DNA from: Candidatus Omnitrophota bacterium | Lineage (GTDB): Bacteria; Ratteibacteria; UBA8468; B48-G9; JAFGKM01 | Direction of reading: 5' to 3' | Length of the DNA stretch: 64,000 nt | Assembly: GCA_016928555.1 (NCBI GenBank) | Contig: JAFGKM010000005.1 | Location: 9,758-73,757 of the forward strand | Shown here: positions 1-64,000 of the stretch, piece by piece | Layout of the letters: each line of letters begins with the position of its first letter | Numbering within the stretch: position 1 is the first letter of the stretch | The notes under the pieces: generated by a model | What the model was told of the DNA's origin: nothing | The model's database searches: none | Seen by the model: the letters and a program-made list of their open reading frames with translations, nothing else | Translations under genes and position numbers: made by a program

Positions 1-980
1 GCTTCCAATTCCTTGTCTTTATAAACGTCCGGTCTTATGCTGAATCTGTTGAGGGAATACTTTTCCGGGCCTCCCTGCCTTCCTTTTTTCTGCATCCATA
101 TCAGCTGTCCTTCGTAGGAGAGAAGGTAGTCTATAAACTTTTTTGCCGCTGTCAGATTCGGCGCTCCTTTCAGTATTCCTATTGCGTCGGGATTTATCAC
201 CGTAAGTTTCTCGGGCAGGACGAAGCCCATGTTTTCGGCGCCGTTGACCTCTATCTGCGCCAGTGCATAAGAATCGATGCAGAGGGAAACGGCTACTTCG
301 CCGGAGGACGTATTCTTGGCTACGGCGGAAGCGCTCGCGGAAAAATTCCTTGTATTGCCGGCTATTGCGAAAATAACTTCCCATCCTTTTTTCCAGCCGT
401 ATGCCTGCAGTATAATCTCGTACATCATATGAAGGCTCCCGCTATGGCGCGGGTCGCCGTTGCCCACCCATCCGAAATACATCTTATCTCCGAGAGATTC
501 CCAAGTTGCCGGCTCGGGCAGGGAAAGGAATTCAAGAACTTTTTTGTTGTAGAGAATTCCGAATCCGCTGAGTATTATTCCGTACCAGTAAAAATCCTTG
601 TCATAGTTTGGAATGCCGGCGCAGAAAGCGGGAATCTGTTTCAGCAGTTCCCTGGATATTCTGTATTGCTCCAGCAGAGCTTTTTCTTTAAGAGAAATAT
701 ACGGGCTTATACCCCCTCCGAAAAACATGTCTATGCCTATGCCTTCCGGCGTTTTGCTGTAAAGGGACTCAACAAACTTCACATTGTCCGACGTACCCCC
801 CTGGTCTATCCATTCAACCTCAACCTCGCTTCCGTATCTTTCCCTGTGCCATTCGTTGAAGGATTCGGATATTTCAATCCTTACGCCTTCCCAATGGGGA
901 GATATTATGACAAGGCGTTCTTTGGCGGACAGCGGAGTCATTGCAATCAGAAACGCCGAGAGATACAAGAGTTTTTTCAT
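1..980 (-). CDS. ABC transporter periplasmic substrate-binding protein (extracellular solute-binding family 1, Fe3+/polyamine-type), 3'-partial; runs off the window start
   Basis: Minus-strand ORF starting at ATG 980 (MKKLLYLSAFLIAMTPLSAKERLVIISPHWEG...), with a signal peptide and a GIGIDMFFGGG motif. The frame stays open to the window edge, so it is absent from the complete-ORF track. The antisense + ORF 429..1019 is spurious. Confidence 0.55.
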   Translation of the reverse strand, partial: MKKLLYLSAFLIAMTPLSAKERLVIISPHWEGVRIEISESFNEWHRERYGSEVEVEWIDQGGTSDNVKFVESLYSKTPEGIGIDMFFGGGISPYISLKEKALLEQYRISRELLKQIPAFCAGIPNYDKDFYWYGIILSGFGILYNKKVLEFLSLPEPATWESLGDKMYFGWVGNGDPRHSGSLHMMYEIILQAYGWKKGWEVIFAIAGNTRNFSASASAVAKNTSSGEVAVSLCIDSYALAQIEVNGAENMGFVLPEKLTVINPDAIGILKGAPNLTAAKKFIDYLLSYEGQLIWMQKKGRQGGPEKYSLNRFSIRPDVYKDKELE

Positions 981-1109
981 CTTCCGTCTGCCTTTTGTTA
1001 CCTTAAATTATATGTATAAATCCATGCGGTTTGCAAATTTAATTGAAGGGATTGAGATAACTTCAATCCAATTATGAATGTTGTGTTTCCCGGTGGTTTG
1101 ACAATTTAC

Positions 1110-1138
1110 TTGACAAATTGTAAAACATTTTGTAATAT
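1110..1138 (+). promoter_or_regulatory. sigma70-like promoter TTGACA-N17-TAATAT ending 7 nt before ATG 1146 (leaderless-type)
   Basis: TTGACA at 1110-1115, a 17-nt spacer, TAATAT at 1133-1138. A second TTGACA sits at 1098-1103. No Shine-Dalgarno sequence lies before ATG 1146. Confidence 0.45.
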
Positions 1139-1145
1139 TTGTTGT

Positions 1146-1778
1146 ATGAATATAAAAGACCTTTTTCTTGCGTTTGAAAAAAGAAGAAAATTTAACCAGG
1201 TGACGAAGGAGAAGATAGCGTTAAAGTGCATGGACTTCATAAGCGCGGGCGATGAGATATTCCTGGGGGCGGGGACGACGGTTTCTTTCCTTGGGGAATA
1301 TCTTGCACGGTCGGATAAGCATTTCATGCTCAAGATATGGACGAACAATATATTTGTTTTGAATCTGTGGCTTAAGAAATACGAAGGGTTTTTACTCGAA
1401 AACTTTGTCGGGATTGTTTCAGGCGAGATTTCAAGGAAGAATCTCAGCATTGTGGACATCCATTTAGATTTTTCGAGGATAGACAAGGTTATCATCGGCA
1501 GTCCGGGTATTTCCACAAAAGGGCTTAGTTCTGACGACATCCACACTGTCCAGCAGATTGAGCATGTCATTAAAAAAGCCGGCGAGGTTATTATTCTTGC
1601 GGACAGTTCAAAGATAGGGAGAGAGTGCACCTACCAGACAAGAAGCATGAGGATGATTAAGATTGACATTGGTAAGAAGAAGAAATACATCCTGATTACC
1701 AATGAAAGCGGGGAAGAACCTTACCAGAGGACTATAAAGAAGCTTAAAGAGAGCGGAATGCATATTTTGCAGGTTTAA
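1146..1778 (+). CDS. DeoR-family C-terminal sugar-phosphate sensor domain protein lacking the N-terminal HTH
   Basis: The ISAGDEIFLGAGTTVSFLGEYL motif is typical of DeoR C-terminal domains. Only about 12 residues precede it from Met 1146, so there is no room for a DNA-binding domain. The upstream ATG 1074 lies 5' of the predicted promoter. Confidence 0.55.
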   Translation: MNIKDLFLAFEKRRKFNQVTKEKIALKCMDFISAGDEIFLGAGTTVSFLGEYLARSDKHFMLKIWTNNIFVLNLWLKKYEGFLLENFVGIVSGEISRKNLSIVDIHLDFSRIDKVIIGSPGISTKGLSSDDIHTVQQIEHVIKKAGEVIILADSSKIGRECTYQTRSMRMIKIDIGKKKKYILITNESGEEPYQRTIKKLKESGMHILQV

Positions 1779-1884
1779 AAATCAAGGAAGCGGGAATCTG
1801 TGATATATGGCAGGATTTAAGAGATGTTCCGTTCTTGGAAATCAGGAAATAACCTCGTGAGCGAATAATTTAAAGGATTATTTA

Positions 1885-3696
1885 ATGTGCGGAATACTCG
1901 GGTTTTCGGGAAAAGGGCCTGTCAGAAAAATCATAAGCCGGGGACTTAAGGCGCTGGAATACAGGGGATATGACTCCTGCGGGTATGCATTTTTATCGGA
2001 AGGTGTTGTATGCGTCAATAAGAAAACGGGGAAAGGCGGAACGGATGAACTTGTTTCGGAAATCCCTGAATATTCCGACAGGAGGATTTGTGTGATTTCC
2101 CATACCAGGTGGGCAACTCACGGGAAGGTCTGTCTGGAAAACGCGCATCCGCACAGAGACTGTAAAAATGAAATTGCCCTGGTGCATAACGGGATTATAG
2201 AAAACTATGCCCGGTTGAAGAAAGAACTTGAACAAAAAGGCCATATATTCAGCTCCGATACAGATACCGAGGTTATCGCTCATCTATTTGAGGAAGAAGC
2301 GAAAAAAATGCCTTTTCGCAAAGCTGTCCTGAAATCTCTGAATAAACTGGACGGGACTTTTGCATTGCTTGTTTTGAGAAAAGGCTGTTCTGAAATAATC
2401 GGTGCAAGAAAAGGCTCTCCTCTGTTTGCAGGCGTTAAAGGAAAGGATTTTTTCATATCTTCGGATATAAATTCCATCGTGAATTATACGGATGAAATAA
2501 TGTTTCTTGAAGACGGAGACATGTTTGCGATAGGCGATGAAATGGAAATTCTGGATTTTGTAAAAAAAGAAAGCGTTAAAAGAAGTTTTTCAAGGATAAA
2601 GAGCGGTGTTCAAAGCACTGCCATGGGAAATTTTGAAAGTTACATGCAGAAGGAGATTTTTGAACAGCCTGCCGCGCTTGTGTCTACATTCAATTCTCTG
2701 TGTAAAGAATTGGCCCGTTACATGGAAATCGTTGATACGGTGCCCGGCAGGATTACAATAGTCGGCTGCGGGAGCAGCTGGCATGCGGGGCTTATAGGCG
2801 AGTACATGATGGAGAAGCTCCTTAGAATTCCGGTAGAGGTTGAGTATGCTTCAGAATTCAGGTACCGCAATCCTGTTTTTTTGCCTGATGACCTTGTCGT
2901 TTCAATCTCCCAGTCGGGTGAAACTGCGGATACCCTCGGCGCCGTTAAAGAGGCTAAGAAGAAAGCGAAACTGCTTTCCATATGCAACGTGCATAACAGT
3001 TCAATTCCGGGAGAAAGCAATTACGCTCTGTACACCCAGGCCGGCCCGGAGATAGGAGTCGCTTCCACAAAGGCTTTTACCGCACAGATAGCCGCCCTTT
3101 ATTTCCTGAATCTCCTGCTTGCCCTCAAAATGGGGCTGATTAAAGAGTATTCCCTTGAGAAAAAGATAGAAGAATTCAGCGCAACTGCAAAAAAAATCAG
3201 ATGTATATTCTCAATGCTGCCGGATATGGAAAAAATAGCGGATAAGTTAAAAGATAAGTCCAACGCGCTGTTTTTAGGACGGGGCATCCATTTTCCCGTT
3301 GCTCTTGAAGGAGCGCTGAAGATGAAAGAAGTCAGCTATATACATGCCGAAGGATATCCTGCCGCAGAAATGAAGCATGGCCCCATTGCGCTTATAGACG
3401 AAAACATGCCTGTTGTTTTTATTTCTGTCAGAGACAGGTTTTCAATGAAAGTCATCAGCAATATGAGGGAGGTCAAGGCCAGAGGGGGCTGCATAATAAC
3501 GGTTTCTGATTATATTGACGATGATATTCTCAATATTTCAGACGAAATAATAAACATCCCTGAAGCTGAAAATGAATATTTGAAACCGCTTCTCACTGTC
3601 ATACCGCTTCAACTGCTTGCATATCTGACCGCTCTGAAAAGAGATTGCGATGTTGATAAACCGAGAAATCTGGCTAAATGCGTAACTGTGGAGTAA
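1885..3696 (+). CDS. glmS: glutamine--fructose-6-phosphate aminotransferase (isomerising)
   Basis: MCGILGF N-terminal nucleophile Cys, two SIS domains, C-terminal ...KCVTVE; 603 aa. Confidence 0.95.
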   Translation: MCGILGFSGKGPVRKIISRGLKALEYRGYDSCGYAFLSEGVVCVNKKTGKGGTDELVSEIPEYSDRRICVISHTRWATHGKVCLENAHPHRDCKNEIALVHNGIIENYARLKKELEQKGHIFSSDTDTEVIAHLFEEEAKKMPFRKAVLKSLNKLDGTFALLVLRKGCSEIIGARKGSPLFAGVKGKDFFISSDINSIVNYTDEIMFLEDGDMFAIGDEMEILDFVKKESVKRSFSRIKSGVQSTAMGNFESYMQKEIFEQPAALVSTFNSLCKELARYMEIVDTVPGRITIVGCGSSWHAGLIGEYMMEKLLRIPVEVEYASEFRYRNPVFLPDDLVVSISQSGETADTLGAVKEAKKKAKLLSICNVHNSSIPGESNYALYTQAGPEIGVASTKAFTAQIAALYFLNLLLALKMGLIKEYSLEKKIEEFSATAKKIRCIFSMLPDMEKIADKLKDKSNALFLGRGIHFPVALEGALKMKEVSYIHAEGYPAAEMKHGPIALIDENMPVVFISVRDRFSMKVISNMREVKARGGCIITVSDYIDDDILNISDEIINIPEAENEYLKPLLTVIPLQLLAYLTALKRDCDVDKPRNLAKCVTVE

Positions 3697-3712
3697 AAAA
3701 GGAGAGGATGCA

Positions 3713-4165
3713 ATGGAAGACATGAAAAAAATAGTAAGTGAGGCAAAGATGGAAGATATTGAAGGAATTGTCAGCTTGCTTTACCAGTTGAGCCCGCGAA
3801 AGCCGGGGGAATCTCTTGACAGGGAAACAGGGCAGGCAATTCTGAAAAGCATAATTGACAATCCGGATTATTGCCTTTGTGTTGCTAAAATTAACGGCGA
3901 ATTGGCCGGCACCGCTTTACTTCTTATTCAACTAAATCTGTCCCATGGAGGCAAACCCTACGGCCATGTGGAAAACGTCGTTACCGATGTCAGCCGGAGG
4001 GGAAAAGGCATAGGTCTTACAATGGTAAATTTTCTTATGTCCAAAGCCCGGGAAAGAGGATGTTACAAGGTTATTCTGGACTGCGAAGCAAAAAATATAC
4101 CTTTTTACGAGCGGTGCGGGTTCAGTCTTACGGGCGAATCGGAGATGCGCTTTAAACCGGATTGA
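3713..4165 (+). CDS. GNAT acetyltransferase, GNA1-like (glucosamine-6-phosphate N-acetyltransferase-like)
   Basis: GNAT fold motif RRGKGIG. The C-terminal GCYKVILDCEAKNIPFYERCGFS closely resembles the eukaryotic GNA1 signature (GCYKIILDC...FYEKCGFS). Shine-Dalgarno AGGAGAGG; 16 nt after the glmS stop. Confidence 0.65.
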   Translation: MEDMKKIVSEAKMEDIEGIVSLLYQLSPRKPGESLDRETGQAILKSIIDNPDYCLCVAKINGELAGTALLLIQLNLSHGGKPYGHVENVVTDVSRRGKGIGLTMVNFLMSKARERGCYKVILDCEAKNIPFYERCGFSLTGESEMRFKPD

Positions 4166-4296
4166 TTTCATCCGGTTTTAGTAAATTAATAATATTTCCG
4201 GTAGCCGCAGGTCTTCAGCCTGCGGTCCTCATTCCATGCGCAACCTAAAGAGTTGCGGCTACCAGCTTTATTACTTCTTACGTCAGCCGTAGGTAT

Positions 4297-5445
4297 TTAA
4301 GCGGAGAGCTTTCTGAGGAGTTTATCTTTTTCAAGAGGAGAAATCCTCATTCTCCTTACGATTTCCCTGAAAAAAACAATGCTGGCATCGTATGTTTTCC
4401 TGTCAACAGGGTAGGGCGTTCCGTCTTTCCCGCCGTGGGCGAAGGAATATCTCGCAGGGTCTTTGTAAGAAGGCTCCGCGCCGTAAATCACTTCAGATAC
4501 AAGGCTGAGCGCCCGCATTGTTTTCGGCCCGACGCCTTTTATTGCAAGGAGGTTTTCATAGTTTGAGGGTTTTCTCTGGTAGACGGTCCAGAGGATTTTT
4601 TCAAGATATTTGTTGTAAGAAAAGTTTTCATCCATGACAGGATGTGTTTTGAACTCTGTATTCTTGAGTTCCAGAAAGATGGTTTCGTCTTCACCGTGTT
4701 TTAATGCAGCCATCCTTGATAATTCACCGGAATGTTTCCTGAGTATGCGCATGTCGCTCATAAGTCCCGTATATGACGTATTGACAAGCTCGGTTGACAT
4801 CTGCCTTGTTCCCTCGCTTTCCTTCGCGGTAAGGTTCAGGCATCTGTTCCTCGCCTGACTGGCTATCCCCGAATGGGGCTCGCATACCATATCTTTAACA
4901 TTATTTGAAAACCAGTGGTATCTTCTTGCCGTGCTGTTTGCGGTGTTCATTCCCTGCTGTACCACCGCCCAGAGCCCGTTCCTGGAAAAGAAAAAAGAGT
5001 GGTGGTATATGTTATAGCCATCCTGGATTAACGAGGTGTCAACCTTGGCGACCATCTTGGAGTTGTATACAAGGCTTTCTACGCTGCCTTCTCTGAAGGA
5101 AATCCTGTTTCCCCATTGCGTTATCTGTTCGGGCGTTTTGAGAGACGTTTTTCCCTTGCCTCCGCATATGAAAATTCCGAGCTGTTTCTCCATGCCTCTG
5201 ATGGATTCCTTGAGTGAAGCGGTCAGTATGGTAGTTAACCCTGAGGCGTTCCAGTCAAAAGCGAGGACCGTGCCAAGGGACTGGAACCATACAGGGTCGG
5301 AAATCCTTTCTATGAATTCATCGGGCCCGTATTCCGCGACTATCGCCTCAACCATGCTTCTGCCCAGCTTCACCATCCTCTCAAAAAGCCATTTCGGGCA
5401 CTGTCCCGTATCAAGGGTAAAGGTGGCAATCCCTCTGCGTATCAT
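4297..5445 (-). CDS. DUF763-like protein with helix-hairpin-helix motif
   Basis: 382 aa. The N-terminal CPKWLFERMVKLGR and the LLAIKGVGPKTMRAL HhH motif resemble DUF763-family proteins as recalled from memory. Confidence 0.5.
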   Translation of the reverse strand: MIRRGIATFTLDTGQCPKWLFERMVKLGRSMVEAIVAEYGPDEFIERISDPVWFQSLGTVLAFDWNASGLTTILTASLKESIRGMEKQLGIFICGGKGKTSLKTPEQITQWGNRISFREGSVESLVYNSKMVAKVDTSLIQDGYNIYHHSFFFSRNGLWAVVQQGMNTANSTARRYHWFSNNVKDMVCEPHSGIASQARNRCLNLTAKESEGTRQMSTELVNTSYTGLMSDMRILRKHSGELSRMAALKHGEDETIFLELKNTEFKTHPVMDENFSYNKYLEKILWTVYQRKPSNYENLLAIKGVGPKTMRALSLVSEVIYGAEPSYKDPARYSFAHGGKDGTPYPVDRKTYDASIVFFREIVRRMRISPLEKDKLLRKLSA

Positions 5446-6056
5446 TTCCCGTCCTTTTTGCCGCCCATTACGATAAGGGCGTGAAAGTCCTGGTACAAGG
5501 CATAGTCTTTTTTGCCCAGCCCCTTCTCAAATAATTCCTGAAGGCGTCCGTATGAAAAATTATCCGACAATTCAAGTTTTTTTACAAGCCTTCTGGTGTA
5601 TTCGTCTATGACAAAAAAGGGTTTTTCAAATGCATACAGAAGGATATCATCGGCGGTTTCCTCTCCTATGCCGTTCAGGGAAAGCAGTTTTTCTCTTAAT
5701 AAAGGAGCCGGGATTTTTATTGCTTTGTCAATTCCGCCGCATTCTTTAGCAATAAATCCGGAGAGTATTTTCAGGCGTTGGGATTTGATTTTATAAAATC
5801 CGGAAGGCCTTATATGGCGTTGAAGTTTTTCTTCTTCCGCAGAAAAAATTTGTTTTAAGCCGAGCACGCCGGCGTCTTTAAGGTTGGAAACTGCCAGACA
5901 AACGTTATTCCAGTTCGCTCTCTGCGTGAGGATTGACTCTATGATTACGGTTTCCTTTTCTGACTTTGTTTTGGGCCTTTTACACCAGAGCGACCACTGC
6001 CCTTGGGGTTTTCCGTGTTTTTTCAGGAGGGTTTCATAGAGGGCATACATGTTCAT
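5442..6056 (-). CDS. endonuclease III-related HhH-GPD DNA glycosylase family protein
   Basis: LNGIGEETADDILLYAF is an HhH-GPD motif. 204 aa. The stop overlaps the DUF763 start (ATGA). Confidence 0.7.
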   Translation of the reverse strand: MNMYALYETLLKKHGKPQGQWSLWCKRPKTKSEKETVIIESILTQRANWNNVCLAVSNLKDAGVLGLKQIFSAEEEKLQRHIRPSGFYKIKSQRLKILSGFIAKECGGIDKAIKIPAPLLREKLLSLNGIGEETADDILLYAFEKPFFVIDEYTRRLVKKLELSDNFSYGRLQELFEKGLGKKDYALYQDFHALIVMGGKKDGK

Positions 6057-6064
6057 TACGCTGC

Positions 6065-6772
6065 TTATTTCTTTATTTCGGCGGCTATGATTATCGCTTC
6101 CGCCACCTCTTTCATGTTTTTTCTGTTGTCCATGCTGAATTTTCTGAGCCTGTTGTACGCTTCTTCCTCTGTTATCTTCTCTTCCCGCATCAGAATGCCC
6201 TTTGCCTTTTCAACTTTTTTGCGTATGTCTATTTCTTCTTCCAGAACCTTTGTCTTTACCATCAGCTCCGTGTTTTCAATTATTATTGCCGACTGGTTTG
6301 CTATGGAGCTCAGGATCTCTATTTCCCGTTCGCCGAATTTATGGGGTTTCGCGGTGTATATGTTTAGAACTCCGGTTATCTTGCCTTTGACCTTCATTGG
6401 AACCGCAAGCATTGACACCATATTTTCCCTTACGGCTATTTCACGGTGCTTGAAGTCAGGCTCTTTTCTTACGTCCCGAACAAGTACGGGCTGTCCCGTT
6501 TTTACTACCTTGCCGGCTATCCCTTCGTCTATCTTAAGCGGGGGTTTTTTAAGGTATTCGTCGCTTATCGCCTGGCTGGCGCGTATCTTAATGAGTTTTT
6601 CCTTTTCGTCTATAAGCATTATGGAGCATATCTTTGAACCTGTCATCTGGGCGGTTACGTTGACGATGAGTTTAAGGATGTCCTCCAGGTACATATCGGA
6701 TGTTATCGCCCTGCTTATTTCATACAGGGCTTTTATCTGCTCATTATATTCTTTTTTTTCGTGAGAGGCCAT
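6065..6772 (-). CDS. GAF domain / ANTAR domain RNA-binding regulator
   Basis: N-terminal GAF domain; C-terminal ANTAR motif AKGILMREEKITEEEAYNRLRKFSMDNRKNMKEVAEAII. Confidence 0.8.
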   Translation of the reverse strand: MASHEKKEYNEQIKALYEISRAITSDMYLEDILKLIVNVTAQMTGSKICSIMLIDEKEKLIKIRASQAISDEYLKKPPLKIDEGIAGKVVKTGQPVLVRDVRKEPDFKHREIAVRENMVSMLAVPMKVKGKITGVLNIYTAKPHKFGEREIEILSSIANQSAIIIENTELMVKTKVLEEEIDIRKKVEKAKGILMREEKITEEEAYNRLRKFSMDNRKNMKEVAEAIIIAAEIKK

Positions 6773-6842
6773 TTTTGCTTTTCCCGTAAGGTGTGCCGTT
6801 TAGCGTATGGTACACCCGATGAGCCCAAAAGTCAATTTCTTC

Positions 6843-7751
6843 TTATTTCAGCAGGCATCCTTGCGTAAGACGCTCTTTTAACATTTTTTCTTCAATCTTT
6901 GTTAAAATGAATTGCTTTTTGTTTATCCATTCAGGGGCAAGAAGTATTTCTTCGGGGCAGTCTGCAGTCAGTCTCTGTATTACCATTTCGGGATTCAGCC
7001 GGCAAAGGAATTCGGAAACTATTTCCATGTAACTTTCAAGTTTAAGCGGAATATATTTCCCTTCGTTTAACATCTTCCCGAGAGCCGTTCCCTTTACGGC
7101 GTGGAGGGGATGTATTTTTATGCCGTCAAGTCCGAGCCGGCTGCATTCTTTTGCAGTTTCAAACATGTTTTCTTTCGTTTCTCCCGGCAGTCCGAGGATA
7201 ACATGGGCGCAGATTTTTATTCCCCTGTTTTTTGTGATTTCGACGGCTTTCAGGAAGTCTTCATAGGTGTGATTCCTGTTGATAAATTTCAGCGTTTTAT
7301 TATGAATTGACTGTAAACCGTATTCAAGCCACACCTCATACTCTTTTGCGTAGGCCTGAATGACGGCAAGTTTTTCCGCGTCAATGCAGTCGGGCCTTGT
7401 GCCTATTGAGATGCCTGCTATATCCTTGAATTTTCTAACCGCATCATAACGCTCCTTAAGAATTTCCGCCGGGGCGTACGTGTTTGAATACGGCTGAAAG
7501 TAAACAATGAATTTTTTTGCCTTATAGCGGCGTCTTCCGCGCTCCATCCCGTTTTCAATCTGACGTTCAATCGGGATGTTTTTTCCCCTGACAGAGGGGC
7601 TGAAGGCGCAATTATCGCAGAATATACAGCCGTCTTTACTGAAGGTACCGTCTGTGTTTGGGCAGTTGAATCCTGCATCAACCGTGATTTTATGCACGCG
7701 GCATCCGAAGCGCTCTTTAAGATATTCCGAGAATTTATAGTAAGGTCTCAT
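6843..7751 (-). CDS. radical SAM protein, TIGR01212/YhcC family
   Basis: CxxxCxxC-type cluster (NCPNTDGTFSKDGCIFCDNCAF) and a TIM-barrel radical SAM core similar to E. coli YhcC. Confidence 0.8.
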   Translation of the reverse strand: MRPYYKFSEYLKERFGCRVHKITVDAGFNCPNTDGTFSKDGCIFCDNCAFSPSVRGKNIPIERQIENGMERGRRRYKAKKFIVYFQPYSNTYAPAEILKERYDAVRKFKDIAGISIGTRPDCIDAEKLAVIQAYAKEYEVWLEYGLQSIHNKTLKFINRNHTYEDFLKAVEITKNRGIKICAHVILGLPGETKENMFETAKECSRLGLDGIKIHPLHAVKGTALGKMLNEGKYIPLKLESYMEIVSEFLCRLNPEMVIQRLTADCPEEILLAPEWINKKQFILTKIEEKMLKERLTQGCLLK

Positions 7752-10153
7752 CTGGCAGAGAGCACTGCTTCAGCTTTTTTAAGTCCCGCTGATTCCGCCG
7801 TTACCAAGATACGGCCTTTTTTGCCTTTCAGCGAGCGCAGGTATAATACGCAACTGCCGTTGAATGCCTTACGGTAATCCGCATGGAACGGCTCGGTTGA
7901 CGCAGGATTGCCGTTGTCCAAGCCGGCTATCTCGGCAGGCCCGTTGATTTTAAAACGGACAAGATTGTCTGCTCCGGGGCACAGAGTCCCTTTACTGTCT
8001 ATAATATCGACATTGAAAAATGCCATGCCGTCGCCGTCCGCCCGTATTTCTTTTCTGTCTGCGGTAAGCTGTATCCCTGCCGGCTTTCCTGAAGTGCGGA
8101 CGGCGGTTTCCTTCACGGGATGACCGTCATTGTCGTAAGCGATTGCCTTAAGTTCTCCCGGTCTGTATATGACTCCGCTCCACACAAGCCGGTATCTGTT
8201 CACCATGTTTTTGTGATGTTTTGACCGGACGCCCTGCGATACTCCATTGACAAAGAGTTCAACGGTATCCCATCTACTGTAGCAGTGCACAGGGGTGAGC
8301 TCTCCTTCTCTCCCCGGCCATGTCCAGTGCGGCAGGATGTGCAGGGTTTCTTTCTCCGTCCACCTGCTCCGGTAGAGGTAAAACCTGTCTTTCGGTATTC
8401 CGGCAAGGTCAATTATGCCGAAATAGGAACTGCGGCTGGGCCATTCTTCATAGTAGGGCGTGGGTTCTCCGAGATAGTCAAATCCTGTCCATGTAAATTC
8501 ACCCATAATAAACGGGTTTTCATCAATGCTTCGGAAGTCGGTGTCGGGCAGGTTTGCCCACGAAGCACATGCCAAATCGTAACTGCTGACCTGCAGTGTT
8601 TTCCTTTTGGGATTGCGCTCTTCTTCTGCGGGGAAATAATATACTCCGCGGGTGCTGATGCATGAGCCTGTTTCACTGCCGTACATCGGTTTGCCGGGGA
8701 GTTTTGCTTTATACGCGGCGTAGGAATTGGGCGTATAATTCCAGCCGGGTATGTCCACTATTTCCGCCAGTCCGTTTTTAATTGCATTGTCCGGTGAATT
8801 GAATGCGGCCGTGGTCGGCCGGGACGGGTCCTCTTTTTTGCAGATGTTATGCAGGAATGCGGCGGTTTTGGCCCCGCTGGAGACATCCTGTTCGGGCACT
8901 TCATTGCCGATGCTCCACATTATTACGCTCGGGTGGTTCCTGTCCCTTCTTATCATTGCCAGCAAGTCTTTCTTCGCCCACCCGTCAAAAAGGATGTTGT
9001 AGCCGTTTTTGCATTTTGGCATGCGCCATTCGTCAAAGGCCTCGTCAATTACAAGAAACCCCATATTGTCGGCGAGGTCAAGGAGTTCCGGAGCGGGCGG
9101 GTTATGGCTGGTGCGTATTGCATTACAGCCCATATCCTTGAGCATGGACAACTGGCGTTTCAGCGCTTCCGCGTTTACGGCCGTTCCCAGAGGTCCGAGG
9201 TCATGGTGCATGCACACGCCTTTAAAGCGCATCTTTTCTCCGTTCAGTAATAATCCCTGCCCGGCGTCAAACTTCAGATAGCGTATGCCGAAGAGCGTTT
9301 CATGATAATCTGTTTTCTTGCCACCTGTTTTTAATGTTGTCAGGACTGTATGGAGCTTCGGCGAATCAACGGACCATAAAACAGGAGAATTAATGCGGAT
9401 TTTCTGAAGGATAACTCCGCTTTTCAGTATAGTCCTTGTTTCGCTTGAAGATGCGTGTTTTTTCCCGACAGGTCCGATAACCGTTGTTTCAACCGTCACT
9501 TTTTGCCTTTTGCCCGTATGATTTTCAACCGTTGTTTTTATGTCAACCTGCGCTGTTTTCTCATTCAAAGGCTTTGTTGTAACGCATGTTCCCCAGAGGG
9601 AGACGTGGACGGGATTCATTATGACGAGGCGGACTTTTCTATATATGCCTGCTCCGGGATACCACCTTGAGGCAAGGGGCTTGTTATCAACCGATACCGC
9701 GAGTATGTTATCACCCTGTTTTATGAAATCCGTCAGGTCGAAAGCAAAAGATGCATAGCCGTAAGGCCATGTATCGACATATTTCCCGTTGCAGTATACC
9801 CTGCTGTGGCTCATGATTCCGTCAAATTCTATACGCACCCGTTTAGAGCAAATATCTTTCGGAAGACTGAATTTCAGCCGATACCATGCTTTGCCTGCAT
9901 GCGGAAGTCCTCCGGTGCGCCCTGTGTGATAAAGGGATTTCCTCTGTCCGTCCTGGATGATAGCGGTAACATGTATGTCGTTTTCACGGCTGAAAGGGCC
10001 TTCTATTGCCCAATCGTGGGGTACGCGCACCGTCTCCCACCCTGAATCGTCAAAATCCGGCAGCGCCATTTCAGGAGCATCCGCAAGCCTGAATTTCCAT
10101 CCGTATTTCAACGTCAGGGTTTCCCTGGTATTTTTACCGGTTTTGCTTTTCAT
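7748..10153 (-). CDS. glycoside hydrolase family 2 (beta-galactosidase/beta-glucuronidase-like)
   Basis: GH2 N-terminal sugar-binding domain, TIM barrel with the WSIGNE motif and the GH2 C-terminal domain. The true start is chosen at ATG 10153 (MKSKTGKN...), which has a GGAG Shine-Dalgarno; the track ORF extends 120 codons further upstream. The gene overlaps the radical SAM start by 4 nt. Confidence 0.85.
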   Translation of the reverse strand: MKSKTGKNTRETLTLKYGWKFRLADAPEMALPDFDDSGWETVRVPHDWAIEGPFSRENDIHVTAIIQDGQRKSLYHTGRTGGLPHAGKAWYRLKFSLPKDICSKRVRIEFDGIMSHSRVYCNGKYVDTWPYGYASFAFDLTDFIKQGDNILAVSVDNKPLASRWYPGAGIYRKVRLVIMNPVHVSLWGTCVTTKPLNEKTAQVDIKTTVENHTGKRQKVTVETTVIGPVGKKHASSSETRTILKSGVILQKIRINSPVLWSVDSPKLHTVLTTLKTGGKKTDYHETLFGIRYLKFDAGQGLLLNGEKMRFKGVCMHHDLGPLGTAVNAEALKRQLSMLKDMGCNAIRTSHNPPAPELLDLADNMGFLVIDEAFDEWRMPKCKNGYNILFDGWAKKDLLAMIRRDRNHPSVIMWSIGNEVPEQDVSSGAKTAAFLHNICKKEDPSRPTTAAFNSPDNAIKNGLAEIVDIPGWNYTPNSYAAYKAKLPGKPMYGSETGSCISTRGVYYFPAEEERNPKRKTLQVSSYDLACASWANLPDTDFRSIDENPFIMGEFTWTGFDYLGEPTPYYEEWPSRSSYFGIIDLAGIPKDRFYLYRSRWTEKETLHILPHWTWPGREGELTPVHCYSRWDTVELFVNGVSQGVRSKHHKNMVNRYRLVWSGVIYRPGELKAIAYDNDGHPVKETAVRTSGKPAGIQLTADRKEIRADGDGMAFFNVDIIDSKGTLCPGADNLVRFKINGPAEIAGLDNGNPASTEPFHADYRKAFNGSCVLYLRSLKGKKGRILVTAESAGLKKAEAVLSAR

Positions 10154-10355
10154 AAAAAACCTTCTCCTTCTCTTACAGAATACGAAGCAATTATATAATA
10201 AATAAAAGAGAGCGTAAAATTGTATCTTCTTTACGTTAGTGATATTATTTTTAGAAAGAACAACGAATCGAAATCCCTCTCCGAGAGGGAGACAGATTGA
10301 GATTGCCGCGCCCCAAAGAAACGGGGCTCGCAATGACAAAGTGTGGATGGAATAC

Positions 10356-11495
10356 ATGAAAATTATAATAGCGCCTGCGTCCTTCAAGGGAAGTCTTTCC
10401 AATATTGAAGCGGCGCTGATTATTGAAAAAGCGTGCCTTGATGTTTTTCCGTCCGCGGAAACCGTTCTTTTCCCGCTCGCGGACGGAGGCGAAGGCACGA
10501 TAGACGTCGTCAAAAAAATTGCGGGAGGCCGTTTAATGCAGGCAGAGGTTCACGGCCCCCTTTTCGGGAAGATAAAAGCAAAGTGGCTGAAACAAGAAGG
10601 TACTGCGTATATCGAGATGGCCCAGGCGGCGGGGCTGACTCTTCTTAGTGAAAAAGAAAAAAATCCGCTGGAGACCACCACCTTCGGCGCGGGAGAATTG
10701 ATCAGGCGTGCAGTCTCTTTCGGATGCAGGGATATTTTCATCGGGGTTGGGGGAAGCGCCACAAACGACGGAGGCATCGGAGCTCTTACTGCACTCGGAG
10801 CAATCTTTTCCCGAAAAAACGGGAGCAGGATTTATCCCGGATGCGGGAAAGACCTTGCAGATATTGAAAGAATTGATGTTTCGGGCTTGATGCCTGAACT
10901 TGCGGAGAGCAGGTTCACAATTCTTTCCGATGTTAAAAATCCTCTTTACGGGAAAAGGGGAGCGGCTTATTTATACGGGCCCCAGAAAGGAGCGGACAAA
11001 AAAGTCGTAGAACTGCTGGATAAGGGTTTGAGAAATTACAGCCGCCTAATCAGGAAAACTGCCGGAATTGATGCGGCGCATATTCCGGGAACCGGTGCGG
11101 CGGGAGGATTTGCAGGCGGTTTTGCCGCTTTTCTGCAGGCGGAAATTGTTTCGGGGATAGAGACACTGCTTGAGATGGGACGGGTCGCGGATAAAATACA
11201 GAACGCGGATTTACTGTTTACCGGAGAAGGCAGGGTGGATATTCAGACGCTGTATGGAAAGGCGCCGGGTGTTGTAACGCGAATTTCGGAAAAACACGGA
11301 GTGCCTGTCATTCTGTTCGCAGGGAGAGCGGAGAAAGAGATATGCAAAAAAAGGATTTTTAAAAATGCGTTAATCGCTGAGATTTCTCCGGAGAATATCT
11401 CTGTTGAAAGAGCGATGAAAAATGCTGGAAAATATCTTTACGGCGCAGCGGTCAAAATGCTCAAAAGCAGGCTTGTGAAAAGCACTTGTTTTTAA
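10356..11495 (+). CDS. glycerate kinase (GlxK/GarK family)
   Basis: MKIIIAPASFKGSL N-terminus plus the family motifs ADGGEGT and GAAGG. Start taken at 10356, not at the upstream in-frame ATG. Confidence 0.85.
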   Translation: MKIIIAPASFKGSLSNIEAALIIEKACLDVFPSAETVLFPLADGGEGTIDVVKKIAGGRLMQAEVHGPLFGKIKAKWLKQEGTAYIEMAQAAGLTLLSEKEKNPLETTTFGAGELIRRAVSFGCRDIFIGVGGSATNDGGIGALTALGAIFSRKNGSRIYPGCGKDLADIERIDVSGLMPELAESRFTILSDVKNPLYGKRGAAYLYGPQKGADKKVVELLDKGLRNYSRLIRKTAGIDAAHIPGTGAAGGFAGGFAAFLQAEIVSGIETLLEMGRVADKIQNADLLFTGEGRVDIQTLYGKAPGVVTRISEKHGVPVILFAGRAEKEICKKRIFKNALIAEISPENISVERAMKNAGKYLYGAAVKMLKSRLVKSTCF

Positions 11496-11569
11496 AAAGG
11501 AAAATTTATTTGATTTTTTTTTATGATATATGATATAGTAAATTCAGCAGTCAAAAAAAGGAGGTAGAA

Positions 11570-11701
11570 ATGGGAAGGATTTTGATTAAGGGCGCAGTAA
11601 AGAGAGAGAAGGGATGCATGTATTATGTGGACGGCGCGGGAAATGTCTGTGAGGCAAAGATGGCTCGCGGCGGAAAGAAAAAGAAAAAAGCAAAGAAGTA
11701 A
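11570..11701 (+). CDS. small basic protein, 43 aa (MGRILIKGAVKREKGCMYYVDGAGNVCEAKMARGGKKKKKAKK)
   Basis: Perfect AGGAGG Shine-Dalgarno 6 nt upstream of the ATG. It is followed by an intrinsic terminator. It is below the 60-aa cutoff of the ORF track. Confidence 0.5.
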   Translation: MGRILIKGAVKREKGCMYYVDGAGNVCEAKMARGGKKKKKAKK

Positions 11702-11758
11702 CAAAAATAGTTTTTTTGTAAATGTTTCATTAGGTGTTTGCGGCAGGACTGCAGTTAT

Positions 11759-11798
11759 AACCGCACCCTTTAAATTTATTTAGGGGGTGCGGTTTTTT
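11759..11798 (+). terminator. rho-independent terminator (CCGCACCC-loop-GGGTGCGG + TTTTTT)
   Basis: 8-9-bp GC-rich stem with a 15-nt loop followed by a T6 run, directly after the small ORF. Confidence 0.6.
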
Positions 11799-12717
11799 AT
11801 CTGCCTATTGAAACCGGAATGCCGGAAATCCTCTTCAACTCCTCCTCCAGTTTTTCCGGATTTATTTTATCGAGGAGATTCAGCTCTTTCAGTTTTTCAC
11901 GGGCGAGTGCTTCCACGCCGGAAATGAGGGAATAAATATCGGGGTGGACTTCAATCAAAATTTCTTTTTCAGCGGCGTAAATTTTAACCGGTTCGTAAAT
12001 AAATGCTCCGGTATCTCCGACAGCAACTTCCTCAAAAACCTTATGTATGTCTTCAGGATACAGACGCACGCATCCGTGGCTTAGGGCTTTTCCTATTGAC
12101 ATCGGCTGGTTGGTACCGTGAATTCCTGTGTGCCTGACAGATGTTCCAATCCACCTGTCGCCAAGAGGGTTATCGGGACCGGCGGGGATGATTTCCCTTT
12201 TTACCTTTTCTCTCTCGGCAATCTCCAGAGGCATGTACCATGCAGGGTCCCTGACTTTATCAACAATCATAAATTCGCCGAGCGGCGTCTGCCATGTCAC
12301 CAGGCCTATGCAGATAGGATATACTCCGGCAAGCATTCGGTTATTGAAAACATACATGCGGAATTCAGGAACGTTTATTAATATGCCGCGTTCCGTGGTT
12401 TTTGGGACGATTACATTGAGAGGAATGACAAGTTTCTGTTCCGGAAATATAAGATTGGGATTGTCTATGCCGTTGGCGCGGGCAATTGCAGGGTAAGAGA
12501 CTCCGTATATCCTGGCTATATTGAAAAGGGATTCGTCAGGTTTTACGGTGTGTATAATATTTTCACCCGTTATAAACAATTGCTGGGGAATTGAGTTGTT
12601 GTTTGAAGAAGAGAGCGTATCTGTCCCTGTTTCAGCATAAACGGTATAAAGTACTCCGGCAAGCATTAACAGTCCTGCAACCAACAAACGTATCAAGTTC
12701 TTTCTTCTCTGGTTCAT
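11797..12717 (-). CDS. LysM domain-containing L,D-transpeptidase (YkuD family)
   Basis: N-terminal membrane anchor, LysM (HTVKPDESLFNIARIYGVSYPAIARANGI) and the L,D-transpeptidase catalytic motif HGTNQPMSIGKALSHGCVRL. Confidence 0.85.
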   Translation of the reverse strand: MNQRRKNLIRLLVAGLLMLAGVLYTVYAETGTDTLSSSNNNSIPQQLFITGENIIHTVKPDESLFNIARIYGVSYPAIARANGIDNPNLIFPEQKLVIPLNVIVPKTTERGILINVPEFRMYVFNNRMLAGVYPICIGLVTWQTPLGEFMIVDKVRDPAWYMPLEIAEREKVKREIIPAGPDNPLGDRWIGTSVRHTGIHGTNQPMSIGKALSHGCVRLYPEDIHKVFEEVAVGDTGAFIYEPVKIYAAEKEILIEVHPDIYSLISGVEALAREKLKELNLLDKINPEKLEEELKRISGIPVSIGR

Positions 12718-12809
12718 GGCTGGTATTATATTGCTTCATCCTTTCTAAAGTCAAACTTTTTCTTTATGTCAGCGACATCAAGAGATGAAATTTGTTGTAC
12801 GTTTTTTTC

Positions 12810-12818
12810 TGGTATAAT
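12810..12818 (+). promoter_or_regulatory. extended -10 promoter element TGgTATAAT
   Basis: TGGTATAAT lies about 35 nt upstream of ATG 12854, which has a GGGGGT Shine-Dalgarno. This favours 12854 over the first ATG at 12833. Confidence 0.45.
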
Positions 12819-12853
12819 ATATTTCTATTCTCATGATTCCATTGGGGGTAAAA

Positions 12854-13867
12854 ATGAGCAGAGAGCTGTTTCTTAAAAGCGTCGTTAGGGAAAATGATTC
12901 CGGCATGACTGTTTTCGGCACCGGAACCAGCATTGTATGCAGAGATGTTATGGAAAGCGTAAAAACTTATTTGCCGCAAGGACATATAGAACCTGAGGCG
13001 ATGTTCAACCTTGCTCTTGCCGGCCATACTCTTCTGGGATTCGACGTAGTCATGCCTCTTTTCAGCACATGCCATGAGGCAGCGTCCATGGGATGCAGCG
13101 TCAAGTGGGGCGGACCTGAAATGATGCCTGAGAGCGGCGGACCGATATTCAAAACATCCGATGATATAAATATTCCGGCAGACCTGCTTGCCCGGCCGGG
13201 TTGTGCCGTGCCTCTAAAAGCCATCGCTATGCTGCGAAAAGAGTTAGGAGATGAAGCGGCTGTTTGCGGCAAGGTTTTTGGAAGCTGGACTCAGGCGTAC
13301 CACTACTTCGGGATAGAAAATTTTCTTATCAAAACAATTACCGAGCCGGATGAGGTCAAACGGATTTTGGAAAAATTGATGCCCGTGACCATTCAATTTG
13401 CACAAGCTCAGATAGAGGCCGGTGCAGACTGTATTCTTCTCGGAGACCACGCCACACGTGATCTCTGCAGTCCTTCTTCCTATAAAGAATTTTTGATGGA
13501 CATGCATGCTCAACTGGCTGATGCTGTAAAAGCGCCTTTGATATTGCATATATGCGGCAATACTTCAGACCGCATCAGTTATATTTCCCGTACAGGCCTG
13601 CCGTGTTTTCACTGGGATACCAAGACAGGTTCACCGCAGGAAGTAAGGAATTTAGCCGGTGAAAAACTTTCGTTGATGGGAGGAATAAGCAATCTTAGAT
13701 TGCTTAACGGCACACCGGACGAGATAGCAGAGATGGCTTTTTCCGCGGCATGTGCCGATATAGATATAATAGGTCCCGAGTGCGCTATTCCCTTGACAAC
13801 GCCTCTTGCCAATCTTAAGGCAATAACTTCTATCGGCAGGAAAAAAAGAATAAGAAGGAAAATTTAG
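12854..13867 (+). CDS. uroporphyrinogen decarboxylase (URO-D)/MtaA-like family protein, paralog 1
   Basis: HICGNT...GGISN...P.EIA.. C-terminal architecture typical of the URO-D/MtaA/CmuA superfamily. Confidence 0.7.
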   Translation: MSRELFLKSVVRENDSGMTVFGTGTSIVCRDVMESVKTYLPQGHIEPEAMFNLALAGHTLLGFDVVMPLFSTCHEAASMGCSVKWGGPEMMPESGGPIFKTSDDINIPADLLARPGCAVPLKAIAMLRKELGDEAAVCGKVFGSWTQAYHYFGIENFLIKTITEPDEVKRILEKLMPVTIQFAQAQIEAGADCILLGDHATRDLCSPSSYKEFLMDMHAQLADAVKAPLILHICGNTSDRISYISRTGLPCFHWDTKTGSPQEVRNLAGEKLSLMGGISNLRLLNGTPDEIAEMAFSAACADIDIIGPECAIPLTTPLANLKAITSIGRKKRIRRKI

Positions 13868-15051
13868 AGGCTTCGTGCAAATTCTCTGATAGTCTCCAGC
13901 CTGTCGATTTCGGCGTCGGGCAGAACATTGTCTGAAACTTCCAGAATTAAAGGCTCGCCCCTTCTGTAGCTTTTTTTGAATTCTGCAAGGAAGTTTTTGA
14001 ATTGAGTATCGGAAAAAGATGATTTGAAAAGAATCGTTGAAGGTATTCCCCCGCAAATTACCTGTTCCGGACGCAAACTGTCTCTTATTTCCCTGTAGGT
14101 ATTTTTTACCATGGGGGCTGTACTTACAGCCTGCAGAATGTCTATGCCGCTCTGTCTGTATAACTCCAGCAATTGATTGTTTTCGCCGTCGCAGTGAGAG
14201 ATGACCAATCCGCCTTTTTCATGTATAATTTCGCATACATTATTCAAAAAAGGAAGGATATGTTCTCTGAAAAAAGGAGGAAAAGTGAGCATGCTGTCAT
14301 AGTTTCCTCCCCAGACTACTATGGGTTTCTTTGCACATTCTGTTACAGTTTTCAAAATACTCAATAAAAAACTTTCAAGCACTTTGCATAATGCGAGAAG
14401 TTTTTTTAGATTAAGCTTGTATTCTATATAAAAGAAAGAAGGATCCATTAAATCACGAAGAACGGCATGCATGGGACTTGCCGCCAGATAGCCGTAAACA
14501 GGGGGGAATCCTTCGTCTCCGACGGCCTCCAGTGACATGCGGTAATTTTCCGGTTTAGGGATAACCTTGACGGAAGCAAAGATATCCATAACCTTGCTAT
14601 AATCATCCTCGGACTTTATAAGATGCTCTTTTATAGGCGGTAAAGTTGAACCCTGCTTTTTTAACGTCTCGTCCATCAGGAAGCTGCCGGATAAATTACT
14701 TTCGGGGAGTTCGTATTTAACCCGTATCAAACCGTTATCGTTATTTACAATCGTCTTAAAAGAGGGGTCCAAAGCAACGTCATATGGAATATCTCTGGAT
14801 GAAAAAATGCCCAATAGCCTGTTTTGAAGAGAAATAATGTTGTAGTTATCGCTAAAATCAGGAAGAATTTTATTATAAGTGAGGTCAAGATTTTTAACAA
14901 TCTGTTTTAAGCTCAGGCCTTTAAATTTTTCCGGCAGGATCCCTTTATAAGAATTGCTGTAGTACCATATATCCATTCTTGGAGCAAAGGGAACGCCTTC
15001 CTGCATATTACCCCTCAATGCTTCCAAAAAAATCTCTTTTTTATTTTTCAT
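13864..15051 (-). CDS. URO-D-like family protein, paralog 2
   Basis: SHCDGEN...LEVSDNVLPDAEIDRL is a URO-D-like C-terminus. It is convergent with paralog 1 and overlaps it by 4 nt. Confidence 0.65.
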   Translation of the reverse strand: MKNKKEIFLEALRGNMQEGVPFAPRMDIWYYSNSYKGILPEKFKGLSLKQIVKNLDLTYNKILPDFSDNYNIISLQNRLLGIFSSRDIPYDVALDPSFKTIVNNDNGLIRVKYELPESNLSGSFLMDETLKKQGSTLPPIKEHLIKSEDDYSKVMDIFASVKVIPKPENYRMSLEAVGDEGFPPVYGYLAASPMHAVLRDLMDPSFFYIEYKLNLKKLLALCKVLESFLLSILKTVTECAKKPIVVWGGNYDSMLTFPPFFREHILPFLNNVCEIIHEKGGLVISHCDGENNQLLELYRQSGIDILQAVSTAPMVKNTYREIRDSLRPEQVICGGIPSTILFKSSFSDTQFKNFLAEFKKSYRRGEPLILEVSDNVLPDAEIDRLETIREFARSL

Positions 15052-15192
15052 TTACTTCCCTTTTTGCAAAGACTCCCCTTATTGTACTATACTCTCGGTT
15101 TCTATCAAATCAGGGTGGTTTCGACCATTGCTTTTATTCCTATGATATTTCTCGGATTTGGGACATCTTTCCTTCTGTTGTAAAATATACCG

Positions 15193-16725
15193 ATGCTTGC
15201 CAAAATCAACTCGCTGACAATCTGGGGGATTGAAGGGTATTCCGTGGAAGTTGAGGTGGATATAAGTTACGGCGTGCCCGCAGTTTCCGTGGTGGGCCTG
15301 CCGGACCAGGCGGTAAAAGAGAGCAGGGACAGGATAAAGCCGGCTATAAAAAACTCGGGTTTTGATTTTCCCGCAAACGGCAAAATAGTAATCAATCTCG
15401 CGCCGGCAGACATAAAAAAGGAAGGTTCTTACTTTGACCTGCCCATTGCGGCGGGCATACTCGCCGCGCAGAGTCTCCTTCCTTTTGACCGCCTCGCGGA
15501 GTTTTCTTTTGTCGGGGAGCTTGCTTTGGACGGTACTTTAAGGCCCGTAAAAGGCATCCTTCCCATCGCCATAAAGCTTTCGGAACTTAAAGAAGGGCGC
15601 AAAAAACTTATCATACCTGCGGAAAATGCTCTTGAAGCGTCAATTATCAAGGGCATAGAGGTTTATCCTGTAAAAAATTTAAGGGATTGTATGGCATTTC
15701 TTACCGGCAAAAAAAAGATTGAGCCGGCTGTATGCAACGTTAAATCTCTTTTTGAATCTAAAAGGAAATACAGCCTGGATTTCAAGGATGTAAAAGGGCA
15801 GGCGTATGCGAAAAGGGCGATAGAGGTTGCGGTCGCGGGCGCGCATAACATCATTATGGCCGGCTCTCCCGGGGCAGGGAAGACAATGCTCGCTTCAAGG
15901 ATGCCGTCCATACTGCCGGCGCTTACGCTTCCCGAGGCGCTTGAGATAACAAGGGTGCACTCCGTCGCCGGAATATTGCAGGAAGGGCTTATCACCGAGA
16001 GGCCGTTCAGGGCTCCTCACCATACCATATCGGACGTTGCCCTCATAGGGGGAGGCAATATACCCAAACCGGGAGAGGTAAGCCTTGCTCATAACGGAGT
16101 TTTGTTTCTTGACGAACTGCCCGAGTTCCACAGGGATGTCCTGGAAGTTTTGCGACAGCCCCTTGAGGACGGGAAGGTAAATATATCAAGGGCGAGAGGC
16201 AGGATTGCTTTTCCCGCAAGGTTTCTTATGGCGGCATCCATGAACCCGTGTTATTGCGGGTGGTACGGAGATGCCGCAAGGCAGTGCAACTGCACCCTTG
16301 CCCAGATACTTAAATACAGAAAAAAGATTTCCGGACCGTTGCTGGACAGGATAGACATACACATAGAAGTTTCAAGCCTGCCTTCCGGAGCCCTGCTTAA
16401 AGAGCGGGAGGAAGAACCGTCCGAAACAATAAGGCGGCGCGTGGAGAAAGCGAGGGCTGTTCAGCAAAAACGGTTTGAAGGCACGGGTATATTCTTCAAC
16501 GGGCATATGTCCGCCTCCCAGATAAAAAAATACTGCGTTCTTGATGAAGAATGCGTGAGGTTAATAAAGACCGCGCTTGATAAGATGCGGTTGTCGGCGC
16601 GCGCCTATGATAAGATACGCAAGGTGGCCCGGACCATTGCCGACCTTGACGCCTGTGAAGCCATACGTCCCCAGCACCTCGCCGAAGCAATCCAGTACCG
16701 CAGTCTCGACCGGGATATCTGCTGA
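15193..16725 (+). CDS. yifB: YifB/ComM family Mg-chelatase-like AAA+ ATPase
   Basis: Lon-like N-terminal domain, Walker A GSPGAGKT and ChlI-type C-terminus; 510 aa. Confidence 0.9.
   Translation: MLAKINSLTIWGIEGYSVEVEVDISYGVPAVSVVGLPDQAVKESRDRIKPAIKNSGFDFPANGKIVINLAPADIKKEGSYFDLPIAAGILAAQSLLPFDRLAEFSFVGELALDGTLRPVKGILPIAIKLSELKEGRKKLIIPAENALEASIIKGIEVYPVKNLRDCMAFLTGKKKIEPAVCNVKSLFESKRKYSLDFKDVKGQAYAKRAIEVAVAGAHNIIMAGSPGAGKTMLASRMPSILPALTLPEALEITRVHSVAGILQEGLITERPFRAPHHTISDVALIGGGNIPKPGEVSLAHNGVLFLDELPEFHRDVLEVLRQPLEDGKVNISRARGRIAFPARFLMAASMNPCYCGWYGDAARQCNCTLAQILKYRKKISGPLLDRIDIHIEVSSLPSGALLKEREEEPSETIRRRVEKARAVQQKRFEGTGIFFNGHMSASQIKKYCVLDEECVRLIKTALDKMRLSARAYDKIRKVARTIADLDACEAIRPQHLAEAIQYRSLDRDIC
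16661..16725. repeat. 65-bp direct repeat copy 1 (last 65 nt of yifB including the stop codon)
   Basis: Identical to 17447..17511 (ccatacgtccccagcacctcgccgaagcaatccagtaccgcagtctcgaccgggatatctgctga). Confidence 0.9.
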
Positions 16726-16742
16726 AGCCGCAATTTAAAGTA

Positions 16743-16771
16743 TTGACTTCTGAAAAATCATTGAGTATCAT
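16743..16771 (+). promoter_or_regulatory. sigma70-like promoter TTGACT-N17-TATCAT upstream of mntA
   Basis: Canonical 17-nt spacing. The GGAGAAAGG Shine-Dalgarno and ATG 16791 follow. Confidence 0.5.
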
Positions 16772-16790
16772 ATGAATGAAAGAATAACTA

Positions 16791-17102
16791 TTGGAGAAAG
16801 GTATGAAAAAGCTTGAAGCAATTCAGAAACTGCTGACTGAACATAAAGAGGAACTGCTGGAAAAATATTCTTTGAGAGAAATAGGAATATTCGGATCATA
16901 TGTAAGGGGTGAACAGAAAGAAGTGAGCGATTTGGACCTTCTTGTGGAATTTGATGAAGATGCGAGAATAAGCCTGATGGATTTTGTCGGGATAGAAAAT
17001 GATTTAAGCGATTTGTTGGGAGTTAAGGTAGACTTGGTGGAAAAATCAGCGTTGAAACCGAGAATAGGCAAGCGTATATTGGAAGAGGTAGTCCTCTTAT
17101 GA
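16791..17102 (+). CDS. mntA: MntA-type nucleotidyltransferase antitoxin (minimal NTase)
   Basis: [18 protein letters not shown] = GSx10DxD NTase motif; 103 aa. It overlaps hepT by 4 nt. Confidence 0.85.
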
Positions 17103-17440
17103 AAAGAGAGATAGGAGATTATATACAGGATATAGTTGATGCTATGAATGCGGCTGAAGAATTTGTAAAAGAAATTGACTATGCCGAACTTGTATCAGAT
17201 ACGAAAACAATTTATGCCGTTGTCAGGTCTATAGAGATTATAGGAGAGGCGGCTAAAAACATACCTGAGGAAATAAGAAAAAAATATCCGGATATACCGT
17301 GGAGAAAGATGGCAGGAATGCGTGATAAAGTTATCCACGAGTATTTTGGGGTAAAATTGGAAAGGGTATGGGAAACAATTCAGAAGGATTTCCCCGCAAT
17401 AAAACCTCTGTTTGAAAAGATGCTGCATGATTATGATTGA
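17099..17440 (+). CDS. hepT: HepT-type HEPN toxin (DUF86)
   Basis: HEPN Rx4HxY motif RDKVIHEY; 113 aa; classic MNT/HEPN pair. Confidence 0.85.
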
Positions 17441-17446
17441 ATCACC

Positions 17447-17511
17447 CCATACGTCCCCAGCACCTCGCCGAAGCAATCCAGTACCGCAGTCTCGACCGGG
17501 ATATCTGCTGA
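17447..17511. repeat. 65-bp direct repeat copy 2
   Basis: Exact copy of the yifB 3' end, located directly after hepT. Confidence 0.9.
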
Positions 17512-17528
17512 CATTAAGATGAAGCTTC

Positions 17529-17557
17529 TTGACATACACCTGTTTAAGAGGTATATT
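17529..17557 (+). promoter_or_regulatory. sigma70-like promoter TTGACA-N17-TATATT upstream of the RHH antitoxin
   Basis: Consensus -35, 17-nt spacer, and a GGAGG Shine-Dalgarno before ATG 17594. Confidence 0.5.
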
Positions 17558-17593
17558 CTAAATGAATACAAAAGAATACACCGGAGGCATAAT

Positions 17594-17836
17594 ATGTCGA
17601 AAACCATAACTATACGTCTGGACGAAAAAGCCTATCAGAAAATTGCCGATTATTCAAGAGCGGAAAACCGTCCAATTTCAAATTTTATTGAAACGGCCAC
17701 ACTGCGTTTTATGAAAGAACTGGAATTCACTGATGATACTGAGGTTGCAGAGATACTGTCAAATGAATCTTTTGTCAGACGGTTGAAAGAAGGTTCCCGG
17801 GATGCAAAAAAGAAAAGAGGTAAATTTGTCTATTGA
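17594..17836 (+). CDS. ribbon-helix-helix (CopG-like) antitoxin
   Basis: TITIRLDEKAYQKIADYSRAENRPISNFIETA is an RHH beta-strand plus two helices. 80 aa from the Met with the Shine-Dalgarno. Confidence 0.65.
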   Translation: MSKTITIRLDEKAYQKIADYSRAENRPISNFIETATLRFMKELEFTDDTEVAEILSNESFVRRLKEGSRDAKKKRGKFVY

Positions 17837-18116
17837 ATACCGGATTTTTGAAACGGACAGATTTATAAAGGATTTTAAAGAGATTACGCTTTCATTCCGG
17901 GAAACCATTGAAGAGAAGTTGCAGGACCACGTGTATCCGCAGTTGAAACAACAGCCCTATTTCGGCCCTAATATAAAAAAACTCAAAGGGTGGAAGCCTG
18001 ATACGTGGCGATATAAAATCGGCTCCTGGCGTTTCTTTTATGAAATAGACACGGAAGAAAAGATAGTTTTTATGTTAGCGGCGGAGCACCGCAGCAGCGC
18101 CTATAGAAAAAAATAA
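17802..18116 (+). CDS. RelE/ParE-family toxin
   Basis: YKIGSWRFFYEIDTEEKIVFMLAAEHRSSAY C-terminal motif. The likely real start is TTG 17826 after an AAGAGG Shine-Dalgarno, overlapping the antitoxin end. Confidence 0.75.
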   Translation: MQKRKEVNLSIEYRIFETDRFIKDFKEITLSFRETIEEKLQDHVYPQLKQQPYFGPNIKKLKGWKPDTWRYKIGSWRFFYEIDTEEKIVFMLAAEHRSSAYRKK

Positions 18117-18169
18117 GCCTCAAAGAATTTGTTTGTCTTTTGAGGTGAAATCAAGTCCTGCCTTCTGTG

Positions 18170-20011
18170 TCATTTCGGCAAGACCCTGCCGGGGACTGGT
18201 TGTTTCTTATGGGTTTTTCTGAAATGTACGATAAGAATTGCCACGGCGGCAGGGGTAATGCCGGATATCCTGGATGCCTGCCCCATTGTAAGAGGGTTGA
18301 ATTTAGATAATTTTTCCCTTATTTCCAGCGACAGTCCAGCTATTTTGTTGTAATCAATATCTGCGGGTATTTTTATCTTTTCAAGGTTCTTGAATTCCTT
18401 TATCTCCGCGAGCATCTTTTCTATGTAGGGCGCATACTTCGCCTCTATCTCGGCTTCTTTTAAGACTTCCTCCGGATAACCTGCCGGAGAAACAAGCTCT
18501 TTTATTTTGACATCCGGCTTGGAAAGATGTTCAAAGAAGGAGATTTTCCCGTTTTCAACGGCTATCTTTTCACTTTTCAGCATGTGAATCAATTCATGGA
18601 TTTTTTCTTTTTTTATTCTTGTCTTTTCCCATGCGTCTCTTCTCAAAAGCCCGATTTTATAGCTTGTTTCCCTCAATCTTATATCGGCGTTGTCCTCCCT
18701 TAACAGCAGACGGTATTCAACCCTTGAGGTGAACATCCTGTACGGCTCCATTGTTCCTTTAGTGGTCAGGTCGTCTATAAGCACTCCCGTGTATCCGGTT
18801 GCCCTGTCAATAATAAGAGGTTTTTTCCCCTTTACCCGAAGGGATGCGTTTATCCCCGCCATAAGTCCCTGCGCGGCGGCCTCCTCGTATCCCGTGGTGC
18901 CGTTTATCTGTCCGGCAAGAAACAAGTTTTTAATCTTCTTTGTCTCAAGGGAAGGATAGAGCTGCGTGGGTTCCACGACATCGTGTTCTATGCCGTAGCC
19001 GTAGCGCTCTATCTTAACGTCTTCCAACCCTTCTATCGTATGTATGAATTCGTCCTGTACGTCAACCGGCAGGCTGGTGGAGATTCCGTTCGGATAATAA
19101 ACGGAGGTTTCAAGGCCTTCGGGTTCAAGGAATACGTGGTGTCTTGTATGATGGGGAAATTTTACTATCTTGTCTTCGAGGGAGGGGCAGTATCTTACGC
19201 CGGTTCCCGTGATTATCCCGGTAAAAAGAGGAGAACGGCCAAGGTTATTTCTTATAATGGCGTGCGTTTTTTCATTTGTGTAGGTGACGTAACAGGGCAC
19301 CTGTTCAGTCTCAATTTTTTCCGTGGAGAAGGAGAAGGGGACGGGCGGTCTGTCTCCGTGCTGGATTCTCATCCTGCCGAAGTCAATTGTTCTTCCGTCA
19401 AGCCGTGCGCATGTTCCCGTTTTAAACCTCAGCATCTCAAAACCGTTTTTTTTCAGGGAGTCCGAAAGCATTCTGCTTGATTTCTTCTCCTCAATCCTGC
19501 CGCCTGAAATCTTTTCACTGCCGATATATATCGTACCGTTTAGAAATGTCCCCGGTGTCAGTATAACGGTTTTCCCGAGGATATTCCCTTCGCCGCCGAG
19601 TTCAATCCCTCTGACCTCGCCGCCCTCTACGATAATACCTGTAACTTCTCCCTCAAGGATTTCCATGCCAGGCTGGCGTTTAAGGACATTCTGCATGTAA
19701 TCGGCATATTTATCCCTGTCCACCTGCGCTCTTGACGAGCGGACAGCCGGCCCTTTGGAGGCGTTAAGTATCCTGAACTGGATGCCTGCCGCATCGGCGG
19801 CTTTTCCCATCTCGCCGCCTAAAGCGTCCACTTCCTTTACCATGTGTCCTTTACCGACGCCTCCTACGGCGGGATTGCATGACAAACAGCCGATTCTGTT
19901 TTTTGTAAAGGTGACCAGGAGTACGGAAAGTCCCATCCTTGCTCCTGCGAGAGCTGCCTCCGCGCCTGCATGCCCTGCACCTACCGCGATAATGTCGTAT
20001 GTTTTTCCCAT
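18170..20011 (-). CDS. mnmG: tRNA uridine-5-carboxymethylaminomethyl modification enzyme MnmG (GidA)
   Basis: FAD motif DIIAVGAGHAGAEAA and full-length GidA similarity. Start chosen at ATG 20011 (MGKTYDII). Confidence 0.95.
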   Translation of the reverse strand: MGKTYDIIAVGAGHAGAEAALAGARMGLSVLLVTFTKNRIGCLSCNPAVGGVGKGHMVKEVDALGGEMGKAADAAGIQFRILNASKGPAVRSSRAQVDRDKYADYMQNVLKRQPGMEILEGEVTGIIVEGGEVRGIELGGEGNILGKTVILTPGTFLNGTIYIGSEKISGGRIEEKKSSRMLSDSLKKNGFEMLRFKTGTCARLDGRTIDFGRMRIQHGDRPPVPFSFSTEKIETEQVPCYVTYTNEKTHAIIRNNLGRSPLFTGIITGTGVRYCPSLEDKIVKFPHHTRHHVFLEPEGLETSVYYPNGISTSLPVDVQDEFIHTIEGLEDVKIERYGYGIEHDVVEPTQLYPSLETKKIKNLFLAGQINGTTGYEEAAAQGLMAGINASLRVKGKKPLIIDRATGYTGVLIDDLTTKGTMEPYRMFTSRVEYRLLLREDNADIRLRETSYKIGLLRRDAWEKTRIKKEKIHELIHMLKSEKIAVENGKISFFEHLSKPDVKIKELVSPAGYPEEVLKEAEIEAKYAPYIEKMLAEIKEFKNLEKIKIPADIDYNKIAGLSLEIREKLSKFNPLTMGQASRISGITPAAVAILIVHFRKTHKKQPVPGRVLPK

Positions 20012-20126
20012 TTTAAAATCGCCGCCCCTCATCCTTTGCCTTCTCCCACAAGGTGAGAAGGGATAAGGACAGAGGTAATTATATAACAATTAACGCAGTA
20101 TGGACAAAAAATGCGGCATGCCGGTT

Positions 20127-20135
20127 TTGTGGTAT
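20127..20135 (+). promoter_or_regulatory. extended -10 element TGgTATAAT 12 nt before the mutS ATG
   Basis: TGGTATAAT at 20127-20135 and ATG at 20148, implying a 5' UTR of only about 6 nt. Confidence 0.4.
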
Positions 20136-20147
20136 AATTATCATGTT

Positions 20148-22742
20148 ATGGAAAACCTCACGCCCATGCTGAAACAGTACAATGAAATAAAAAAAGAACA
20201 CCCCGGATATATCCTTTTTTTCCGTTTAGGCGATTTCTACGAGATGTTTTATGACGACGCGAAAACCGCCTCTGCTATCCTTGACCTTGTCCTCACCGCA
20301 AGGAGCGCCGGCAGTGCGGGCAAGGCTCCGATGTGCGGCATACCCTACCATTCGGCCGATTCATATATTTCAAGGCTGATAAAGGCCGGATGCAAGGTTG
20401 CCGTCTGCGAGCAGGTTGAAGACCCGGCAAAGGCAAAAGGGATAGTGAAAAGAGAGGTGGTCCGGCTTATTACCTCGGGGACTTTCATAGACGAGAACAA
20501 TCCGGATTCGAGGTATATTCTCTCGCTGTATCCGGACAAAAAAGGGGCGGGCATTGCTTTCATTGACAATTCAGGAGGAGGAACGATATATGCCAACGAG
20601 TTTCCGGACATAAACAGGGTTGTTGAGATAGTTTCAAAAATTCCTGTCTGCGAGTGTATATTTCCGTCCGATAAAAAAGAGGCGGTTGCGGAATTGTTCG
20701 GCAGGCCTTTCCTTGGGAACCGGAAAATAACGCTGAGCGGGTGCGATGAATGGATGTTCAACAATGAAATTGCAAAGAAGAGTCTGTGTGACCACTTTAA
20801 AACAAGCACTCTTGCGGGGTTTGGCGTTGAGGAAAGTGAATATGCAATAAGGAGTGCAGGAGGGCTTATTGAGTATCTCAGGCAGTCAAGCAAGAAACCG
20901 CTCAGCCATGTTACCAAACTTTCCATTTATACCGACACGGACTATCTTTACATATCGCCTTCCGCCGTTTACGGGCTTGAGATAGACCGTCTTGCCGGAA
21001 TGCTTGATTCTACCGTAACGCCTATGGGTAAAAGGATGCTGAAACACTGGATTTACCATCCCCTGCTTAATACGGCGGAAATAAAGAAAAGGCAGGAGGC
21101 GGTAAAGATACTGATAGAGAAGGGCGAACTCCGCGCAGGTATAATCGATGTCTTTAAAGGCATTACAGATGTGGAAAAGGCGCTTTCCAAAATAAGCTGC
21201 GGCTACGGCAGCGGGGTGAAGGAAATTCTTGCAATAAACAACCTGCTTGTGAAAATACCGGAGTTAATGGGTGTTTTAAAAGGGCAGGGCGGAGGTAATC
21301 TTTTTTTCACGGCGGACGACATTCCTGAACTCAGGGAATTTTTATCCAACACGGTTGAATCCGATATCCCTGCCGTCGGTTATGAAGGGAAATTTGTGAA
21401 AAAAGGCTACAGGAAAGAACTTGATGAGTTGAGGGATATAAGGGACAACGTAAAGGAATGGCTGAGAAACCTGCAGAAGGAGGAGATTAAAAGGACGGGG
21501 ATAAACTCCCTGAAGATAGGGTATAACAGCGTTTTCGGGTATTACATTGAGATAACAAAGGCAAACCTTTCGCTCGTGCCGGAGGATTATATAAGGAAAC
21601 AGACGCTTGTCAATGCCGAGAGGTTCGTTACGCCACAGTTGAAGGAATTCGAAGAAAAAATACTTACCGCCGAAAGCAAAATCCTAACGATAGAAAAAGA
21701 GGTAATTGAGATTGTGAAGGCGGAGATTCTTGAGAATGCGCCGGTTCTGTACTCAATCGCCTCGTCAATAGCTGTCCTTGACGTTCTGTGTTCTTTTGCA
21801 AACGCCGCCCGGGAAAACGATTATGTCAGGCCGGAGGTTGACGAAAGTTTTGACATTACAATAAAGGAAGGCCGGCATCCCGTGGTTGAGAAGATGACAG
21901 AAGATTTTTTTGTCCCCAATGATTCACTTCTGGATAACGAAGAAAATCACTTTTTAATCATAACCGGTCCCAACATGGCAGGCAAATCTACATACATAAG
22001 GCAGGTCGCGCTGATTGCGATAATGGCCCAGGCCGGAAGCTTTGTCCCTGCGAAGGCGGCCAGGATCGGGCTTGTGGATAAAATTTTCACCCGCATAGGC
22101 GCGCATGATGAAATAAGCAGGGGGCAGAGTACGTTCATGGTGGAGATGACCGAAACGGCGGGCATAATCAACAACCTTTCAAAAAGGAGCCTGGTGGTTC
22201 TTGACGAAATCGGAAGGGGAACAGGCACTTACGACGGTTTTTCCCTTGCCTGGGCCGTCGCGGAATACCTTGTCAAAGAAAAGGCGAGGACGCTTTTTGC
22301 GACCCATTTCCACGAACTGACGGGTCTTGAGGGGAATAACGGGGGCGTAAAAAACTACAACGTGGCTGTAAGGGAAAGCGGGAGCGAGGTCGTATTCCTG
22401 CACAAGATTATGCCGGGCGGGACCGACGAAAGCTACGGCATTTATGTGGCTCAGATTGCGGGGATTCCTCCGCAAATCATAAAAAGAGCTGATGAAATTC
22501 TTTCAAAACTTGAATTGCAGGGGACTCTTCAGGAGCATATTATAGGGGAGATGCGCGCGGATGCCCCGTCTCTTTTTATGGACGCGAAAAAATCTCCTTA
22601 TAAGAAACTGAAGGAAGACATAGAGCATCTGAGAAAACTGAAGGATGATGTTATGGCGTTAAACGTTGAGAATACTGCGCCGGTTGAAGTGAGCATAAGA
22701 CTTAAAAAGATACAGGAAGAACTGAAAAATGGGAAAGATTAA
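20148..22742 (+). CDS. mutS: DNA mismatch repair protein MutS
   Basis: N-terminal LTPMLKQYNEIKKEHPGYILFFRLGDFYEMF, Walker A GPNMAGKST, and C-terminal dimerisation region. Confidence 0.95.
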   Translation: MENLTPMLKQYNEIKKEHPGYILFFRLGDFYEMFYDDAKTASAILDLVLTARSAGSAGKAPMCGIPYHSADSYISRLIKAGCKVAVCEQVEDPAKAKGIVKREVVRLITSGTFIDENNPDSRYILSLYPDKKGAGIAFIDNSGGGTIYANEFPDINRVVEIVSKIPVCECIFPSDKKEAVAELFGRPFLGNRKITLSGCDEWMFNNEIAKKSLCDHFKTSTLAGFGVEESEYAIRSAGGLIEYLRQSSKKPLSHVTKLSIYTDTDYLYISPSAVYGLEIDRLAGMLDSTVTPMGKRMLKHWIYHPLLNTAEIKKRQEAVKILIEKGELRAGIIDVFKGITDVEKALSKISCGYGSGVKEILAINNLLVKIPELMGVLKGQGGGNLFFTADDIPELREFLSNTVESDIPAVGYEGKFVKKGYRKELDELRDIRDNVKEWLRNLQKEEIKRTGINSLKIGYNSVFGYYIEITKANLSLVPEDYIRKQTLVNAERFVTPQLKEFEEKILTAESKILTIEKEVIEIVKAEILENAPVLYSIASSIAVLDVLCSFANAARENDYVRPEVDESFDITIKEGRHPVVEKMTEDFFVPNDSLLDNEENHFLIITGPNMAGKSTYIRQVALIAIMAQAGSFVPAKAARIGLVDKIFTRIGAHDEISRGQSTFMVEMTETAGIINNLSKRSLVVLDEIGRGTGTYDGFSLAWAVAEYLVKEKARTLFATHFHELTGLEGNNGGVKNYNVAVRESGSEVVFLHKIMPGGTDESYGIYVAQIAGIPPQIIKRADEILSKLELQGTLQEHIIGEMRADAPSLFMDAKKSPYKKLKEDIEHLRKLKDDVMALNVENTAPVEVSIRLKKIQEELKNGKD

Positions 22743-24447
22743 TTTTTTGCCGGATGCCTTAATAAGCAGGATAGCGGCGGGCGAGGTTGTAGAAAGGCCT
22801 GCTTCCGTGGTGAAGGAACTGGTGGAAAATTCGGCGGATGCCGGGGCGCATAACATCATTGTCGGAATAGAGTCTGCTGGGAAGAAACTGATTTCCGTCA
22901 AAGACGACGGGGAAGGGATTGACCCCGACGACATAGAGAAACTTTTCAACAGGCATGCGACAAGCAAAGTATCAGGGGCGGAAGACCTTGACGCCATAAA
23001 ATCGCTCGGTTTCAGGGGTGAGGCGCTTTACAGCATAGGGGCGGTTGCAGACGTGGTGCTGAAAAGCAAATCCCGCGAAAGCGGAAAACATGGAAAGGAG
23101 ATACACGTAAGAGGCGGCAAAAATCTCGGCATCAAAAAGAGCAGCCAGACCGAAGGGACAGTTGTAGAGGCAAGGGAGCTGTTTTTCAACGTTCCGGCAA
23201 GGAAGAAGTTTTTAAAGTCGGATTCGGCGGAGATGCGCAGAATCCTCAGTGTTTTTATGCCTTACGCAATTGCATTTTACGATAAAAGGTTTTCACTCTC
23301 GCATAACGGCAGGAACTCATTAAACTTCAACCCCTCGGACAACAGTCTCTCAAGGTTTTCCGAGGTTGCCAATGCGGACAGAAAAAGCGTGATGTTCGCC
23401 GAAAAGGAAATGGCGCCCGGGCGCGTATCCTTCAGAGTTCTGCTCGGAGATATAAATCTGAAGAGGCCTGGCAAGGACATGCAGTATATCTTTATCAACA
23501 ACAGGCCTGTTTTCAGCCAGTCGGTATCGTATTCCGTCAACCAAGTTTACAGAGAGATTTTCCCGAGGGAGGTTTACCCCGTATTCGCAGTTTTCTTAAA
23601 AATTCCCTTTGAGGAGATTGACGTAAACATTCACCCTGCCAAAAGAGAGGTTAAACTGAAGGATGAATATCTTATATCCTCGGCTCTTGCGGATTTCTGC
23701 CGCGAGGTTCTTTTCGGCAGGGGAAAAGCGGCGGAAGCGGTTAAAAAATCGAGCGTTTATTTTGAAATGATGGGAAAACTGCCTTTGTCAGGGAAGAACG
23801 ATCTGTTATCCGAAGGCATGAAGCCGGCAGATATTTTTCAGATGCGGCAGACCGGTGAACTGCCCGCAGATGCCGTAGGAAAATCCATAAGGGAAAGGTT
23901 GAGAGACGCTTCTTACATAGGTTGTTACAGGAACAAATATCTTTTTTTTGAGTCTGGTGAATCGCTTCTTGCCATAGACCAGCATGCCGCCCACGAGAGA
24001 ATAAACTACGAACTGCTTAAAAAACAGTTTGAAACCGGCAAGCTTGACATCCAAAGGGTGCTTACGCCGCTGATTATAAAATTAAATGCGGAGGAATTTT
24101 TAGCGTGGGAGGAAGGGGCTGAAAATCTTGAAAATGCCGGATTCTTAACAACAAGATGGGACAGCGGCTCAATCGCTCTTCACGGCTTTCTGCAGGTAAT
24201 AAAAGACCCGGAGGCTTCGGTAAGAAGCCTTCTTGCCGAGAGAAATATTGACAAGTGCGATAAAGAGACCCTTGCAAGAAGGGCGTGCAAGGGTTCAGTA
24301 GTTGCGGGCGCGAAAATCCAGCCTGAAGAAGCGGTCCATATAAAAAACGAACTGCTGAAATGCGTGGTCCCTTTTACCTGTCCCCACGGACGTCCTACAG
24401 TCGTGGAATTTACCGAGTCTTTTTTTGACCGCCAGTTTCTCCGCTGA
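22729..24447 (+). CDS. mutL: DNA mismatch repair protein MutL
   Basis: GHKL ATPase motifs (AAGEVVERPASVVKELVENSADAG) and C-terminal CPHGRP. It overlaps mutS by 14 nt. Confidence 0.95.
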   Translation: MGKINFLPDALISRIAAGEVVERPASVVKELVENSADAGAHNIIVGIESAGKKLISVKDDGEGIDPDDIEKLFNRHATSKVSGAEDLDAIKSLGFRGEALYSIGAVADVVLKSKSRESGKHGKEIHVRGGKNLGIKKSSQTEGTVVEARELFFNVPARKKFLKSDSAEMRRILSVFMPYAIAFYDKRFSLSHNGRNSLNFNPSDNSLSRFSEVANADRKSVMFAEKEMAPGRVSFRVLLGDINLKRPGKDMQYIFINNRPVFSQSVSYSVNQVYREIFPREVYPVFAVFLKIPFEEIDVNIHPAKREVKLKDEYLISSALADFCREVLFGRGKAAEAVKKSSVYFEMMGKLPLSGKNDLLSEGMKPADIFQMRQTGELPADAVGKSIRERLRDASYIGCYRNKYLFFESGESLLAIDQHAAHERINYELLKKQFETGKLDIQRVLTPLIIKLNAEEFLAWEEGAENLENAGFLTTRWDSGSIALHGFLQVIKDPEASVRSLLAERNIDKCDKETLARRACKGSVVAGAKIQPEEAVHIKNELLKCVVPFTCPHGRPTVVEFTESFFDRQFLR

Positions 24448-24456
24448 ATCCTGCAA

Positions 24457-25617
24457 TCAGCTTATGCCGAAAAAATTTCTGTAGGTTTTTACCACGGCAT
24501 AGTAGTTTTCAATCTTTACGTCTTCGTGTACGGAATGGCTTAAATGAAGGATGTGCCCTCCCTTTGTCCTTAGCCCGTGGTTGAGGCATTCTATGACTTC
24601 TTTTTCCGCCTCGGCAGGGCCTGCATTGCACATTGTGTATCTCGCGTCTATGTTTCCTATTATGCATATCCTGTCAGCAACGCCTTCTTCAATGAGCTTT
24701 TCCCATGTCATGCCGGCGGATTTGTCAACCTCTTTGTATCCGTCAATCCCAGAATTGAAGAAGAAATCGTCTTTTATGGGCCAGTGGTTTCCGTCGGAAG
24801 TGTAGACGGCAAATGCACCCATATTGTGTATCAGATTAACGTGTTCCCGCATTACCGGCAGAATGAATTTGCGGTAAAGGGCAGGGGAGATGAAAGGCCC
24901 TTTGTCACAGCTTACGTCTCCCCCTATAGCGACAACCCTGCATCCGTCTTCAATCATTTTTTTCGTGTATTCAAAACAACCCGCTTTCTGCATTTCAATC
25001 CAGCGGAGGTATATTTCCGGTTTTTCAAGCATCCACATCAGCATAAAAGGCTGGTAAAAAGCCACTCCTGTTCCCGCTCCGGATTCAGCCATATACACCC
25101 AGTCAATGCCGTCGGCTTTCGCGAACTCTCTCACTCTTTTCATGACAGGGCTGTATATACGCAGTTTTTCGCTGTTGCCGGTATTCCCGCCCCATGCTTC
25201 TATTTTCTTTATCATTTCTTCTTCTGAAATCTGCTGGGAATAAGAATGAGCTGGGTTTTCCGGTAACACAAGCTTGGTTCTTTCGTTGAAAATATAAGGC
25301 GTTCCCTCAAGAGTCCAGCTCTTTTTTCCGGTTTTTACGGGGCGCTTGCCCCTGATAAAACCGTGGCTTGTCAGCCGTACCATGTCCAAACCGAAAAAAC
25401 GGCATATCTTGTACTGCGCCTTAGCAGACGCCTCTATGAATTCTTCTTCGGGAACGCCTTCAGCCATCGCATCCCATGCCATTTCCGAATCCGTTGCGAC
25501 GGTTCTTCCGCAGATATCCCAGTGTATGGGTTGAAACGGCTGGAATATTTCAAACAACGGCGTTCTGTCCGGTTTCCCGTGTTTTAGAGCCGTGAATACT
25601 CTTTCTTTCCTGTCCAT
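24457..25617 (-). CDS. URO-D-like family protein, paralog 3
   Basis: URO-D superfamily barrel with ...ICIIGNIDARYTM...GGHILHLSHSV C-terminus; 386 aa. Confidence 0.6.
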   Translation of the reverse strand: MDRKERVFTALKHGKPDRTPLFEIFQPFQPIHWDICGRTVATDSEMAWDAMAEGVPEEEFIEASAKAQYKICRFFGLDMVRLTSHGFIRGKRPVKTGKKSWTLEGTPYIFNERTKLVLPENPAHSYSQQISEEEMIKKIEAWGGNTGNSEKLRIYSPVMKRVREFAKADGIDWVYMAESGAGTGVAFYQPFMLMWMLEKPEIYLRWIEMQKAGCFEYTKKMIEDGCRVVAIGGDVSCDKGPFISPALYRKFILPVMREHVNLIHNMGAFAVYTSDGNHWPIKDDFFFNSGIDGYKEVDKSAGMTWEKLIEEGVADRICIIGNIDARYTMCNAGPAEAEKEVIECLNHGLRTKGGHILHLSHSVHEDVKIENYYAVVKTYRNFFGIS

Positions 25618-25743
25618 TCTGTCTCCGTGTTAATAATAGAAAAAGCGGTATTCCTGCATAAAGGTGCGGCATTTTTGTTTTGCAGGTTAAAAAAACTGTG
25701 AGATAATTATAAGATAATATCGGATATTTACAAAGAGAGGGTT

Positions 25744-26922
25744 ATGAAGAACAAAAATAAGCGCTATAAAAAACCCGTACTTAACCTGATTTACAGTAAA
25801 CAGCCCATTTCAAGGATAAGGATAGGGGAGATTACGGGTATAAGGCTTGCTACCATAACGGAAGTTACCCGGGAATTTTTGAAAAACGGCCTGGTTAAAG
25901 AGACCGGAAAAATAAGTAACCGCAGAGGTGTGGGAAGAAAGGAGAAACTGCTGGAGATGATACCGGAAGGCAAGTATTTCCTCGGCTGCGAGCTCATGCC
26001 TTCATGTATAAGGGCTCTGGCGCTTAATTTAAAAGGGGAGATATTAAAGCTGAAGACAGTTCCGTTATCAAAAGGGGAGAAAACTTCCGCCATCCTTTCA
26101 AAAGCATCATCTGTCGTATCATCGTTAATTGAAGAGTTGAAAATCCCCGGGAAAAAAATATACGGTCTGGGTTTTGTTGACCCCGGCATAATTGACGTGG
26201 AGAAAGGCATCTCTGTCTTTTCCGCAATAATGCCCGGATGGAAAAACGTGCCGGTAAAGAAGTTCCTTGAGGAAAAACTTGGATTCAATGTTTTTTTGAT
26301 AAACACCTCTCAGGCAAAGGTGCTGGCGGAGCATTCCTTCGGCAGGGGGAAGGGGGTGGACAACGTAATTTTCGTGGAATACGGAGAAGGTATTTCATGC
26401 GGCATTATAAGCGAGAAGACGCTTATAGGCGGATATAAGGAAATAGCGGGCGAGATGGGGCACTTTAATTTTCCCGGCAGAAATGAAAAATGCAAATGCG
26501 GAAGCAAGGGCTGTCTTGAGGCTATCGCGAGCCTGCCTGCAATAGAAAACAAGACCAGAAAGTATCTCGGGGCAGGAGAGGAATCCCTGATGAAAGAGAA
26601 AGATTTTTCTCCGGGTATAGCCGGTATCGTGGATGCATTTGAAAGGAATGACAGGCTTGCCGTAAATGTCATGGAAGAAACCTCGCTGCTTTTATCTTTC
26701 TGCGTAGCCAATGTAATTAAGCTTTTAAATCCTGAACTCGTGATACTGGACAGAAATTTTTCAAAACTCGGTAAAAAATTTTGGGAGATTTTTATTGGCA
26801 GGGTAAACGATAATTTGATGTACGGCGAAAAAGCAAAGTTTAGAATATCCGACATGGGAGAAGAACAGGCAAGTCTGGGAGGAGCAGCCCTTCTCCTTCA
26901 GAATTTCCTGAAAAAAAGTTGA
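25744..26922 (+). CDS. ROK family transcriptional regulator
   Basis: N-terminal wHTH, ROK sugar-kinase fold and zinc motif CKCGSKGCLEA. Confidence 0.85.
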   Translation: MKNKNKRYKKPVLNLIYSKQPISRIRIGEITGIRLATITEVTREFLKNGLVKETGKISNRRGVGRKEKLLEMIPEGKYFLGCELMPSCIRALALNLKGEILKLKTVPLSKGEKTSAILSKASSVVSSLIEELKIPGKKIYGLGFVDPGIIDVEKGISVFSAIMPGWKNVPVKKFLEEKLGFNVFLINTSQAKVLAEHSFGRGKGVDNVIFVEYGEGISCGIISEKTLIGGYKEIAGEMGHFNFPGRNEKCKCGSKGCLEAIASLPAIENKTRKYLGAGEESLMKEKDFSPGIAGIVDAFERNDRLAVNVMEETSLLLSFCVANVIKLLNPELVILDRNFSKLGKKFWEIFIGRVNDNLMYGEKAKFRISDMGEEQASLGGAALLLQNFLKKS

Positions 26923-26947
26923 CATGCAATTTTTTTTGATATATAAT
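26919..26947 (+). promoter_or_regulatory. consensus sigma70 promoter TTGACA-N17-TATAAT
   Basis: Perfect -35 and -10 with a 17-nt spacer. It overlaps the ROK stop and sits 36 nt upstream of the DegT-family ATG, which has an AAGGGGGA Shine-Dalgarno. Confidence 0.6.
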
Positions 26948-26983
26948 TTACAGAAATGTAATTAATGTAAAAAGGGGGATAAA

Positions 26984-28297
26984 ATGGCGGAAAAAAAGAA
27001 AGAAATTTTGTATACAGGTTCGGACACGGAAGGTGGGATTACCTCAGGTTACAATATGAATGACGGAGTAAAGTTAAAGGTTCCGTATTCCTTTTTCGGT
27101 TCCATATACGATGAAGAGGAAGAAAAAGCTGTTTTGAAAGCCATGAAGCAGGAATCCCAGACAATGGGGCCGCAGGTTGCGCTTTTCCAGCAGGAATTTG
27201 CAAAAAAGTTTGAGGTAAAACATGCCTTTGCCACCACAAACTGTACTACTGCAATGCACGTGGCAACACAGGCATTTGGAATAAAAGAAGGGGATGAGGT
27301 GATTGTTACGCCCAATACATTTATTGCCACTTCGCTTGTTATTCTTAAGGAAGGTGCTAAGCCGGTATATGCAGATATCAATCCCAAAACGTTCAATATA
27401 GACCCGTCGCAGATTGAAGATAAGATAACGGACAGAACCAAAGCCATATACGTGGTTCATTACGGCGGACAGATGTGCGATATGGATCCCATTATGGAGA
27501 TTGCCAAGAGACACAATCTTTATGTAATGGAAGACTGTGCACATGCCCATGGAGCTAAATACAAGGGGCGTCAGGCTGGAAGTATAGCAGACATTGGATG
27601 TTTCAGTTTCCATTCCCTTAAGAATATCACTACTTTGGGTGAAGGCGGAATGATTACAACGAACAATGATGAATTTGCAGACAGAATTGGCAGGATTCGC
27701 TGCATGAGTTTAACTCACTGGCCGCCGGAGCAGAAGGTTTTTGAATTTGCAGGCTTCAGGATGGAAAAAACGGATGTAAAGGATTACTGGATACCGTCTC
27801 ATTTTGACGTAATTGACGACAACGGAAAATGGGGCAACAATTACCGTATGAATGAAACCCAGGCGGCTGTCGGCAGGGCGCAGTTAAAAAAGCTGGACAT
27901 GCTTATTAGCAAAAGAAGGGAAAATGCCCACTATCTCACCAATAATCTGCAGAGCATAAAAGGTATAACTCCCGTATACGAAGACCCAAATTGTTTCCAC
28001 AGCTATCATCTTTATACCCTCTGTATTGAGGCTGAAGAACTTGGTGCATCCAGAGATGATTTCATGAGGGTGCTTTACAGGGAAGAGGGGATACAGGGTA
28101 TACAGCATTATCAGCCCTCGTATCACTTTACCGGATTTAAGAAACTGTATAATTATCCCGACAGATTATGTCCAAATGCAGAGAAATTCTTTTACGGGAG
28201 GGAAACAAATCTGCCTATGCATCCAAGACTGACAAAAGAAGAACTTGATATGATAGTTACAGGGATCAAGAATGCTGCCGGTAAGGTGCGCTCCTAA
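26984..28297 (+). CDS. DegT/DnrJ/EryC1/StrS family PLP-dependent sugar aminotransferase
   Basis: PLP-lysine region SFHSLKNITTLGEGG and an aminotransferase class-V-like fold. Confidence 0.85.
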   Translation: MAEKKKEILYTGSDTEGGITSGYNMNDGVKLKVPYSFFGSIYDEEEEKAVLKAMKQESQTMGPQVALFQQEFAKKFEVKHAFATTNCTTAMHVATQAFGIKEGDEVIVTPNTFIATSLVILKEGAKPVYADINPKTFNIDPSQIEDKITDRTKAIYVVHYGGQMCDMDPIMEIAKRHNLYVMEDCAHAHGAKYKGRQAGSIADIGCFSFHSLKNITTLGEGGMITTNNDEFADRIGRIRCMSLTHWPPEQKVFEFAGFRMEKTDVKDYWIPSHFDVIDDNGKWGNNYRMNETQAAVGRAQLKKLDMLISKRRENAHYLTNNLQSIKGITPVYEDPNCFHSYHLYTLCIEAEELGASRDDFMRVLYREEGIQGIQHYQPSYHFTGFKKLYNYPDRLCPNAEKFFYGRETNLPMHPRLTKEELDMIVTGIKNAAGKVRS

Positions 28298-28355
28298 TTA
28301 CAAGAAACTGGAAGCCGCAATTTTTCCCTTCGCTTGAACTTAAGGGAATATGCGG

Positions 28356-29690
28356 CTATAGAATAGGCAGATACGCGGTCAGTTCGTACTCATGCACCCG
28401 TTTTCTGTACTCGTCCCACTCAATTTTTTTCGCCGCAATCAGGTTGCCGAATATGTGTTCGCCCAGAACCTCTTGAAGCAGGCTGCTTTTCTCGGCCACC
28501 TCAATCGCCTCTATCAGACTGCCCGGCAGGCATTCCACGCCCAGCTCCTTCATCTCCCCGGCCGTCAGGTGGTACACGTCCCTCTCCAGCGGCTCTGCCA
28601 GCGGGTACTTGTTGTCTATCCCCTTCATACCCGCGGCGAGCATGCATGCAAACGCAAGGTACGGGTTGCACGCAGGGTCGGGAGAGCGGAATTCCACCCG
28701 CGTCGCCTTCTCCTTGCCCGGCTGGTACATCGGCACCCTCAGCATTGCGCTGCGGTTGCGCCGCGCCCAGCAGATGTACACAGGCGCCTCATAGCCGACT
28801 ACAAGCCGCTTGTAGGAGTTTACCCACTGGTTGCAAACAAGCGTTATCTCCCGCGCGTGCTTCATTATTCCGGCTATGTAGTGCTTGCCTTCCGCGGACA
28901 GGTGGTATTTGTCGCCCGCATCAAAAAACAGGTTCTTCTCGCCCTTGAATATCGACTGGTGCGTGTGCATACCCGAACCGTTGACTCCGTATATCGGCTT
29001 GGGCATGAATGTCGCGTATAACCCCTTTATCTGCGCTATCTCTTTCAACACCATGCGGTAGACCATTACTATGTCTGCCATCATCATACCGTCCTTGTAC
29101 CGCAGGTCTATCTCGTGCTGGGACGGAGCTACCTCGTGATGCGAGTATTCTACGTCTATCCCCATCTCCTCAAGCGTAAGTATTGTTTCCCTGCGCACCT
29201 CGTTGCCCGCATCTAAAGTGGTTATGTCAAAATAGCCACCTTCGTCCAGTATCTCTGTGGTTTTCTCGTTCTTGAATATGAAAAATTCAAGTTCAGGGCC
29301 TGCATAAAAGGTGTAACCCTTCTTTCCTATCTTATCCAGCTCTTTCTTCAGGATGTACCTTGAGTCGCCTTCGTACGGCGTGCGGTCCGGGTTGAGTATG
29401 TCGCAAAGCATGCCCGCTACGGCTTTTTCTTTGGGCCTGTATGGAAGCACGGTGAAGGTGGACGGGTCGGGCATCGCCACCATGTCGGACTCGTCTATCC
29501 GCGCAAAACCCTTTATGGACGAGCCGTCAAATCCCATGCCGTCTTCAAGGGCATGTTTTAACTCATCCGTCGTTATGGTGAATCCTTTCATCTGCCCGGT
29601 GATATCCGCAAACCACAACCGGATGAACTTTACGTCTTTTTCCTTGGCAAGCTTGAGAATATCGTCCTTCTTTATATCTTTATTGTTCAT
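28356..29690 (-). CDS. glnA: glutamine synthetase type I
   Basis: GS beta-grasp N-domain and catalytic domain motifs (KPIYGVNGSGMHTHQS; MLRVPMYQPGKE...RVEFRSPDPA). Confidence 0.95.
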   Translation of the reverse strand: MNNKDIKKDDILKLAKEKDVKFIRLWFADITGQMKGFTITTDELKHALEDGMGFDGSSIKGFARIDESDMVAMPDPSTFTVLPYRPKEKAVAGMLCDILNPDRTPYEGDSRYILKKELDKIGKKGYTFYAGPELEFFIFKNEKTTEILDEGGYFDITTLDAGNEVRRETILTLEEMGIDVEYSHHEVAPSQHEIDLRYKDGMMMADIVMVYRMVLKEIAQIKGLYATFMPKPIYGVNGSGMHTHQSIFKGEKNLFFDAGDKYHLSAEGKHYIAGIMKHAREITLVCNQWVNSYKRLVVGYEAPVYICWARRNRSAMLRVPMYQPGKEKATRVEFRSPDPACNPYLAFACMLAAGMKGIDNKYPLAEPLERDVYHLTAGEMKELGVECLPGSLIEAIEVAEKSSLLQEVLGEHIFGNLIAAKKIEWDEYRKRVHEYELTAYLPIL

Positions 29691-29742
29691 TTTTTCTCCG
29701 ATTATACCTCATAGGTTAGAATTTTGATCTATTTTACCATAT

Positions 29743-29760
29743 TTGTTTTATATAAAACAA
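29743..29760. promoter_or_regulatory. perfect 18-bp palindrome TTGTTTTATATAAAACAA over the -35 region of the glnA promoter
   Basis: The palindrome abuts an extended -10 (TGgTAAAAT on the minus strand) about 45 nt upstream of the glnA ATG. It is a candidate operator. Confidence 0.4.
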
Positions 29761-29770
29761 AATTCTGCCG

Positions 29771-31711
29771 TTAAGATTGAGGTTTAAGGATTATACATGC
29801 AAGAGGAGGGATGGTAAGGGAAAGTGAGAAAGTATGGTTATGGCAGGATGCGGCTTCAGGTTGTACAGCTCCCAGATTGCCGAGATTCCCGCCCCCGTAA
29901 AACTTTGAGTCGCTGTTAAAAATTTCTTTGTATTGAACGTCCGCCGGGACGCCTATCCTGTATTTCGTCCTCGGCACCGGGGTGAAATTGAATATGGCTA
30001 TGACAAAATCCTCTTTTTCCTTTCCCCTGCGCATAAAGGATATAATACTGCTGTCCCTGTCGGAGAAGTCAATCCATTCAAAGCCCTCGTCATCAAAGTC
30101 CTTTTCAAAAAGCGCCTTTTCACTTTGGTACAGGGCGTTGAGGTCGGAAACAAACTTCTTTGTCCTCCGGTGCATGTCTTTTTCAAGAAGGTGCCATTCA
30201 AGTTCCCTGTCATAGTTCCATTCGGATATCTGTCCGAACTCTCCGCCCATAAATAGCAGTTTCTTTCCCGGATAGCAGTACATATATGCCAGGAGAAGGC
30301 GGAGATTTGCGAATTTCTGCCACGAATCGCCCGGCATCTTGGAGAGAAGCGATTTTTTTCCGTAGACGGTTTCATCATGAGAAAGAGGAAGCATGAAACT
30401 TTCGGAGAACGCATATAAAAGGCCGAAGGTCAAAGAGTTTTGATGGTGTTTTCGGTGGATGGGGTCGAGTGAAAAATATTTCAGCGTATCGTGCATCCAG
30501 CCCATGTTCCATTTAAAACCGAATCCAAGACCACCCTCGTAGACCGGGCGGCTTACCTTGGGCCATGCCGTTGATTCTTCAGCGGCGGTGAAGGAACCGG
30601 GGAGCCTGTTGTAAACGGCGGTGTTAATCTTTTTGAGGAGCTCAATCGCCTCAAGGTTCTCCCTGCCTCCGTAAATGTTGGAAATCCACTCGCCTTCTCT
30701 TCTTGAATAATCAAGGTACAGCATTGAAGCGACGCCGTCTACACGCAGTGCGTCAATACGATAATCCTCAAGCCAGCTCAACGCGCTGTTAACAAGAAAA
30801 TTGCCTACCTCATGCCTTCCGTAATTGAATATTGCGCTTTTCCAGTCGGGGTGGTCTCTTTTACGCGGGTCGGAGTGTTCATAGAGGTGCGTCCCGTCAT
30901 AGTAATAGAGCCCAAACTCGTCCTTGGGAAAATGGGCGGGCGTCCAGTCAAGTATAACCCCTATGTTGTTTTTGTGAAGGGAGTCTATAAAAAAACGAAA
31001 ATCATCGGGAGAACCGTGCCTGCTTGTGGGCGCGAAAAATCCGGTTGTCTGGTAGCCCCACGATGAATCGAGGGGATGTTCCGTGACGGGCATGAATTCC
31101 ACCCAGTTGAATCCGGTTTCTTTAAGATACGGAATAAGCAGTTCAGAAATCTCCCTGTAGTTCAGGAAAAAACCGTCTTTTCTCCTTCTCCATGAACCGA
31201 GATGCATCTCATATATTGCGACCGGCTGTCCATATATGTTTTTAGGATTTATCCTTCCGTGTTTCCATTCGTAATTGGAATTGTAAGTAAGCGAGGCGTT
31301 GGACGGGCGCACTTCATAAAATGAGCCGTAAGGGTCTGACTTCAGCATAACCCTGCGCCCGTTCATTATTTCAAACTTGTAAGGTTCGTATTCCCCTACA
31401 CCGGGTATGAAAATCTCCCATATTCCGGAGTTCCCGAGGCATCGCATCCTGTGCGCCCTGCCGTCCCAGCCGTTAAAATTTCCTTTGACGCTCACGCTTT
31501 CGGCGTTGGGAGCCCATACCGAGAAGTTGTATCCTGCCGTTCCGTAAACGACACGTTTATGCGCCCCGAGTTTCTTGTATATTTCAAAGTGGCTTCCCTC
31601 GTTGAAAAGATAGAGGTCGAGGTGGCTGAAAAAAGATTCCCTGAAATGCAAAGCCTCGTTCCTGCTTTTTTCTTCGTGCTTTCTAACCTGTTTTCTTTCT
31701 ATACCGTCCAA
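29771..31711 (-). CDS. glgB: 1,4-alpha-glucan branching enzyme (GH13)
   Basis: VILDWTPAHFPKDE and RVDGVASMLYLDYSRREGEWI motifs; 646 aa. Confidence 0.9.
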   Translation of the reverse strand: MDGIERKQVRKHEEKSRNEALHFRESFFSHLDLYLFNEGSHFEIYKKLGAHKRVVYGTAGYNFSVWAPNAESVSVKGNFNGWDGRAHRMRCLGNSGIWEIFIPGVGEYEPYKFEIMNGRRVMLKSDPYGSFYEVRPSNASLTYNSNYEWKHGRINPKNIYGQPVAIYEMHLGSWRRRKDGFFLNYREISELLIPYLKETGFNWVEFMPVTEHPLDSSWGYQTTGFFAPTSRHGSPDDFRFFIDSLHKNNIGVILDWTPAHFPKDEFGLYYYDGTHLYEHSDPRKRDHPDWKSAIFNYGRHEVGNFLVNSALSWLEDYRIDALRVDGVASMLYLDYSRREGEWISNIYGGRENLEAIELLKKINTAVYNRLPGSFTAAEESTAWPKVSRPVYEGGLGFGFKWNMGWMHDTLKYFSLDPIHRKHHQNSLTFGLLYAFSESFMLPLSHDETVYGKKSLLSKMPGDSWQKFANLRLLLAYMYCYPGKKLLFMGGEFGQISEWNYDRELEWHLLEKDMHRRTKKFVSDLNALYQSEKALFEKDFDDEGFEWIDFSDRDSSIISFMRRGKEKEDFVIAIFNFTPVPRTKYRIGVPADVQYKEIFNSDSKFYGGGNLGNLGAVQPEAASCHNHTFSLSLTIPPLACIILKPQS

Positions 31712-33696
31712 TTTTCGTCCTTCGGCGTAAATCTGACCTTGAAAAAATCACCGGCAGGCATTACAAATTCCTGTCCGTTTGTTTCTCTTACCGTTATGTT
31801 AAAAAACGTATTTTCTTCATCTCCTGCGAGTATTTCCGTTTTAGGGATAAGCATTTCCGTTATCCCGCCGCAGGAGTAAATTACAGGTCCGGCATCCCGG
31901 CGGCCCGTATGTATGATAAACTTTTTTTCAACAGGTTCATGGAAATAAATTTGAATCTCAACTGCTTCTTTACTCTTAAAATCCATGCGGATGTAAAGAT
32001 TCTCCTCGTCATAACCGTAGAACATTTTTCTAACTGGCATGCCGGCAGGCATGAATGTCGCCCACAGTCCGGAAGGGTCAAGCTCTATAGCATCATGCCA
32101 CTCATAAAAGTGTGTTATTTTACCGTCAATTACGGGTTTTATGTAAGGGATGATTTCCTCGTACGCGTATCCCTCAACGGGCAGGTTAAGATACTGCGGG
32201 ATTTCGGCTCCGGCCGTTTCGTATATTCTGCGTATGCTGTTTCTGAAATACGCGTCAAACCGCATCTTGGTTTTTTTGTCCGCCGGCAGGCTGTACCACC
32301 AGAACCAGTCGCTGGATTCGGCGAGCATAACAGCTTCCGCAAGTATGTTTTTCTTCTCTTCAGGCAGACAGTTCTCTCTTTCTTCCGCCGCCGCCCTTGC
32401 CTGTTTCAGTATGGACCATGCCTTGTTTGCTGGCTCTCTGCCTATCCAGTTGTCAAAGTTTGTTCCCATCCAGCTTCCGGGGGATATGTGGTCAAAACGC
32501 AGGCGTCTTATATCCGTTTTGAGCGCTTCCGAAAAGGTAACGGTCCTTACGGCATCGTTATTTTCAAGGAATTTATAAAACGCCGTAAGAAATTTTTCTC
32601 CGTAGTCGGGATAAAAGTCCCACGGGTTCTCGCCGTCAAGTATGACTGTCAGCAGACGGCCGTCCATGTTTGAACGGAGAGCGCTCAACCGTTCAGCGAT
32701 ATCCCCGGCGGCATTTTTTTCATCGGTTTTCTGGTATGAAAAACCTATCATGTCCGATATGTGGCGGTCCCTGAAGAAAACGGAGGGGCCGTTTCGAAAG
32801 TCCCATATACTGCAATGTTCTTTCTGAAACAGCGGGTGTGCAAGTGTTTCTTCAAGCAGGCTTTCGTCGGTCGCCGTCCACAAAACGCCTTGTTCGGAGA
32901 ATAACTCGAGGATTTCATCGCTGAGGCTTCCTTCTGATGGCCATATCCCAGCTGCCTGCTTTTTGAATATGCGTTCATACGTTTTCAACCCTTCAAGCAA
33001 TTGCATGCGGGCATCCTGAGGATATGAAAAGACGCCTTCGGGAATGCTCAAAGATGTCTTGGTTTTTCTTGCGGTATCCGTACTGTAAAGAAGGGGAAGG
33101 ATAGGGTGCATCATTGGGCTGGTGCTTATCTCTATCTTCCCTTCATTCATAAGTTCGCCGTACAGGGCAATTACTTCCGAAAATATCATCTTTTCTTTTT
33201 CGTGCAGAAGCTTTCTGTCGCTTTCGCCGAAATTCCTTCCTTTTTTAAAGAGTTCCTTAATTTCTCCGTCAGAAACCGCCGGATGAAAGCTTGCAAGATG
33301 CAGGTAAATTTTCAGGTCTAACAGATCCTGTTCGGAACATGAATTTTCTTCGGCTTTCTCTTTCAGCATATTGATGATTTTATGCCTCCCGAGTATCTGC
33401 GGGGGCATCCCGCCTATAAATGCCAAGACCTCCTCCCTCCCTGCGGAATTCCCCTCTTCAAGCAGAGCCATGAACCTGTCCTTTATTTTACCCGAAGCGA
33501 TGTCTTCTATCTGGATGAGCAGTACCGGCGTAAGATTGAAATTCAGTTTTATCCCGGGGTTTTTCTTTGTCAGGACCGCCATGGGGTAATAGTTGAAAAG
33601 GGTTCGGAATGTCAGGGCGGGGGTGTCTATTTCCCCGTTGTTGACGTCGGCATAGTAAGGCTGGTGCATGTGCCAGAGAATTGATAAATACATCAT
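31699..33696 (-). CDS. glycoside hydrolase family 57 protein (alpha-amylase/4-alpha-glucanotransferase-like)
   Basis: GH57 hallmark LWHMHQPYY at the N-terminus; 665 aa. It overlaps glgB by 13 nt. Confidence 0.8.
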   Translation of the reverse strand: MMYLSILWHMHQPYYADVNNGEIDTPALTFRTLFNYYPMAVLTKKNPGIKLNFNLTPVLLIQIEDIASGKIKDRFMALLEEGNSAGREEVLAFIGGMPPQILGRHKIINMLKEKAEENSCSEQDLLDLKIYLHLASFHPAVSDGEIKELFKKGRNFGESDRKLLHEKEKMIFSEVIALYGELMNEGKIEISTSPMMHPILPLLYSTDTARKTKTSLSIPEGVFSYPQDARMQLLEGLKTYERIFKKQAAGIWPSEGSLSDEILELFSEQGVLWTATDESLLEETLAHPLFQKEHCSIWDFRNGPSVFFRDRHISDMIGFSYQKTDEKNAAGDIAERLSALRSNMDGRLLTVILDGENPWDFYPDYGEKFLTAFYKFLENNDAVRTVTFSEALKTDIRRLRFDHISPGSWMGTNFDNWIGREPANKAWSILKQARAAAEERENCLPEEKKNILAEAVMLAESSDWFWWYSLPADKKTKMRFDAYFRNSIRRIYETAGAEIPQYLNLPVEGYAYEEIIPYIKPVIDGKITHFYEWHDAIELDPSGLWATFMPAGMPVRKMFYGYDEENLYIRMDFKSKEAVEIQIYFHEPVEKKFIIHTGRRDAGPVIYSCGGITEMLIPKTEILAGDEENTFFNITVRETNGQEFVMPAGDFFKVRFTPKDENWTV

Positions 33697-35123
33697 AATT
33701 CGGCCATCTGTCCGTAAATCTCAAGGTATTCGTTAACCGAAGATTTCCATGAAAAATCAAGTTTTATAACGGAGTTTACGCATTTTTCCATCCGTTTTTC
33801 GTCCCCGAATAATTTTAATGCAGATTCAATGCATTTCAACAGCTCCCTGCTCCCTCCCTCAAAGACAAAACCTGTTCCTTTTTCTGAGGCAAAATCATAA
33901 TTGGCTACGGTATCGGCGAGGCCGCCGACATTTCTTACAACGGGTATGGTTCCGTATTTGAAGCTTATCATCTGCCCCAGTCCGCAGGGTTCAAATTTTG
34001 AAGGCATAAGGAAGAAATCGCTTCCCGCGTATATCAGATGCGCCAGCTCGTCGTTGAATCCGAAAGCAACCGATATTTTTTTGGGGAATTTACCCGCCCA
34101 GCGGGTTAATATGTCCTTATATTCAGGTTCCCCGTCTCCGAGGACAACTACCTGCAGGTTCTTTGAAAGGATATCCCCCATTATCTCTGCCAGTTCGTCA
34201 ATCCCTTTTTGTTCGGCAAGGCGCGCCACCATTCCGAAAAGAGGGATATCTTTTCCGTCCTGCAGTCCGAGTTTTTTCTGCAGGGCGGTTTTATTCTCGG
34301 ATTTGCTCTTGAAAGTCCGGTATTTTTTGTGTATGAACCTGTCGAAGGACGGGTTCCATATCTGGTAGTCTATCCCGTTTATTATGCCTCTCAACTTGTT
34401 CTGATTTTTTCTCAGAAGGCCGTCAAGACTGTTCCCGAATTCCGGGGTAAGTATTTCTTTCGCATACCTGGGGCTGACGGTATTTACCATGTCGGAATGT
34501 ATTATCGCGGCCTTCATGAAATTTACATTGCCGTAAAATTCAAGCTCCTCCATCTGGAAATAATGCCAGGGCAGTCCGAGAATCTGAAATGTATCTGCGC
34601 TGAAAACGCCCTGGTATCCCAGGTTATGAATGGTGAAAAGAGTTTTCGCCCGGGGGAAGATATCCCTGTAGTTTGTTTTCAGATACAAAGGGAGAAGCGC
34701 AGTGTGCCAGTCATGGCAGTGGAATACGTCCGCATCTATCTTCAAAAACCTTGCGGCTTCCAGAACCGCTCTCGGTAAGAAAGAAAACCTCTCGGCGTTA
34801 TCGGGATAACCTTTGCCTCCATGGCCGTATATCCCGTCCCTTTTAAAATAGCCGGGATTGTTTATGAAATATATTCCCGGGAACTCAATACTTTTTTCGA
34901 GGATGCATTTTTCCTTCCTGTGTTCGGAAAAGACGACGTCGAAGATTCCGATTTCAGTTGTTTTGTGGCTGTTCTTTGTCTGTTTGTACAGCGGAATGAA
35001 GAGAGAAACATTCTGTTTCCCCTTGAGATATTTGTATAAAGAGCCTACAACGTCAGCCATGCCCCCTGCCTTTATAAACGGTACGGCTTCGGCGGCCGCA
35101 AGGCATATATTTTTCCTGTTCAT
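33693..35123 (-). CDS. glgA: glycogen synthase (GT5, ADP-glucose type)
   Basis: N-terminal KAGGMADVVGSL and GT-B fold; 476 aa. It overlaps the GH57 start by 4 nt. Confidence 0.9.
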   Translation of the reverse strand: MNRKNICLAAAEAVPFIKAGGMADVVGSLYKYLKGKQNVSLFIPLYKQTKNSHKTTEIGIFDVVFSEHRKEKCILEKSIEFPGIYFINNPGYFKRDGIYGHGGKGYPDNAERFSFLPRAVLEAARFLKIDADVFHCHDWHTALLPLYLKTNYRDIFPRAKTLFTIHNLGYQGVFSADTFQILGLPWHYFQMEELEFYGNVNFMKAAIIHSDMVNTVSPRYAKEILTPEFGNSLDGLLRKNQNKLRGIINGIDYQIWNPSFDRFIHKKYRTFKSKSENKTALQKKLGLQDGKDIPLFGMVARLAEQKGIDELAEIMGDILSKNLQVVVLGDGEPEYKDILTRWAGKFPKKISVAFGFNDELAHLIYAGSDFFLMPSKFEPCGLGQMISFKYGTIPVVRNVGGLADTVANYDFASEKGTGFVFEGGSRELLKCIESALKLFGDEKRMEKCVNSVIKLDFSWKSSVNEYLEIYGQMAEL

Positions 35124-35172
35124 GGGTTTTCCTTTTTAAAAACTGTGCGATAAATCGCACCGCTACAGTAAT

Positions 35173-35212
35173 GGATCCCTGCCTAAAACATGCAGGGATG
35201 ACAAAAAACGTC
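35173..35212. repeat. intergenic palindromic element copy A (GGATCCCTGCC...GCAGGGATGACAAAAAACGTC)
   Basis: Inverted repeat ATCCCTGC/GCAGGGAT forming a hairpin directly after the galT stop. Its ends are shared with copy B at 37867..37933. Confidence 0.6.
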
Positions 35213-35228
35213 AAATCGCACCGTTACA

Positions 35229-36272
35229 TTAGACGTTGAGAGATTTCAGGAAGTCCGCCACCTCTTCGGGCGGAGTAGGGTTTATGTAAAAACCGGTGCC
35301 CCATTCAAACCCTCCCTGCTTTACAAGCCTGGGCATTATTTCAATGTGCCAGTGATAGTCTTTTTCTATTGTCTGCCAGTATCCCGGACGAGGATACCTG
35401 CTCGGTGCCGTATGAAGCATGAAATTGTAAGACGGGCTGTTAAGCCCCTGAGATATTTTTTTGAAAATTTCCAGCATAATTTCCGCCAGGGACCCTCTTT
35501 CCTTTGCGGTTATTTCCTCAAAATCAGGCGAGTGTCTGAAGGGCATTATTGAAAGCTCAAAGGGGAACCGGGAAGCAAACGGGGCGGTTACGAGAAAAGA
35601 TTCATTTTGGGCGACTATCCTTTTGCCGCTGTCTATCTCCTGGTTTATTATGTCGCACCAGACGCATCTCTCTCTGTATTCGTAATACCATTTTGAACCC
35701 ATGAGTTCTTCCTTGACTCTCTTAGGAACGACGGGCGTTGCTATCAACTGCGAGTGCGGATGGGAAAGAGATGCCCCCGCTTCCTTGCCGAAGTTCTTGA
35801 ATACGAGGATATACCGGAATCGAGAGTCTTTTTTAAGGTCTATGCAGCGCATCTGGTAGGTTTCTATAATATTCGTCATCGTTTCCATGGAATAGTTTTT
35901 TATATCAATGTTCTCTCCCGCGCCGGTTTTGTGCCCGGGGGTTTCTATTATTACTTCGTGGGCGCCTATCCCGTTCATCATATCGTACATTCCCACACCT
36001 CTTTTGTTCAACTCCCCCTCAATTCTCAAGGCGGGGAATTTATTCGGGACGACCCGCACTTCCCATCCGGTACTGTTCGGGGCGGTGAGAGACGGCCTTT
36101 TCGCGAATATCTCGGCAGGAGTCTTGTCTTCATTGCCCGGGCAGAACGGACAAAATGCCTCCTGCTGAGTTTCCGTCGGGCTTGAGAAATCCGACGGCCT
36201 GAATTTTCTTTCGGTGGCGATAACAACCCATCTGCCTATTACGGGGTCTTTCCTTAATTCTGACATATACAC
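35229..36272 (-). CDS. GalT-family (HIT superfamily) hexose-1-phosphate nucleotidyltransferase; possibly ADP-glucose phosphorylase-like
   Basis: CPFCPGNE zinc site and the HPHSQL active-site motif of galactose-1-phosphate uridylyltransferase class I; 347 aa. It is embedded in the glycogen operon. Confidence 0.75.
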   Translation of the reverse strand: MYMSELRKDPVIGRWVVIATERKFRPSDFSSPTETQQEAFCPFCPGNEDKTPAEIFAKRPSLTAPNSTGWEVRVVPNKFPALRIEGELNKRGVGMYDMMNGIGAHEVIIETPGHKTGAGENIDIKNYSMETMTNIIETYQMRCIDLKKDSRFRYILVFKNFGKEAGASLSHPHSQLIATPVVPKRVKEELMGSKWYYEYRERCVWCDIINQEIDSGKRIVAQNESFLVTAPFASRFPFELSIMPFRHSPDFEEITAKERGSLAEIMLEIFKKISQGLNSPSYNFMLHTAPSRYPRPGYWQTIEKDYHWHIEIMPRLVKQGGFEWGTGFYINPTPPEEVADFLKSLNV

Positions 36273-36273
36273 C

Positions 36274-37485
36274 TCACCATTTGTATTTTTTGGGAATTGC
36301 CGTTATTCCGTTGTCCGACACGTAAAACCTTTTTCGGTCAGCCTCAAGATTATAACCTATTTCCGTATAAGGAGGAACATCTACGTTTTTATCTATTATG
36401 GCGCGTCTGATTTTTGAGTGCCGTCCTATATTGACGTTTTCAAATATAATGCTGTCGGTTATTTCCGAATAGCTGTGCGCCCTGACATTAACTGAAAGCA
36501 CGCTGTGAAAAATCCTTGCGCCGCTGATTATACAGCCGCCGGAAATCATTGAATCGGTTACAGAAGCTTTTCTGTCTTCGCCGGAGAAAACGGTTTTTGC
36601 CGGCGGGAACTGCTCCTGGAACGTCCTTATCGGCCAGTCCCTGTCATATAAGTTCAAAAGGGGGTCAATATTTACCAGGTCCATGTTTGCCTCCCAGTAA
36701 GCGTCTATTGTTCCTATGTCCCGCCAGTATTTATTCTCTTTTTTATTTTCGTCGATAAACCTGAAGACGCAGACGTTGCTGCGGCCTATCATTGAAGGGA
36801 TGATATCTTTTCCGAAATCATGGGAACTCCTGGATTTTTTTGCGTCTTCAACGACATTTCTGATAAGAGCATCGAGGCTGGCGACGTATATTCCCATGGA
36901 AATCAGGCATGCGTCCGGGTTTTTGGGGTCGGGGGAAGGGTCATTCGGCTTTTCCCTGAACTCAACAACCTTTTCATCCACAACCTTTAATACTCCGAAC
37001 CTGTGGGCTTCCTTTAGGGGGACTTCAAACGCGCTTATCGTAAAATCCGCTTTGTTTTCAATATGCGCCTGTATAATTCTCCTGTAATCCATCTTATATA
37101 CCTGGTCGCCCGAAAGCAGGAGGATAAGTTTAGGCTTTTCGTCCTCAAGGATGTTTATGTTCTGAAAAACCGAGTCTGCGGTTCCCTGATACCAGTCCTC
37201 GCCTATTCTTTTTTGGGCGGGAACAAGGTCTATGAATTCGCCGAGCTCCCTTGAAAAGATGTTCCAGCCCTCTCTCATGTGCCTTTGCAGAGAAAAGGAT
37301 TTGTACTGGGTGAAAATATAAATTTTCCTCAGGCCGGAATTTATTGCATTGCTTAGAGGAAAATCTATCATTCTGTATATGCCTCCGAAAGGAACAGCCG
37401 GCTTGGTTCTGTCCTTTGTCAAAGGATGCAGGCGCTCCCCTTTTCCTCCCGCAAGCACGAAGGTAGTTATGTCTCTCGGATTCAT
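36274..37485 (-). CDS. glgC: glucose-1-phosphate adenylyltransferase
   Basis: N-terminal FVLAGGKGERLHPLTKDRTKPAVPFGG and a left-handed beta-helix C-terminus; 403 aa. Confidence 0.9.
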   Translation of the reverse strand: MNPRDITTFVLAGGKGERLHPLTKDRTKPAVPFGGIYRMIDFPLSNAINSGLRKIYIFTQYKSFSLQRHMREGWNIFSRELGEFIDLVPAQKRIGEDWYQGTADSVFQNINILEDEKPKLILLLSGDQVYKMDYRRIIQAHIENKADFTISAFEVPLKEAHRFGVLKVVDEKVVEFREKPNDPSPDPKNPDACLISMGIYVASLDALIRNVVEDAKKSRSSHDFGKDIIPSMIGRSNVCVFRFIDENKKENKYWRDIGTIDAYWEANMDLVNIDPLLNLYDRDWPIRTFQEQFPPAKTVFSGEDRKASVTDSMISGGCIISGARIFHSVLSVNVRAHSYSEITDSIIFENVNIGRHSKIRRAIIDKNVDVPPYTEIGYNLEADRKRFYVSDNGITAIPKKYKW

Positions 37486-37844
37486 TGTTCACCCAGGATT
37501 TTTTTTACCTTGTTCTTCAGCAGGCTGATGTCCGTGGTTTTTGTGAGATAAGCATCCGCCGCCCATGTAAGAAACTGGTCTTTATATTGAGGATAGGCGG
37601 TATAGATTATTATGGGAAGGTCTCTTTTTTTCGTCAAAATCTTTCCAAGAGTTTCTATACCGTCCATCTGCGGCATCTGCAGGTCAAGTATCACAAGGTC
37701 GCATTTCTCTTTTCCCACCATTTCCACCGCATCCGTGCCGTTCGAAGAACAAATCACCTCAAACCCGTCTTTTTCAAGCTCCTCCTTGTAAAGCAGGCGC
37801 TCATTCTCCTCGTCTTCCACCAGAAGAATCTTCTTTTTCGCCAT
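37482..37844 (-). CDS. single-domain response regulator (CheY-like receiver)
   Basis: LLVEDEE...D (phospho-acceptor within LVILDLQMP) and a T/K motif; 120 aa. It overlaps glgC by 4 nt. Confidence 0.85.
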   Translation of the reverse strand: MAKKKILLVEDEENERLLYKEELEKDGFEVICSSNGTDAVEMVGKEKCDLVILDLQMPQMDGIETLGKILTKKRDLPIIIYTAYPQYKDQFLTWAADAYLTKTTDISLLKNKVKKILGEQ

Positions 37845-37866
37845 GGTCCTCCCCCTCTTTTTTTCT

Positions 37867-37933
37867 GGATCCCTGCCTACTATCCCTCCTTACAACCTGC
37901 AGGGATAAGTCCGCAGGGATGACAAAATACGTC
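37867..37933. repeat. intergenic palindromic element copy B (expanded)
   Basis: Same termini as copy A, with an internal duplication of the ATCCCTxC / GCAGGGAT arms. It lies directly after the histidine kinase stop. Confidence 0.6.
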
Positions 37934-37961
37934 GCTTTCCACATGTCACTCGCCACTTTTG

Positions 37962-39344
37962 TTATGCGGGCAGATACACGGTTACCGCAGTTCCCCGGTT
38001 TTCTGCGGAGGATACCTCCATCTTTCCCCCGTAGTTTTCAATTATATTTTCAACTATAAACAGCCCCAGTCCGAAACCGCCGGTCTTTGTAGAGAAAAAA
38101 GGCTCCGTCACCCGGGGGATATTTTCACTGGGAATGCCTTTGCCCGTATCGCTGACCGTTATTTTAACAAAAAACGCTTCTTTTGCGCCGGTTATTTTTA
38201 TTGTGCCTGTTTTCATGCTTTCTACAGAGTTGGAAACCAGATTGAACAGCACCTCAAATATCTGGACCCGTTCCGCTTTCATATAAACGTTTTCCTTGAT
38301 GTCGATCTGTATGTTTATGTGCTTTCTTGAAAACTCCAGTTCAAAGAAATCAATGACTTCCTTTACGGTTTCAACAAGGCTTACTCTTTCGACTTTTGAA
38401 GGGGAAAGGAGCGTAAATCCCGACAGTTTGCCGAGTATCTGTTCAAATTTTTTAATCTCCTTCAGAATAATCCCTGCATCTCTTTTTATAATATTAATGT
38501 CTTCGGATTCCGTTATCCTTTTGGCGAAGCCTCCCACCGTTACCAGCGGGTTTTTGATTTCATGGACAAAATAGGAGGCCATCTTGCCTATTGTCGACAA
38601 TTTTTCCTTTTTTATGAATTCTTCCTGCAGGATTTCCATTGCGCTATGAAGTTCTCTTAATTCCTCAAGCTGTCGTTTTATCACGTTGTGGTTGCGGGCG
38701 TTTTCAAGGGCAATGCCGGTCTGTATGCTGAGCAGTGATACGAGCCGGAGGGTAGATTCGTCAACGGGGTTATAGTGGAATGCATTATCAGCCATTATTA
38801 TTCCTATGACATTTCTTGACGAAGACAATGGAAGTATAATTATTTCGGACGGTACGAAGATATCCCGAATTTCTTTGGGGAGGCCGAAATTTTCTTCACT
38901 TATATCCGTCAGGTGGAAAATTTTCCGCTCCGCAATGACTCTTTTGAAGTAATTTTCAGGAGGCAGTTCATCGATGTTTATGACAATATCACAGACTTTT
39001 TCGGGGAATTTCTGAATTGTAACCGAACCTTCCACGGCATGCTGAAGATATGATTCAAGCGGAATGCTCTTTCTGCTTAAATCGCTCCATATCTCAAGCG
39101 CCTCATCTTCATTATACGGCCCGATTCCGGCCTTTCCGTAAATTAAGGCTTTTTCCCTGTCGTAATAGAATACGGATGCGCGGCTCAGTCCGAGTGCGCC
39201 GTTGGCGGTGAGTCCGGTCAGGGTCAACTTCAATATAAAATCTTCGTTAAATGTCCCCTTCAGCGCTTTTGAAATGGTGTGCAAAAGGTATAACTCATAA
39301 TTAAGCAGGCGGCAGGTTTCTTCAAACGTTTTTACCATCAACAC
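37962..39344 (-). CDS. GAF-sensor histidine kinase (GAF-HisKA-HATPase_c)
   Basis: GAF domain; HisKA H-box SYFVHEIKNPL; N, G1 and G2 boxes (SDTGKGIP, GGFGLGL); 460 aa. Confidence 0.85.
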   Translation of the reverse strand: MLMVKTFEETCRLLNYELYLLHTISKALKGTFNEDFILKLTLTGLTANGALGLSRASVFYYDREKALIYGKAGIGPYNEDEALEIWSDLSRKSIPLESYLQHAVEGSVTIQKFPEKVCDIVINIDELPPENYFKRVIAERKIFHLTDISEENFGLPKEIRDIFVPSEIIILPLSSSRNVIGIIMADNAFHYNPVDESTLRLVSLLSIQTGIALENARNHNVIKRQLEELRELHSAMEILQEEFIKKEKLSTIGKMASYFVHEIKNPLVTVGGFAKRITESEDINIIKRDAGIILKEIKKFEQILGKLSGFTLLSPSKVERVSLVETVKEVIDFFELEFSRKHINIQIDIKENVYMKAERVQIFEVLFNLVSNSVESMKTGTIKITGAKEAFFVKITVSDTGKGIPSENIPRVTEPFFSTKTGGFGLGLFIVENIIENYGGKMEVSSAENRGTAVTVYLPA

Positions 39345-39505
39345 CCCTTTTTAATTTATGTCCGTTTATATTATAACGGCATAGATGCTTTTTTTCAACA
39401 GCGCGACTCGTTAAGAGGTGTTTCTTGACAAAGGGAAATATAAGGATAAGATATAAAGTTAAATTGTGTATTTTCGACAGACTCCGGCATAAGTGAGATA
39501 TTTAT

Positions 39506-40846
39506 ATGAAATTTGAAAACAAAGGTAAGATTGGGGATGAAGAAAAGCTGCGCGGCTTGCCATGGAGTATTGCGGGAAATGCTTTCAACAACGTTTTCTG
39601 CCTTTTTACGGTCTTCGGTTCTGTTTTCCTGCTTTTTTTGACGGAACTGGGTTTATCAAAACAACTGATAGGATTTCTACTGTCGCTTTTTCCTTTTTGC
39701 GGCATAATCGCTCCCTTCCTGAGCGGGTACATGGAATATTTCGGAGTTAAAAGGATTTTCCTTTTCTGTTTCGGTCTCCGCAAAGCTGTCATAGCATTAT
39801 TCCTTCTTCTTCCATGGGTTATCGGTTTCTATGGAGAGAGGGCAGGAGTCTATTTTCTTATAACCGCAATATCGGTTTTTGCCGTTCTGCGGGCTATAGC
39901 GGAAACTGCTTATTATGCATGGATGAAGGAATACATACCTGATAATGCGAGGGGAAAATACTCAGCTTTAAACTGGACCGCCGCGGGTATTGCGGGATTA
40001 ATCGCCATTTATTTTGCAAGCCGTATTTTAAAAAGGGAAGGCGGGATAGAAGATTACATGCTTCTTATAGGCGCGGGGTGCATTTTTGGCATTATCGGGG
40101 TTTACTTTATGAGGTTTATTCCCGGAGGCAAACCTTCAGGAAGCCGTAAAAGGCCGACTTTATCGTTTGACGGAATAATTGAGCCTCTGAAAGACCGGAA
40201 TTTTCTTTATTTCCTTGTTGCAGTGGGGATTGCCATATTCGGTTCTCTGCTGTTAGTCTTTCTGCCTCTCTTTGCAAAAGAAAAACTGGGCATTCTCTCC
40301 GGAAACGTCGTTTTGCTCGATAACTTCACCATACTTGGTTCCTTGCTCCTGTGTTTTCTGTGGGGATGGATGTCCGACAGGTTTGGCGGAAGGCCTATCC
40401 TCATGCTGAATATGTGCATATATGCCGGAGTATCCTTAGGCTGGCTTGTTTTCCCGAGGGGGCATTCCCACTCCGTCCTTCTTCTCGCAGCGCTATATTT
40501 CATTTCCGGCAGTACACTTACGGGAAGGGTGGTTGGGGATAACAGGTTTTTATATTCAAGCATTGTTCCGGAAGAAGGGGCGGTCTATTACACCTCGTTA
40601 TTTTACGCATGGATGGGTCTTGCCGGAGGGATTGCACCGCTGGCGGCCGGATATATCCTTAAAAAGTTTGCGGAACTGAATATCCGGTTTGCAGGACATA
40701 CGATAGACTCCTACAGTGTAATCTTCTTTATTAATTTTCTATGCCAGCTGACGGCAATATTTTTTTACAGGAAGGTTAAACCTGACAAACGGATAAAAAC
40801 CCGCCATTTGCTGTTAAGAATGGCCAGACGGTCAATGAACTGGTAA
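39506..40846 (+). CDS. MFS transporter
   Basis: About 12 predicted transmembrane helices; 446 aa; two 6-helix halves separated by a basic loop. Confidence 0.7.
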   Translation: MKFENKGKIGDEEKLRGLPWSIAGNAFNNVFCLFTVFGSVFLLFLTELGLSKQLIGFLLSLFPFCGIIAPFLSGYMEYFGVKRIFLFCFGLRKAVIALFLLLPWVIGFYGERAGVYFLITAISVFAVLRAIAETAYYAWMKEYIPDNARGKYSALNWTAAGIAGLIAIYFASRILKREGGIEDYMLLIGAGCIFGIIGVYFMRFIPGGKPSGSRKRPTLSFDGIIEPLKDRNFLYFLVAVGIAIFGSLLLVFLPLFAKEKLGILSGNVVLLDNFTILGSLLLCFLWGWMSDRFGGRPILMLNMCIYAGVSLGWLVFPRGHSHSVLLLAALYFISGSTLTGRVVGDNRFLYSSIVPEEGAVYYTSLFYAWMGLAGGIAPLAAGYILKKFAELNIRFAGHTIDSYSVIFFINFLCQLTAIFFYRKVKPDKRIKTRHLLLRMARRSMNW

Positions 40847-41095
40847 ATTACAGACGATTGATAACCACCGTTTGCATTTATGAAATATAAAAGGCGGAAC
40901 AAATATAAATAATTGAAATATAGGGTATAATTACAATAGAATATTAGGTACTGTCAAGAAACAGATGAAAAAGGCAGGCGGAGAGGCGTAAGTTTCACCT
41001 GTCACGCAGCAACTGAGCGGAACGGCTGCTTCGTCCGCCTTTTAAAAGAGCGGGCCGTATTTTGACAGAACCGAATATTAACAGGGGAGGGCAGG

Positions 41096-41431
41096 ATGAA
41101 AGGCAAACTATTAAAATGCGCGCTGTTAATAGCGGTCTCCTTAATGATGGGGGCATGCAAACGCAAGGAGAAGCCTGCGGACGGGCTTACGCCGATGAAT
41201 GCCCTGGAAAAGTACGGCGGGGTAATGGGTTCGGCCCTTAAAAAATCAAAGGCAATGGATGACGTTCTTTACATGAAAAACAAGATAAACACTTTTCAGA
41301 TCCAGGAAGGGAGATATCCTTATTCCCTTAACGAGCTTATCGAAAAGAATTATCTTGAAAAACTGCCGGAACCGCCCAAAGGAGCGTCGTTTCATTATGA
41401 TGCTTCCACAGGAAAAGTGGAAGTAAAATAG
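41096..41431 (+). CDS. lipoprotein with GspG/pseudopilin-like C-terminal fold
   Basis: Signal peptide with lipobox LMMGAC. The C-terminal QIQEGRYPYSLNELIEKNYLEKLPEPPKG...YD resembles the type II secretion GspG globular domain. A GGGAGGG Shine-Dalgarno is present. Confidence 0.5.
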   Translation: MKGKLLKCALLIAVSLMMGACKRKEKPADGLTPMNALEKYGGVMGSALKKSKAMDDVLYMKNKINTFQIQEGRYPYSLNELIEKNYLEKLPEPPKGASFHYDASTGKVEVK

Positions 41432-41446
41432 AATGAAAGGTGAAGA

Positions 41447-42232
41447 ATGATAAGCTGGGGAGGAGGGTTTTTCCTCGGGTTGAAGTTTGCTTTTATCCTC
41501 ATTGTTCTTGCAATTGAGTTCTATTTCCTCGCCTTTTACAAATATACCGAAGGAGAAATAAGCAAGCCGGAATTCAACGTCCTTTCCCTTGCAATGATAG
41601 CCTGCATTGTTTTTTCCGCCGTACAGCTGAAAAATTTTTCCGTGGGTCTCTGGCTTGTCATTCCTGTGCCTCTGCTGTCCGTGATATTCCGTTTTCTTGA
41701 GGTTTCCCTGGAGGAAAGGGAAGATAAAAAGCTGACTGAGAAAAAGATACGCATACTGGAAGACAAAATAGCAAGAAACCCTAAAAGCCCCAATTCTTAT
41801 ACCCTGCTGGGAGACATTTACTTCAAAAGAGAAGATTACGGAAGGGCGCTTGCGCATTACAGAAAAGCTTACGGCATACGGGAGACCTCGGAACTTGAGC
41901 ATAAAATCAAGATAGCCGGAAAGGAGGACCGCATACAAAGAGGGGAGATATGGGTATGCAGGGAGTGCGGCGCCGACAATCCGGGAAAATCTGAGAAATG
42001 CATAAGCTGCGGAAATATCAAAAAGCCTTCCGCCTCAATAAGGGAAGACCTTCTGAAGAACAGGGCAGAGATTAAGAAATGGCTTGTCTGCGGCTTTGGA
42101 ATCCCTTTTGTCGCTATAGCCGTAATACTGGTATTGAAAGCTTCCCTCCCGTCGCCCCTTTACAATTTTTTCGCGGTAGCCGCGGGGTTATTCGTTATAT
42201 ACTTCCTGCTCAAAAAGTTTTTTACATGGTGA
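41447..42232 (+). CDS. membrane protein with TPR-like repeat and zinc-ribbon (CRECG...CISCG)
   Basis: Two N-terminal transmembrane helices, a TPR-like segment (LGDIYFKREDYGRALAHYRKAY), a CxxC-x13-CxxC motif and two C-terminal transmembrane helices. Confidence 0.5.
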   Translation: MISWGGGFFLGLKFAFILIVLAIEFYFLAFYKYTEGEISKPEFNVLSLAMIACIVFSAVQLKNFSVGLWLVIPVPLLSVIFRFLEVSLEEREDKKLTEKKIRILEDKIARNPKSPNSYTLLGDIYFKREDYGRALAHYRKAYGIRETSELEHKIKIAGKEDRIQRGEIWVCRECGADNPGKSEKCISCGNIKKPSASIREDLLKNRAEIKKWLVCGFGIPFVAIAVILVLKASLPSPLYNFFAVAAGLFVIYFLLKKFFTW

Positions 42233-42283
42233 TACTAAATTTTGCCAGACACATCTTTTTCTTGTAGAATAATGAGGAATTAG

Positions 42284-42359
42284 CGGGGCGTGGCGCAGTC
42301 CGGCTTAGCGCGCCTGGTTTGGGACCAGGAGGTCCTCGGTTCGAATCCGAGCGCCCCGA
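42284..42359 (+). tRNA. tRNA-Pro (anticodon TGG)
   Basis: Manually folded cloverleaf: acceptor CGGGGCG/CGCCCCG with the bacterial tRNA-Pro C1-G72 pair, anticodon loop TTTGGGA, T-loop TTCGAAT, discriminator A. CCA is not encoded. Confidence 0.9.
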
Positions 42360-42462
42360 TTTTTTTAAAATCGGCGAGGATTTGAACAATGGTTCGAGCC
42401 GAGGCACGTTTTTCCCCGGACAATACGCTTGGATTTGCTGGTGCCGAGACCGTGCGAAGCAC

Positions 42463-42483
42463 AATCCGAGCGCCCCGATTTTT
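42463..42483. repeat. 21-nt direct repeat of the tRNA-Pro 3' end (AATCCGAGCGCCCCGATTTTT)
   Basis: Identical to 42343..42363. The intervening 100 nt also carries degenerate tRNA-3'-half-like pieces (GGTTCGAGCCGAGG). Confidence 0.7.
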
Positions 42484-43591
42484 AAGAGACTATCCCGCCT
42501 TCTTCGCTGAGATAGATGCCTTTTAATTTCATCTCGAGGCTTTGAGGATTTTCTACAAACTTCAGGGCTGTTTCCTCATCGATGAACTCCCTATGGACGA
42601 GGTCAATCAGCGCATCTTCAAAATCCTGCATGCCCTCGGCCTTGCCCGCTTTCATTGCCTTGAGTATTTTATCATCCTTGCCTTCGGATATCAGGCGGGA
42701 AATAAGAGGCGATACAAACATAATTTCGCATGCGGGGACGCGTTGGACTTCTTCTTTTACGGAAGGAAGCAGAAGCTGAGATACCACGGCCCTGAGGTGC
42801 ATGCTGATGTTTTTCCTCACCTGAGGCTGTCTTTCCTGGGGGAAGAAGTTTAAAAGCCGCGATATTGTGGACGATGCATTGGAACTGTGCAGTGTCCCGA
42901 ATACGAGGTGGCCCGTTTCAGCCGCCTGCAGCGCGAACTCAACAGTCTCTCCGTCTCTGATTTCTCCGGCAAGTATCACGTCGGGGTCCTGCCTGACTGC
43001 ATACCTTAGGGCCATTTTGAAGGAAGAAACGTCTATCCCGAGCTCTCTCTGCGTAATAACGGCCTTTTCATTCTTATACAGATATTCTATGGGGTCTTCA
43101 ATGCATAATATGTGGCATGTCCTGTTTTTGTTTATGTTGTTTATAACCGCCGCAAGCGTTGACGATTTTCCGCTTCCGGTCGGGCCGGTAACGAGGACAA
43201 GCCCGTTGAGAAACCCTGAAATTTTTGACGTTGAAGGCGGAAGGTTGAGGGATTCAAAATCCGGTATGACGTTTGAAATGCGCCTTGCCACGAGAGAAAG
43301 GGAGCCGCGCTGTTTAAACATGTTTATGCGGAATCTTCCCACATCTTTTACCCCCAGCGCCGTATCTATACTGCCCTGTTCTTCAAAGGCTTTTCTGTCC
43401 TGCTCTTTTTTGAGGAGTCCGCCGATTATTTCCTGAAGGACAGTGAACTGAAGAACGGGGATTTCTTCAAGCCGCACAAGCTCGCCCTTTATGCGCAGGA
43501 CCGGATGCGAACCGACCTGCAGATGTATATCGGAAGCGTTCTTTTCATACGATAAATGCATCAGTTTCAACAGCAATTCGTTGTTTTCCAT
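42482..43591 (-). CDS. pilT: type IV pilus retraction ATPase PilT
   Basis: Walker A GPTGSGKS, Asp box, His box; AIRNLIRE-like motif SRLISEGKDDKI; 369 aa. Confidence 0.9.
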   Translation of the reverse strand: MENNELLLKLMHLSYEKNASDIHLQVGSHPVLRIKGELVRLEEIPVLQFTVLQEIIGGLLKKEQDRKAFEEQGSIDTALGVKDVGRFRINMFKQRGSLSLVARRISNVIPDFESLNLPPSTSKISGFLNGLVLVTGPTGSGKSSTLAAVINNINKNRTCHILCIEDPIEYLYKNEKAVITQRELGIDVSSFKMALRYAVRQDPDVILAGEIRDGETVEFALQAAETGHLVFGTLHSSNASSTISRLLNFFPQERQPQVRKNISMHLRAVVSQLLLPSVKEEVQRVPACEIMFVSPLISRLISEGKDDKILKAMKAGKAEGMQDFEDALIDLVHREFIDEETALKFVENPQSLEMKLKGIYLSEEGGIVS

Positions 43592-43646
43592 ATCCGCCTT
43601 TGTTGAAATTTTTGTATTACGGAATGCAAAAGTGTATCATATCAGC

Positions 43647-44153
43647 ATGAAGATTTCAATAGTCTTTTTCTCTCTTTCAGGAAGGACCAAGCGGCTTTCC
43701 GAGCTTATTGCCGGATATCTTAAATCGGAGGGTATTGATGCGGACGTTTTTTGCCTGGAGACGAAAGAAACAGGCAGATTTATAAAAAACTGCATGGATG
43801 CATTCAGGAAGAAACAGGTTAAACTTGAAAACATGCCTCAGATTGCCGGCTCGGAATTTGTTTTGCTTGGAAGCCCCGTATGGGCTTTTGACATAGCGCC
43901 CGCAATGCGCTCGTTTTTGGCTAACGCCGGGCTGGACGGGAAAAAGGTCTTTCTTTTCACCACTTACGGAAGCGGAAAAGGCAAGGAGAACGCAATGAAA
44001 ACATTTTCCGGATTAGTTAAGAATAAGGGAGGGGTTGTTATCGGCAGTGCAGACGCGAAAGGCCGAAAAGTGAACGAGGAATTCCCTCTATTAAAGGGAG
44101 TGCTGGAGGAATGTTTAAAAAGATATCAACTGATAAAGCGCCCCAAGCAATAG
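43647..44153 (+). CDS. flavodoxin-like fold protein
   Basis: MKISIVFFSLSGRTKRLSE is a flavodoxin-type N-terminus. Start taken at ATG 43647, diverging from pilT. Confidence 0.55.
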   Translation: MKISIVFFSLSGRTKRLSELIAGYLKSEGIDADVFCLETKETGRFIKNCMDAFRKKQVKLENMPQIAGSEFVLLGSPVWAFDIAPAMRSFLANAGLDGKKVFLFTTYGSGKGKENAMKTFSGLVKNKGGVVIGSADAKGRKVNEEFPLLKGVLEECLKRYQLIKRPKQ

Positions 44154-44488
44154 GCCCTTACTCTCAGGCGGTTGTTTCAGGCAGTTTTGTCTTCCTTTCG
44201 GGGCAGATATCCCTGGAACCTTCATCCGGCGAGGTTGTAAAAGGGGATATAACCGTTCAGACCAGGCAGGTTATCAACAACATAACCGCTGTGCTTGAAG
44301 GCGCCGGGTGCACAACAGAGAATGTTGTTAAAACCACGGTATATCTCAAGGACATAAGGGATTTCGGCAATATGAATCTTGTTTATGAAGAGTTTTTTAA
44401 AAGCAGGCCGGCAAGAAGCACGGTTGAAGTTTCAAATCTGCCGAAAGGGGTTTTGGTCGAAATAGACTGCATAGCGGTTATTCCCTGA
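44111..44488 (+). CDS. ridA: RidA family reactive-intermediate (enamine/imine) deaminase
   Basis: APQAIGPYSQAV and C-terminal STVEV...L.....VEIDCIA YjgF signature; 125 aa. Confidence 0.85.
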   Translation: MFKKISTDKAPQAIGPYSQAVVSGSFVFLSGQISLEPSSGEVVKGDITVQTRQVINNITAVLEGAGCTTENVVKTTVYLKDIRDFGNMNLVYEEFFKSRPARSTVEVSNLPKGVLVEIDCIAVIP

Positions 44489-44905
44489 TTATTCGCCTAT
44501 TATTTTTATCAGTACGCGCTTGTCCCTTCTTCCGTCAAACTCTCCGTAGAAAATCTGTTCCCACGGTCCGAAATCGAGTTTTCCGTCCGATACGGCAACG
44601 ACAACCTCTCTGCCCATGACCTGCCTTTTCAGGTGGGCGTCGCCGTTGTCCTCGCCGGCGTTGTGGGCGTATTGAGAAACGGGAAGGTGAGGGGCAAGCT
44701 TTTCAAGCCATTTCTCAAAATCGCTGTGAAGGCCGCTTTCATCATCATTAATAAATACGCTTGCGGTTATGTGCATCGCGTTGACAAGGCACAAACCTTC
44801 TTTTATGCCGCTTTCGGATAGCGCCTGCTTTACATCGGTAGTAATATTGATAAAAGCTAACCGCGCAGGCGTATTGAACGTCAATTCTTTTTTATAATTT
44901 TTCAT
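44489..44905 (-). CDS. YjbQ family (UPF0047) secondary thiamine-phosphate synthase-like protein
   Basis: Full-length similarity to the YjbQ fold (TFNT....INIT..V); 138 aa. Confidence 0.75.
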
Positions 44906-45012
44906 ACAATCCTCCAGTGAACCTATTATAACATTTTTCTGTGTTGCCGGTAAGTGCTATAATAAAAAGAATTTTTGAATGGGGCGGAGATAGTTAAAAA
45001 CGGGAGGATGCA

Positions 45013-45693
45013 ATGAGGACAATTGTTATATGCATGCTGTTTTTCTGCCTGGCAGTCTCTTCTTTCGCCGCAACGAAAGCCGACCTGGTAAAGAGGATTA
45101 AGAATTCGGAAGAAACGATAAAGTACATGATGCGCTCGCCGGATACATCCATCCCTCAGTATTTTTTAAAAGAGGCGTATGCCGCGATTTTTTTAAAGCA
45201 ATATAAGGCAGGTTTTGTCCTGGGGGCCAAGGGAGGCAACGGCATAATCCTCGCAAAAGACAGGAAGACGGGGGAGTGGAGCCCGCCCTCTTTTATTGCT
45301 ACGGCGGAAGGGAGTGTCGGTTTTCAGATAGGCGGAAAAGTGGTAGATGCGATACTGCTGATAATGAACGAAGAGGGATTGACGCTCCTTCTTAAATCCA
45401 AACTGAAGATAGGCGGCGAGGTTTCAGCAGCCGCCGGCCCCGTGGGCAGGGAGGCCGGCGTTAAGGCTGGACTGCCTGCAACGGGAATATTGATATATTC
45501 AAGAGCAAGAGGCGCTTTTATAGGAGCCTCCTTTGAAGGGGGTTTTATAATGCCCGATGATGAAGCCAACCGTATGTTTTACGGCATTGAAGATATCAAG
45601 GCGAGGGAAATACTCCTGGAATGCAGGGTGGAGATGCCGCAGGAAGCAATGTCCCTAATCAACACTCTGCAGAAATACGAGTCATTGGAATAA
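45013..45693 (+). CDS. SYLF (Ysc84/DUF500) lipid-binding domain protein, secreted
   Basis: Signal peptide plus motifs GAKGGNGIILAKDRKTGEWSPPSF and GSVGFQIGG typical of SYLF domains. Confidence 0.7.
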   Translation: MRTIVICMLFFCLAVSSFAATKADLVKRIKNSEETIKYMMRSPDTSIPQYFLKEAYAAIFLKQYKAGFVLGAKGGNGIILAKDRKTGEWSPPSFIATAEGSVGFQIGGKVVDAILLIMNEEGLTLLLKSKLKIGGEVSAAAGPVGREAGVKAGLPATGILIYSRARGAFIGASFEGGFIMPDDEANRMFYGIEDIKAREILLECRVEMPQEAMSLINTLQKYESLE

Positions 45694-45711
45694 TTCATTT
45701 CGGGCAATCAA

Positions 45712-46959
45712 ATGGAAGAGAAAAAGGTTAACAGGGGGTTGTTGTTTATTCTGGCTAACGGCGTCTACTTCTTTTCCTATTTCCACAGAGTAGCTGTGCC
45801 CGGAACGATTTTCAATGAGATACAGTCCGAATTTCTTTTGTCTGCCACTGCCGTAGCCGGCCTGAGCGCCCTTACCTTTTTCATGTATGGCGGGATACAG
45901 ATTTTTGGCGGAATCATGTCGGACCGTTTCGGAGGATTCCGTACTTTCTTCATGGGTAGTATACTGCTGAGTATAAGCTCTATCCTTTTCTCTTTTTCCT
46001 ATTCGCCCGCCATGCTTTTCATAACGCGTGCTTTTATCGGGCTCAGCGCAGGTATTGTCTTTACCAGTCTTATCAAAATCCTTAGTATAATGTATAAACC
46101 TGAAGATTTTCCTTTCTATCTGAGCATAATGAGTGTTCTCGGTTATACAGGAGGGGTTTTTGCGACTTTCCCTTTGGAGCGGGCGGTCAGCTTTATGGGA
46201 TGGAGGAACTCTTTCCTTCTGGCCGGACTTTTGTGTTTGATTATTGCGCTTTCCTTTAGGCCCTTTATGAAATCTGCCAGAAGGTCTTTTATACAGAAAA
46301 CAACATTTTCCCTGCGAGCGCTTCTTGCGGTTTTAAAAAATAAAAATTCACTTCCTGTAATCGTTTCTGGGCCCATTAATTTCAGCATATATTTTCTTTT
46401 CCAAACAACATTGGGAGCCAAGCATTTGCAGGATTCTTTTAACGTCACTCCTGCACGGGCGGCGTTTTTTACCTTTATTATGATGATAATAAATACGGGG
46501 TCCGTTTTTTTATCCGGTTATACATCCAAACTTATAGGCCTTCGCAGGCCGATTATACGTATTGCCGCAGGTGTTACCCTGTCCGCTTCAATACTGCTTT
46601 TTTTTAACATTTCATTTATATACAGCACAAAACTGGTCTTGTTTTCATATGTCCTCTTGGCTGTTTCCGCCGCCGCCGCCCCTGTTTTTATTACTACCAT
46701 GAAAGAGATGAATACGATTGAGGTTGCCGCTACCTCTGTCGGATTTCTGAATTCAATAGTATATATTGTCCTGTCTTTGCTGGTTTACGCCGCTGGCCGC
46801 ATACTTGATGTTTTCAGTCATGCTGCGGTTGAAATCGCTGGAATAATTATCTATCCCGGTTTTGCATACAGAATGGTTTTTCTTGTATGTATCATGCTGG
46901 CAGTTTGTTCTTTCCTTGTCTGCTTCCCGATAAAAGAGACGGGCAGCGGAAAACAATGA
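45712..46959 (+). CDS. MFS transporter
   Basis: 12 transmembrane helices; 415 aa; MFS-type motif G(x)LSDRFGG after the second helix. Confidence 0.75.
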   Translation: MEEKKVNRGLLFILANGVYFFSYFHRVAVPGTIFNEIQSEFLLSATAVAGLSALTFFMYGGIQIFGGIMSDRFGGFRTFFMGSILLSISSILFSFSYSPAMLFITRAFIGLSAGIVFTSLIKILSIMYKPEDFPFYLSIMSVLGYTGGVFATFPLERAVSFMGWRNSFLLAGLLCLIIALSFRPFMKSARRSFIQKTTFSLRALLAVLKNKNSLPVIVSGPINFSIYFLFQTTLGAKHLQDSFNVTPARAAFFTFIMMIINTGSVFLSGYTSKLIGLRRPIIRIAAGVTLSASILLFFNISFIYSTKLVLFSYVLLAVSAAAAPVFITTMKEMNTIEVAATSVGFLNSIVYIVLSLLVYAAGRILDVFSHAAVEIAGIIIYPGFAYRMVFLVCIMLAVCSFLVCFPIKETGSGKQ

Positions 46960-46989
46960 AGTTTTTTTCCTCATTTCAAAACAATTGAT

Positions 46990-46995
46990 TATAAT
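46990..46995 (+). promoter_or_regulatory. -10 hexamer TATAAT about 24 nt upstream of tRNA-Arg
   Basis: TTGATTATAAT context. Candidate promoter for the tRNA-Arg/tRNA-His pair. Confidence 0.35.
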
Positions 46996-47018
46996 ATCAA
47001 TATGCAGAGAATTTTTAC

Positions 47019-47092
47019 GCGCCTGTAGCTCAACAGGATAGAGTATTGGGCTTCGAACCCAAGGGTTGCCCGTTCGACTCGGGCCAGGCGCA
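47019..47092 (+). tRNA. tRNA-Arg (anticodon TCG)
   Basis: Manual fold: acceptor GCGCCTG/CAGGCGC, D-arm, anticodon loop CTTCGAA, T-arm GCCCG-TTCGACT-CGGGC, discriminator A. Confidence 0.85.
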
Positions 47093-47185
47093 CCGGCAAA
47101 CCGTTATGGTTTATTTTAGCGCCAAAATGTGGTAGAATTACATTCTGTTTTAGCCGGGAATAAGCATTGTCGATTTGTTGTTTAT

Positions 47186-47258
47186 GGTGGGTGTAGCTCA
47201 GGGGCAGAGCACTAGACTGTGGCTCTAGGAGCCGGGGGTTCGAATCCCCTCACCCACC
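47186..47258 (+). tRNA. tRNA-His (anticodon GTG) with encoded G-1
   Basis: Manual fold: extra 5' G(-1) pairing with discriminator C73, acceptor GTGGGTG/CACCCAC, anticodon loop CTGTGGC, T-loop TTCGAAT. Confidence 0.9.
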
Positions 47259-47292
47259 CTGGATTTTTCTCATTTGCCACTGAAAGAAAAAA

Positions 47293-47333
47293 GGGTCAGG
47301 CATGAAAAAGCTCTGACCCCTTTTATGTTTTTT
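47293..47333. terminator. bidirectional intrinsic terminator (GGGTCAG-loop-CTGACCC flanked by A-run and T-run)
   Basis: The hairpin is followed by TTTTATGTTTTTT on the + strand and preceded by AAAAAA. It serves the tRNA-His transcript and the convergent BNR-repeat gene. Confidence 0.6.
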
Positions 47334-47338
47334 AGGTT

Positions 47339-48742
47339 TTACCTTAATGAAACCAGCCATGCGAGAGGACGCAGGACTGTTCTTACCAGCATGCGCACAG
47401 CAGGCCTTCTGCTGATGTATGATGCGGCAGAGGGGCTGTGTTTGTAATACCACCTGACAAATGCCCTGCCTGCCCTGTTTGTCAGCAGGTGCCTGTCGCG
47501 GAAATCCTGAAGCTTCATTACTTCCGACGCCATCGGTGTGCCGTATGCCGCGGTGGCTATGAAACACCAGCCGTCGCTGCGGGCAAGGTCAACAAATTGC
47601 CCAAAATTGGCGTAGATACTCTGGAAACTGCTGAAATACTGGGACCATACCGCCACAACTTTGTCCCCGCTCACCGCCACCTGAGGGCCATATGCATCCC
47701 CTGTCGTATTGTTTTCCAGCAGTTGGGCCGTTCCCCATGTTGCGCCGCCATCGGTGGAATAGTTGGAGTAAATACTAACGGAACTGCCGTCAGACTGGAG
47801 CCATACCGCCGCAACCTTGTTTCCGTCCATCGCCACCTGGGGGGACTCTGCATCATAGTTAGCAGTTTCCAGCAGTTGAGCCGTTTCCCATGTCGCACCG
47901 CCGTCGGTGGAATAGCGGGCGTGGATATTATTGTAAGTGCCGTCAGACTGTCGCCACACCGCAACAACTTTGTCCCCGCTCATCGCCACCTGGGGGTAAT
48001 ATGCATCATAGTCAGCAGTTTCCAGCAGTTGGGCCGTTTCCCATGTCGCGCCGCCATCGGTGGAATAGTTGGAGTAGATACTAGCATAACTGCCGCTCCG
48101 CTGGTACCACACCGCAACAACTTTGTCCCCGCTCATCGCCACCTGGGGGTCATCTGCATCATAGTCAGCAGTTTCCAGCAGTTGGGCCGTTTCCCATGTC
48201 GCGCCGCCATCGGTGGAGTAGCGGGCATAGATATTATCGTCAGTGCCGTCAGACTGGGGCCACACCGCCACAACTTTGTCCCCGCTTATCGCCACCTGGG
48301 GGTAATCTGCATTATAGTCAGCAGTTTCAAGCAGTTGGGCCGTTTCCCATGTCGCGCCGCCGTCGGTGGAGCAGTTGGAATAGATACTATTGTAAGTGCC
48401 GTCCCTCTGGAGCCATACCGCCACAACTTTGTCCCCGCTTATCGCCACCTGAGGGGAATATGCATCATAGTTAGCAGTTTCCAGCATTTGGGCCGTTTCC
48501 CATGTCGCACCGCCGTCGGTGGAGCAGCTGGAATAGATATTCAAGTAACTGCCATCATACTGTTGCCACACCGCCACAACCTTGTCCCCGCTCATCGCCA
48601 CCTGAGGGTCATAGGCCTCATATTCAGAAGTTTCCAGCAGTTGCGGAGCAGTATTCCAGATAAGTTCCGGAGCCCCTTCAAGAGTAGTAGATACAAACAT
48701 ACCGATAAACAATGTAAAACACACCATAAAGATTCTTTTCAT
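47339..48742 (-). CDS. secreted BNR/Asp-box repeat (sialidase-like beta-propeller) protein with conserved CFIATAAYG C-terminal domain
   Basis: Signal peptide and seven tandem 47-aa repeats, each with an Asp-box STDGGATW. The C-terminal 75 aa are almost identical to the C-terminus of the 49757..52162 gene. Confidence 0.75.
   Translation of the reverse strand: MKRIFMVCFTLFIGMFVSTTLEGAPELIWNTAPQLLETSEYEAYDPQVAMSGDKVVAVWQQYDGSYLNIYSSCSTDGGATWETAQMLETANYDAYSPQVAISGDKVVAVWLQRDGTYNSIYSNCSTDGGATWETAQLLETADYNADYPQVAISGDKVVAVWPQSDGTDDNIYARYSTDGGATWETAQLLETADYDADDPQVAMSGDKVVAVWYQRSGSYASIYSNYSTDGGATWETAQLLETADYDAYYPQVAMSGDKVVAVWRQSDGTYNNIHARYSTDGGATWETAQLLETANYDAESPQVAMDGNKVAAVWLQSDGSSVSIYSNYSTDGGATWGTAQLLENNTTGDAYGPQVAVSGDKVVAVWSQYFSSFQSIYANFGQFVDLARSDGWCFIATAAYGTPMASEVMKLQDFRDRHLLTNRAGRAFVRWYYKHSPSAASYISRRPAVRMLVRTVLRPLAWLVSLR
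47590..48655. repeat. seven tandem ~141-bp coding repeats (high nucleotide identity)
   Basis: Near-identical 141-nt units are visible directly in the sequence (e.g. ...caccgccacaactttgtccccgct.atcgccacctgggggt.atctgcat.atagtcagcagtttc.agcagttgggccgtttcccatgtcgc.ccgcc.tcggtgga...). Confidence 0.8.
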
Positions 48743-49068
48743 CTGATATCCTCCATTTGACTTTGAAAAAAAAGCTGTTATCCTGCCGACCTTTTTTCAC
48801 CAACAGTGATATTAAACACCCCCGCCCCGGGAATGTCAAGTTTAAATTAGCACCCACAAATACCTCATAAATACAGCAAATCCTCTCCCCACAGCAACTA
48901 CAGATGATTGTTTACTATACAAGCTATCTCAAGGATTTCGGGGCTTTATTTTTTATATCAGGGGAGGGAAGGGGCGAGGATACGGTGCATTTAGGAAATA
49001 AATTTCGATTCATGATGTCAGGAAAGTGATCTACTGTGGTTCCTTTAGAACTCAGGTATGGAGAAAAC

Positions 49069-49099
49069 AGAGGTTCGAATAGTGTTACCCAGGGGACCC
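49069..49099. repeat. tRNA-3'-end-like junction element copy (AGAGGTTCGAATAGTGTTACCCAGGGGACCC)
   Basis: It contains a T-loop-like GGTTCGAAT. It recurs at 49650, 53114 and, degenerate, 52316, each time just 3' of a minus-strand cassette. Confidence 0.6.
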
Positions 49100-49129
49100 G
49101 GACTTCACCTTTACATTCCAATTTGTGTA

Positions 49130-49411
49130 TTATCGGTATGCTTCTTTTCTGTGCCTGACCCGAAAAATTCTTATCTCTCTTGCTTTATCCTTAATTTCAT
49201 AAATGATGCGATAATCCCCGACTTTGAGCCTGTAATCGTTTTTGGAGCCAACTATTTTTTTGGAATGCAATGGCCTGGGATTTGTTTTCAGGTTATTAAT
49301 AGAAGGAAGAAGTTTTTGAAATAAAACGGTTGGTAATTTTTTCAAATCTCTTTCAGCATGTTTTTCAATAAGAATTTCATACACTTTTGTAGTCCTGTAA
49401 AAAATTGTCAA
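49130..49411 (-). CDS. ParE/RelE-family toxin
   Basis: YRLKVGDYRIIYEIKDKAREIRIFRVRHRKEAY C-terminal signature. A possible GTG start at 49384 would remove the overlap with the antitoxin. Confidence 0.8.
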   Translation of the reverse strand: MTIFYRTTKVYEILIEKHAERDLKKLPTVLFQKLLPSINNLKTNPRPLHSKKIVGSKNDYRLKVGDYRIIYEIKDKAREIRIFRVRHRKEAYR

Positions 49412-49583
49412 ATTTTCTAAATTTCATGGATGTTTTACGCATTGCCTTCAATGTCTTAAGGTCTGCAATATCTTCTAGTCTTTCCAGTATTTCTTCATAT
49501 GTGTCCATTGACAAAATTACTCCAACAGGTTTTCCGTTCTTAACTATAATCTCTTTCGGTTTTTCCAGAAGTGTATTATCCAC
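49377..49583 (-). CDS. Phd/YefM-like antitoxin (GTG start)
   Basis: 68 aa. A GGGGAGG Shine-Dalgarno sits 6 nt before GTG 49583. It lies upstream of and overlaps the ParE-like toxin. Confidence 0.6.
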   Translation of the reverse strand: MDNTLLEKPKEIIVKNGKPVGVILSMDTYEEILERLEDIADLKTLKAMRKTSMKFRKFDNFLQDYKSV

Positions 49584-49649
49584 GTTTTCCTCCCCATTTT
49601 ATATGTTACTATTTTACCATAGAATTCAGATAAGAGAAACAGCAACAAA

Positions 49650-49688
49650 AGAGGTTCGAATAGTGTTACCCACCCTGGGATTTTTCTC
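49650..49688. repeat. hybrid junction element: element-type left half plus tRNA-His-3'-type right half (AGAGGTTCGAATAGTGTTACCCACCCTGGGATTTTTCTC)
   Basis: The left half matches copies at 49069 and 53114. The right half matches the tRNA-His 3' end and downstream flank (47246..47275). Identity continues about 150 nt through the terminator and the paralog C-terminus. Confidence 0.65.
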
Positions 49689-49707
49689 GTTTGCCTCTGA
49701 AATGAGA

Positions 49708-49755
49708 AAGGGGCCGGACCTTTTACAGTCCTGGCCCCTTTTATGTTTTTTAGGT
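49708..49755. terminator. bidirectional intrinsic terminator, paralogous to 47293..47333
   Basis: AAGGGGCC...GGCCCCTT stem followed by TTATGTTTTTT; same sequence context as the terminator after tRNA-His. Confidence 0.55.
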
Positions 49756-49756
49756 T

Positions 49757-52162
49757 TTACCGGATCGAAACCAGCCATGCAATGGGACGAAGGACTGTTC
49801 TCACCAGCATGCGCACAGCAGGCCTTCTGCTGATGTACGATGCGGCAGATGGGCTGTGTTTGTAATACCACCTTACGAAAGCCCTGCCTGCTCTGTTTGT
49901 CAGCAGATGCCTGTCGCGGAAGTTGCGCAGTTTGACAACCTCCGAAGCCATCGGCGTTCCGTATGCCGCGGTGGCTATGAAGCAGTTACCGTTGCCGGTT
50001 CCGAAAAACGGGCATGATTTTTTGCCTTCAAACTTGCTTACAAAAGCGTCAGCAAAACCCCCGTTATATGCCGTATCATATGCGCCAGGTGTTACGGGGA
50101 AATCTGTAGAGTATGTCTCTCCAGCGACAAACAGGTTATTCCGGCTGTCCATGGCAATGGCATTAGCATAATCATAATCACCGCCGCCTAGGAAGGTAGA
50201 ATAGAGAAGTTCCGTCAAGTTATTATCAAACTTGCTTATGAAGCCATCAAAAATACCATTGAAGACCGGAGCATAGGCGTCGAGTGTTGTCGGGAAAGAT
50301 TCTGACTCGGTATTTCCCGCCACAAATACATTATCCTGATTGTCTATGGCGACGGCATAACCATTATCTTCATTAATGCCGCCCATGAATGTAGAAGCAA
50401 GAAGTTGTGTCAGGTCATTGTCAAATTTGCCTAAAAAAACATCACTGTGTCCGTTATACACCTCATCATAGGCGCCTGTCGTTGCAGGGAAGTTCTCTGA
50501 AGAAGTCCGTCCTGTTATAAAGACGTTGTCCTGGCTGTCTATGGTTACGGCATAACCAGTATCTTCATTAATGCCGCCCATGAATGTGGAAGCAAGCAGT
50601 TGTGTCAGGTCATTTTGAAACTTGCTTACAAAGGTGTCGCCCCCGCCGTTATATCCTTCATCATAAGCGCCGGTCGTTGCGGGGAAGTTCTCTGAAGAAG
50701 TCATTCCTGTTATAAAGACGTTGTCCTGGCTGTCTATGGCTATAGAATAAGCATAATTCCATTCACTGCCGCCTATGAAGGTTGAGGCAAGCAGTTGTGC
50801 CAGGTTTTTATCGAACTTGCCTACAAAAGCGTTGCTATTGCCGTTAAGTGTTTCAGCATATGCGCCATCCGTTACAGGGAAATCTTCTGACGAGGTAGTC
50901 CCTGCGACAAATACATTATCCATAGTGTCTATCGCAAGGCCGTCTGCACGGTCAAAGTCCTCGCCGCCCAGAAAGGTAGAGACGAGCAGTTCTGACAGAC
51001 TATTATTGAATTTACCTATAAAGGCATCCCAACTGCCGCCGTTATAATTTTCATTATAAGCCTCGTCCGTTGCAGGAAAGTCTTCTGAAGATGTTTGTCC
51101 TGCAAACAGGATATTGTTTTCTTTGTCTATAACCATGAAGTTAATAGTATCGTTGCTATCGCCTCCTATAAAGGTGGAAGCAAGCAGTTGTGTCAGGTCA
51201 TTATTAAACTTGCTTATAAAGACATCATTGGCTCCCCCCTTATACTCTGTCTCGTAGGCACCCTGTGTTGTCGGGAAGTCTTCTGATGCAGTATTCCCTG
51301 CTACAAAGATATTGTCGTTGCTGTCTATGGCGATAGTTGTGGCATAATCAGAATAGCTGCCGCCTATGAAGGTTGAGGCAAGCAAGGGGTCTATCACAAG
51401 CGGCTTTCTCCTGTCATACCTGTTTACGGCAAAGGAATAGGTGTCTTCGGAAATAATCCTATAAGAAGTTTTAATCCCTTTCATGCCTCCCCGTATTTTC
51501 TGGTATGCAAAAGGTTTTGTGAAAGATATATCTCCGAGTTCGGTCTTTACCACCAACTGTCCGTCTTTGTCTACTTCCAGTCCATGTCCTCCCTCAACCT
51601 TTATCCGGATGTCTTTTACTGCTCCGCCCGGCATGACATGAAAAATCTTTTCGGCATTATTGCCCCGTGCACGAAGGGTCAACTCTATGTTCTCGTATAC
51701 CTCTCCGAGGCTGACTGCATTGTAGGATTCAATATTCCTCTGCCACTTTGCCGGGTCATTTCCCTTAAAATAGTTTATCCTTGCCGATGTTTTTTCCCGT
51801 CCTGTTACATCTGCCTGTCCCGCTCCTACAAGATACTCTTTCAATGCTACGCCTATAACTGTCTCTTTCCGTATTCCTGCACGTACTCCTTTTTTCCCGG
51901 TATTCCCCGCCCCTTCGGATACCTTGGGCAGAGAGTAGACTGTTTCTCCCTTATCCGTTACAAAAAGAGTGCCGCCGAATGTCCGCGCGTAATACGCCAC
52001 TTCCCCTGGATACTGTCCGCTGTTCTTGAGAAAGGGGATGCTTGCCAAAGAGAGCTTTAACTTAACCTGCTGTTCTTCAACAGCCCTGTCTGAAACAGCG
52101 GCGAAACTTATGCCCACAAACAGAATCATCAAAATACCGAATATCTTTTTCAATGCCAACAC
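49757..52162 (-). CDS. secreted SBBP-type beta-propeller repeat protein with conserved CFIATAAYG C-terminal domain
   Basis: Signal peptide, an N-terminal domain of about 260 aa, seven repeats of about 52 aa (LLASTFIGGS..D.GYAIAIDSQDNVFVAGNTSSEDFPTT.GAYDE.YNGG.DAFVSKF), then the shared C-terminal 75 aa. Confidence 0.75.
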   Translation of the reverse strand: MLALKKIFGILMILFVGISFAAVSDRAVEEQQVKLKLSLASIPFLKNSGQYPGEVAYYARTFGGTLFVTDKGETVYSLPKVSEGAGNTGKKGVRAGIRKETVIGVALKEYLVGAGQADVTGREKTSARINYFKGNDPAKWQRNIESYNAVSLGEVYENIELTLRARGNNAEKIFHVMPGGAVKDIRIKVEGGHGLEVDKDGQLVVKTELGDISFTKPFAYQKIRGGMKGIKTSYRIISEDTYSFAVNRYDRRKPLVIDPLLASTFIGGSYSDYATTIAIDSNDNIFVAGNTASEDFPTTQGAYETEYKGGANDVFISKFNNDLTQLLASTFIGGDSNDTINFMVIDKENNILFAGQTSSEDFPATDEAYNENYNGGSWDAFIGKFNNSLSELLVSTFLGGEDFDRADGLAIDTMDNVFVAGTTSSEDFPVTDGAYAETLNGNSNAFVGKFDKNLAQLLASTFIGGSEWNYAYSIAIDSQDNVFITGMTSSENFPATTGAYDEGYNGGGDTFVSKFQNDLTQLLASTFMGGINEDTGYAVTIDSQDNVFITGRTSSENFPATTGAYDEVYNGHSDVFLGKFDNDLTQLLASTFMGGINEDNGYAVAIDNQDNVFVAGNTESESFPTTLDAYAPVFNGIFDGFISKFDNNLTELLYSTFLGGGDYDYANAIAMDSRNNLFVAGETYSTDFPVTPGAYDTAYNGGFADAFVSKFEGKKSCPFFGTGNGNCFIATAAYGTPMASEVVKLRNFRDRHLLTNRAGRAFVRWYYKHSPSAASYISRRPAVRMLVRTVLRPIAWLVSIR

Positions 52163-52315
52163 TCCTTTCGGGTTTTTACCCGTTGTTTAAGCAGGAACAT
52201 AAAGCTGACATTTTTTATATGATGAAACCTTTTTCAGTTGTTGTCAATTATTTTTTATCTTGCAGAAGGAGAGGCAGGCGTTTATTTTCTCAAGAAACTC
52301 TGGATGGGCAATAAC

Positions 52316-52345
52316 AGAGGTTTGAACCTGCTCCCCCAGGGACCC
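52316..52345. repeat. degenerate junction element copy (AGAGGTTTGAACCTGCTCCCCCAGGGACCC)
   Basis: Related to the 49069 and 53114 elements at both ends. Confidence 0.4.
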
Positions 52346-52542
52346 AGTTTCGTAATCTTCTTTGAAGTGAAGGGGATGAGAAGAGAGCGAAGACGTTTGG
52401 CTCCAATGAGTAAGAGGAGCCGTACGAATGGCCGACCCGAGCCGTATTGGGAGGCGAGCGGCGCCGGTCCAACTGAAGATTCTTCCTTATTGAACCGAGA
52501 GCGTGTGCAGTATTTCTGGAAAAGATAATCTAAGATATATTG

Positions 52543-52800
52543 TTATCTGGATTTCCTGTATATATCTTTCCTATGTCCGATTGCTTCTGCAAAGATTTCG
52601 TCTTTTTCTATTGTGTAAATAATCCGATAATCTCCGACCCTGTAGGAAAATTCCCCTGTTAGCTCTCCGGTTAGTTTTTTACCTGCAAAAGGACTATCTT
52701 TCAATATACGCAGTTTTTCTTTAACTCTTATCTGAATTTTTTGTGGCGACTTCTCGTATTTCTTTAGAAATGCATTTGTCAGAAAGAGTTGATATTTCAC
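52543..52800 (-). CDS. ParE/RelE-family toxin
   Basis: FSYRVGDYRIIYTIEKDEIFAEAIGHRKDIY motif; 85 aa. It overlaps the antitoxin by 4 nt. Confidence 0.8.
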   Translation of the reverse strand: MKYQLFLTNAFLKKYEKSPQKIQIRVKEKLRILKDSPFAGKKLTGELTGEFSYRVGDYRIIYTIEKDEIFAEAIGHRKDIYRKSR

Positions 52801-53057
52801 TGATTGCTCCCAAAATATTCTTCGTATGAGCTGTACCTTCTATTTTTTATATCTTCTTTGGCCGCGACTATATCTCTGAGTAATTTCCTGTCAGCCAGTA
52901 TTTCCAGAGTTTCAATTTCTTCCAGACTAACTATTATTGCTTTTGCTTTTGACCTTTGAGTTATAATATATCTTTCTCCCAGTGAAATTTCTTTTATTAT
53001 TTGCGGCAGTTTTTCTCTTGTTGCCACAATTCCTATAACTTTATCCATAAGTAACAC
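52797..53057 (-). CDS. Phd/YefM-family antitoxin
   Basis: 86 aa; KAIIVSLEEIETLEILAD is typical of Phd/YefM. It lies upstream of the toxin. Confidence 0.75.
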   Translation of the reverse strand: MLLMDKVIGIVATREKLPQIIKEISLGERYIITQRSKAKAIIVSLEEIETLEILADRKLLRDIVAAKEDIKNRRYSSYEEYFGSNQ

Positions 53058-53113
53058 CTCCGTTATTAATTGTACGGTTAATCGTACACATTGTCAATGG
53101 ATGGAAAAGCAAA

Positions 53114-53144
53114 AGAGGTTCTAATAGTGTTACCCAGGGGACCC
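53114..53144. repeat. junction element copy (AGAGGTTCTAATAGTGTTACCCAGGGGACCC)
   Basis: One mismatch relative to the 49069 copy. It is preceded by similar ATGGA.AAA..A context. Confidence 0.6.
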
Positions 53145-53161
53145 AGCTGCTTTTCCCGATT

Positions 53162-53614
53162 TTAATGTTGTGGAATGTTCTTGAGAGAATCTGCATCCGC
53201 TTTGTCTTTCAATCTTCCTGTAGATTCTTTATTTTTTATCAGGTTTTCCTTGGAAAGAAAAGGTATCTCCAGATCTTCAAGCAGGATTATCTGTTTTGTT
53301 TCATAAGCAGTGTTAAAGTCAACGCCGTCAATATGGGTAATAATGTCTATTCTGCGCGGCACAACGCCTATCTGGAATACTATCTCTTTTTCCGCAAAGG
53401 TCTTTTCATCGATATCTTTCAGGTATGTACCGAAGTCAATAAGAGATTTATAGACTTTTTTTGAATTTTCAGCGCTTGCTTCAACCCATATGTCGAAGTC
53501 TCCTGTCGCCCTCGGATATCCATGGGCGGCCATTGCATAGGCTCCGACCACAAGAAATTTAACCCTGTTTTTTAAGAAGATTTGTAATATGTCTTTGTAG
53601 TCTTCGTTTAACAT
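53162..53614 (-). CDS. nucleotidyltransferase-fold protein (minimal NTase-like, hGG.A...HG..R.T.D.D motif)
   Basis: FLVVGAYAMAAHGYPRATGDFDIWV. 150 aa. It overlaps the upstream small ORF. Confidence 0.5.
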   Translation of the reverse strand: MLNEDYKDILQIFLKNRVKFLVVGAYAMAAHGYPRATGDFDIWVEASAENSKKVYKSLIDFGTYLKDIDEKTFAEKEIVFQIGVVPRRIDIITHIDGVDFNTAYETKQIILLEDLEIPFLSKENLIKNKESTGRLKDKADADSLKNIPQH

Positions 53615-53756
53615 AGTATGAATCCCTGATTGACCAGAGTTCTTCCGTCAACGGCCACATGAAGGATATGCATTCCAAGGGAGATGCATCTGTATAGGAG
53701 TCATTCTCTTTAGACATTTTCTTAAGTCTTGTCTTAGTTTTCATTACTGTTTTCAT
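53559..53756 (-). CDS. small hypothetical protein (65 aa), apparently leaderless, co-transcribed with the NTase-fold gene
   Basis: ATG 53756 lies 6 nt downstream of an extended -10 TGcTATAAT (53763..53771, minus strand). The ORF overlaps the NTase-fold gene start by 55 nt in another frame. Confidence 0.35.
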   Translation of the reverse strand: MKTVMKTKTRLKKMSKENDSYTDASPLECISFMWPLTEELWSIRDSYYVKRRLQRHITNLLKKQG

Positions 53757-53762
53757 AAATAT

Positions 53763-53771
53763 ATTATAGCA
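53763..53771 (-). promoter_or_regulatory. extended -10 TGcTATAAT driving a leaderless small ORF
   Basis: Minus-strand reading ...tgcTATAATatatttATGaaaaca... Confidence 0.4.
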
Positions 53772-53841
53772 TAAATGACAGGGAAATAGAAGCAAAAATG
53801 GAGGGTTCAGGATTTGAGACTAAATATCCCAAAGGCATTGC

Positions 53842-54048
53842 TTATCTTCTATATTCCTGTAAAAAGTCTTCTAATTTTCTGAACTTTAGAGAATTTTGTC
53901 TCATTGCTTTTAACATTTTCAGGTCTTCAATGTCTTTCAACCTCTCAAGGATTTCTTCATATGTTTCTATAGACAAAATTACTCCAACAGATTTTCCGTT
54001 TTTAACTATAAGCTCTTTTGGCATATACATAAGTGCATTTTCCGTCAT
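53842..54048 (-). CDS. orphan Phd/YefM-like antitoxin, paralog of 49377..49583
   Basis: About 80% nucleotide identity to the 49377..49583 antitoxin over the conserved core. It is followed not by a ParE toxin but by the small-ORF/NTase pair. Start taken at ATG 54048. Confidence 0.5.
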   Translation of the reverse strand: MTENALMYMPKELIVKNGKSVGVILSIETYEEILERLKDIEDLKMLKAMRQNSLKFRKLEDFLQEYRR

Positions 54049-54576
54049 TTCCTTTACTGATTTTTTTGATGTTTTACTATAGATGCAGAATTCAGACAAT
54101 GAAAAGGGTCAAAATCTTTATCCTTAGCTGCTCGTTTTTTCCCTCCTGCGCGGCTGTTTTAAAAACCGGTAATAAAAATTCTGTAGTGAGGAAAGTTACG
54201 CGACAATTTCAGCGCGGAGTCCGCCAACGCTTTAGTGGAGGAAATGGCCGACCCGATGCGTTTCGAAAGCCGAGACGGCGCCGAATCCCCCTATGGAATC
54301 AGGTCTACCTGAAAGCGTTGCTGCACAAGGGTTTGCAGTGATATAAGTATTTGGAATGATACTACCAGACCTCATTCTTACTGCCGATTTTATCTGCGGG
54401 AATTAGAGAATTTGACAGGGCAGGGATGCTGTGAAAAAATATATTTTAACTTTACTTGTGTGGATAACTGGAATAAATAGACGAAAGGATATTGCAACAA
54501 AATTGCTCCTGTTTCCCGTTCATCCAGAAGAAAAACAGTATTCCATCAATTATTTACCGGCCGAGAGGCATAGATC

Positions 54577-55482
54577 ATGAAAGAAATTTGGATTGCATTT
54601 GGATTAACGTTTTTCGCGGGAATGGCTACCGGGATCGGCAGTGTCATCGCGTTCACTGCAAAGAGAACGAACTATCGTTTTCTCTCTATGGCAACGGGGT
54701 TCTCGGCAGGCGTGATGCTCTATGTTTCATTTGTGGAGATATTCGTCAAGGCCGGAGAATCTGTTGCGCAACGATATGGCGACTACTGGGGACACTGGAT
54801 CAACGCCGCCTCATTCTTCGGCGGGATGTTGCTGATCGGGGTGATCGACAACTTGATCCCAGCCGCCGAGAACCCGCACGAAACGCACGCGGAAGCCGAG
54901 ACCATGCCGCTCCACAATCCGCTCGCGTTCCCACCCGACTTCCGCAAAGCCGCGGCAGGTGAATCAGCGCGGGGAGAAGGGTTTCACGATCACAGCGTCA
55001 GGCATCATAAGCTGATGCGGATGGGGGTGTTCACGGCCATAGCCATAGGCATTCACAATTTTCCGGAAGGCTTGGCCACATTCCTTGCCGTCCTGCATGA
55101 TCCACACCTGGGCCTCGCCATTGCAGTTGCGATTGCACTGCACAACATTCCCGAAGGGATCAGTGTATCGGTTCCGATCTTCTACGCCACAGGAAGCCGT
55201 AAGAGAGCATTCGTCTACTCTGTGCTCAGCGGATTGGCCGAGCCGATCGGGGCCGGCATTGGATACCTTGCGATCCGGTTGTTCCTGGCAGGCAACGCCG
55301 GGGTGATTCCGTCGGAGGTAATGGGTATTCTTTTCGGGGGCGTGGCGGGCATTATGGTGTACATCAGCCTGGATGAATTACTTCCGACAAGCAGGGCATA
55401 CGGAAAAGGTCACGACAGTCTATTCGGACTGGTAGCAGGCATGCTGGTGATGGCTTTGAGTCTGTTGTTGATGAAGCAATGA
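54577..55482 (+). CDS. zupT: ZIP family zinc transporter
   Basis: ZupT-like His-rich loop (HETHAEAE...HDHSVRHH) and conserved HNFPEG / HNIPEG motifs. It lies in a visibly GC-rich patch. Confidence 0.85.
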
Positions 55483-55735
55483 ACACACGGCGGCCAACAA
55501 CTGTTTGGCCTCCTACGCCGGTTCTGCTACGCTCCACCTGCGAGGTTACGGCGGCCCGTTGGCTCCGGGAGAAGACAGAAAGGATAACCAGATTGTAGAA
55601 CCCAAACCGCAAATACCGGATTGTCTAGAATAGCAGTTTGGATCGTCCCGTTTTATAAATGGCGGCGCTCCCCGCCAGCCTTTTTTTGATAAGATAGGAG
55701 CGTCCGAATCAATCAGGACGCCCCAAAAGGACATG

Positions 55736-56092
55736 TTACTTAAGAAATTTTGAAACAAACGGAGATGTTTCTCCCCAACGCAGGAAATGCCCTGAGGGCC
55801 CTTCTCCGACGAACTCGGAAAACCATGATTCATGTTCAATTTCCTCGTTGAGTATCGCAAGGGCAAGGCCATAAATGCGCGGCATGAGAGCTCCAAAATG
55901 ATTGCGGTCCTCTATCCTTGCCGTTTCCGCTATCTCTTTTACTCCTTCTCCCGAAAGCCCGATAAGATTCGCCCGCAATATCGTGTAATAATAAGTTGTC
56001 AGCTCTGCGGACGCGTTCTTTATCAAGAGCTCCAGCAACTTATCCACATCCACGCCTGCCTTCTTTACCATTTCTATTGCTACCTTTGCCAT
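55736..56092 (-). CDS. ferritin-like four-helix-bundle family protein (putative)
   Basis: Four-helix pattern with E/H-rich motif (IEDRNHFG...EIEHE). Start chosen at ATG 56092, which has an AAGGA Shine-Dalgarno. Confidence 0.4.
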   Translation of the reverse strand: MAKVAIEMVKKAGVDVDKLLELLIKNASAELTTYYYTILRANLIGLSGEGVKEIAETARIEDRNHFGALMPRIYGLALAILNEEIEHESWFSEFVGEGPSGHFLRWGETSPFVSKFLK

Positions 56093-56259
56093 TGCATCCT
56101 TCTTTTTTGCGCCTCCCCAGAAGACCACCTTGTCTCCGATGCTCTGGATGTCATATTATGCCTCCCCTTGGAATTGCAGGCATTAATCTTCTTGTATGAT
56201 AATATTTTGCATCTTTAAAATTATCCGATTTAAATCCGCATTTGCAAAACAACTTTTTT

Positions 56260-56287
56260 TTGACATAAAATTACATCCGTGTAAAAT
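56260..56287 (+). promoter_or_regulatory. sigma70-like promoter TTGACA-N16-TAAAAT
   Basis: It sits upstream of URO-D-like paralog 4, in a region divergent from the ferritin-like gene. Confidence 0.45.
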
Positions 56288-56432
56288 TTTTAAAACAAGT
56301 CCTGCATCCCGGGCAGGTTAAGAAAAATGACGGGGGAGCAATAGAGCAGGGTTTCCTTTTTAGCGGTTCGTGCAGGACGGAGATTTTTACCGTACAGACA
56401 TAAAAAAACAGCCCCCGAAAGAGAGGAATGGA

Positions 56433-57509
56433 ATGGAATATAAAAAGGATTTTGAAGGATTAATGCCGTATTACGAAGCGTTTTGGAACTGCGGGGTGCT
56501 TGACCGCGTGGCTGTTTCAATCACCGCCCCTCGGGAAGGGAAACGGAGTGAATGGGGGAATTGGTTCAAGCCTTCTTTTGTGGCGACAGAGAGAGCGGAA
56601 AAAGTTCTTGACTGTTTTGAAAAAGAAACGGAGCATACTTATTACGGCGGGCTTGCGGCACCTTTATTCTGGCCCAACCTGGGACCGGACGTTTTTTCGG
56701 CTTTTTTGGGAGTAAAAATGAACTATTCAAAAGATTCCGATGATACGTCCTGGGCGGACTGGGCCCATCCGTTTCTTGACAGCTACGCAAAGGTAGAAGA
56801 CCTGCGCATATCGGATGAAAACTCTTTTTATAAAAAGAACATGGAACTGATACGGCTTGCCGCGGAAAAGGGGAGAGGCAGGTATCTTACCGGCGCTACC
56901 GACATGCATGCCGGTTTTGACTCGCTTGCCGTACTCCGGGGAGGGCCTGATAAGGCGGTACTGGACCTTCTGGATAACCCGGATGGTGTTAAAAAGGCGA
57001 TGAGAGTGCTTTACAAGGCATGGCGAAAAGTCTACGAGGACTATTATGCCATAGTCAAGGATATACAGCCCGGGACTACGACATGGATGCCCATATTTGC
57101 CCCGGGAAGGATGTACGCGGTCCAGAACGATTTTTCATGCCTGGTTTCGCCGGCGATGTACAGGGAATTTTTCCTTGAAGAACTTGTTTCCGAGATAGAA
57201 AGCCTTGATTACTCTATCTATCACCTGGACGGGATGGAAGCGCTCCAGCATCTTGACATTCTGTTGGAAATTCCTAAGCTGAATGCGATACAGTGGGTAT
57301 CGGGAGCGCGCTTTGCAGATTCGGGAATTGCAAAATGGCTGTCCCTTTACAAGAGGATACAGGAAAAGAAAAAAGCGATTGTGGTTTATCCTAAAATTGA
57401 TGAAATTAATCTCGTGCTTGAAAACCTGAAGCCTGAAGGACTTCTGATATCAACCGAGGCCGGTTCGGAACAGGAGGCGGAGGCGGTTCTTAAGAATCTT
57501 GGGTGGTGA
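56433..57509 (+). CDS. URO-D-like family protein, paralog 4
   Basis: A GAGAGG Shine-Dalgarno 6 nt before ATG 56433 (MEYKKDFEGL...). The ...IYHLDGMEALQHLDILLEIPKLNAIQW region is URO-D-like. Confidence 0.55.
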   Translation: MEYKKDFEGLMPYYEAFWNCGVLDRVAVSITAPREGKRSEWGNWFKPSFVATERAEKVLDCFEKETEHTYYGGLAAPLFWPNLGPDVFSAFLGVKMNYSKDSDDTSWADWAHPFLDSYAKVEDLRISDENSFYKKNMELIRLAAEKGRGRYLTGATDMHAGFDSLAVLRGGPDKAVLDLLDNPDGVKKAMRVLYKAWRKVYEDYYAIVKDIQPGTTTWMPIFAPGRMYAVQNDFSCLVSPAMYREFFLEELVSEIESLDYSIYHLDGMEALQHLDILLEIPKLNAIQWVSGARFADSGIAKWLSLYKRIQEKKKAIVVYPKIDEINLVLENLKPEGLLISTEAGSEQEAEAVLKNLGW

Positions 57510-57585
57510 AAGAGTCCTGCTCTTTACGGCGTATTAAAGAGAAATTCTTAACTGTCCGGGAAAATGTTTCTGAGGAGATGAAAAA

Positions 57586-58755
57586 ATGTATGAATCAAAA
57601 ACTTTTGTTTATCATGGTCCGGGGGTTGTAAGATGCGAAACAAGAAATATTGAGGGTGGGCCTGAAGACGTTATTGTCAAAATACGGGCTTCCGCCCGCT
57701 GCGGAACCGACAAGACCATATTTTATAAAGGGCATTACAAGGTTAACCCGCCTGCAGTGCTTGGACATGAGGTATCTGCTGAAATCGTTCAGATAGGCCC
57801 AAAGGTAAAGGATTTGAAAAACGGAATAGGATACAGGGAAGGGGAAAAGATAAGTTTTGATCTGAAGGTCGGAGACAGGGTAACCGTCCAATCCCGCATA
57901 GCAAGGTATGAAAACGGCCTGATGCTGTTAAGCGACCCGATAACCATTTTAAGTTTTATTATTCCAGGAGGTTACTCCCAGTATATGAAAATCCCAAAGG
58001 AACTTATTTTGTCCGGCTCGGTGGTTAAAATTCCAGAATCCGTGAGCGATGAAAATGCGGCTCTCGCGGAACCTGCCGCCTGCGCCCTTGAATCTATTTT
58101 CGCCACCCCGCATCCCGTCGGAGTGGACAGGGAAGGGAGGCATATTTACCGCTCGGGTATTAAAAAAGGAGGAAATGCCTGTGTAATAGGATCCGGAACA
58201 GTAAGCATGATATATGCCCTTCTGTGCCGGCTTGAAGAGGCAAAAAACATATTTATTATTGTGCGTTCTGAAAGCAAGGCGGAAACGGTAAGAAAAATCA
58301 TGGGCGGCGGGTTTAAAATTATCGTTGTTGGAGATTACGGTAAAAAGCCTATGGAGGAAAAGCTAAGGGAGGAAGAAAAAATTGTCGGAAGACTTAAGGA
58401 CGAAACGGGCGGATATCTTTTTGACGACGTCATCCCCGCATGCCCGAGTTCCGACGCCCAGAGGCTGATGTTGAAGCTTTATACGCTTCAGGGGTATGCC
58501 GTGGGGGCCTGTTTCGGCGGCACGCATGAGCTGGTGGACGGTGCGGATATTGACCAGAATCATTACAGAAGCGCCAAGACCGTAGGAACGTCGGGATGTT
58601 CCACCAGGGCAATGGAAACAATCGTCCGCTGGCTGGGAGAGGGGAAAATATCTTTCAAAGGTTTTAGCAATCCGAAACATTTCACCTTTGCGGATAAACC
58701 GGAAGAATTTTTTACTGCCGAAGGGCTGAAGCCTTTGCTTTATCCGTGGGAATAA
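57586..58755 (+). CDS. zinc-dependent alcohol/polyol dehydrogenase (MDR superfamily)
   Basis: Catalytic zinc motif CGTDKTIFYKGH and GHE. The Rossmann motif is degenerate (VIGSGTVS). Confidence 0.75.
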   Translation: MYESKTFVYHGPGVVRCETRNIEGGPEDVIVKIRASARCGTDKTIFYKGHYKVNPPAVLGHEVSAEIVQIGPKVKDLKNGIGYREGEKISFDLKVGDRVTVQSRIARYENGLMLLSDPITILSFIIPGGYSQYMKIPKELILSGSVVKIPESVSDENAALAEPAACALESIFATPHPVGVDREGRHIYRSGIKKGGNACVIGSGTVSMIYALLCRLEEAKNIFIIVRSESKAETVRKIMGGGFKIIVVGDYGKKPMEEKLREEEKIVGRLKDETGGYLFDDVIPACPSSDAQRLMLKLYTLQGYAVGACFGGTHELVDGADIDQNHYRSAKTVGTSGCSTRAMETIVRWLGEGKISFKGFSNPKHFTFADKPEEFFTAEGLKPLLYPWE

Positions 58756-58758
58756 ACC

Positions 58759-59883
58759 ATGAAAGAGAAAATTTTGATCTTTGGAGCAGGGGCGTTATCC
58801 CTTGGTTTTCTGGGACCGCTGCTTTCAGAGGATTACGATTTGATATTTTGCGACGTGGCAATTAAAAAAGATTTAATAAGATTTCTTCGGAAGGAACACC
58901 AATATTCAATAAACGTATGTTCGGATAAGATTGTTCCGACTGCGGTTTGCGGCGTAACAGCCTTCAACCTTTCCGACAAGGCGGAAAAAGAAGAAGTGAA
59001 AAAAATATTGCAGGGTGTTAAGATTGTCTTTACCGCCGTGGGCACGAAAGGGATAGACGAGACCATGAGTTTCATCAGGGAAAACGGCGGGAAGGGCAGA
59101 AGTAGGAAGCTGTACGTGTTTTCCGCCGAAAATGACAAGGGCGCCGTCAAGAGATGGACAGGCGAAACCGGGGAAAATGTGCAGTTGTGCGATACAATCA
59201 TGGGGAGGATGTGCAGGATTGATTATGCCGGGGAAAAGTACCGGAGCATCTTCCCTGATTTTGATGAAGCGGTTATTGCGGAAGATTTCTACGGCCTGCC
59301 GGTTCTTTCTGCAATTCATAGTGAGGCAGATTTACAAGGAGCGGAGTGGCAGGCAATGCCCGAAAGGGAGTTTGAAGCAAAATCGCGCCTTAAATTGTTC
59401 GGACACAACGGCGCGCACGCCTATTTATCGTATTTCGGTTTCTTGCAAGGATTGAAATACTTTTATGAGTCCGATTCCGGACTTCTTACGGAAGCGGAAA
59501 GTTTTCTTGACAGAGAAATAATTCCTTCCCTGCTTAAGAGTTACGGAGACGTATTCGGCGGAGATGAGCTGGAGGTCTACTGTAAAAAATTGATTTCACG
59601 GATTACAAGCAGGACTTTTGCAGACACTATTGAGAGGGGCACGAGGGATTCGCTGAAAAAAATTACTTCGGGAGAGAGGCTTGCGGAGGGGGCGGCATTT
59701 GTGTTGAAAAACGGAATTGCCCCGGAATATTTTTGCAGAATCATTTCTGCCGGAATAATGATTAACGTGCGGGGCGGGTTGCTGTTCGGCTCCCCGGATA
59801 AAATCATTTCGGAAGATTGCAAAATCAAGGATAAAGAACTGGCAGTCCTGATTAAAAAAGCAATGCAGTCAATGACCTCCTAA
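58759..59883 (+). CDS. mannitol dehydrogenase family protein (MtlD/UxuB-like)
   Basis: N-terminal Rossmann IFGAGALSLGFLGPLL and the C-terminal domain of the mannitol dehydrogenase family. Confidence 0.65.
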   Translation: MKEKILIFGAGALSLGFLGPLLSEDYDLIFCDVAIKKDLIRFLRKEHQYSINVCSDKIVPTAVCGVTAFNLSDKAEKEEVKKILQGVKIVFTAVGTKGIDETMSFIRENGGKGRSRKLYVFSAENDKGAVKRWTGETGENVQLCDTIMGRMCRIDYAGEKYRSIFPDFDEAVIAEDFYGLPVLSAIHSEADLQGAEWQAMPEREFEAKSRLKLFGHNGAHAYLSYFGFLQGLKYFYESDSGLLTEAESFLDREIIPSLLKSYGDVFGGDELEVYCKKLISRITSRTFADTIERGTRDSLKKITSGERLAEGAAFVLKNGIAPEYFCRIISAGIMINVRGGLLFGSPDKIISEDCKIKDKELAVLIKKAMQSMTS

Positions 59884-59993
59884 AAAAAACTTGACAAAAT
59901 TTTTTTTTGTGATATAGTATATAACGAAGCATATGAAACATAACATATGACATTAAAATGAATCACGACAAAAAAAGAACGCCAAGAAGGAAG

Positions 59994-61043
59994 ATGCAGG
60001 ATACGACACTCAGGGAAATAAGCGAGATAACCGGTTTTGCGTGTTCCACCGTATCGGCGGTTTTAAATGACGACAGCAAGTGTTATGCCAGCGTTAAAAC
60101 CAAGGAAAAAATTTTAAAAGCCGCCGGTGAACTGAATTATCATCCCAATCTTCTCTACCGCGGCCTGCGGGCCAAAAAAACCAACACCATAGGATTGATT
60201 GTCCCCAATCTGCACGTCAATGTTTCCATTGCCAGCATAGAGTTGATTGAAGATCTGGCTTGGAAAGCGGGTTACCACCTTTTTCTCGGATACAGCAAGA
60301 ACGACGTGGATAAGGAAGAAGTTTTGCTTAAGGACTTTATAAGCAGGCGCGTGGACGGTATCATTCTTGTCGTCGGCGTGGAAAGAAGGTGCAGGCCGGA
60401 ACTGCAGTATCTGCTGGAACAGGATTTTCCTCTTGTAACCATAGGGAAGCTGGCCCATTTTGATTGTTCCTTTGTTACAACCGACTATTACTGGGGCGGA
60501 CAGTTAGCAGCCCGGCATCTTAACGATGCAGGCCATAAGAAGGTACTTTTGTTTGATGAATTTCCCCCGCCCTCAGCCAGTTTAAGGATGAACGGTTTCA
60601 GGGATACGGCTAAGAAATATAACATGAAAATTGATGAAGTCTTCCTGGTGAACGGGAAAATGGAGAAGAAGATGGCTGTGTTTTCGGAAGAATACCTGAT
60701 AACCGAAAGCGTTTCTATTTTTAAAAAACTGTTAAAAAGCAAAGGTCCGACAGGGGTATTTGCAGCAAATGATGCAATGGCGCTGGGTGTCCTGAAGGCG
60801 GCGCGTGAAATGGGCATCGGGGTTCCGGATGAGCTCTCGGTTATCGGTTTTGACGATACACCCATAGCCGCCTTTGCCTCTGTTCCAATCACCACAATCA
60901 GGCAGAAGAAAGAGGAGATGAGCAGAAAGGTTGTAAAGCTTCTGATGGATAAAATTGAGGGGGAAGAGGAAATACTTCAGGAATACATTCTTCCTGAACT
61001 TGTTGTCCGGTCTTCAACAGGATCGGCAAAAGAGGGCCGTTAA
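59994..61043 (+). CDS. LacI family transcriptional regulator
   Basis: HTH TLREISEITGFACSTVSAVLN and a periplasmic-binding-protein-like effector domain. Start taken at Met 59994. Confidence 0.85.
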   Translation: MQDTTLREISEITGFACSTVSAVLNDDSKCYASVKTKEKILKAAGELNYHPNLLYRGLRAKKTNTIGLIVPNLHVNVSIASIELIEDLAWKAGYHLFLGYSKNDVDKEEVLLKDFISRRVDGIILVVGVERRCRPELQYLLEQDFPLVTIGKLAHFDCSFVTTDYYWGGQLAARHLNDAGHKKVLLFDEFPPPSASLRMNGFRDTAKKYNMKIDEVFLVNGKMEKKMAVFSEEYLITESVSIFKKLLKSKGPTGVFAANDAMALGVLKAAREMGIGVPDELSVIGFDDTPIAAFASVPITTIRQKKEEMSRKVVKLLMDKIEGEEEILQEYILPELVVRSSTGSAKEGR

Positions 61044-61192
61044 GATGTTCACGGATGAAGCTTTATTTCAAGGCAGTTCCCCTTTTTTATCAGAGCTTAG
61101 GGGGAGAAATTGTTCCTCCGGGGCTCTGTTTATATAAATAACGTTAAACATTGAAAGTCCCCAAAACTATACGGGGATAAGGGAGGAGTAAA

Positions 61193-61870
61193 ATGGTCAG
61201 GATGAAAAGGCAGTTGAGCGGTAGCAGGGAAGGCTTCACGCTGATAGAGCTGCTTGTGGTGGTGGCTATCATAGCAATACTGGCGGCAATGCTTCTGCCG
61301 GCTCTGAGCAGAGCGCGTGAGAGAGCCAGGGCGGCGGTTTGCTTAAGCAACCTCAAGCAGATAGGTCTGGCGATGTTTATGTATGCGGACGACTGGTTTG
61401 AATACTTCGGACCGAGTGCAAAACTCGAAGGTAACAAAACTATAGAAGCCCCTTATATAGCCTACGGAGCTCCGAGGAAACTGTGGAAATGCCCCAGCGA
61501 CAGGCTTCCGCGAACATATCAGGCTCCCGAAAGTGCCGCATACGGGCCCAGAAGCTATGCTATAACCAATGGGATTATAGGCTGGAATGTGGATCCCGTA
61601 AAGAGGCCCAGAATAAACCAGCAGTCGACAACCTCACTGATTTGCGACTATTGGCACGAACAGAACAATATGTACGGGACCCGGCAGTGTATCGTTGACT
61701 ATAATTACGTTCAGGATCCGCCCGGTGGCGGGAGGTTCCGGTATCATAATGACGGAGCAAACTATTTCTTTGTTGACGGCCATGCCAGCTGGTACGGGCT
61801 CGACCCCACGTTCGGTTTCAACTGGACGACATACGGAGATTATAACAAAAACTTTTTCTGTCTTTGGTAA
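61193..61870 (+). CDS. prepilin-type N-terminal cleavage/methylation domain protein with DUF1559 (PVC-type pseudopilin)
   Basis: [25 protein letters not shown] and C-terminal ...[16 protein letters not shown]. An AGGGAGGAG Shine-Dalgarno is present. Confidence 0.8.
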
Positions 61871-61937
61871 TAACGGAAATTTCTGTACGGCAGAGAATTA
61901 TCTCAATAAAGGCTGACCGTCTTGTTTCAATCAAAAC

Positions 61938-61975
61938 AAAGGGCGCTCCTTTTTTGAAGAGCGCCCTTTGTCTTA
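61938..61975 (+). terminator. rho-independent terminator (AAAGGGCGCTC-loop-GAGCGCCCTTT + TGTCTT)
   Basis: 11-bp stem and a T-rich tail 70 nt after the DUF1559 gene stop. Confidence 0.55.
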
Positions 61976-62024
61976 TCTGAAAAGATTGATTTAAGTACGG
62001 GAAGCAAGACGGAGGACAGGCCAT

Positions 62025-62873
62025 ATGAAAATTAACCACATAATTTTTCTGATTCATCCCGGCATTTATGAAATGCTGAATGAAAAAGACCCGGAGAGCA
62101 TCCGCAGTGGTAATTACGGGTTGTGTCTTGAGCGGGAGCGCGAAATCAGGCAGAGATGGCTTGATGAATCCGCGTCCCTGAACGCCGGAACGCTTCTCCT
62201 TCAGCTTTACGGTTCAGTGCCCCTGAATGAAATTTTCAAGGGGAAACTCGGAGAGGCGAACGTCTGCTATGTCCGTGCGGAAGTTCCTTCCGGCGGTTTT
62301 ACGGGAGATGCGCTTCAGCGCGAATACCACCGACGGCTGACGGAATGCATACGTTCACACATGGAGCGGTTCGGCCTTGCGATGGATGCGGAAACAATAA
62401 CCTCGGAAATCTGGGGACAGTCTTTTGAAGGATGCGCTCCCGGTTATGCAAGCGCTTTTGCCGAGAACCTGCAGCTCAAGGCGGCTCCCCGGATGCGCTT
62501 TGAGATGACAGGCTATGATTCCTGTTTCCTGTACGGAGCCAAAAGGTGGGAATCAGCCCGCCTGAACGGCACTGATATTGAGGTCTGGCTGTTTGAGTGT
62601 TACGACGGCACCGCCGCGGCTATCTTTCAGGCGCGCCTTCATGCCCAGTGGCTTGACAAACGTCCTATCCGCCTGCAGTTGAATCCGTCGCGTCTGCTTG
62701 TCTGCAATAAGCGGGGGCACACCGTATGGCCGCTCAAACCTTTTAAAAAAGGGGACGATGAAAACCCGTGCGCCTATCAGCTTACCACCTCCGATTCTTA
62801 CTGGGTCCGCTCGGTGAATATGAATTTTGAAGATTTCCGCAAGGTTGTCACTTCTGCCGCAGTCGCAGGTTGA
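62025..62873 (+). CDS. hypothetical protein (no recognisable family)
   Basis: Long ORF with consistent codon periodicity in a slightly GC-richer segment; 282 aa. Confidence 0.45.
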   Translation: MKINHIIFLIHPGIYEMLNEKDPESIRSGNYGLCLEREREIRQRWLDESASLNAGTLLLQLYGSVPLNEIFKGKLGEANVCYVRAEVPSGGFTGDALQREYHRRLTECIRSHMERFGLAMDAETITSEIWGQSFEGCAPGYASAFAENLQLKAAPRMRFEMTGYDSCFLYGAKRWESARLNGTDIEVWLFECYDGTAAAIFQARLHAQWLDKRPIRLQLNPSRLLVCNKRGHTVWPLKPFKKGDDENPCAYQLTTSDSYWVRSVNMNFEDFRKVVTSAAVAG

Positions 62874-63120
62874 ATTCAATTAATCCGCGGGTGTGTCAAG
62901 AAACAGATGAAAAATTTGAAGGAGCACCCCCTCCTTTTGGAAAGGAGGGGCGGGGAGGATTTATAAATTCCCCTTAGTCCCCCTTTTCCAAAGGGGGATA
63001 CAGGATGATAAAAAAGGAGGGAGGTCTATAAATACTTCTTAAATCATTGAAATACTAAGATAAAGACTATTAAAAACATAGCCAAATTTGACAGAACGTA
63101 ATCCGGACAGGGAGGGAGGA

Positions 63121-64000
63121 ATGGAGAGAAATAAATTCAGGCATGTTTTTGCGGGGAAGCCCGCGAACCGGATACCGCTGATTATACTTGCTTTGCTTCT
63201 GCTTGCCTCCGGGAAGGGGTTTGCCGAATGGCCCGCATGGATTGAAAAAGAAAAAATACGCGGCGGGTACCAGGGCGGCTATATTGACAGCGACGAGCAT
63301 TTTGCCAGGCTTGCCGCTCACGGCATCAACACTCTTTTACTCTCTTTTGCGTCGCTGGATATAGATGCGACGGATGAGATTGCACTTATGAAAAAGCAGG
63401 CTGACAGGTGTTCCGGCCTGGGCCTGCATATGTTTGTCTGTGTGCGGCTGTGCGGGGATAAGGCCGAACTGCGCTACCTGGTACCGGGCGGCCGCTGTTA
63501 TGTGGGCGGCAAAGGCGGAGCCCTTACCAAAACTCCCTGTCCCGTAGACCCTGTTTTCTGGGATAATGTGGTCACAAAGCGGGCACAGCTGGCGGCTGAA
63601 CATTCGTTGATGCACAAGATAGACGGGTTTGCACTGGACCCGGAGATGTACAGCGCTGATATGGCAAATTTCCCGGGCTACTGCTACTGTGAGTATTGCT
63701 TCCGCGAATTTTTTCAGCACCGCGGCTTGCAGGTTGATGTTCCGTCTCCGGAAAAACGGTCTGCATGGCTTAAAGATAACGGTTTGCTGGAAACATACCA
63801 GAGATGGCAGGAAGAACAGGCACAGGGACTTGCCGTGAAAACCATGCAGGCGGTACACAAGATAAACCCCGGTATGGTAATAGGAGTTTTATCCCTGGAT
63901 GACCGCAGCTGGTATTCCAATGCGTGGGCTCGCGGTTTCGGCTCTCCGGAGATGCCTGTCATCGCTTTTTCGGAGAATACGTACTCTACGGGCGCGGATA
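63121..64000 (+). CDS. secreted hypothetical protein (signal peptide), 5'-partial view; runs off the window end
   Basis: A GGAGGGAGGA Shine-Dalgarno directly before ATG 63121. MERNKFRHVFAGKPANRIPLIILALLLLASGKGFA is a signal peptide. The ORF is still open at 64000 and so is absent from the track. Confidence 0.5.
   Translation, partial: MERNKFRHVFAGKPANRIPLIILALLLLASGKGFAEWPAWIEKEKIRGGYQGGYIDSDEHFARLAAHGINTLLLSFASLDIDATDEIALMKKQADRCSGLGLHMFVCVRLCGDKAELRYLVPGGRCYVGGKGGALTKTPCPVDPVFWDNVVTKRAQLAAEHSLMHKIDGFALDPEMYSADMANFPGYCYCEYCFREFFQHRGLQVDVPSPEKRSAWLKDNGLLETYQRWQEEQAQGLAVKTMQAVHKINPGMVIGVLSLDDRSWYSNAWARGFGSPEMPVIAFSENTYSTGAD

Follow-up and report, generated by a model that had tools for sequence, protein, structure and literature searches.

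Composite SCCmec/ACME islands at rlmH (orfX) in staphylococci consist of tandem elements at the 3' end of a gene, some of them recombinase-less, with short direct repeats between them, and depend for movement on large serine recombinases able to act in trans. Casposons insert at the 3' ends of tRNA genes, where tandem copies occur, and carry Cas1 and PolB together with terminal inverted repeats. A role of CcrAB in SCCmec is also mentioned in the report on the Dehalococcoides ssrA islands, which lie in tandem at the tmRNA gene and are integrated, at a mid-T-loop insertion point, by the CcrB-like large serine recombinase DsiB (PMC3146451). CIMEs and the way in which ICEs and IMEs, e.g. of the ICESt1 family, accrete in tandem at the 3' ends of tRNA genes have been reviewed (PMC5704250), and integrase-free cassette arrays (CALINs) are known from integrons (PMC4889954).

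The array described here occupies ~7.2 kb 3' of a tRNA-His gene in the window, i.e. the whole 64-kb stretch of DNA, from an uncultivated Omnitrophota bacterium, that was analysed. Every gene in this region lies on the strand opposite to the tRNA, and a ~31-nt element resembling a tRNA 3' end occurs four times between the genes. ARAGORN and Rfam place the tRNA-Arg gene at 47019-47094 and confirm the tRNA-His gene, although its coordinates differ by 1 base from those in the preliminary description. The start of ZupT (54577) lies beyond the far end of the array. The features are as follows:

47187..47259, plus strand, tRNA-His(GTG), anchor of the array (ARAGORN, Rfam)
47260..47338, cassette A, left end, TGGATTTTTCTC..., including a bidirectional terminator-like hairpin; homologous to 49676-49756
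47339..48742, minus strand, cargo of cassette A, BNR-repeat protein ending in a CFI-box-CTERM tail (domain scan, BNR_2)
49066..49099, plus strand, junction element el1, copy S1, AACAGAGGTTCGAATAGTGTTACCCAGGGGACCC (repeat grouping, 31-mer match)
49130..49583, minus strand, cassette B, Phd1 (49377-49583) and ParE1 (49130-49411), GC 33.5%
49647..49675, plus strand, hybrid junction S2, left part of el1, ACCCA join to ...CCC, then flank of the tRNA-His type
49757..52162, minus strand, cargo of cassette C, DUF7948 and SBBP-repeat protein with a CFI-box-CTERM tail
52313..52346, plus strand, junction element of the el3 type, copy S3, AGAGGTTTGAACCTGCTCCCCCAGGGACCC
52347..52542, plus strand, inter-cassette module, truncated, GC-rich in its core
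52543..53057, minus strand, cassette D, Phd2 (52797-53057) and ParE2 (52543-52800)
53111..53144, plus strand, junction element el1, copy S4 (repeat grouping, 31-mer match)
53145..53850, minus strand, cassette E, small ORF (53559-53795) and nucleotidyltransferase-fold protein (53162-53614)
53842..54099, minus strand, orphan Phd3
54104..54400, plus strand, far end of the array, remains of a junction element (54104-54136) and of a module (GC motif at 54243-54290), both decayed

Repeat grouping recovered the element at 49066-49099, 49647-49680, 52313-52346 (68%, degenerate), and 53111-53144, and the 31-mer was matched without mismatch at 49069-49099 and with 1 mismatch at 53114-53144; 100 shuffles yielded no match. 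An HMM derived from the element gave no match beyond the array copies in the 64-kb window. The four-copy recurrence noted earlier is borne out. The el1 and el3 types are all colinear with tRNA-His from GGTTCNAAT to CCCA, and the el3 type of S3 is also present in L006, L014, and L029. In the window, the 3' strand of the T-stem is not conserved in the elements, which are imperfect tRNA mimics, and the tRNA has no exact direct repeat, so that these copies may no longer be substrates. The module at 52347-52542 lacks the terminal copy of the tRNA-His 3' end, a truncation also seen in L012. In the hybrid copy at 49650, the left 25 nt correspond to the element, and the sequence from ACCCACCC on corresponds to the tRNA-His 3' end and its flank (47237-47268 versus 49653-49684). 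The duplicated flank (47283-47577 versus 49701-49995, 83%) comprises the terminator and the coding sequence of the CFI-box-CTERM tail common to both surface proteins. The two halves are therefore as originally described, but the hybrid does not have to be the immediate outcome of attP x attB recombination; deletion of a module, joining YACCCA of the element to CACCCA of the downstream tRNA-His 3' copy, would account for it equally well.

Relatives, located via the neighbouring MFS gene, have a common backbone (Ysc84-MFS-tRNA-Arg-tRNA-His) and differing cassette sets on the same strand: HicBA, HepT/MNT, HicAB, and ParE/Phd in L012 and L013, HicBA then HicAB without HepT/MNT in L006 and L007, and, in L005, only a gene-less 190-nt module between the tRNA and an exact 16-nt copy of the tRNA 3' end. 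The ParE2/Phd2 cassette is 93.7% identical to positions 13064-13732 of L012, compared with 69.7% for the backbone, and HicBA-1 shows 92.7% identity versus 72.9% for the backbone. L014 has a backbone of the L012 type (96.4%) but a junction of the L006 type (97.9%) straight after HicBA-1. Cassettes have been exchanged between genomes, the array is modular, and indels lie at its junctions, which bears out the proposal of a modular cassette array anchored at tRNA-His. The comparison with relatives suggested at the time also revealed the same cassette in different arrays and one cassette at the 3' repeats of another tRNA. In the full junction of relatives, the element is followed by a 100-190-nt module and by 16-17 nt that repeat the tRNA-His 3' end exactly; the 30-nt element first taken as the junction is thus real but only part of a longer structure. 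The modules are 82-90% identical over 75-135 nt within and between genomes, and module bodies at tRNA-His have homologues at tRNA-Pro. Repeats at tRNA-His, tRNA-Pro, and tRNA-Gly begin at the same T-loop position (AATCC...) and extend to the tRNA end, and inserts at tRNA-Arg have 30-nt repeats. The contigs of several assemblies end directly past the MFS gene or the tRNAs. Neither an excised or circular form nor a true empty site was seen, and a clean empty site cannot be defined because the available relatives do not maintain synteny 3' of tRNA-His. Only a few related metagenomic lineages yielded the element family; the 19-mer used to scan two large collections was over-strict.

The nucleotidyltransferase-like cassette occurs in other contexts as well. 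In L024-L028, a cassette 83% identical to 53147-53850 directly adjoins tRNA-Gly(CCC) at its 3' end; 813 nt away lies a degenerate repeat of this 3' end (13/16 nt), and no flanking homology is shared at this site. In L029, the cassette (90% protein identity) abuts a tRNA-His 3' copy, and a remnant in L012 abuts AATCCCCTTACCCA.

Pfam scans of selected ORFs across the 64-kb window revealed no recombinase, integrase, or transposase domain, in agreement with the earlier statement that the window contains no integrase. These scans covered ORFs of at least ~100 aa, with the exception of the Ysc84, MFS, flavodoxin-like, and YjbQ-like genes, which were named from relatives; a few further scanned ORFs gave zero Pfam matches. 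No recombinase gene was found within 10 kb of the L012 and L013 arrays, and neither Cas1, transposase, nor IntI in any locus examined. L029 encodes a 519-aa protein with Resolvase, Recombinase, and Zn_ribbon_recom domains (a large serine recombinase), the TGA stop codon of which lies inside an el1 copy; the contig carries no tRNA, and the recombinase is linked to the arrays by junction sequences only.

We consider it reasonably probable that the array was built up by accretion, in tandem at the tRNA-His 3' end, of miniature integrative cassettes that are non-autonomous, with the recombinase encoded elsewhere. In favour of this are the non-random junction copies confined to one locus, the differing cassette sets on a common backbone, cassette identities well above those of the backbones, the L006-type junction in L014, the recurrence of the nucleotidyltransferase-like cassette in other contexts, the colinearity of the elements with tRNA-His, the deviating GC content of the cassettes, the L029 recombinase gene, and the contig ends past the MFS gene or the tRNAs. 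Each unit would be a single operon with its own promoter, antisense to the tRNA, and a full unit would end in the ~30-nt imitation of the tRNA from T-loop to 3' end (el1 or el3), the 100-190-nt module, and the 16-17-nt exact repeat of the 3' end of tRNA-His. A site-specific recombinase from elsewhere would insert, remove, and exchange units at these tRNA-like sites, and units would therefore stack beside the tRNA. The best candidate enzyme would be a large serine recombinase of the kind adjoining the L029 element copy; we infer to which class the recombinase belongs, where exactly crossover occurs (T-loop or terminal ACCC[A]), and in which direction the array grows. Most modules and all exact tRNA 3' copies have been lost from the window, and the array there is thus probably partly decayed or fossilized.

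In this form, the array is similar, on the scale of single operons, to the Dehalococcoides ssrA islands and to cis-mobilizable elements (CIMEs). As in the ssrA islands, multiple units are piled 3' of one small-RNA gene, a conserved motif lies directly upstream of every repeat, and some units are without integration genes, for which mobilization in cis was proposed (PMC3146451). The reverse-strand recombinase gene adjoining the boundary in L029 is placed similarly to the CcrB-like integrase beside attL in those islands (PMC3146451), a link to DsiB/CcrB by domain architecture only. However, the units here are single operons of 0.6-2.7 kb rather than multi-gene islands, the target is a tRNA gene (His; Gly and Pro in relatives) rather than ssrA, most window junctions imitate the tRNA imperfectly instead of repeating it exactly, and the window has no integration module. 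CIMEs likewise keep att sites after loss of integrase and transfer genes, are stacked in tandem at a tRNA gene 3' end by site-specific recombination, and are movable by a recombinase in trans (PMC5704250). Whereas CIMEs are decayed remnants of far larger ICEs or IMEs, the units here are uniformly tiny and have a dedicated junction architecture (element, module, and repeat), which points to a system of cassettes and not to random decay; a parent ICE or IME was not seen. SCCmec/ACME elements have a protein-coding target, measure tens of kb, and show no tRNA mimicry, and the Cas1, PolB, and terminal inverted repeats of casposons were not seen here. Integrons and CALINs share with this array the promoter-bearing toxin-antitoxin (TA) and other small cassettes in one orientation, cassettes common to several genomes, and the existence of arrays without integrase (PMC4889954), but here no attC hairpin, IntI, or attI is present, a tRNA gene anchors the array, and the candidate recombination sites are promoter-proximal mimics of a tRNA 3' end.

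Several observations count against accretion, namely the lack of a local recombinase, the tRNA-less L029 contig, the imperfect mimics, and the absence of an observed circle or empty site; conserved junctions (80-190 nt, 82-90%) that could allow RecA-dependent exchange count against a dedicated enzyme. Element and module might thus act as portable homology at a homologous-recombination hot spot, where RecA-dependent swap, loss, or duplication, or gene conversion after DNA uptake, would require no dedicated recombinase. This would fit the module identity (82-90% over 75-135 nt, within and between genomes), the 330-nt 3' block (83%) common to the surface-protein cassettes, and the missing local recombinase. 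It is nevertheless unlikely: breakpoints at the 5-nt ACCCA or terminal ACCC are too short for RecA, the nucleotidyltransferase-like cassette at tRNA-Gly is bounded by a 3' repeat of that tRNA without flanking homology, the lone module of L005 is bounded by an exact 16-nt repeat, and the L029 recombinase gene terminates within an element. Staggered cuts by a casposase- or transposase-like enzyme, from mid T-loop to the tRNA 3' end, could instead duplicate 16-17 nt of the tRNA struck, with no conservative site-specific recombination. The common T-loop start of the repeats at His, Pro, and Gly, the homologous module bodies at tRNA-His and tRNA-Pro, and the fact that casposons duplicate ~14-15 bp at the tRNA gene 3' end favour such an origin, which we regard as quite improbable given that terminal inverted repeats are not evident by eye at module or cassette ends, Cas1 and transposases are absent from all loci examined, the window TA cassettes are bounded by imperfect mimics (el1 and el3) rather than exact duplications, and repeat length is not fixed (30 nt at the tRNA-Arg inserts).

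The integron-like mechanism considered at the outset, i.e. a classical cassette array minus its integrase, would account for small, mostly TA cassettes in a single orientation, a conserved spacer sequence, and the lack of an integrase, and CALINs are common (PMC4889954). However, neither strand of the junctions contains an attC-like imperfect hairpin (folding z-scores from -1.0 to +1.9), the R''/L''...L'/R' symmetry and GTTRRRY are missing, the conserved element lies at the promoter side of each cassette and not at the 3' side, the junctions imitate a tRNA 3' end, the array abuts a tRNA, and IntI is absent at every locus; this reading is largely refuted and extremely improbable. The position of el1, 54-64 nt upstream of the antitoxin start codon in both window ParE/Phd pairs and beside promoter-like hexamers, and its strong conservation between genomes might indicate a functional RNA or regulatory signal (promoter/operator, insulator/terminator, or tRNA-like processing signal) within an inherited gene order. 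We judge this very unlikely, as the distance to the downstream gene ranges from 54 to ~325 nt, the stop codon of a recombinase gene falls within one copy, no Rfam family, significant fold, or covariation was detected, and cassettes are shuffled among relatives. Local tandem duplication of a surface protein plus ParE/Phd block, followed by divergence, is suggested by the alternating order of surface proteins and TA pairs and by the repetition of the 3' end and flank of the first block 2.4 kb away, but is scarcely credible: ParE1 and ParE2 share 42% identity over 48 aa only, and Phd1 and Phd2 34%, the surface proteins (cassettes A and C), 91% identical over their last 78 aa, are unrelated outside them, and the second TA pair has its 93.7% copy in another genome. 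Such duplication is refuted for the cargo genes and possible for the CFI-CTERM and flank block only.

Domain calls along the array were BNR_2, ParE with PhdYeFM, DUF7948 with SBBP, a second ParE with PhdYeFM, and an orphan PhdYeFM. The product of 53162-53614 has no direct Pfam or NCBIfam match; its homologues (72-78% identical) reach DUF6036/DUF2204 nucleotidyltransferase models near threshold, a PDB search returned AbiEii (E = 0.019), and the nucleotidyltransferase label is plausible but weakly supported. The unit formed by this gene and the small ORF and the orphan Phd unit are both present as reported, but they are fused, the former having lost its own upstream junction. Phd3 has no toxin partner and shows 69% amino acid identity to Phd1. 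The GC content of the TA cassettes is 31-39%, versus 45-50% in the backbone, and a sigma-70-like promoter of cassette D is located at 53097-53069.

The region downstream of the tRNA-His gene in the window is a modular array of small cassettes, as proposed in the preliminary description, the gene calls and element copies of which were confirmed (ARAGORN/Rfam, Pfam/NCBIfam, and repeat search). The features are as follows.

47019-47094: tRNA-Arg gene (ARAGORN and Rfam)
47187-47259: tRNA-His(GTG) gene (ARAGORN and Rfam)
49066: junction element copy S1
49130-49583, minus strand: first toxin-antitoxin (TA) pair, ParE1/Phd1
49647: junction element copy S2 (hybrid)
52313: junction element copy S3
52347-52542: truncated module
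52543-53057, minus strand: second TA pair, ParE2/Phd2
53111: junction element copy S4
53147-53850, minus strand: nucleotidyltransferase-like cassette (150-aa protein at 53162-53614)
53842-54099, minus strand: orphan Phd gene (Phd3)
54104-54400: decayed element and decayed module at the distal end of the array

All credible genes (47339-54099) are located on the minus strand. Pfam and NCBIfam confirmed the cargo, i.e. a BNR-repeat protein, a DUF7948 plus SBBP protein, two ParE/Phd pairs, and an orphan Phd. Both surface proteins end in a CFI-box-CTERM domain (Pfam/NCBIfam); their last 78 amino acids are 91% identical, and elsewhere they are unrelated. This common tail is encoded at 47339-47577 (BNR) and 49757-49995 (SBBP), with the same terminator and flank at both positions, which suggests that the 3' block shared by the two genes has spread through recombination. 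Each ParE/Phd pair has the organization of a type II TA system: a small antitoxin and a toxin, each with its family domain (PhdYeFM and ParE_toxin), lie next to each other. The RelE_StbE model scored 28.7 bits with ParE1, above its 27.9-bit cutoff, and 26.7 bits with ParE2, just under it. The 150-aa protein, earlier labelled an NTase, has no direct family match in Pfam or NCBIfam; homologues with 72-78% identity score near threshold with the DUF6036/DUF2204 nucleotidyltransferase models, and a PDB search retrieved AbiEii (E = 0.019), so the label is kept here as nucleotidyltransferase-like. This protein and the small ORF beside it can at most tentatively be regarded as a TA-type pair. The PADLOC defence-system models gave zero matches for the array cargo. 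The GC content of the TA cassettes is 31-39%, compared with 45-50% for the backbone.

Elements of ~30 nt resembling the 3' end of a tRNA lie at the promoter side of each cassette, i.e. to its right, and a promoter (TTGACA-17-TACAAT) is located between S4 and Phd2. A 31-nt element has two matches in the window at one mismatch or fewer, where none is expected by chance, and the repeat search groups S1 to S4 together. A dispersed repeat was rejected because a profile HMM of the element detected no further copies in the 64 kb. Positions 53798-53831 were also rejected as a junction element: they are homologous to the region upstream of the nucleotidyltransferase-like cassette in two relatives' contigs (L029 and L024) and thus belong to the cassette's own upstream region. 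The window retains three elements of the el1 type and one of the el3 type, the latter followed by the truncated module, whose truncation is the same in another relative, L012. No exact repeat of the tRNA-His 3' end was found in the window, allowing up to 2 mismatches.

The hybrid nature previously ascribed to S2 was borne out: its left part is element-type, and from ACCCACCC on it corresponds to the tRNA-His 3' end plus ~330 nt of the flank downstream, with 83% identity, the duplicated flank comprising the terminator and the common CFI-CTERM coding tail. The origin proposed for it, recombination between an att site and the tRNA, is compatible with a crossover at ACCCA, but deletion of a module fits equally well; in the latter case, the module would have been lost between TTACCCA of the element and CACCCA of a downstream tRNA-3' copy.

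Relatives were collected via homologues of a lineage-specific MFS gene just upstream of the tRNAs (45712-46959). Their contigs have the same backbone, YjbQ-Ysc84-MFS-tRNA-Arg-tRNA-His, and a different sequence after tRNA-His in each.

Relatives' contigs at the tRNA-His locus (MFS amino acid identity to the window; content after tRNA-His)
L005: 73%; a 190-nt gene-less module only, then an exact 16-nt tRNA-His 3' copy
L006/L007: 67%; a long module, HicBA, a junction, HicAB
L012/L013: 62%; HicBA, HepT/MNT, HicAB, ParE/Phd, all antisense to the tRNA

The 16-nt copy in L005, AATCCCCTCACCCACC, extends from the T-loop's middle to the end of tRNA-His. Insertion and deletion of cassettes at the junctions, for which the preliminary description had suggested looking, is evident, with whole units present or absent at the repeats: the HepT/MNT unit between the two Hic pairs of L012 is missing from L006, and a further contig, L014, combines an L012-type backbone (96.4%) with an L006-type junction (97.9%) immediately after HicBA. 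Several assemblies have contigs that stop just past the MFS gene or the tRNAs, as expected of a repeated or strain-variable locus. In L006, short repeated motifs (CATTGCGAGCGA / CATTGCAAGGCG / CTCGCAATGACA) that resemble REP sequences occur at 12790-13000, after a tRNA-His 3' copy and before the HicAB cassette that follows.

A complete inter-cassette junction in the relatives consists of an element (~30 nt), a module (100-190 nt), and an exact tRNA-His 3' copy, the last two with the pattern GAGACCGTGCG...AGCACAATCC. The el1 sequence is AAAAGAGGTTCTAATAGTGTYACCCAGGGGACCC (also given as GGTTCNAATAGTGTNACCCAGGGGACCC), and that of el3 is AGAGGTTTGAACCTSCTCYCCCAGGGACCC (also AGAGGTTTGAACC...CAGGGACCC), which forms a T-arm-like hairpin in L029. 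The junctions mimic the tRNA: over the stretch from GGTTCNAAT to CCCA, every element type is colinear with tRNA-His, and like the tRNA it ends in ACCC. Both ends of the module are conserved (...AATCTTCWTTGAAGG... and ...GAGACCGTGCG...AGCAC); its middle varies and is often rich in GC. Exact 16-17-nt tRNA-His 3' copies are present in L005, L006, L012, L014, and L029. A GC-rich core of ~90 nt (…GGCTCCRATGAGYAAGAGGAGCC…AATGGCCGACCCGA…GGCGCCG…) is conserved inside modules (window 52380-52470 and 54200-54290; L005 4125-4225; L029 6300-6400), with neither an Rfam match nor covariation support.

Individual cassettes are exchanged between genomes. The ParE2/Phd2 cassette of the window (52469-53137) is 93.7% identical to that of L012 (13064-13732), whereas the common backbone is 69.7% identical; similarly, HicBA-1 of L006 and L012 shows 92.7% identity against 72.9% for the backbone. 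The neighbours of ParE2/Phd2 also differ: in the window, they are the SBBP gene and the nucleotidyltransferase-like cassette; in L012, they are HicAB and an epimerase gene. Outside the window, the nucleotidyltransferase-like cassette occurs in four settings. In L024-L028 (83% identity), it abuts the 3' end of tRNA-Gly(CCC) (L024 9671-10539), and a degenerate copy of the last 16 nt of that tRNA (13/16 identical) lies 813 nt away; by our estimate, chance alone would yield ~0.014 such matches in the 3.7 kb searched. In L020-L023 (88%), the cassette occupies a non-tRNA site beside ...CAGGGACC. In L029, it abuts a tRNA-His 3' copy and encodes a protein 90% identical to that of the window, and in L012 a remnant abuts AATCCCCTTACCCA.

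Modules are also found at other tRNAs. In the window, a gene-less module of ~100 nt (42360-42460) directly follows tRNA-Pro (42284-42359); after it, the last 16 nt of tRNA-Pro are repeated exactly (AATCCGAGCGCCCCGA, 42461-42476). The module body has motifs in common with the relatives' tRNA-His modules, and the module is present as two tandem copies in the relative's contig L011 and absent from L006. At tRNA-Arg, L005 (2632-2775) and L012 (10004-10309) carry gene-less inserts terminating in ~30-nt copies of the tRNA-Arg 3' end (T-arm and acceptor); no insert of this kind follows tRNA-Arg in the window.

Consistent with the earlier statement that the window lacks an integrase gene, no recombinase was detected in Pfam scans of its selected ORFs (~100 aa or more, with few exceptions), and none lies within 10 kb of the L012/L013 array. 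An unknown 394-aa protein of the L012 array has no Pfam or NCBIfam match, and there were no grounds for regarding it as a recombinase. Neither the window scans nor the Pfam hits precomputed for L005-L014 and L029 include the Phage_integrase domain, and neither Cas1 nor transposase domains were found in Pfam scans of the window ORFs and the relatives' loci scanned. L029, a 6.6-kb contig without a tRNA, contains both el1 and el3 in addition to a module and a tRNA-His 3' copy, together with a gene (892-2451) for a 519-aa predicted large serine recombinase (Resolvase, Recombinase, and Zn_ribbon_recom domains). The TGA stop of this gene lies inside an el1 copy (2445-2470), and a TA cassette is next. 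The recombinase shares 23-25% identity with phage serine integrases. A 289-aa ORF without a family match is located just upstream and is a candidate for its directionality factor.

These data are most readily explained if miniature, non-autonomous integrative cassettes have accreted in tandem at tRNA 3' ends, with the recombinase encoded elsewhere, a reading that we regard as probable. The leading candidate for the class of this enzyme is a large serine recombinase, although this assignment is tentative. The arrangement in L029 recalls the ssrA islands of Dehalococcoides, where a CcrB-like serine integrase lies beside the left boundary repeat, as the L029 recombinase lies beside el1; cis-mobilizable elements (CIMEs) and accretion at tRNA 3' ends provide a tyrosine-recombinase counterpart (PMC5704250). 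Boundary repeats of the kind seen in these systems are exact in the relatives at tRNA-His and degenerate at tRNA-Gly in L024, whereas the window has imperfect mimics only. Serial site-specific integration at tRNA-His, as originally suggested, is supported in part. The array of the window has lost its exact repeats and is thus probably partly immobilised. Insertion at the tRNA-proximal end would fit, since the decayed element and module at the distal end resemble the lone module beside tRNA-His in L005. No contigs with a circle junction were found.

Several other explanations were considered. Homologous recombination through the conserved junctions is unlikely, and an integrase that duplicates its target rather more so; inspection of the module and cassette ends revealed no evident terminal inverted repeats. 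The integron-like array initially entertained finds no support, and an integron origin is highly improbable. Integrons have an IntI tyrosine recombinase and attI beside the array, CALINs being without these, and their attC sites are imperfect inverted repeats (R''-L''...L'-R') that fold into hairpins as single strands, one site at each cassette's 3' end. The window element instead lies at the promoter end, no IntI was found in the loci scanned, and DNA folding of the four junctions (101-111 nt) revealed no conserved attC-like hairpin (z-scores -0.97 to +1.90 in six folds, two junctions being folded on both strands); integron and CALIN were rejected on these grounds. Local duplication can be discounted just as firmly, as ParE1/ParE2 are only 42% and Phd1/Phd2 only 34% identical, which rules out a recent event. 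A regulatory or RNA role is very doubtful: Rfam detected only tRNAs in the window and in L006, and the modules have no significant fold (z-scores -1.0 to -2.0), with an RNAalifold energy of -12 kcal/mol and an unfavourable covariation term. As the elements (z-scores -1.0 to +1.9) likewise gave no support, the structured-RNA reading was rejected.

Database searches retrieved little of relevance. The exact 19-mer GGTTCNAATAGTGTTACCCA gave only chance matches in genome, metagenome, and viral collections (an Acidobacteriota MAG coding region and an AT-rich contig); this pattern was too strict, because the relatives carry C where it requires T (GTGTCACCCA). No relatives were found among viral contigs with the module motif, a relaxed element pattern, or the L029 recombinase, and when plasmids and phages were searched with BLAST, the island's sole match to a plasmid was the tRNA; the island corresponds to no known plasmid. 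In two recent genome surveys of the Omnitrophota, TA cargo and mobile elements are mentioned, but the tRNA-His array is not described.

Tandem site-specific islands at small-RNA genes are known; what is notable here is the single-operon size of the units and the dedicated tRNA-mimic junction. More speculatively, the array may represent a previously undescribed, non-integron cassette platform in which each single-operon cassette has a portable recombination site made of a tRNA T-arm/acceptor mimic and the conserved module, and a T-loop-targeting recombinase acting in trans, probably a large serine one, captures cassettes at tRNA 3' ends (His in the window; in relatives, Gly and Pro). If so, stockpiling of gene cassettes of the integron kind would have arisen independently, with the tRNA 3' end as the dock and tRNA mimics as cassette sites, and the Omnitrophota, a phylum without a cultured model, would possess a stock of TA, defence, and surface-protein genes that is anchored at tRNAs and open to exchange. 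This would explain both the movement of TA and surface-protein genes between Omnitrophota genomes with only ~70% nucleotide identity and the assembly breaks at tRNA-His. A serine recombinase of the L029 type, together with el1/el3 and tRNA-His, would then form a concrete recombinase/site pair, possibly useful as a compact tool for site-specific integration. If, on the other hand, the array is no more than debris of decayed accretion, it would be an ordinary tRNA-linked island with unusually small units.

Elsewhere in the window, a second small TA cluster (16791-18116), flanked by a comM-like Mg-chelatase gene on one side and mnmG on the other, contains an MNT-type nucleotidyltransferase and a DUF6290-like (weak match) plus ParE pair, and no junction elements were detected in it. 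Proteins labelled Planctomycetes, Nitrospirae, Lentisphaerae, and Verrucomicrobia share 80-90% identity with the ZupT zinc transporter (54577-55482); this unusually high cross-phylum identity suggests horizontal transfer, and ZupT was dropped as a synteny marker because of it. Several URO-D (uroporphyrinogen decarboxylase-like) paralogues are present in the 64 kb (12833-15051 and 24457-25617, and 56370-57509 by position only, the last having no Pfam match at E <= 1e-5), and URO-D genes adjoin the tRNA cluster in the relatives as well.

Follow-up and report, generated by a model that had tools for sequence, protein, structure and literature searches.

A CFI-box-CTERM tail shared at the DNA level by two unrelated propeller genes near tRNA-His in an uncultured Omnitrophota bacterium

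The window analysed here, a 64-kb stretch of DNA from the metagenome-assembled genome of an uncultured Omnitrophota bacterium, carries two minus-strand genes, gene A and gene B, that end in the same C-terminal module (Table 1). Both open reading frames are present where the initial annotation placed them, and both are complete, each having a start, a signal peptide and a terminator of its own. The signal peptides are of Sec type by sequence, and a helix at residues 2-19 in the AF2 model of gene A agrees with this assignment. Gene A is deposited at NCBI as MBN1444650.1, labelled ‘exo-alpha-sialidase’, and gene B as MBN1444653.1, which starts three codons later and has 798 aa; neither annotation mentions CFI-box-CTERM.

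Table 1. Coordinates of the features at the locus, as positions in the 64-kb window.
Feature	Position	Strand	Description
tRNA-Arg (UCG)	47019..47094	+	upstream neighbour of tRNA-His; ARAGORN, Rfam
tRNA-His (GUG)	47187..47259	+	intact; ARAGORN; Rfam 65.7 bits
site0	47237-47260		tRNA-His 3' end, GGTTCGAATCCCCTCACCCA; outer boundary of duplicated segment
Shared 3' flank, copy A	47237..47341	-	stop codon, identical 25 nt, terminator, spacer, tRNA-His 3' end
Terminator hairpin, copy A	47288-47324		bidirectional intrinsic, A- and T-tracts; fold -21.4 kcal/mol, z -3.6
Gene A	47339..48742	-	467 aa; signal peptide + 7-bladed BNR/Asp-box propeller + CFI-box-CTERM
CFI-box-CTERM of gene A	47342..47566	-	75 aa, CFIATAAYG...RPLAWLVSLR; NF041770 1.1e-27, 95.7 bits
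site1	49065..49091	+	27-nt tRNA-His-3'-like repeat AAACAGAGGTTCGAATAGTGTTACCCA then GGGGACCCGG; 39 nt past ParE1 stop
TA module 1	49130..49583	-	ParE-family toxin 49130-49411, Phd/YefM antitoxin 49377-49583; GC 33%
site2	49646..49672	+	same 27-mer as site1; chimeric junction
Shared 3' flank, copy B	49653..49759	-	stop codon, identical 25 nt, terminator, spacer, decayed tRNA-His 3' fragment
Terminator hairpin, copy B	49707-49741		fold -27.2 kcal/mol, z -5.2
Gene B	49757..52162	-	801 aa; signal peptide + DUF7948 + 7 SBBP repeats + CFI-box-CTERM
CFI-box-CTERM of gene B	49760..49984	-	75 aa, ...RPIAWLVSIR; NF041770 3.5e-28, 97.2 bits
TA module 2	52543..53057	-	ParE-family toxin 52543-52800, Phd/YefM antitoxin 52797-53057; GC 34%
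site3	53110..53136	+	third 27-mer, one mismatch, then GGGGACCCAG; 26 nt past orf150 stop
Low-GC (36%) island end	53162..54099	-	orf150 + orphan Phd-like antitoxin

The bodies of the two proteins are unrelated, as had been noted, and the term paralogous that was first applied to them holds for the tail and not for the rest of the proteins. The body of gene A matches Pfam BNR_2 (4.4e-23) and consists of seven 51-aa units, encoded by seven 153-nt repeats that are 83-87% identical; AF2 models it as a seven-bladed propeller (pLDDT 87), and of the seven Asp-box blades announced earlier the blades stand, but the S-x-D-x-G-x-T-W Asp box is found in six units only. Gene B matches DUF7948 at residues 44-260 (4.7e-51) and SBBP (2.4e-38), and its seven LLxSTFxGG units agree with the seven SBBP blades counted before. 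Both propellers are very acidic, with net charges of -36 and -41. Gene A resembles GH33 sialidases and BNR propellers in its Asp-box repeats and propeller fold, and sialidases are the top Foldseek matches of its model (E about 1e-12), but with TM-scores of only 0.41-0.57 and at most 20% identity. The model has seven near-identical blades and not the six irregular ones of GH33 sialidases, a motif check found no RIP motif and no sequence match was found in the PDB. The sialidase label is probably an over-annotation.

The HMM search assigns the module to an already catalogued family, NCBIfam NF041770 (CFI_box_CTERM), and not to a globular enzyme. The family cutoff is 40 bits, and both copies cover profile positions 1-68 of 69, so they are full-length members. 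They keep the invariant CFIATAAYG, the FRD, G-R-A-F and YY..SP motifs and the C-terminal position. AF2 predicts a four-helix unit with pLDDT of only 63-78; in gene A the linker between this unit and the confidently modelled propeller (residues 388-391) is itself of low confidence. The last helix of the tail is amphipathic, with Arg every 3-4 residues, and the modules are far more basic (+10 in gene A, +12 in gene B) than the family mean of +2.3.

At E<=1e-3 the family has 30,553 representatives (50%-identity clusters), and more than 590 matches in genomes are spread across many bacterial phyla and archaea. Of the best 146 representatives, 95 (about 65%) have a transmembrane (TM) helix and a basic Arg/Lys tail after the domain, 25 end where the domain does and only 8 carry it internally, and the 12 residues that precede the Cys are 33% Gly and 14% Ser. 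The proteins of genes A and B stop directly after the domain, without a TM helix, and thus belong to the minority form, which predominates among their nearest relatives (Omnitrophota, Elusimicrobia). Literature and structure searches found no paper, experiment or solved structure for the CFI-box domain, and in 80 CFI loci the only recurrent neighbours are histidine kinases and a GspC-like gene, in 7 loci.

The likeness of the two tails continues beyond the protein. From the Cys onward 70 of the last 75 aa are identical (93%), with 195 of 225 nt identical in the module coding DNA (86.7%), and BLAST aligns the two loci in one 329-nt match (47237-47563 vs 49653-49981, 84.5%, E 1.6e-90); the DNA described as near-identical is thus about 85% identical when the 3' ends are aligned. 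Homology runs for 105-107 nt past the stop codon (85/107 identical, 79%), and the first 25 nt are the same in both copies; terminators and flanks that had been called the same are homologous without being identical, and the terminator stems differ in sequence and retain their pairing. The edges are sharp, with 52% identity before the Cys codon and 42% past the tRNA-like GGTTCGAA. Because homology runs into non-coding flank, terminator and tRNA-His fragment, the alignments show that one segment of ~330 bp, starting at the Cys codon and reaching the tRNA-His T-loop, was duplicated as DNA, and this copying between genes is why the same CFI tail stands on two unrelated propellers.

The copy is old by its divergence and not recent, since pS is 0.42 (0.417), dS about 0.6 (0.61) and 24 of the 30 coding differences fall at codon position 3; of the recent exchange or gene conversion proposed by the initial annotation, the DNA-level copy survives and the recency does not. 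Both modules show strong purifying selection in their substitutions (pN 0.039, dN/dS 0.065), and conservation is higher in the 3' flank than at their synonymous sites (Fisher p=0.0035). Other genomes also have tandem CFI genes with dissimilar bodies and modules near-identical at the DNA level, namely at L031 (93% nt, pS 0.22), L064 (94%, pS 0.13) and L021 (89%, pS 0.18).

The gene A (BNR) lineage was likely the donor of the module, since BNR+CFI relatives elsewhere share its tail subtype and gene A adjoins the real tRNA-His, a direction drawn from three relatives and the tail subtype and not from a tree. Relatives in other metagenomes end in ...RPLAWLVSL[RW], and P0306, P0313 and P0002 have the same TM-less tail as gene A. 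Against this direction, a conserved 167-aa gene, and not tRNA-His, comes after the BNR+CFI gene in two related organisms, so the position of gene A next to tRNA-His is itself derived. Among the best 120 homologs of gene B, the other SBBP+CFI proteins have a TM-type tail in six of six cases, and other gene B homologs terminate in Por_Secre_tail (PF18962, type IX secretion system, T9SS), dockerin, CARDB or similar domains, so the C-terminus is an interchangeable address module there. Por_Secre_tail and dockerin occupy the position of the CFI-box on DUF7948+SBBP homologs, as lineage-specific interchangeable tags, but their folds and machineries differ from those of the CFI-box, and no T9SS or cellulosome context is found here.

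The island beyond tRNA-His contains toxin-antitoxin (TA) blocks whose GC content, 33-36%, is below the 46% of the window as a whole. TA module 1 is assigned by Pfam ParE_toxin (2.7e-13) and TIGR01552, and TA module 2 has a strong promoter-like site at 53097-53069. In the last block, orf150 (53162-53614, MBN1444656.1) had no family match in profile searches and the orphan antitoxin (53842-54099) is 69% identical in amino acids to Phd1. The 27-mer CAAAAGAGGTTCGAATAGTGTTACCCA is present in three copies with 0-2 mismatches, where 0 are expected by chance, and each copy lies at a gene-block boundary just past the 3' end of the block. At site2 the left part matches sites 1 and 3 and the right side reads on into the sequence found downstream of tRNA-His, and only two kinds of right-hand arm occur among the sites, CCCTGGATTTTTCTC... 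and GGGGACCC.G. The recurrence of this tRNA-His-like sequence is a hint of successive insertions at tRNA-His.

The 3' ends of tRNA genes are well-known targets of integration, and tRNA-targeted genomic islands carry partial tRNA 3'-end direct repeats. The locus is like these islands in starting directly after tRNA-His and in its displaced tRNA 3'-like repeats, low-GC cargo and toxin-antitoxin stabilisers, and like chromosomal integron arrays in its co-oriented small blocks, many of them toxin-antitoxin, with a repeated site after each. It is conceivable, but rather unlikely, that small blocks without an integrase (gene A, then TA1, then gene B with TA2, then orf150 with Phd3) make up the DNA between tRNA-His and about 54100, stacked there by successive site-specific recombination at the tRNA-His 3' end. 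The 27-nt sequence would then be the half of the attachment site that the element contributes, and flank, terminator and CFI tail a conserved site-proximal arm, not the product of simple duplication or gene conversion. The placement of the 27-mers, the clean chimera at site2 (the pattern of an attR junction), the copies on either side of TA1, the two arm classes, the low GC, the flank conservation above synonymous sites, the gene A relatives away from tRNA-His and the single orientation of all blocks agree with such stacking, and Omnitrophota genomes are reported to hold many loci that are variable or carry mobile cargo (bioRxiv 10.64898/2026.06.07.730766). However, profile searches of the window found no integrase or recombinase, and the sites form no attC-like hairpins when folded. 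From integron arrays the locus also differs in that neither intI nor attI turned up, and from tRNA-targeted islands in its very small blocks (0.6-3.5 kb) and in repeats that resemble each other more closely than they do the tRNA. Patterns of 22 to 24 nt from the sites and flanks had no match in genomes of GTDB, metagenomes of JGI or IMG/VR, which leaves no independent occurrence and no empty site to compare. The 27-mer lies just upstream of the TA promoters and could thus be a regulatory sequence, and duplication and drift could yield three copies at one locus.

An adhesin system under phase variation, with propellers swapped onto a constant anchor by recent gene conversion, was the earlier interpretation of the pair and is now largely refuted and very improbable. 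The DNA-level sharing of the tail and the tandem pairs in other genomes would suit it, but dS is about 0.6, the longest exact run is only 35 nt and both genes are complete and terminated independently. A repeat search found no convincing inverted repeats or invertible element and a single A8 tract as the only simple repeat, and no silent cassettes, invertible promoter or recombinase were found; with no sortase-like enzyme, integrase or significant repeat tract either, phase variation is unsupported. A mis-joining of strains or loci in the assembly, which the initial annotation had named as a possible refutation, is extremely unlikely. The source is a metagenome-assembled genome, and contigs of related genes often break inside propeller repeats, but copies that differ at ~15% of positions, with no exact run longer than 35 bases, are too distinct to be merged or mistaken for one another, the reading frame of each body continues into its copy and the differences concentrate at third codon positions, as in real evolved paralogs.

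The sorting or anchoring role first proposed for the module is partly borne out. The domain + TM + basic tail architecture of the family fits membrane-proximal anchoring, which is less natural for genes A and B, as both lack the TM helix. Conserved C-terminal motifs on unrelated exported proteins are also found in the PEP-CTERM/exosortase, PGF-CTERM/archaeosortase, GlyGly-CTERM/rhombosortase and LPXTG/sortase systems, and on the model of PEP-CTERM, PGF-CTERM and LPXTG a putative enzyme could cut at or near the invariant Cys, or attach it to lipid or wall. The C-terminal position of the domain in about 94% of the best 146 representatives, the Gly/Ser-rich linkers before CFIATAAYG and the classic tripartite look of the 65% with TM helix and Arg/Lys cluster favour cleavage, which we nevertheless regard as improbable. 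Tripartite sorting signals have about 25-35 aa, a known dedicated enzyme and a motif that abuts the TM helix, whereas the CFI-box is a folded helical domain that separates Cys and TM helix by ~68 residues, unlike short-motif signals, and the TM helix is absent from genes A and B and 25 of 146 representatives. Profile searches of the window found no sortase-, exosortase-, rhombosortase- or archaeosortase-like gene, so that the cognate enzyme anticipated earlier did not appear, the 80 CFI loci have no conserved candidate processing enzyme, and we know of no enzyme for the CFI-box. Members without a signal peptide or with a zinc ribbon (P0006, P0015, P0018, P0020) fit poorly with a purely extracytoplasmic anchor.

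The reading that we favour, with moderate confidence, is that genes A and B encode exported propellers with a TM-less CFI-box-CTERM, whose tail DNA came from the gene A lineage and whose basic tail serves as an anchor. The SBBP gene would have received module, terminator and tRNA scrap from that lineage, by recombination within or beside a pre-existing tail or by stepwise insertion of gene blocks at tRNA-His. After export by the Sec signal peptide, the acidic propeller would be the variable working or binding part, and the very basic helical tail may hold the protein non-covalently at the cell envelope, either through binding to an anionic surface of the membrane or envelope or through pairing with CFI-box proteins that have a TM helix. 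The observation of variable propellers on a constant module is thus correct without being evidence for an adhesin system: throughout the CFI family the C-terminal module stays constant and the passenger varies.

The window is ordinary chromosome from a 75.5-kb contig of a Candidatus Omnitrophota MAG, with MnmG, MutS, MutL, GlnA and glycogen genes; it also holds three uroporphyrinogen decarboxylase-like (URO-D) paralogs within 13 kb, including an adjacent convergent pair. Gene A and gene B encode propeller proteins whose bodies are unrelated and which share a C-terminal tail, as the initial annotation had described; the coordinates of both genes were confirmed, and from the invariant Cys to the last residue 70 of the 75 amino acids are identical.

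Gene A encodes 467 aa, starting with a typical Sec signal peptide (MKRIFMVCFTLFIGMFVSTTLEG/A). Its body consists of seven 51-aa units, and the 153-nt DNA repeats behind them are 83-87% mutually identical, which suggests recent expansion or concerted evolution of the repeats. It matches the Pfam models BNR_2 (4.4e-23) and BNR, and contains six Asp boxes and seven PQVAxSGxK strands. The AlphaFold model, made with 30 homologs, is a seven-bladed propeller with pLDDT >90, followed by a low-confidence linker (residues 388-391) and a helical tail. In Foldseek the model is most similar to sialidase-type and seven-bladed lyase propellers (TM 0.41-0.57, identity <=20%), and a sequence search of the PDB gave no match. 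The protein is labelled ‘exo-alpha-sialidase’ in NCBI (MBN1444650.1), which is probably an over-annotation: it shares Asp-box (BNR) repeats in a beta-propeller with GH33 exo-alpha-sialidases, but it has no sialidase RIP motif (the F/Y-R-I-P catalytic signature), its regular blades number seven and not six, and the structural matches are as distant as those values indicate. Gene B (MBN1444653.1) encodes 801 aa, with a signal peptide, a DUF7948 domain at residues 44-260 (4.7e-51) and seven SBBP units; the Pfam scores, 174.3 bits for PF25778 and 130.2 bits for PF06739, are both above gathering. This architecture is common to thousands of homologs, and profile and sequence searches of the PDB with gene B gave no match.

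The HMM search proposed in the initial annotation identifies the tail as the CFI-box-CTERM domain (NCBIfam NF041770, curated cutoff 40 bits). The tails of gene A and gene B score 95.7 and 97.2 bits, respectively, over profile positions 1-68 of 69, hold CFIATAAYG and all invariant columns (C, F, A, T, A, G, L, D, G, P...), and in both proteins the domain ends 7 residues before the stop. The module thus belongs to a domain catalogued before, and NCBI nr contains both proteins; no Pfam model covers the module. With a profile of the two window copies and 25 homologs, 30,553 representatives of 50%-identity clusters were retrieved at E<=1e-3 (24,012 at E<=1e-10), and a scan of one genome per species gave at least 599 matches, those listed spanning Omnitrophota, Elusimicrobia, Nitrospirota, Chloroflexota, Desulfobacterota, Gammaproteobacteria, Planctomycetota, Firmicutes and archaea. 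Few C-terminal modules of exported prokaryotic proteins are as widespread as this domain, which is present in many bacterial phyla and in archaea, and its carriers range from ~90 to >2,700 aa.

Among the best 146 representatives, the domain is C-terminal in ~94%: in 95 a hydrophobic helix with an Arg/Lys tail comes after it, in 25 it forms the end of the protein, as in the window proteins, and in 17 it precedes a short non-hydrophobic tail; it is internal in eight, and the motif is not recognisable in one. Gly makes up 33% and Ser 14% of the 12 residues ahead of the Cys in this set. The predicted fold is all-helical, with four helices (pLDDT 78 alone, 63-77 in context). Foldseek comparison of this model with the PDB gave a best E no better than 5, profile and sequence searches of the PDB with the module gave no relative, and a literature search for CFI-box, CFIATAAYG and NF041770 returned no paper, structure or mechanism. 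Tiny CFI-box proteins also exist (among P0023, P0015, P0018, P0006 and P0020), one of them formed by a lipoprotein signal peptide and the CFI domain alone. Two archaeal proteins combine a zinc ribbon with the domain and further members have no signal peptide, so the CFI domain is not always on an exported passenger.

The window copies belong to a subtype without a transmembrane (TM) helix. The proteins end in ...RPLAWLVSLR and ...RPIAWLVSIR, with no hydrophobic stretch past the CFI domain, and this TM-less form prevails among their nearest relatives, mostly from Omnitrophota and Elusimicrobia. The net charge of the two modules is +10 and +12 vs a family mean of +2.3, in their amphipathic last helix Arg recurs every 3-4 residues, and the bodies of gene A and gene B are strongly acidic (net -36 and -41). 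The tail had been proposed to be a C-terminal sorting or anchoring domain. Its C-terminal placement agrees with this, but the window proteins, unlike substrates with a tripartite sortase-type signal (a short motif, an immediate TM helix and a basic cluster), have no TM helix, and the Pfam/NCBIfam scan of the ~55 window ORFs found no sortase, exosortase, archaeosortase or rhombosortase; across 80 related loci, no such enzyme recurs beside the CFI genes. Lipobox-type lipidation of the Cys was discarded for the window proteins, the -1 residues being W and N, and intein- or Hedgehog-like autoprocessing, to which the C-F-hydrophobic start could point, found no support, the module being of ~70 aa and predicted to be all-helical. 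With moderate confidence, the CFI tail may serve to retain proteins close to the membrane or envelope. The domain would lie just outside a C-terminal TM anchor in the majority of the family, and the hyper-basic copies of the window would probably hold acidic propellers at an anionic envelope surface, or might do so by pairing with TM-bearing CFI proteins.

A GspC-like gene (TM and PDZ) lies beside a CFI gene in seven of the 80 related loci, starting within ~50 nt of the CFI gene stop in five of them, and the copy in L054 matches T2SSC at 31 bits. These neighbours may tie some CFI proteins to type II secretion. The only type II-like genes of the window are a T2SSE-family ATPase gene and a pseudopilin-like gene.

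The similarity of the two tails extends beyond the coding sequence. A single BLAST match of 329 nt (84.5%) covers both copies, and identity is at background just upstream of the Cys codon (52%) and past GGTTCGAA (42%). On its outer side copy A ends in the T-loop of the intact tRNA-His gene, and therefore copy B carries a decayed tRNA-His 3' end (GGTTCGAATAGTGTTACCCACC vs GGTTCGAATCCCCTCACCCACC). Since non-coding DNA and a tRNA fragment are included, the tails are the product of a segmental DNA duplication and not of convergence. A chimera of the assembly is very unlikely, because the longest exact run common to the copies is 35 nt and 24 of the 30 coding differences are at third codon positions. 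The initial annotation had proposed recent module exchange or gene conversion; a copy at the DNA level is supported, reaching into the flank and the tRNA, but it is not recent: pS is 0.417 (dS ~0.61), pN is 0.039 and dN/dS is ~0.065, so the duplication is old and strong purifying selection acts on both tails. The 3' flank is 79% identical between the copies, better than the synonymous sites (Fisher p=0.0035), and the 25 nt directly past the stop are identical. The terminator stems, which were missed by a simple terminator scanner (loop size or bulge) and detected by RNA folding, are unlike in sequence and fold at -21.4 kcal/mol (z -3.6) and -27.2 kcal/mol (z -5.2). These three features together indicate that the flank itself is constrained.

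BNR propellers with a matching TM-less tail (...RPLAWLVSLW/R) are found in other metagenomes (P0306, P0313 and the fragment P0002), P0306, of 469 aa, being 52% identical over its full length. Among the best 120 homologs of gene B, six others have a CFI box, of TM type in 6/6, and the remaining ones end in T9SS (type IX secretion) tails, dockerins, CARDB or other modules. The tail of gene B would therefore most simply derive from the gene-A lineage within the same genome. The position of gene A beside tRNA-His is also derived, because in two other organisms the gene-A relative is followed not by a tRNA but by a conserved gene for a 167-aa N-terminally anchored protein, which was not found in the window. 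Adjacency to a tRNA is not general for CFI genes (two of ~90 CFI ORFs within 1.5 kb of a tRNA).

Two CFI genes are present in 10 of the 80 related loci, and in several of these tandem pairs the bodies align at only 24-30% while the tails are near-identical in DNA, so tail sharing between neighbouring CFI genes is recurrent. This points to repeated gene conversion, or duplication of the module, within the family. The 3' flanks of pairs such as those of L031, L064 and L021 are dissimilar; gene A and gene B are an older case of tail sharing, unusual in taking in the flank.

From tRNA-His to the ZIP transporter gene (54577) every gene is on the minus strand, in the order gene A, ParE/Phd module 1, gene B, ParE/Phd module 2, orf150 and an orphan Phd, which is 69% identical in amino acids to Phd1. 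The toxin-antitoxin blocks have a GC content of 33-36%, vs 46% for the window; at these values the modules, the orphan Phd and the unassigned orf150 have the look of foreign DNA. An Rfam scan of 46000-55000 detected nothing beyond two tRNAs. A 27-nt sequence, CAAAAGAGGTTCGAATAGTGTTACCCA, occurs three times in this island with 0-2 mismatches, resembles GGTTCGAAT.....T.ACCCA of tRNA-His, and each time sits just past the 3' end of a gene block; copies flank module 1 on both sides. Site 3 lies inside a 9-bp inverted repeat (GGAAAAGCA ... TGCTTTTCC), with no counterpart at site 1.

Features of the window and of related loci (L-numbers, loci around CFI genes in other genomes)
Feature	Coordinates	Remark
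tRNA-His	47187-47259	plus strand
tRNA-His 3' end	47237-47260	
Gene A	47339-48742	minus strand
Gene B	49757-52162	minus strand
Duplicated segment, copy A	47237-47563	
Duplicated segment, copy B	49653-49981	
A8 tract	48766-48773	T8 on coding strand
ParE/Phd module 1	49130-49583	
ParE/Phd module 2	52543-53057	
orf150 and orphan Phd	53162-54099	
tRNA-His-like repeat, site 1	49065-49091	
tRNA-His-like repeat, site 2	49646-49672	
tRNA-His-like repeat, site 3	53110-53136	
Inverted repeat around site 3	53103-53156	
URO-D paralogs	12833-13867, 13864-15051, 24457-25617	
T2SSE-family ATPase	42482-43591	
Pseudopilin-like gene	61193-61870	
167-aa protein, L088	1357-1860	weak SnoaL_4 match
167-aa protein, L001	544-1047	weak SnoaL_4 match
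Tandem CFI pair, L031	6615-11095	tails 93% nt, pS 0.22
Tandem CFI pair, L064	1073-4087	tails 94% nt, pS 0.13
Tandem CFI pair, L021	4463-8345	tails 89% nt, pS 0.18
GspC-like gene, L005	3054-3854	
GspC-like gene, L011	1130-1912	
GspC-like gene, L054	6483-7274	
GspC-like gene, L066	8356-9120	
GspC-like gene, L068	8281-9066	
GspC-like genes, L022 and L029		

Two of the 27-mers continue as GGGGACCC.G and the middle one, site 2, continues as the DNA downstream of the real tRNA-His, so site 2, chimeric between the repeat and the genuine tRNA-His flank, resembles a recombination junction. Serial site-specific insertion of the blocks at the tRNA-His 3' end would fit this arrangement, a reading that is nonetheless unlikely. 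Direct repeats of the tRNA 3' end are present, as in tRNA-targeted integrative islands, but the window has no integrase gene. Integron cassette arrays differ from the window in their attC hairpins, intI and attI: no integrase family match was obtained, and attC-like folding of the three sites was rejected on either strand (z-scores -0.5 to +2.6). Neither the site nor the flank was found in the public collections scanned: the 22-nt site pattern had zero matches in GTDB genomes, JGI metagenomes and IMG/VR, the 24-nt flank pattern had zero matches in JGI metagenomes, and BLAST of the tRNA-His flank against phages matched only tRNA-His itself. In an unlikely further reading, very small mobile gene blocks without an integrase would be stacked from tRNA-His to ~54100, each bounded by a 27-nt tRNA-His-mimicking attachment half-site and mobilised in trans. 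Some blocks would then bear CFI-tailed surface propellers and others toxin-antitoxin pairs, and in one class of blocks the CFI tail with its terminator and spacer would form the arm next to the recombination site.

The phase-variable adhesin system suggested in the initial annotation found no support in the window, which has no recombinase and no invertible segment with convincing inverted repeats; both genes are complete, and slippage-prone tracts are limited to a single A8, 24-31 nt upstream of the gene A start and the only homopolymer of at least 8 nt in the island.

The core finding is ordinary, consisting of two members of a catalogued domain family and an old segmental duplication. Slight weight is added by a very widespread domain without functional knowledge, by tail sharing at the DNA level and by the tRNA-His-like junction repeats. 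The locus of gene A and gene B is a clean natural case of the CFI module moving as DNA between unrelated passenger domains, and it defines a TM-less, hyper-basic subtype that calls for a separate anchoring explanation. That neighbouring CFI tails are often kept alike in DNA argues for joint working or a shared partner. If the island were indeed formed by mobile blocks, it would represent a new integron-like shuffling of envelope proteins in Omnitrophota, and the 27-nt junctions, if they are attachment sites, would bear on surface variation in episymbiotic members of this group.

Follow-up and report, generated by a model that had tools for sequence, protein, structure and literature searches.

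An overlapping small gene and a minimal nucleotidyltransferase gene form a mobile two-gene cassette in a Candidatus Omnitrophota bacterium

The locus, its Phd-like neighbor, and the cassette boundaries

The window, meaning the whole stretch of DNA that was analyzed, is 64,000 nt of contig JAFGKM010000005.1 in the assembly GCA_016928555.1 of a Candidatus Omnitrophota bacterium. A Phd-like antitoxin gene, a promoter, a 65-aa open reading frame (ORF), and a gene for a minimal nucleotidyltransferase (NTase) all lie on its minus strand. The features are listed below in coordinates of the window, with the underlying evidence in brackets.

53162..53614 (−), 150-aa minimal NTase, putative toxin (ORF list and homologues)
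53559..53756 (−), 65-aa small basic protein with a pI of 9.9, putative antitoxin or regulator (ORF list and conservation)
53559..53614 (−), two-frame coding stretch (synonymous-site entropy)
53763..53771 (−), extended -10 element TGCTATAAT (sequence and conservation in relatives)
53757..53808 (−), conserved upstream end of the cassette with the promoter region (alignment with loci L001, L002, and L006)
53842..54048 (−), toxin-less Phd/YefM-like antitoxin gene adjoining the cassette (sub-threshold Pfam and NCBIfam matches)
49377-49583, Phd gene of a Phd/ParE pair, paralog of the gene at 53842-54048

As the original prediction had it, an extended -10 element is located 6 nt ahead of the ATG codon at 53756: TGCTATAAT at 53771-53763 is followed by the 6-nt spacer ATATTT and then by the start codon. 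The 65-aa ORF overlaps the 150-aa ORF by 56 nt with its stop codon or by 53 nt without it, and its codons begin 1 nt ahead of the NTase codons. The overlap is out of frame as predicted, but its length had been given as 55 nt. The minimal NTase motif expected in the 150-aa protein was also found, as GAYAMAAHGYPRATGDFDIW.

The Phd-like gene encodes a 68-aa protein that matches PhdYeFM_antitox (PF02604) with an E value of 2.2e-6 and 27.8 bits against a gathering score of 29.8, and TIGR01552 with 20.1 bits against a cut-off of 20.8. The paralog at 49377-49583 passes both cut-offs and scores 32.9 bits against PhdYeFM_antitox. The two proteins are identical at 46 of 68 residues. At the DNA level the copies are alike, as had been noted, but the identity is 74% (156 of 210 aligned columns) rather than about 80%. 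The similarity spans the promoter region and the gene and ends at the phd stop codon. It was also correct that no ParE gene follows the orphan copy; neither a toxin gene nor a ParE remnant was found downstream.

It had been proposed that the Phd-like antitoxin is a reused scaffold onto which the small ORF and the NTase were swapped as cargo, the three genes forming one module. A ParE-less Phd gene on the same strand, 85 nt upstream of the cassette, suits this proposal, as does the L166-L168 lineage, in which another toxin-less antitoxin gene (Unstab_antitox) lies directly upstream of the cassette. However, no homologue of the orphan Phd was found by tblastn in 85 related loci. In the nearest relatives, whose NTases are 87-88% identical to that of the window, the upstream DNA is unrelated or holds a transposase, and the shared sequence extends no more than about 52 nt upstream of the small-ORF ATG. 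In addition, the Phd gene is preceded by a promoter-like site of its own (54105-54076), separate from that of the cassette, and the upstream neighbors vary between loci. The three-gene model is largely refuted and retains hardly any probability. The Phd-like gene is a toxin-less duplicate from the Phd/ParE pair at 49 kb, a chance neighbor of the cassette that lies outside the module. The toxin-antitoxin (TA) island of the window consists of three independent units: the toxin-less Phd gene, the small-ORF/NTase cassette, and the Phd/ParE pair.

How is the cassette itself distributed? NTases 62-77% identical to the window protein were found in Omnitrophota, Nitrospirota, Elusimicrobiota, Planctomycetota, deltaproteobacterial lineages, Methanosarcinales, and Heimdallarchaeota, the hosts being uncultured environmental anaerobes and archaea. 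The flanks of these loci are variable and often rich in TA genes (ParE, Zeta, HigB-like, HicA, BrnT) and also contain integrases. The GC content of the cassette is 37.9%, against 45.9% for the window. In one decayed locus, P0122, the small gene persists but the NTase core is gone. Viral contigs yielded no relative of the NTase, so there is no evidence of phage carriage. The stretch 53162-53808 on the minus strand is a self-contained, horizontally mobile two-gene cassette, autonomous and patchily distributed. A compact two-gene operon, its own promoter, a patchy horizontal distribution, and variable flanks are general traits of TA systems that the cassette shares, and the distribution, flanks, and decay of the cassette are typical of selfish or TA elements.

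The small gene, its promoter, and the two-frame overlap

The 65-aa ORF is a genuine gene. An ORF in the same frame, overlapping the NTase gene by 47-53 nt, lies upstream of the NTase gene in about 75 close loci. Among distant loci it is present in 66 of 69, against no match in the NTase frame and one in the third frame. The entropy at the three codon positions of the small ORF is 0.99, 0.68, and 1.48, the third positions varying most. Both genes are real and linked, and their frame relation is conserved. Absence of conservation and of a coding signal in relatives had been named as a finding that would speak against the pair; the opposite was seen. The gene is rarely annotated: 670 small-protein clusters have already been called, all as "hypothetical" and none with a Pfam domain, while the close NTase family counts more than 4200. 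Of the two proteins, the small one is the faster to evolve: across one set of loci, the small proteins are about 50% and the NTases about 70% identical to the proteins of the window.

A TATAAT hexamer with at most one mismatch is found 3-12 nt ahead of the small-ORF ATG in 59 of 70 close loci, compared with 8% of control ATGs, and 50 of the 59 hexamers carry the TGn extension. The most frequent spacer from the -10 hexamer to the ATG in the close loci is 6 nt, and a Shine-Dalgarno-like tetramer precedes the small ORF in just 3 of 71 loci. Since the -10 box lies about 6 nt from the ATG and a Shine-Dalgarno site is wanting, the mRNA of the small ORF is probably leaderless. Among the distant relatives, whose GC content is 63%, 25 of 67 loci have an open in-frame start with a -10-like hexamer 4-10 nt ahead of it, while the same test in the other two frames gave 1 and 0 of 67. 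This leaderless-type promoter geometry is conserved across phyla. The original prediction of a leaderless, TA-like pair of small ORF and NTase was borne out, in that the pair is conserved, probably leaderless, and similar to a TA module.

The NTase gene has its own conserved ATG, which mostly (47 of 71 loci) has a Shine-Dalgarno-like site in front of it. NTase codons 1-18 also encode, in a register shifted by 1 nt, the C-terminal helix of the small protein. In the conserved NTase codons, the normalized entropy of the synonymous third positions is 0.31 within the overlap and 0.87 outside it, and the step falls at codons 17-18. Within the overlap N3 is always AAC, E4 is always GAA, and Y6 is always TAC; alternative codons for these residues would give a stop codon or Gly in the small-ORF frame. 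In 70 of 71 loci the small-ORF stop codon falls 47 or 53 nt inside the NTase gene. Thus, the overlap codes in two frames. It is old, as NTases with an identity of only about 35-45% to that of the window still retain it.

In rare cases, with one or two members per cluster, the small-protein helix is fused in frame to the NTase. These fusions argue for a physical interaction of the two proteins. Programmed +1 frameshifting was considered as the normal mode of expression and rejected, since the NTase has its own conserved ATG, the fusions are rare, and their junctions fall at varying positions. RNA folding of the small ORF and the overlap was no better than that of shuffled sequence (z = 0.54), and no Rfam match was found at E ≤ 1 across 52400-54400; thus, there is no evidence of a frameshift-stimulating structure or a riboswitch. 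An intrinsic terminator was not found.

The small protein is predicted to consist of a disordered basic tail (residues 1-25), an acidic helix (26-42) with the core F-x-W-x-L-T-x-E-L-W-S, and a basic helix (47-64) containing RRLQR. Its two ends carry charges of +6.5 and +5.5. Only W34 and R55 are near-invariant in the superfamily of small proteins, and a conserved Ser/Thr/Tyr column is absent from it. No relative was found in Pfam, NCBIfam, or the PDB; Pfam and NCBIfam have no model for this partner protein, and neither HEPN, helix-turn-helix, nor other Pfam domains were matched, the neighboring genes being without HEPN as well. The AlphaFold2 model has a low mean pLDDT of 68, and a Foldseek search with this low-confidence model gave nothing meaningful. 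With both proteins of the window as queries, PADLOC gave no match and PHROGs gave only weak ones (E = 0.006 and 0.06) to families without an assigned function.

The NTase family

I found 4264 homologues of the NTase at 62-97% identity, and the NTase profile collected 3965 clusters at 50% identity (E ≤ 1e-10). The general motif hG[GS]-x9-13-Dh[DE]h with a third acidic residue is represented by V23-G24-A25, 13 residues, D39-F-D41, and D90 within RRIDII; the [GS] position holds Ala here. G24, R35, T37, D39, D41, D90, K129, R134, D137, and D140 are invariant in the family and are the predicted catalytic or nucleotide-binding residues. Conservation of R35, T37, D39, D41, and K129 is at least 90% even among 124 distant representatives, whose identity to the window NTase is 32-63% and in most cases below 45%.

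The window NTase has no Pfam match at E ≤ 1 and none in NCBIfam or PADLOC. In contrast, DUF6036 is matched by 100, DUF2204 by 67, and AbiEii (PF08843) by 27 of the 124 distant representatives, the best E value for AbiEii being 5e-11. One close homologue, P0026, has a precomputed match to PF19502, the DUF6036 model, which the window protein itself lacks. Judging from these profile matches, the window NTase would be a divergent subfamily of the DUF6036/AbiEii-clan superfamily.

MenT1 (8an4) was matched by phmmer and by the family profile at marginal E values of 0.02-0.03, and hhalign aligned the two with a probability of 53% over 31 columns. The AlphaFold2 model of the NTase has a mean pLDDT of 90, and a Foldseek search with it found MenT1 in the MenAT1 complex at E = 9e-4. 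The solved MenT toxins appear structurally similar to the model. The relation to MenT and AbiEii toxins that had been suspected is thus upheld by the MenT1 matches and by the 27 AbiEii-matching distant relatives. In the HMMER alignment, R35, T37, D39, D41, and K129 correspond to R37, T39, D41, D43, and K137 of MenT1, so that T37, the Thr that precedes the first catalytic Asp by two residues, is aligned with T39, while the spacing from K129 to the following Arg and Asp is unlike that of MenT1.

By comparison of the predicted model, the closest folds are TM1012 and MenT1, which are equally close, and LnuA and ANT(2'') seem nearly as close. Could the protein be a small-molecule or antibiotic NTase like the latter two, with the small ORF as a regulator or leader peptide? 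This is very unlikely. A leader peptide would not show a conserved protein sequence, a 50-nt two-frame overlap, and fusion to the enzyme; the hosts are environmental anaerobes and archaea; and the R-x-T-x-D-x-D motif and the C-terminal Lys match MenT1.

Comparison with known NTase systems and proposed function

MenAT1 (Rv0078B-Rv0078A) is a TA system of Mycobacterium tuberculosis with structures 8AN4, 8AN5, and 8RR5 in the PDB. S78 of MenT3 is the position equivalent to T39 of MenT1, and neutralization by self-phosphorylation has reportedly been shown of late for both MenAT1 and MenAT3. As an analogy only, the cassette resembles MenAT1 in that the NTase gene follows a gene for a small protein with two predicted helices and no DNA-binding domain. 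MenT1 is 197 aa long, compared with 150 aa for the NTase of the cassette, which has no match to Pfam AbiEii/DUF1814. MenA1 has 68 aa in two helices and no DNA-binding domain; its gene precedes that of the toxin, and its family is tiny with 21 genes (PMC10435456), while the pairing described here extends across a superfamily of thousands of clusters. Binding of MenA1 makes MenT1 phosphorylate itself at T39, and the T39A, D41A, and K137A substitutions abolish the reaction (PMC11375011). The small protein of the cassette, which is strongly basic, has no detectable similarity to MenA1: neither the narrow nor the broad small-protein profile (A4 and A11) matched a PDB chain at E ≤ 10, and there is thus no link to MenA1. 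As the complex 8AN5 is in the PDB, a MenA1 chain should have been among those searched. In the cassette, the overlap of about 50 nt joins two different reading frames, and the operon is probably leaderless.

AbiEii, MenT3, and MenT4 are proteins of about 290 aa with an extra C-terminal domain, and their antitoxins are about 200 aa long with a winged helix-turn-helix. The AbiE, MenAT3, and MenAT4 systems, which are COG5340-DUF1814 TA systems of type IV/VII, share the Pfam clan with the cassette, judging from the distant relatives that match PF08843, and also have the antitoxin gene first and the toxin gene second. The cassette has neither the AbiEi/COG5340-type antitoxin of about 200 aa with its winged helix-turn-helix nor the extra C-terminal domain. 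The nearest sequence families are DUF6036 (PF19502) and DUF2204 (PF09970), both of which leave the window NTase below detection (E ≤ 1). Literature searches on DUF6036, DUF2204, leaderless NTase toxins, and NetFlax with nucleotidyltransferase brought up no description of the pair, of these NTase families, or of a partner of this kind, subscription journals being mostly outside the scope of those searches.

The reading I prefer, with a confidence somewhat above even, is that of a MenAT1-like TA cassette with the NTase as the putative toxin and the small protein as the putative antitoxin. I infer the mutual binding of the two proteins, the toxicity of the NTase, its substrate, the direction of neutralization, and the phosphorylation step. 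Transcription would start from the extended -10 element at or beside the ATG of the small gene, probably giving a leader-free mRNA. The last 16-18 codons of the small gene share their nucleotides with the first NTase codons at an offset of 1 nt, so that one short mRNA would serve both proteins. The NTase is a stripped-down relative of MenT and AbiEii with its predicted catalytic residues all intact; it would probably add nucleotides to the 3′ end of RNA, and by analogy with MenT its target may be tRNA acceptor stems, so that translation would be blocked. The small protein would probably bind the NTase via its conserved amphipathic helix and hold it inactive. It may do so by covering the active site of the NTase. 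Alternatively, as in MenA1/MenT1, it may push Thr37 towards the bound NTP and induce self-phosphorylation and self-inactivation.

In TA systems, the antitoxin is usually acidic and the toxin basic. The charge pattern of the cassette is the reverse of what the TA reading would have, as the small protein has a pI of about 10 and the NTase one of about 5.4. With the roles exchanged, the basic small protein would be the toxin and the acidic NTase the antitoxin, acting enzymatically or by binding, as MntA nucleotidylylates HepT. This arrangement fits the charges. Minimal NTases do serve as antitoxins in MNT-HEPN systems, whose partner is a HEPN RNase, and toxin-first gene orders are known, for example in higBA and hicAB. 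MntA-HepT, a type VII TA system, is likewise a two-gene cassette of a minimal NTase and a small partner; however, the small protein studied here has neither a HEPN domain, of which the Rx4-6H motif is typical, nor another toxin signature, and its superfamily offers no conserved Ser, Thr, or Tyr as an acceptor. The small protein also evolves faster than the NTase, by its identity values, and among the structures retrieved from the PDB, MenT1 resembles the predicted NTase structure more closely than any MntA-type protein does. In P0122 the small gene persists without an NTase core; were its product the toxin, this state should be lethal. Exchanged roles are therefore improbable.

Another reading is an ordinary, non-toxic enzyme of two subunits, in which the basic small protein would be an obligatory subunit, binding nucleic acid or acting as a regulator, that recruits the acidic NTase to its substrate or activates it for a mobile accessory function such as RNA repair or modification. 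It is consistent with a small protein that is basic at both ends beside an acidic NTase, with the nearly universal pairing, and with the existence of in-frame helix-NTase fusions, even if these are rare. TM1012 of Thermotoga maritima (PDB 2EWR, 2FCL, and 4HX0), a protein with no assigned function, is at the top of the structural matches. TM1012 has His (VEVHDID) where the cassette family and MenT1 have the conserved Thr. The conservation of the Thr that MenT1 uses for self-inactivation speaks against a plain enzyme. So do the patchy occurrence of highly identical cassettes in many phyla of both prokaryotic domains, the tendency to lie in TA or integrase islands rather than beside functionally related genes, and the survival of the small gene without its NTase core in P0122. 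I regard a two-subunit enzyme as unlikely.

It is conceivable, at a confidence somewhat short of even, that the pairing represents a very large unrecognized superfamily of TA or enzyme-regulator systems over the DUF6036-type mini-NTases, with a new family of small proteins as the partner, an old two-frame overlap of 47-53 nt, and a leaderless mRNA. In thousands of genomes the DUF6036-type NTase is called "hypothetical" or "nucleotidyltransferase" and its obligatory partner is usually uncalled. Gene callers routinely miss both a leaderless start and an out-of-frame overlap of about 50 nt such as this old one, which is under strong selection; the two features matter for annotating small proteins. 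The pairing would give this large family without an assigned function a testable one, a MenT-like toxin with a new antitoxin. If the small protein induces the self-phosphorylation of Thr37, the mechanism of MenAT1 and MenAT3 would extend to a larger and simpler class in bacteria and archaea. With 150 aa and 65 aa, the cassette would be a minimal system for the control of an NTase active site by a helix. The fused forms show that a covalently linked small helix is tolerated, which would also fit an ordinary regulatory or structural subunit.

Gene layout and the upstream Phd-like gene

All of the relevant genes lie on the minus strand. The original prediction joined the first three into one module, namely a reused Phd antitoxin, a 65-aa small ORF, and a nucleotidyltransferase (NTase).

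Genes of the region, in 5′ to 3′ order
54048-53842, minus strand: Phd/YefM-like gene, 68 aa, the most 5′ in the region
between the Phd-like gene and the 65-aa ORF, minus strand: spacer, 85 nt
53756-53559, minus strand: small ORF, 65 aa
53614-53162, minus strand: NTase ORF, 150 aa
53057-52797 and 52800-52543, minus strand: complete Phd/ParE pair (Phd, 86 aa; ParE, 85 aa)

The promoter element TGCTATAAT was confirmed at 53771-53763, and the ATG at 53756 begins 6 nt further on. The NTase motif GAYAMAAHGYPRATGDFDIW was also found in the 150-aa ORF. The two ORFs do overlap out of frame, by 56 nt with the stop codon included rather than by 55 nt, and the small-ORF codons begin 1 nt ahead of the NTase codons. 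The downstream Phd/ParE pair (52543-53057) has its own strong, near-consensus promoter, TTGACA-17-TACAAT, at 53097-53069.

Does the Phd-like gene belong with the cassette, that is, the small ORF and the NTase gene (53162-53808)? Its copy in the 49-kb Phd/ParE pair (49377-49583), put at about 80% identity earlier, is 74% identical in DNA and shares 46 of 68 residues. The similarity to the 49-kb locus starts in the promoter region and goes no further than the phd stop codon; as had been noted, no ParE toxin follows, and a ParE remnant is also absent downstream. A tblastn search with the Phd-like gene found no match in 85 loci with NTase relatives. The nearest cassette relatives (loci L001-L006, NTases 87-88% identical) are preceded by an rve transposase or by unrelated DNA, and their similarity to the window starts only ~52 nt upstream of the small-ORF ATG. 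Moreover, the Phd-like gene and the cassette have separate promoter-like elements. Thus, the Phd-like gene is best regarded as a bystander outside the cassette, and the three-gene module, proposed from its position beside the cassette, is highly improbable.

In an Omnitrophota-like lineage (L166/L167, ~4521-4739; L168, 1298-1516), an Unstab_antitox (PF09720) gene without an adjacent toxin lies directly upstream of the cassette, an arrangement resembling the toxin-less Phd of the window. This could be a coincidence within toxin-antitoxin islands, or the cassette could have a tendency to insert into toxin-antitoxin operons or to replace them.

The two-frame overlap and the probable leaderless start

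Is the 65-aa ORF a real gene? Species-representative genomes supplied ~75 loci whose NTases share 62-88% identity with the window protein. In these, an ORF standing in the same frame relation to the NTase gene lies upstream of it and stops 47 or 53 nt inside it. The consensus is MKVNRNKxxLKKMSKxDDSFVxASPxERISFMWELTAELWSLxGxxYVERRLQRNVTNLIKQ. Outside the overlap, the three codon positions of the small ORF have entropies of 0.99 / 0.68 / 1.48, and third positions vary freely in the codons of the invariant core (W, E, L, T, W, and S). Such a pattern is characteristic of a protein under purifying selection. In the overlap, synonymous third positions of conserved NTase codons have a normalised entropy of 0.31 versus 0.87 downstream, with the step at NTase codons 17-18, at the end of the small ORF. 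Three NTase codons do not vary: AAC for N3, GAA for E4, and TAC for Y6. A synonymous change there would put TGA, GGA, or TAA into the small-ORF frame. Both conservation and a coding signal were therefore found in related loci, and the alignments identify the 65-aa ORF as a real gene. A small-protein profile search retrieved 670 called proteins, all "hypothetical" and none with a Pfam domain. Since the close NTase family exceeds 4200 clusters, the small gene is usually overlooked by gene callers.

The NTase profile retrieved 11,649 clusters (50% identity) at E <= 1e-3 and 3965 at E <= 1e-10. A distant set of 80 metagenomic loci (median 63% GC) was assembled, with NTases 46-61% identical to a representative itself ~40% identical to the window NTase. 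Upstream sequence was sufficient in 69 of the distant loci, and in 66 of these the small-protein HMM matched the ORF in the small-ORF frame; it matched the NTase frame in 0 and the third frame in 1. The motif of the wider set is D..FW...P.ERL.A.W.L..E.W.F.G...EPRLQR.V.RV.RR. The RLQR element is what results when D-[FY]-[KR]-D, which is conserved at the N-terminus of the NTase, is read in the second frame. By its distribution, the arrangement is evidently old.

Of 70 close loci, 59 have a TATAAT hexamer (<=1 mismatch) 3-12 nt upstream of the small-ORF ATG, most commonly at 6 nt, versus 8% of control ATGs; 50 of the 59 carry a TGn extension. A Shine-Dalgarno-like tetramer is present at only 3 of 71 small-ORF starts. 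For the NTase start, 47 of 71 loci have a Shine-Dalgarno-like site, located within the small ORF. In the distant GC-rich loci, 25 of 67 have a -10-like hexamer followed after 4-10 nt by an open in-frame start of the small-ORF frame, versus 1 and 0 of 67 in the other frames. Searches of the region gave no Rfam match, and they revealed neither an unusual RNA structure nor an intrinsic terminator. The mRNA of the pair is probably leaderless.

Comparison of the pair with MenAT1

The window NTase matched no Pfam, NCBIfam, or PADLOC model. Against the PDB by sequence, it matched MenT1, the NTase toxin of Mycobacterium tuberculosis MenAT1 (8AN4, E 0.02-0.03), and TM1012 of Thermotoga maritima (E 0.04). 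Among 124 distant representatives, 100 matched DUF6036, 67 DUF2204, 50 the ANT(2′′) model, and 27 AbiEii (best E 5e-11). These matches make the window NTase a divergent member of the DUF6036/AbiEii clan. Its AlphaFold2 model is confident (pLDDT 90, pTM 0.86), and Foldseek ranked MenT1 in the MenAT1 complex third (E 9e-4).

Structural matches of the NTase model, with score
TM1012: 10.1
MenT1: 9.8
LnuA: 8.6
ANT(2′′)-Ia: 7.9
MenT3/TglT: 6.3
MenT4: 5.4

An antibiotic-modifying NTase with a regulator is a very unlikely reading of the pair. In the HMMER alignment, R35, T37, D39, D41, and K129, all invariant or nearly so, correspond to MenT1 R37, T39, D41, D43, and K137; TM1012 has His where MenT1 has T39. 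MenT1 self-phosphorylates T39 upon MenA1 binding, and T39A, D41A, and K137A each abolish the reaction (PMC11375011).

No relative of the small protein was found in Pfam, NCBIfam, or PDB, even with the broad profile. Its low-confidence AlphaFold2 model (pLDDT 68) has a disordered tail (1-25) and helices at 26-42 and 47-64. The antitoxin MenA1 has 68 aa and two helices forming a V (PMC10435456); the predicted resemblance in size and helix-loop-helix form is an analogy only.

A few cluster representatives (P0259, P0321, P0348, P0334, P0301, and P0327) are single polypeptides in which the small-protein helix continues in frame into the NTase N-terminus, with differing join points; in P0321, the frame switches within the RLQR overlap. 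The fusions are rare (1-2 members per 90% cluster; P0301 on 5 contigs) and may be functional or frameshifted decay products. Their existence is an argument for physical interaction of the two proteins.

The small protein is strongly basic (pI ~10; N-terminal tail +6.5, central helix -6.2, C-terminal helix +5.5) and the NTase acidic (pI ~5.4), with medians of 10.1 and 5.35 in the wider superfamily. In toxin-antitoxin systems, the antitoxin is usually acidic and the toxin basic; the polarity here is reversed. Mainly for this reason, two rival readings are kept. The pair as a non-toxic two-subunit enzyme is a minority possibility, and exchanged roles, with the small protein as the toxin, are unlikely. 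As the best-supported reading, I lean toward an autonomous toxin-antitoxin-like cassette working like MenAT1. The evidence establishes the two genes and their linkage, the two-frame overlap, the promoter geometry, the fold, and the residue matches, and from there I infer binding, toxicity, substrate, and direction of neutralisation. The mini-NTase would be the toxin, and the small helical protein, translated from the same leaderless mRNA, would restrain it; it could block the active site, induce T37 self-phosphorylation, or do both.

MenAT1 is already an example of an NTase toxin paired with a small antitoxin protein. What appears to be new is the family of the small protein, the way it is paired with DUF6036-type mini-NTases throughout a very large superfamily, the old ~50-nt overlap in different frames, and the conserved leaderless start. 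No description of the pair was found in the searchable literature, a scope that excludes most subscription-journal papers.

Distribution and genomic setting

Close relatives, at 62-77% identity, come from Omnitrophota, Nitrospirota, Elusimicrobiota, Planctomycetota, deltaproteobacterial lineages (Syntrophaceae, Electrothrix), and Clostridia, and from the archaeal Methanosarcinales and Heimdallarchaeota. The flanks vary by locus and often carry further toxin-antitoxin genes (ParE, Zeta, Gp49/HTH, HicA, BrnT, YafQ) or integrases; no conserved third gene was found among the loci examined, and no NTase relatives on viral contigs. The GC content is 37.9% in the cassette, 41.5% in the toxin-antitoxin stretch (49100-54100), and 45.9% in the window, and the low value of the cassette is consistent with horizontal acquisition.

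The downstream Phd/ParE pair is ordinary and complete, and holds the same position in L001-L005 (83-86% protein identity in L001-L003 and L005; L004 shows its start at the contig end). By this synteny, cassette and pair travel together in the lineage. In the decayed locus P0122 (6.2-kb NCBI contig), the small gene is kept and the NTase catalytic core deleted, leaving a 75-aa product with the small protein in frame with the last ~25 NTase residues. The join, judged by eye from the window sequence, apparently lies at a short A-rich microhomology.

The 49-kb Phd/ParE pair is flanked by two repeat proteins on the minus strand, one of 467 aa with BNR-like "STDGGATW" repeats (47339-48742) and one of 801 aa with SBBP beta-propeller repeats (49757-52162). 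Both end in a near-identical CFI-box-CTERM domain of ~70 aa (NF041770, E 1e-27 and 3e-28).
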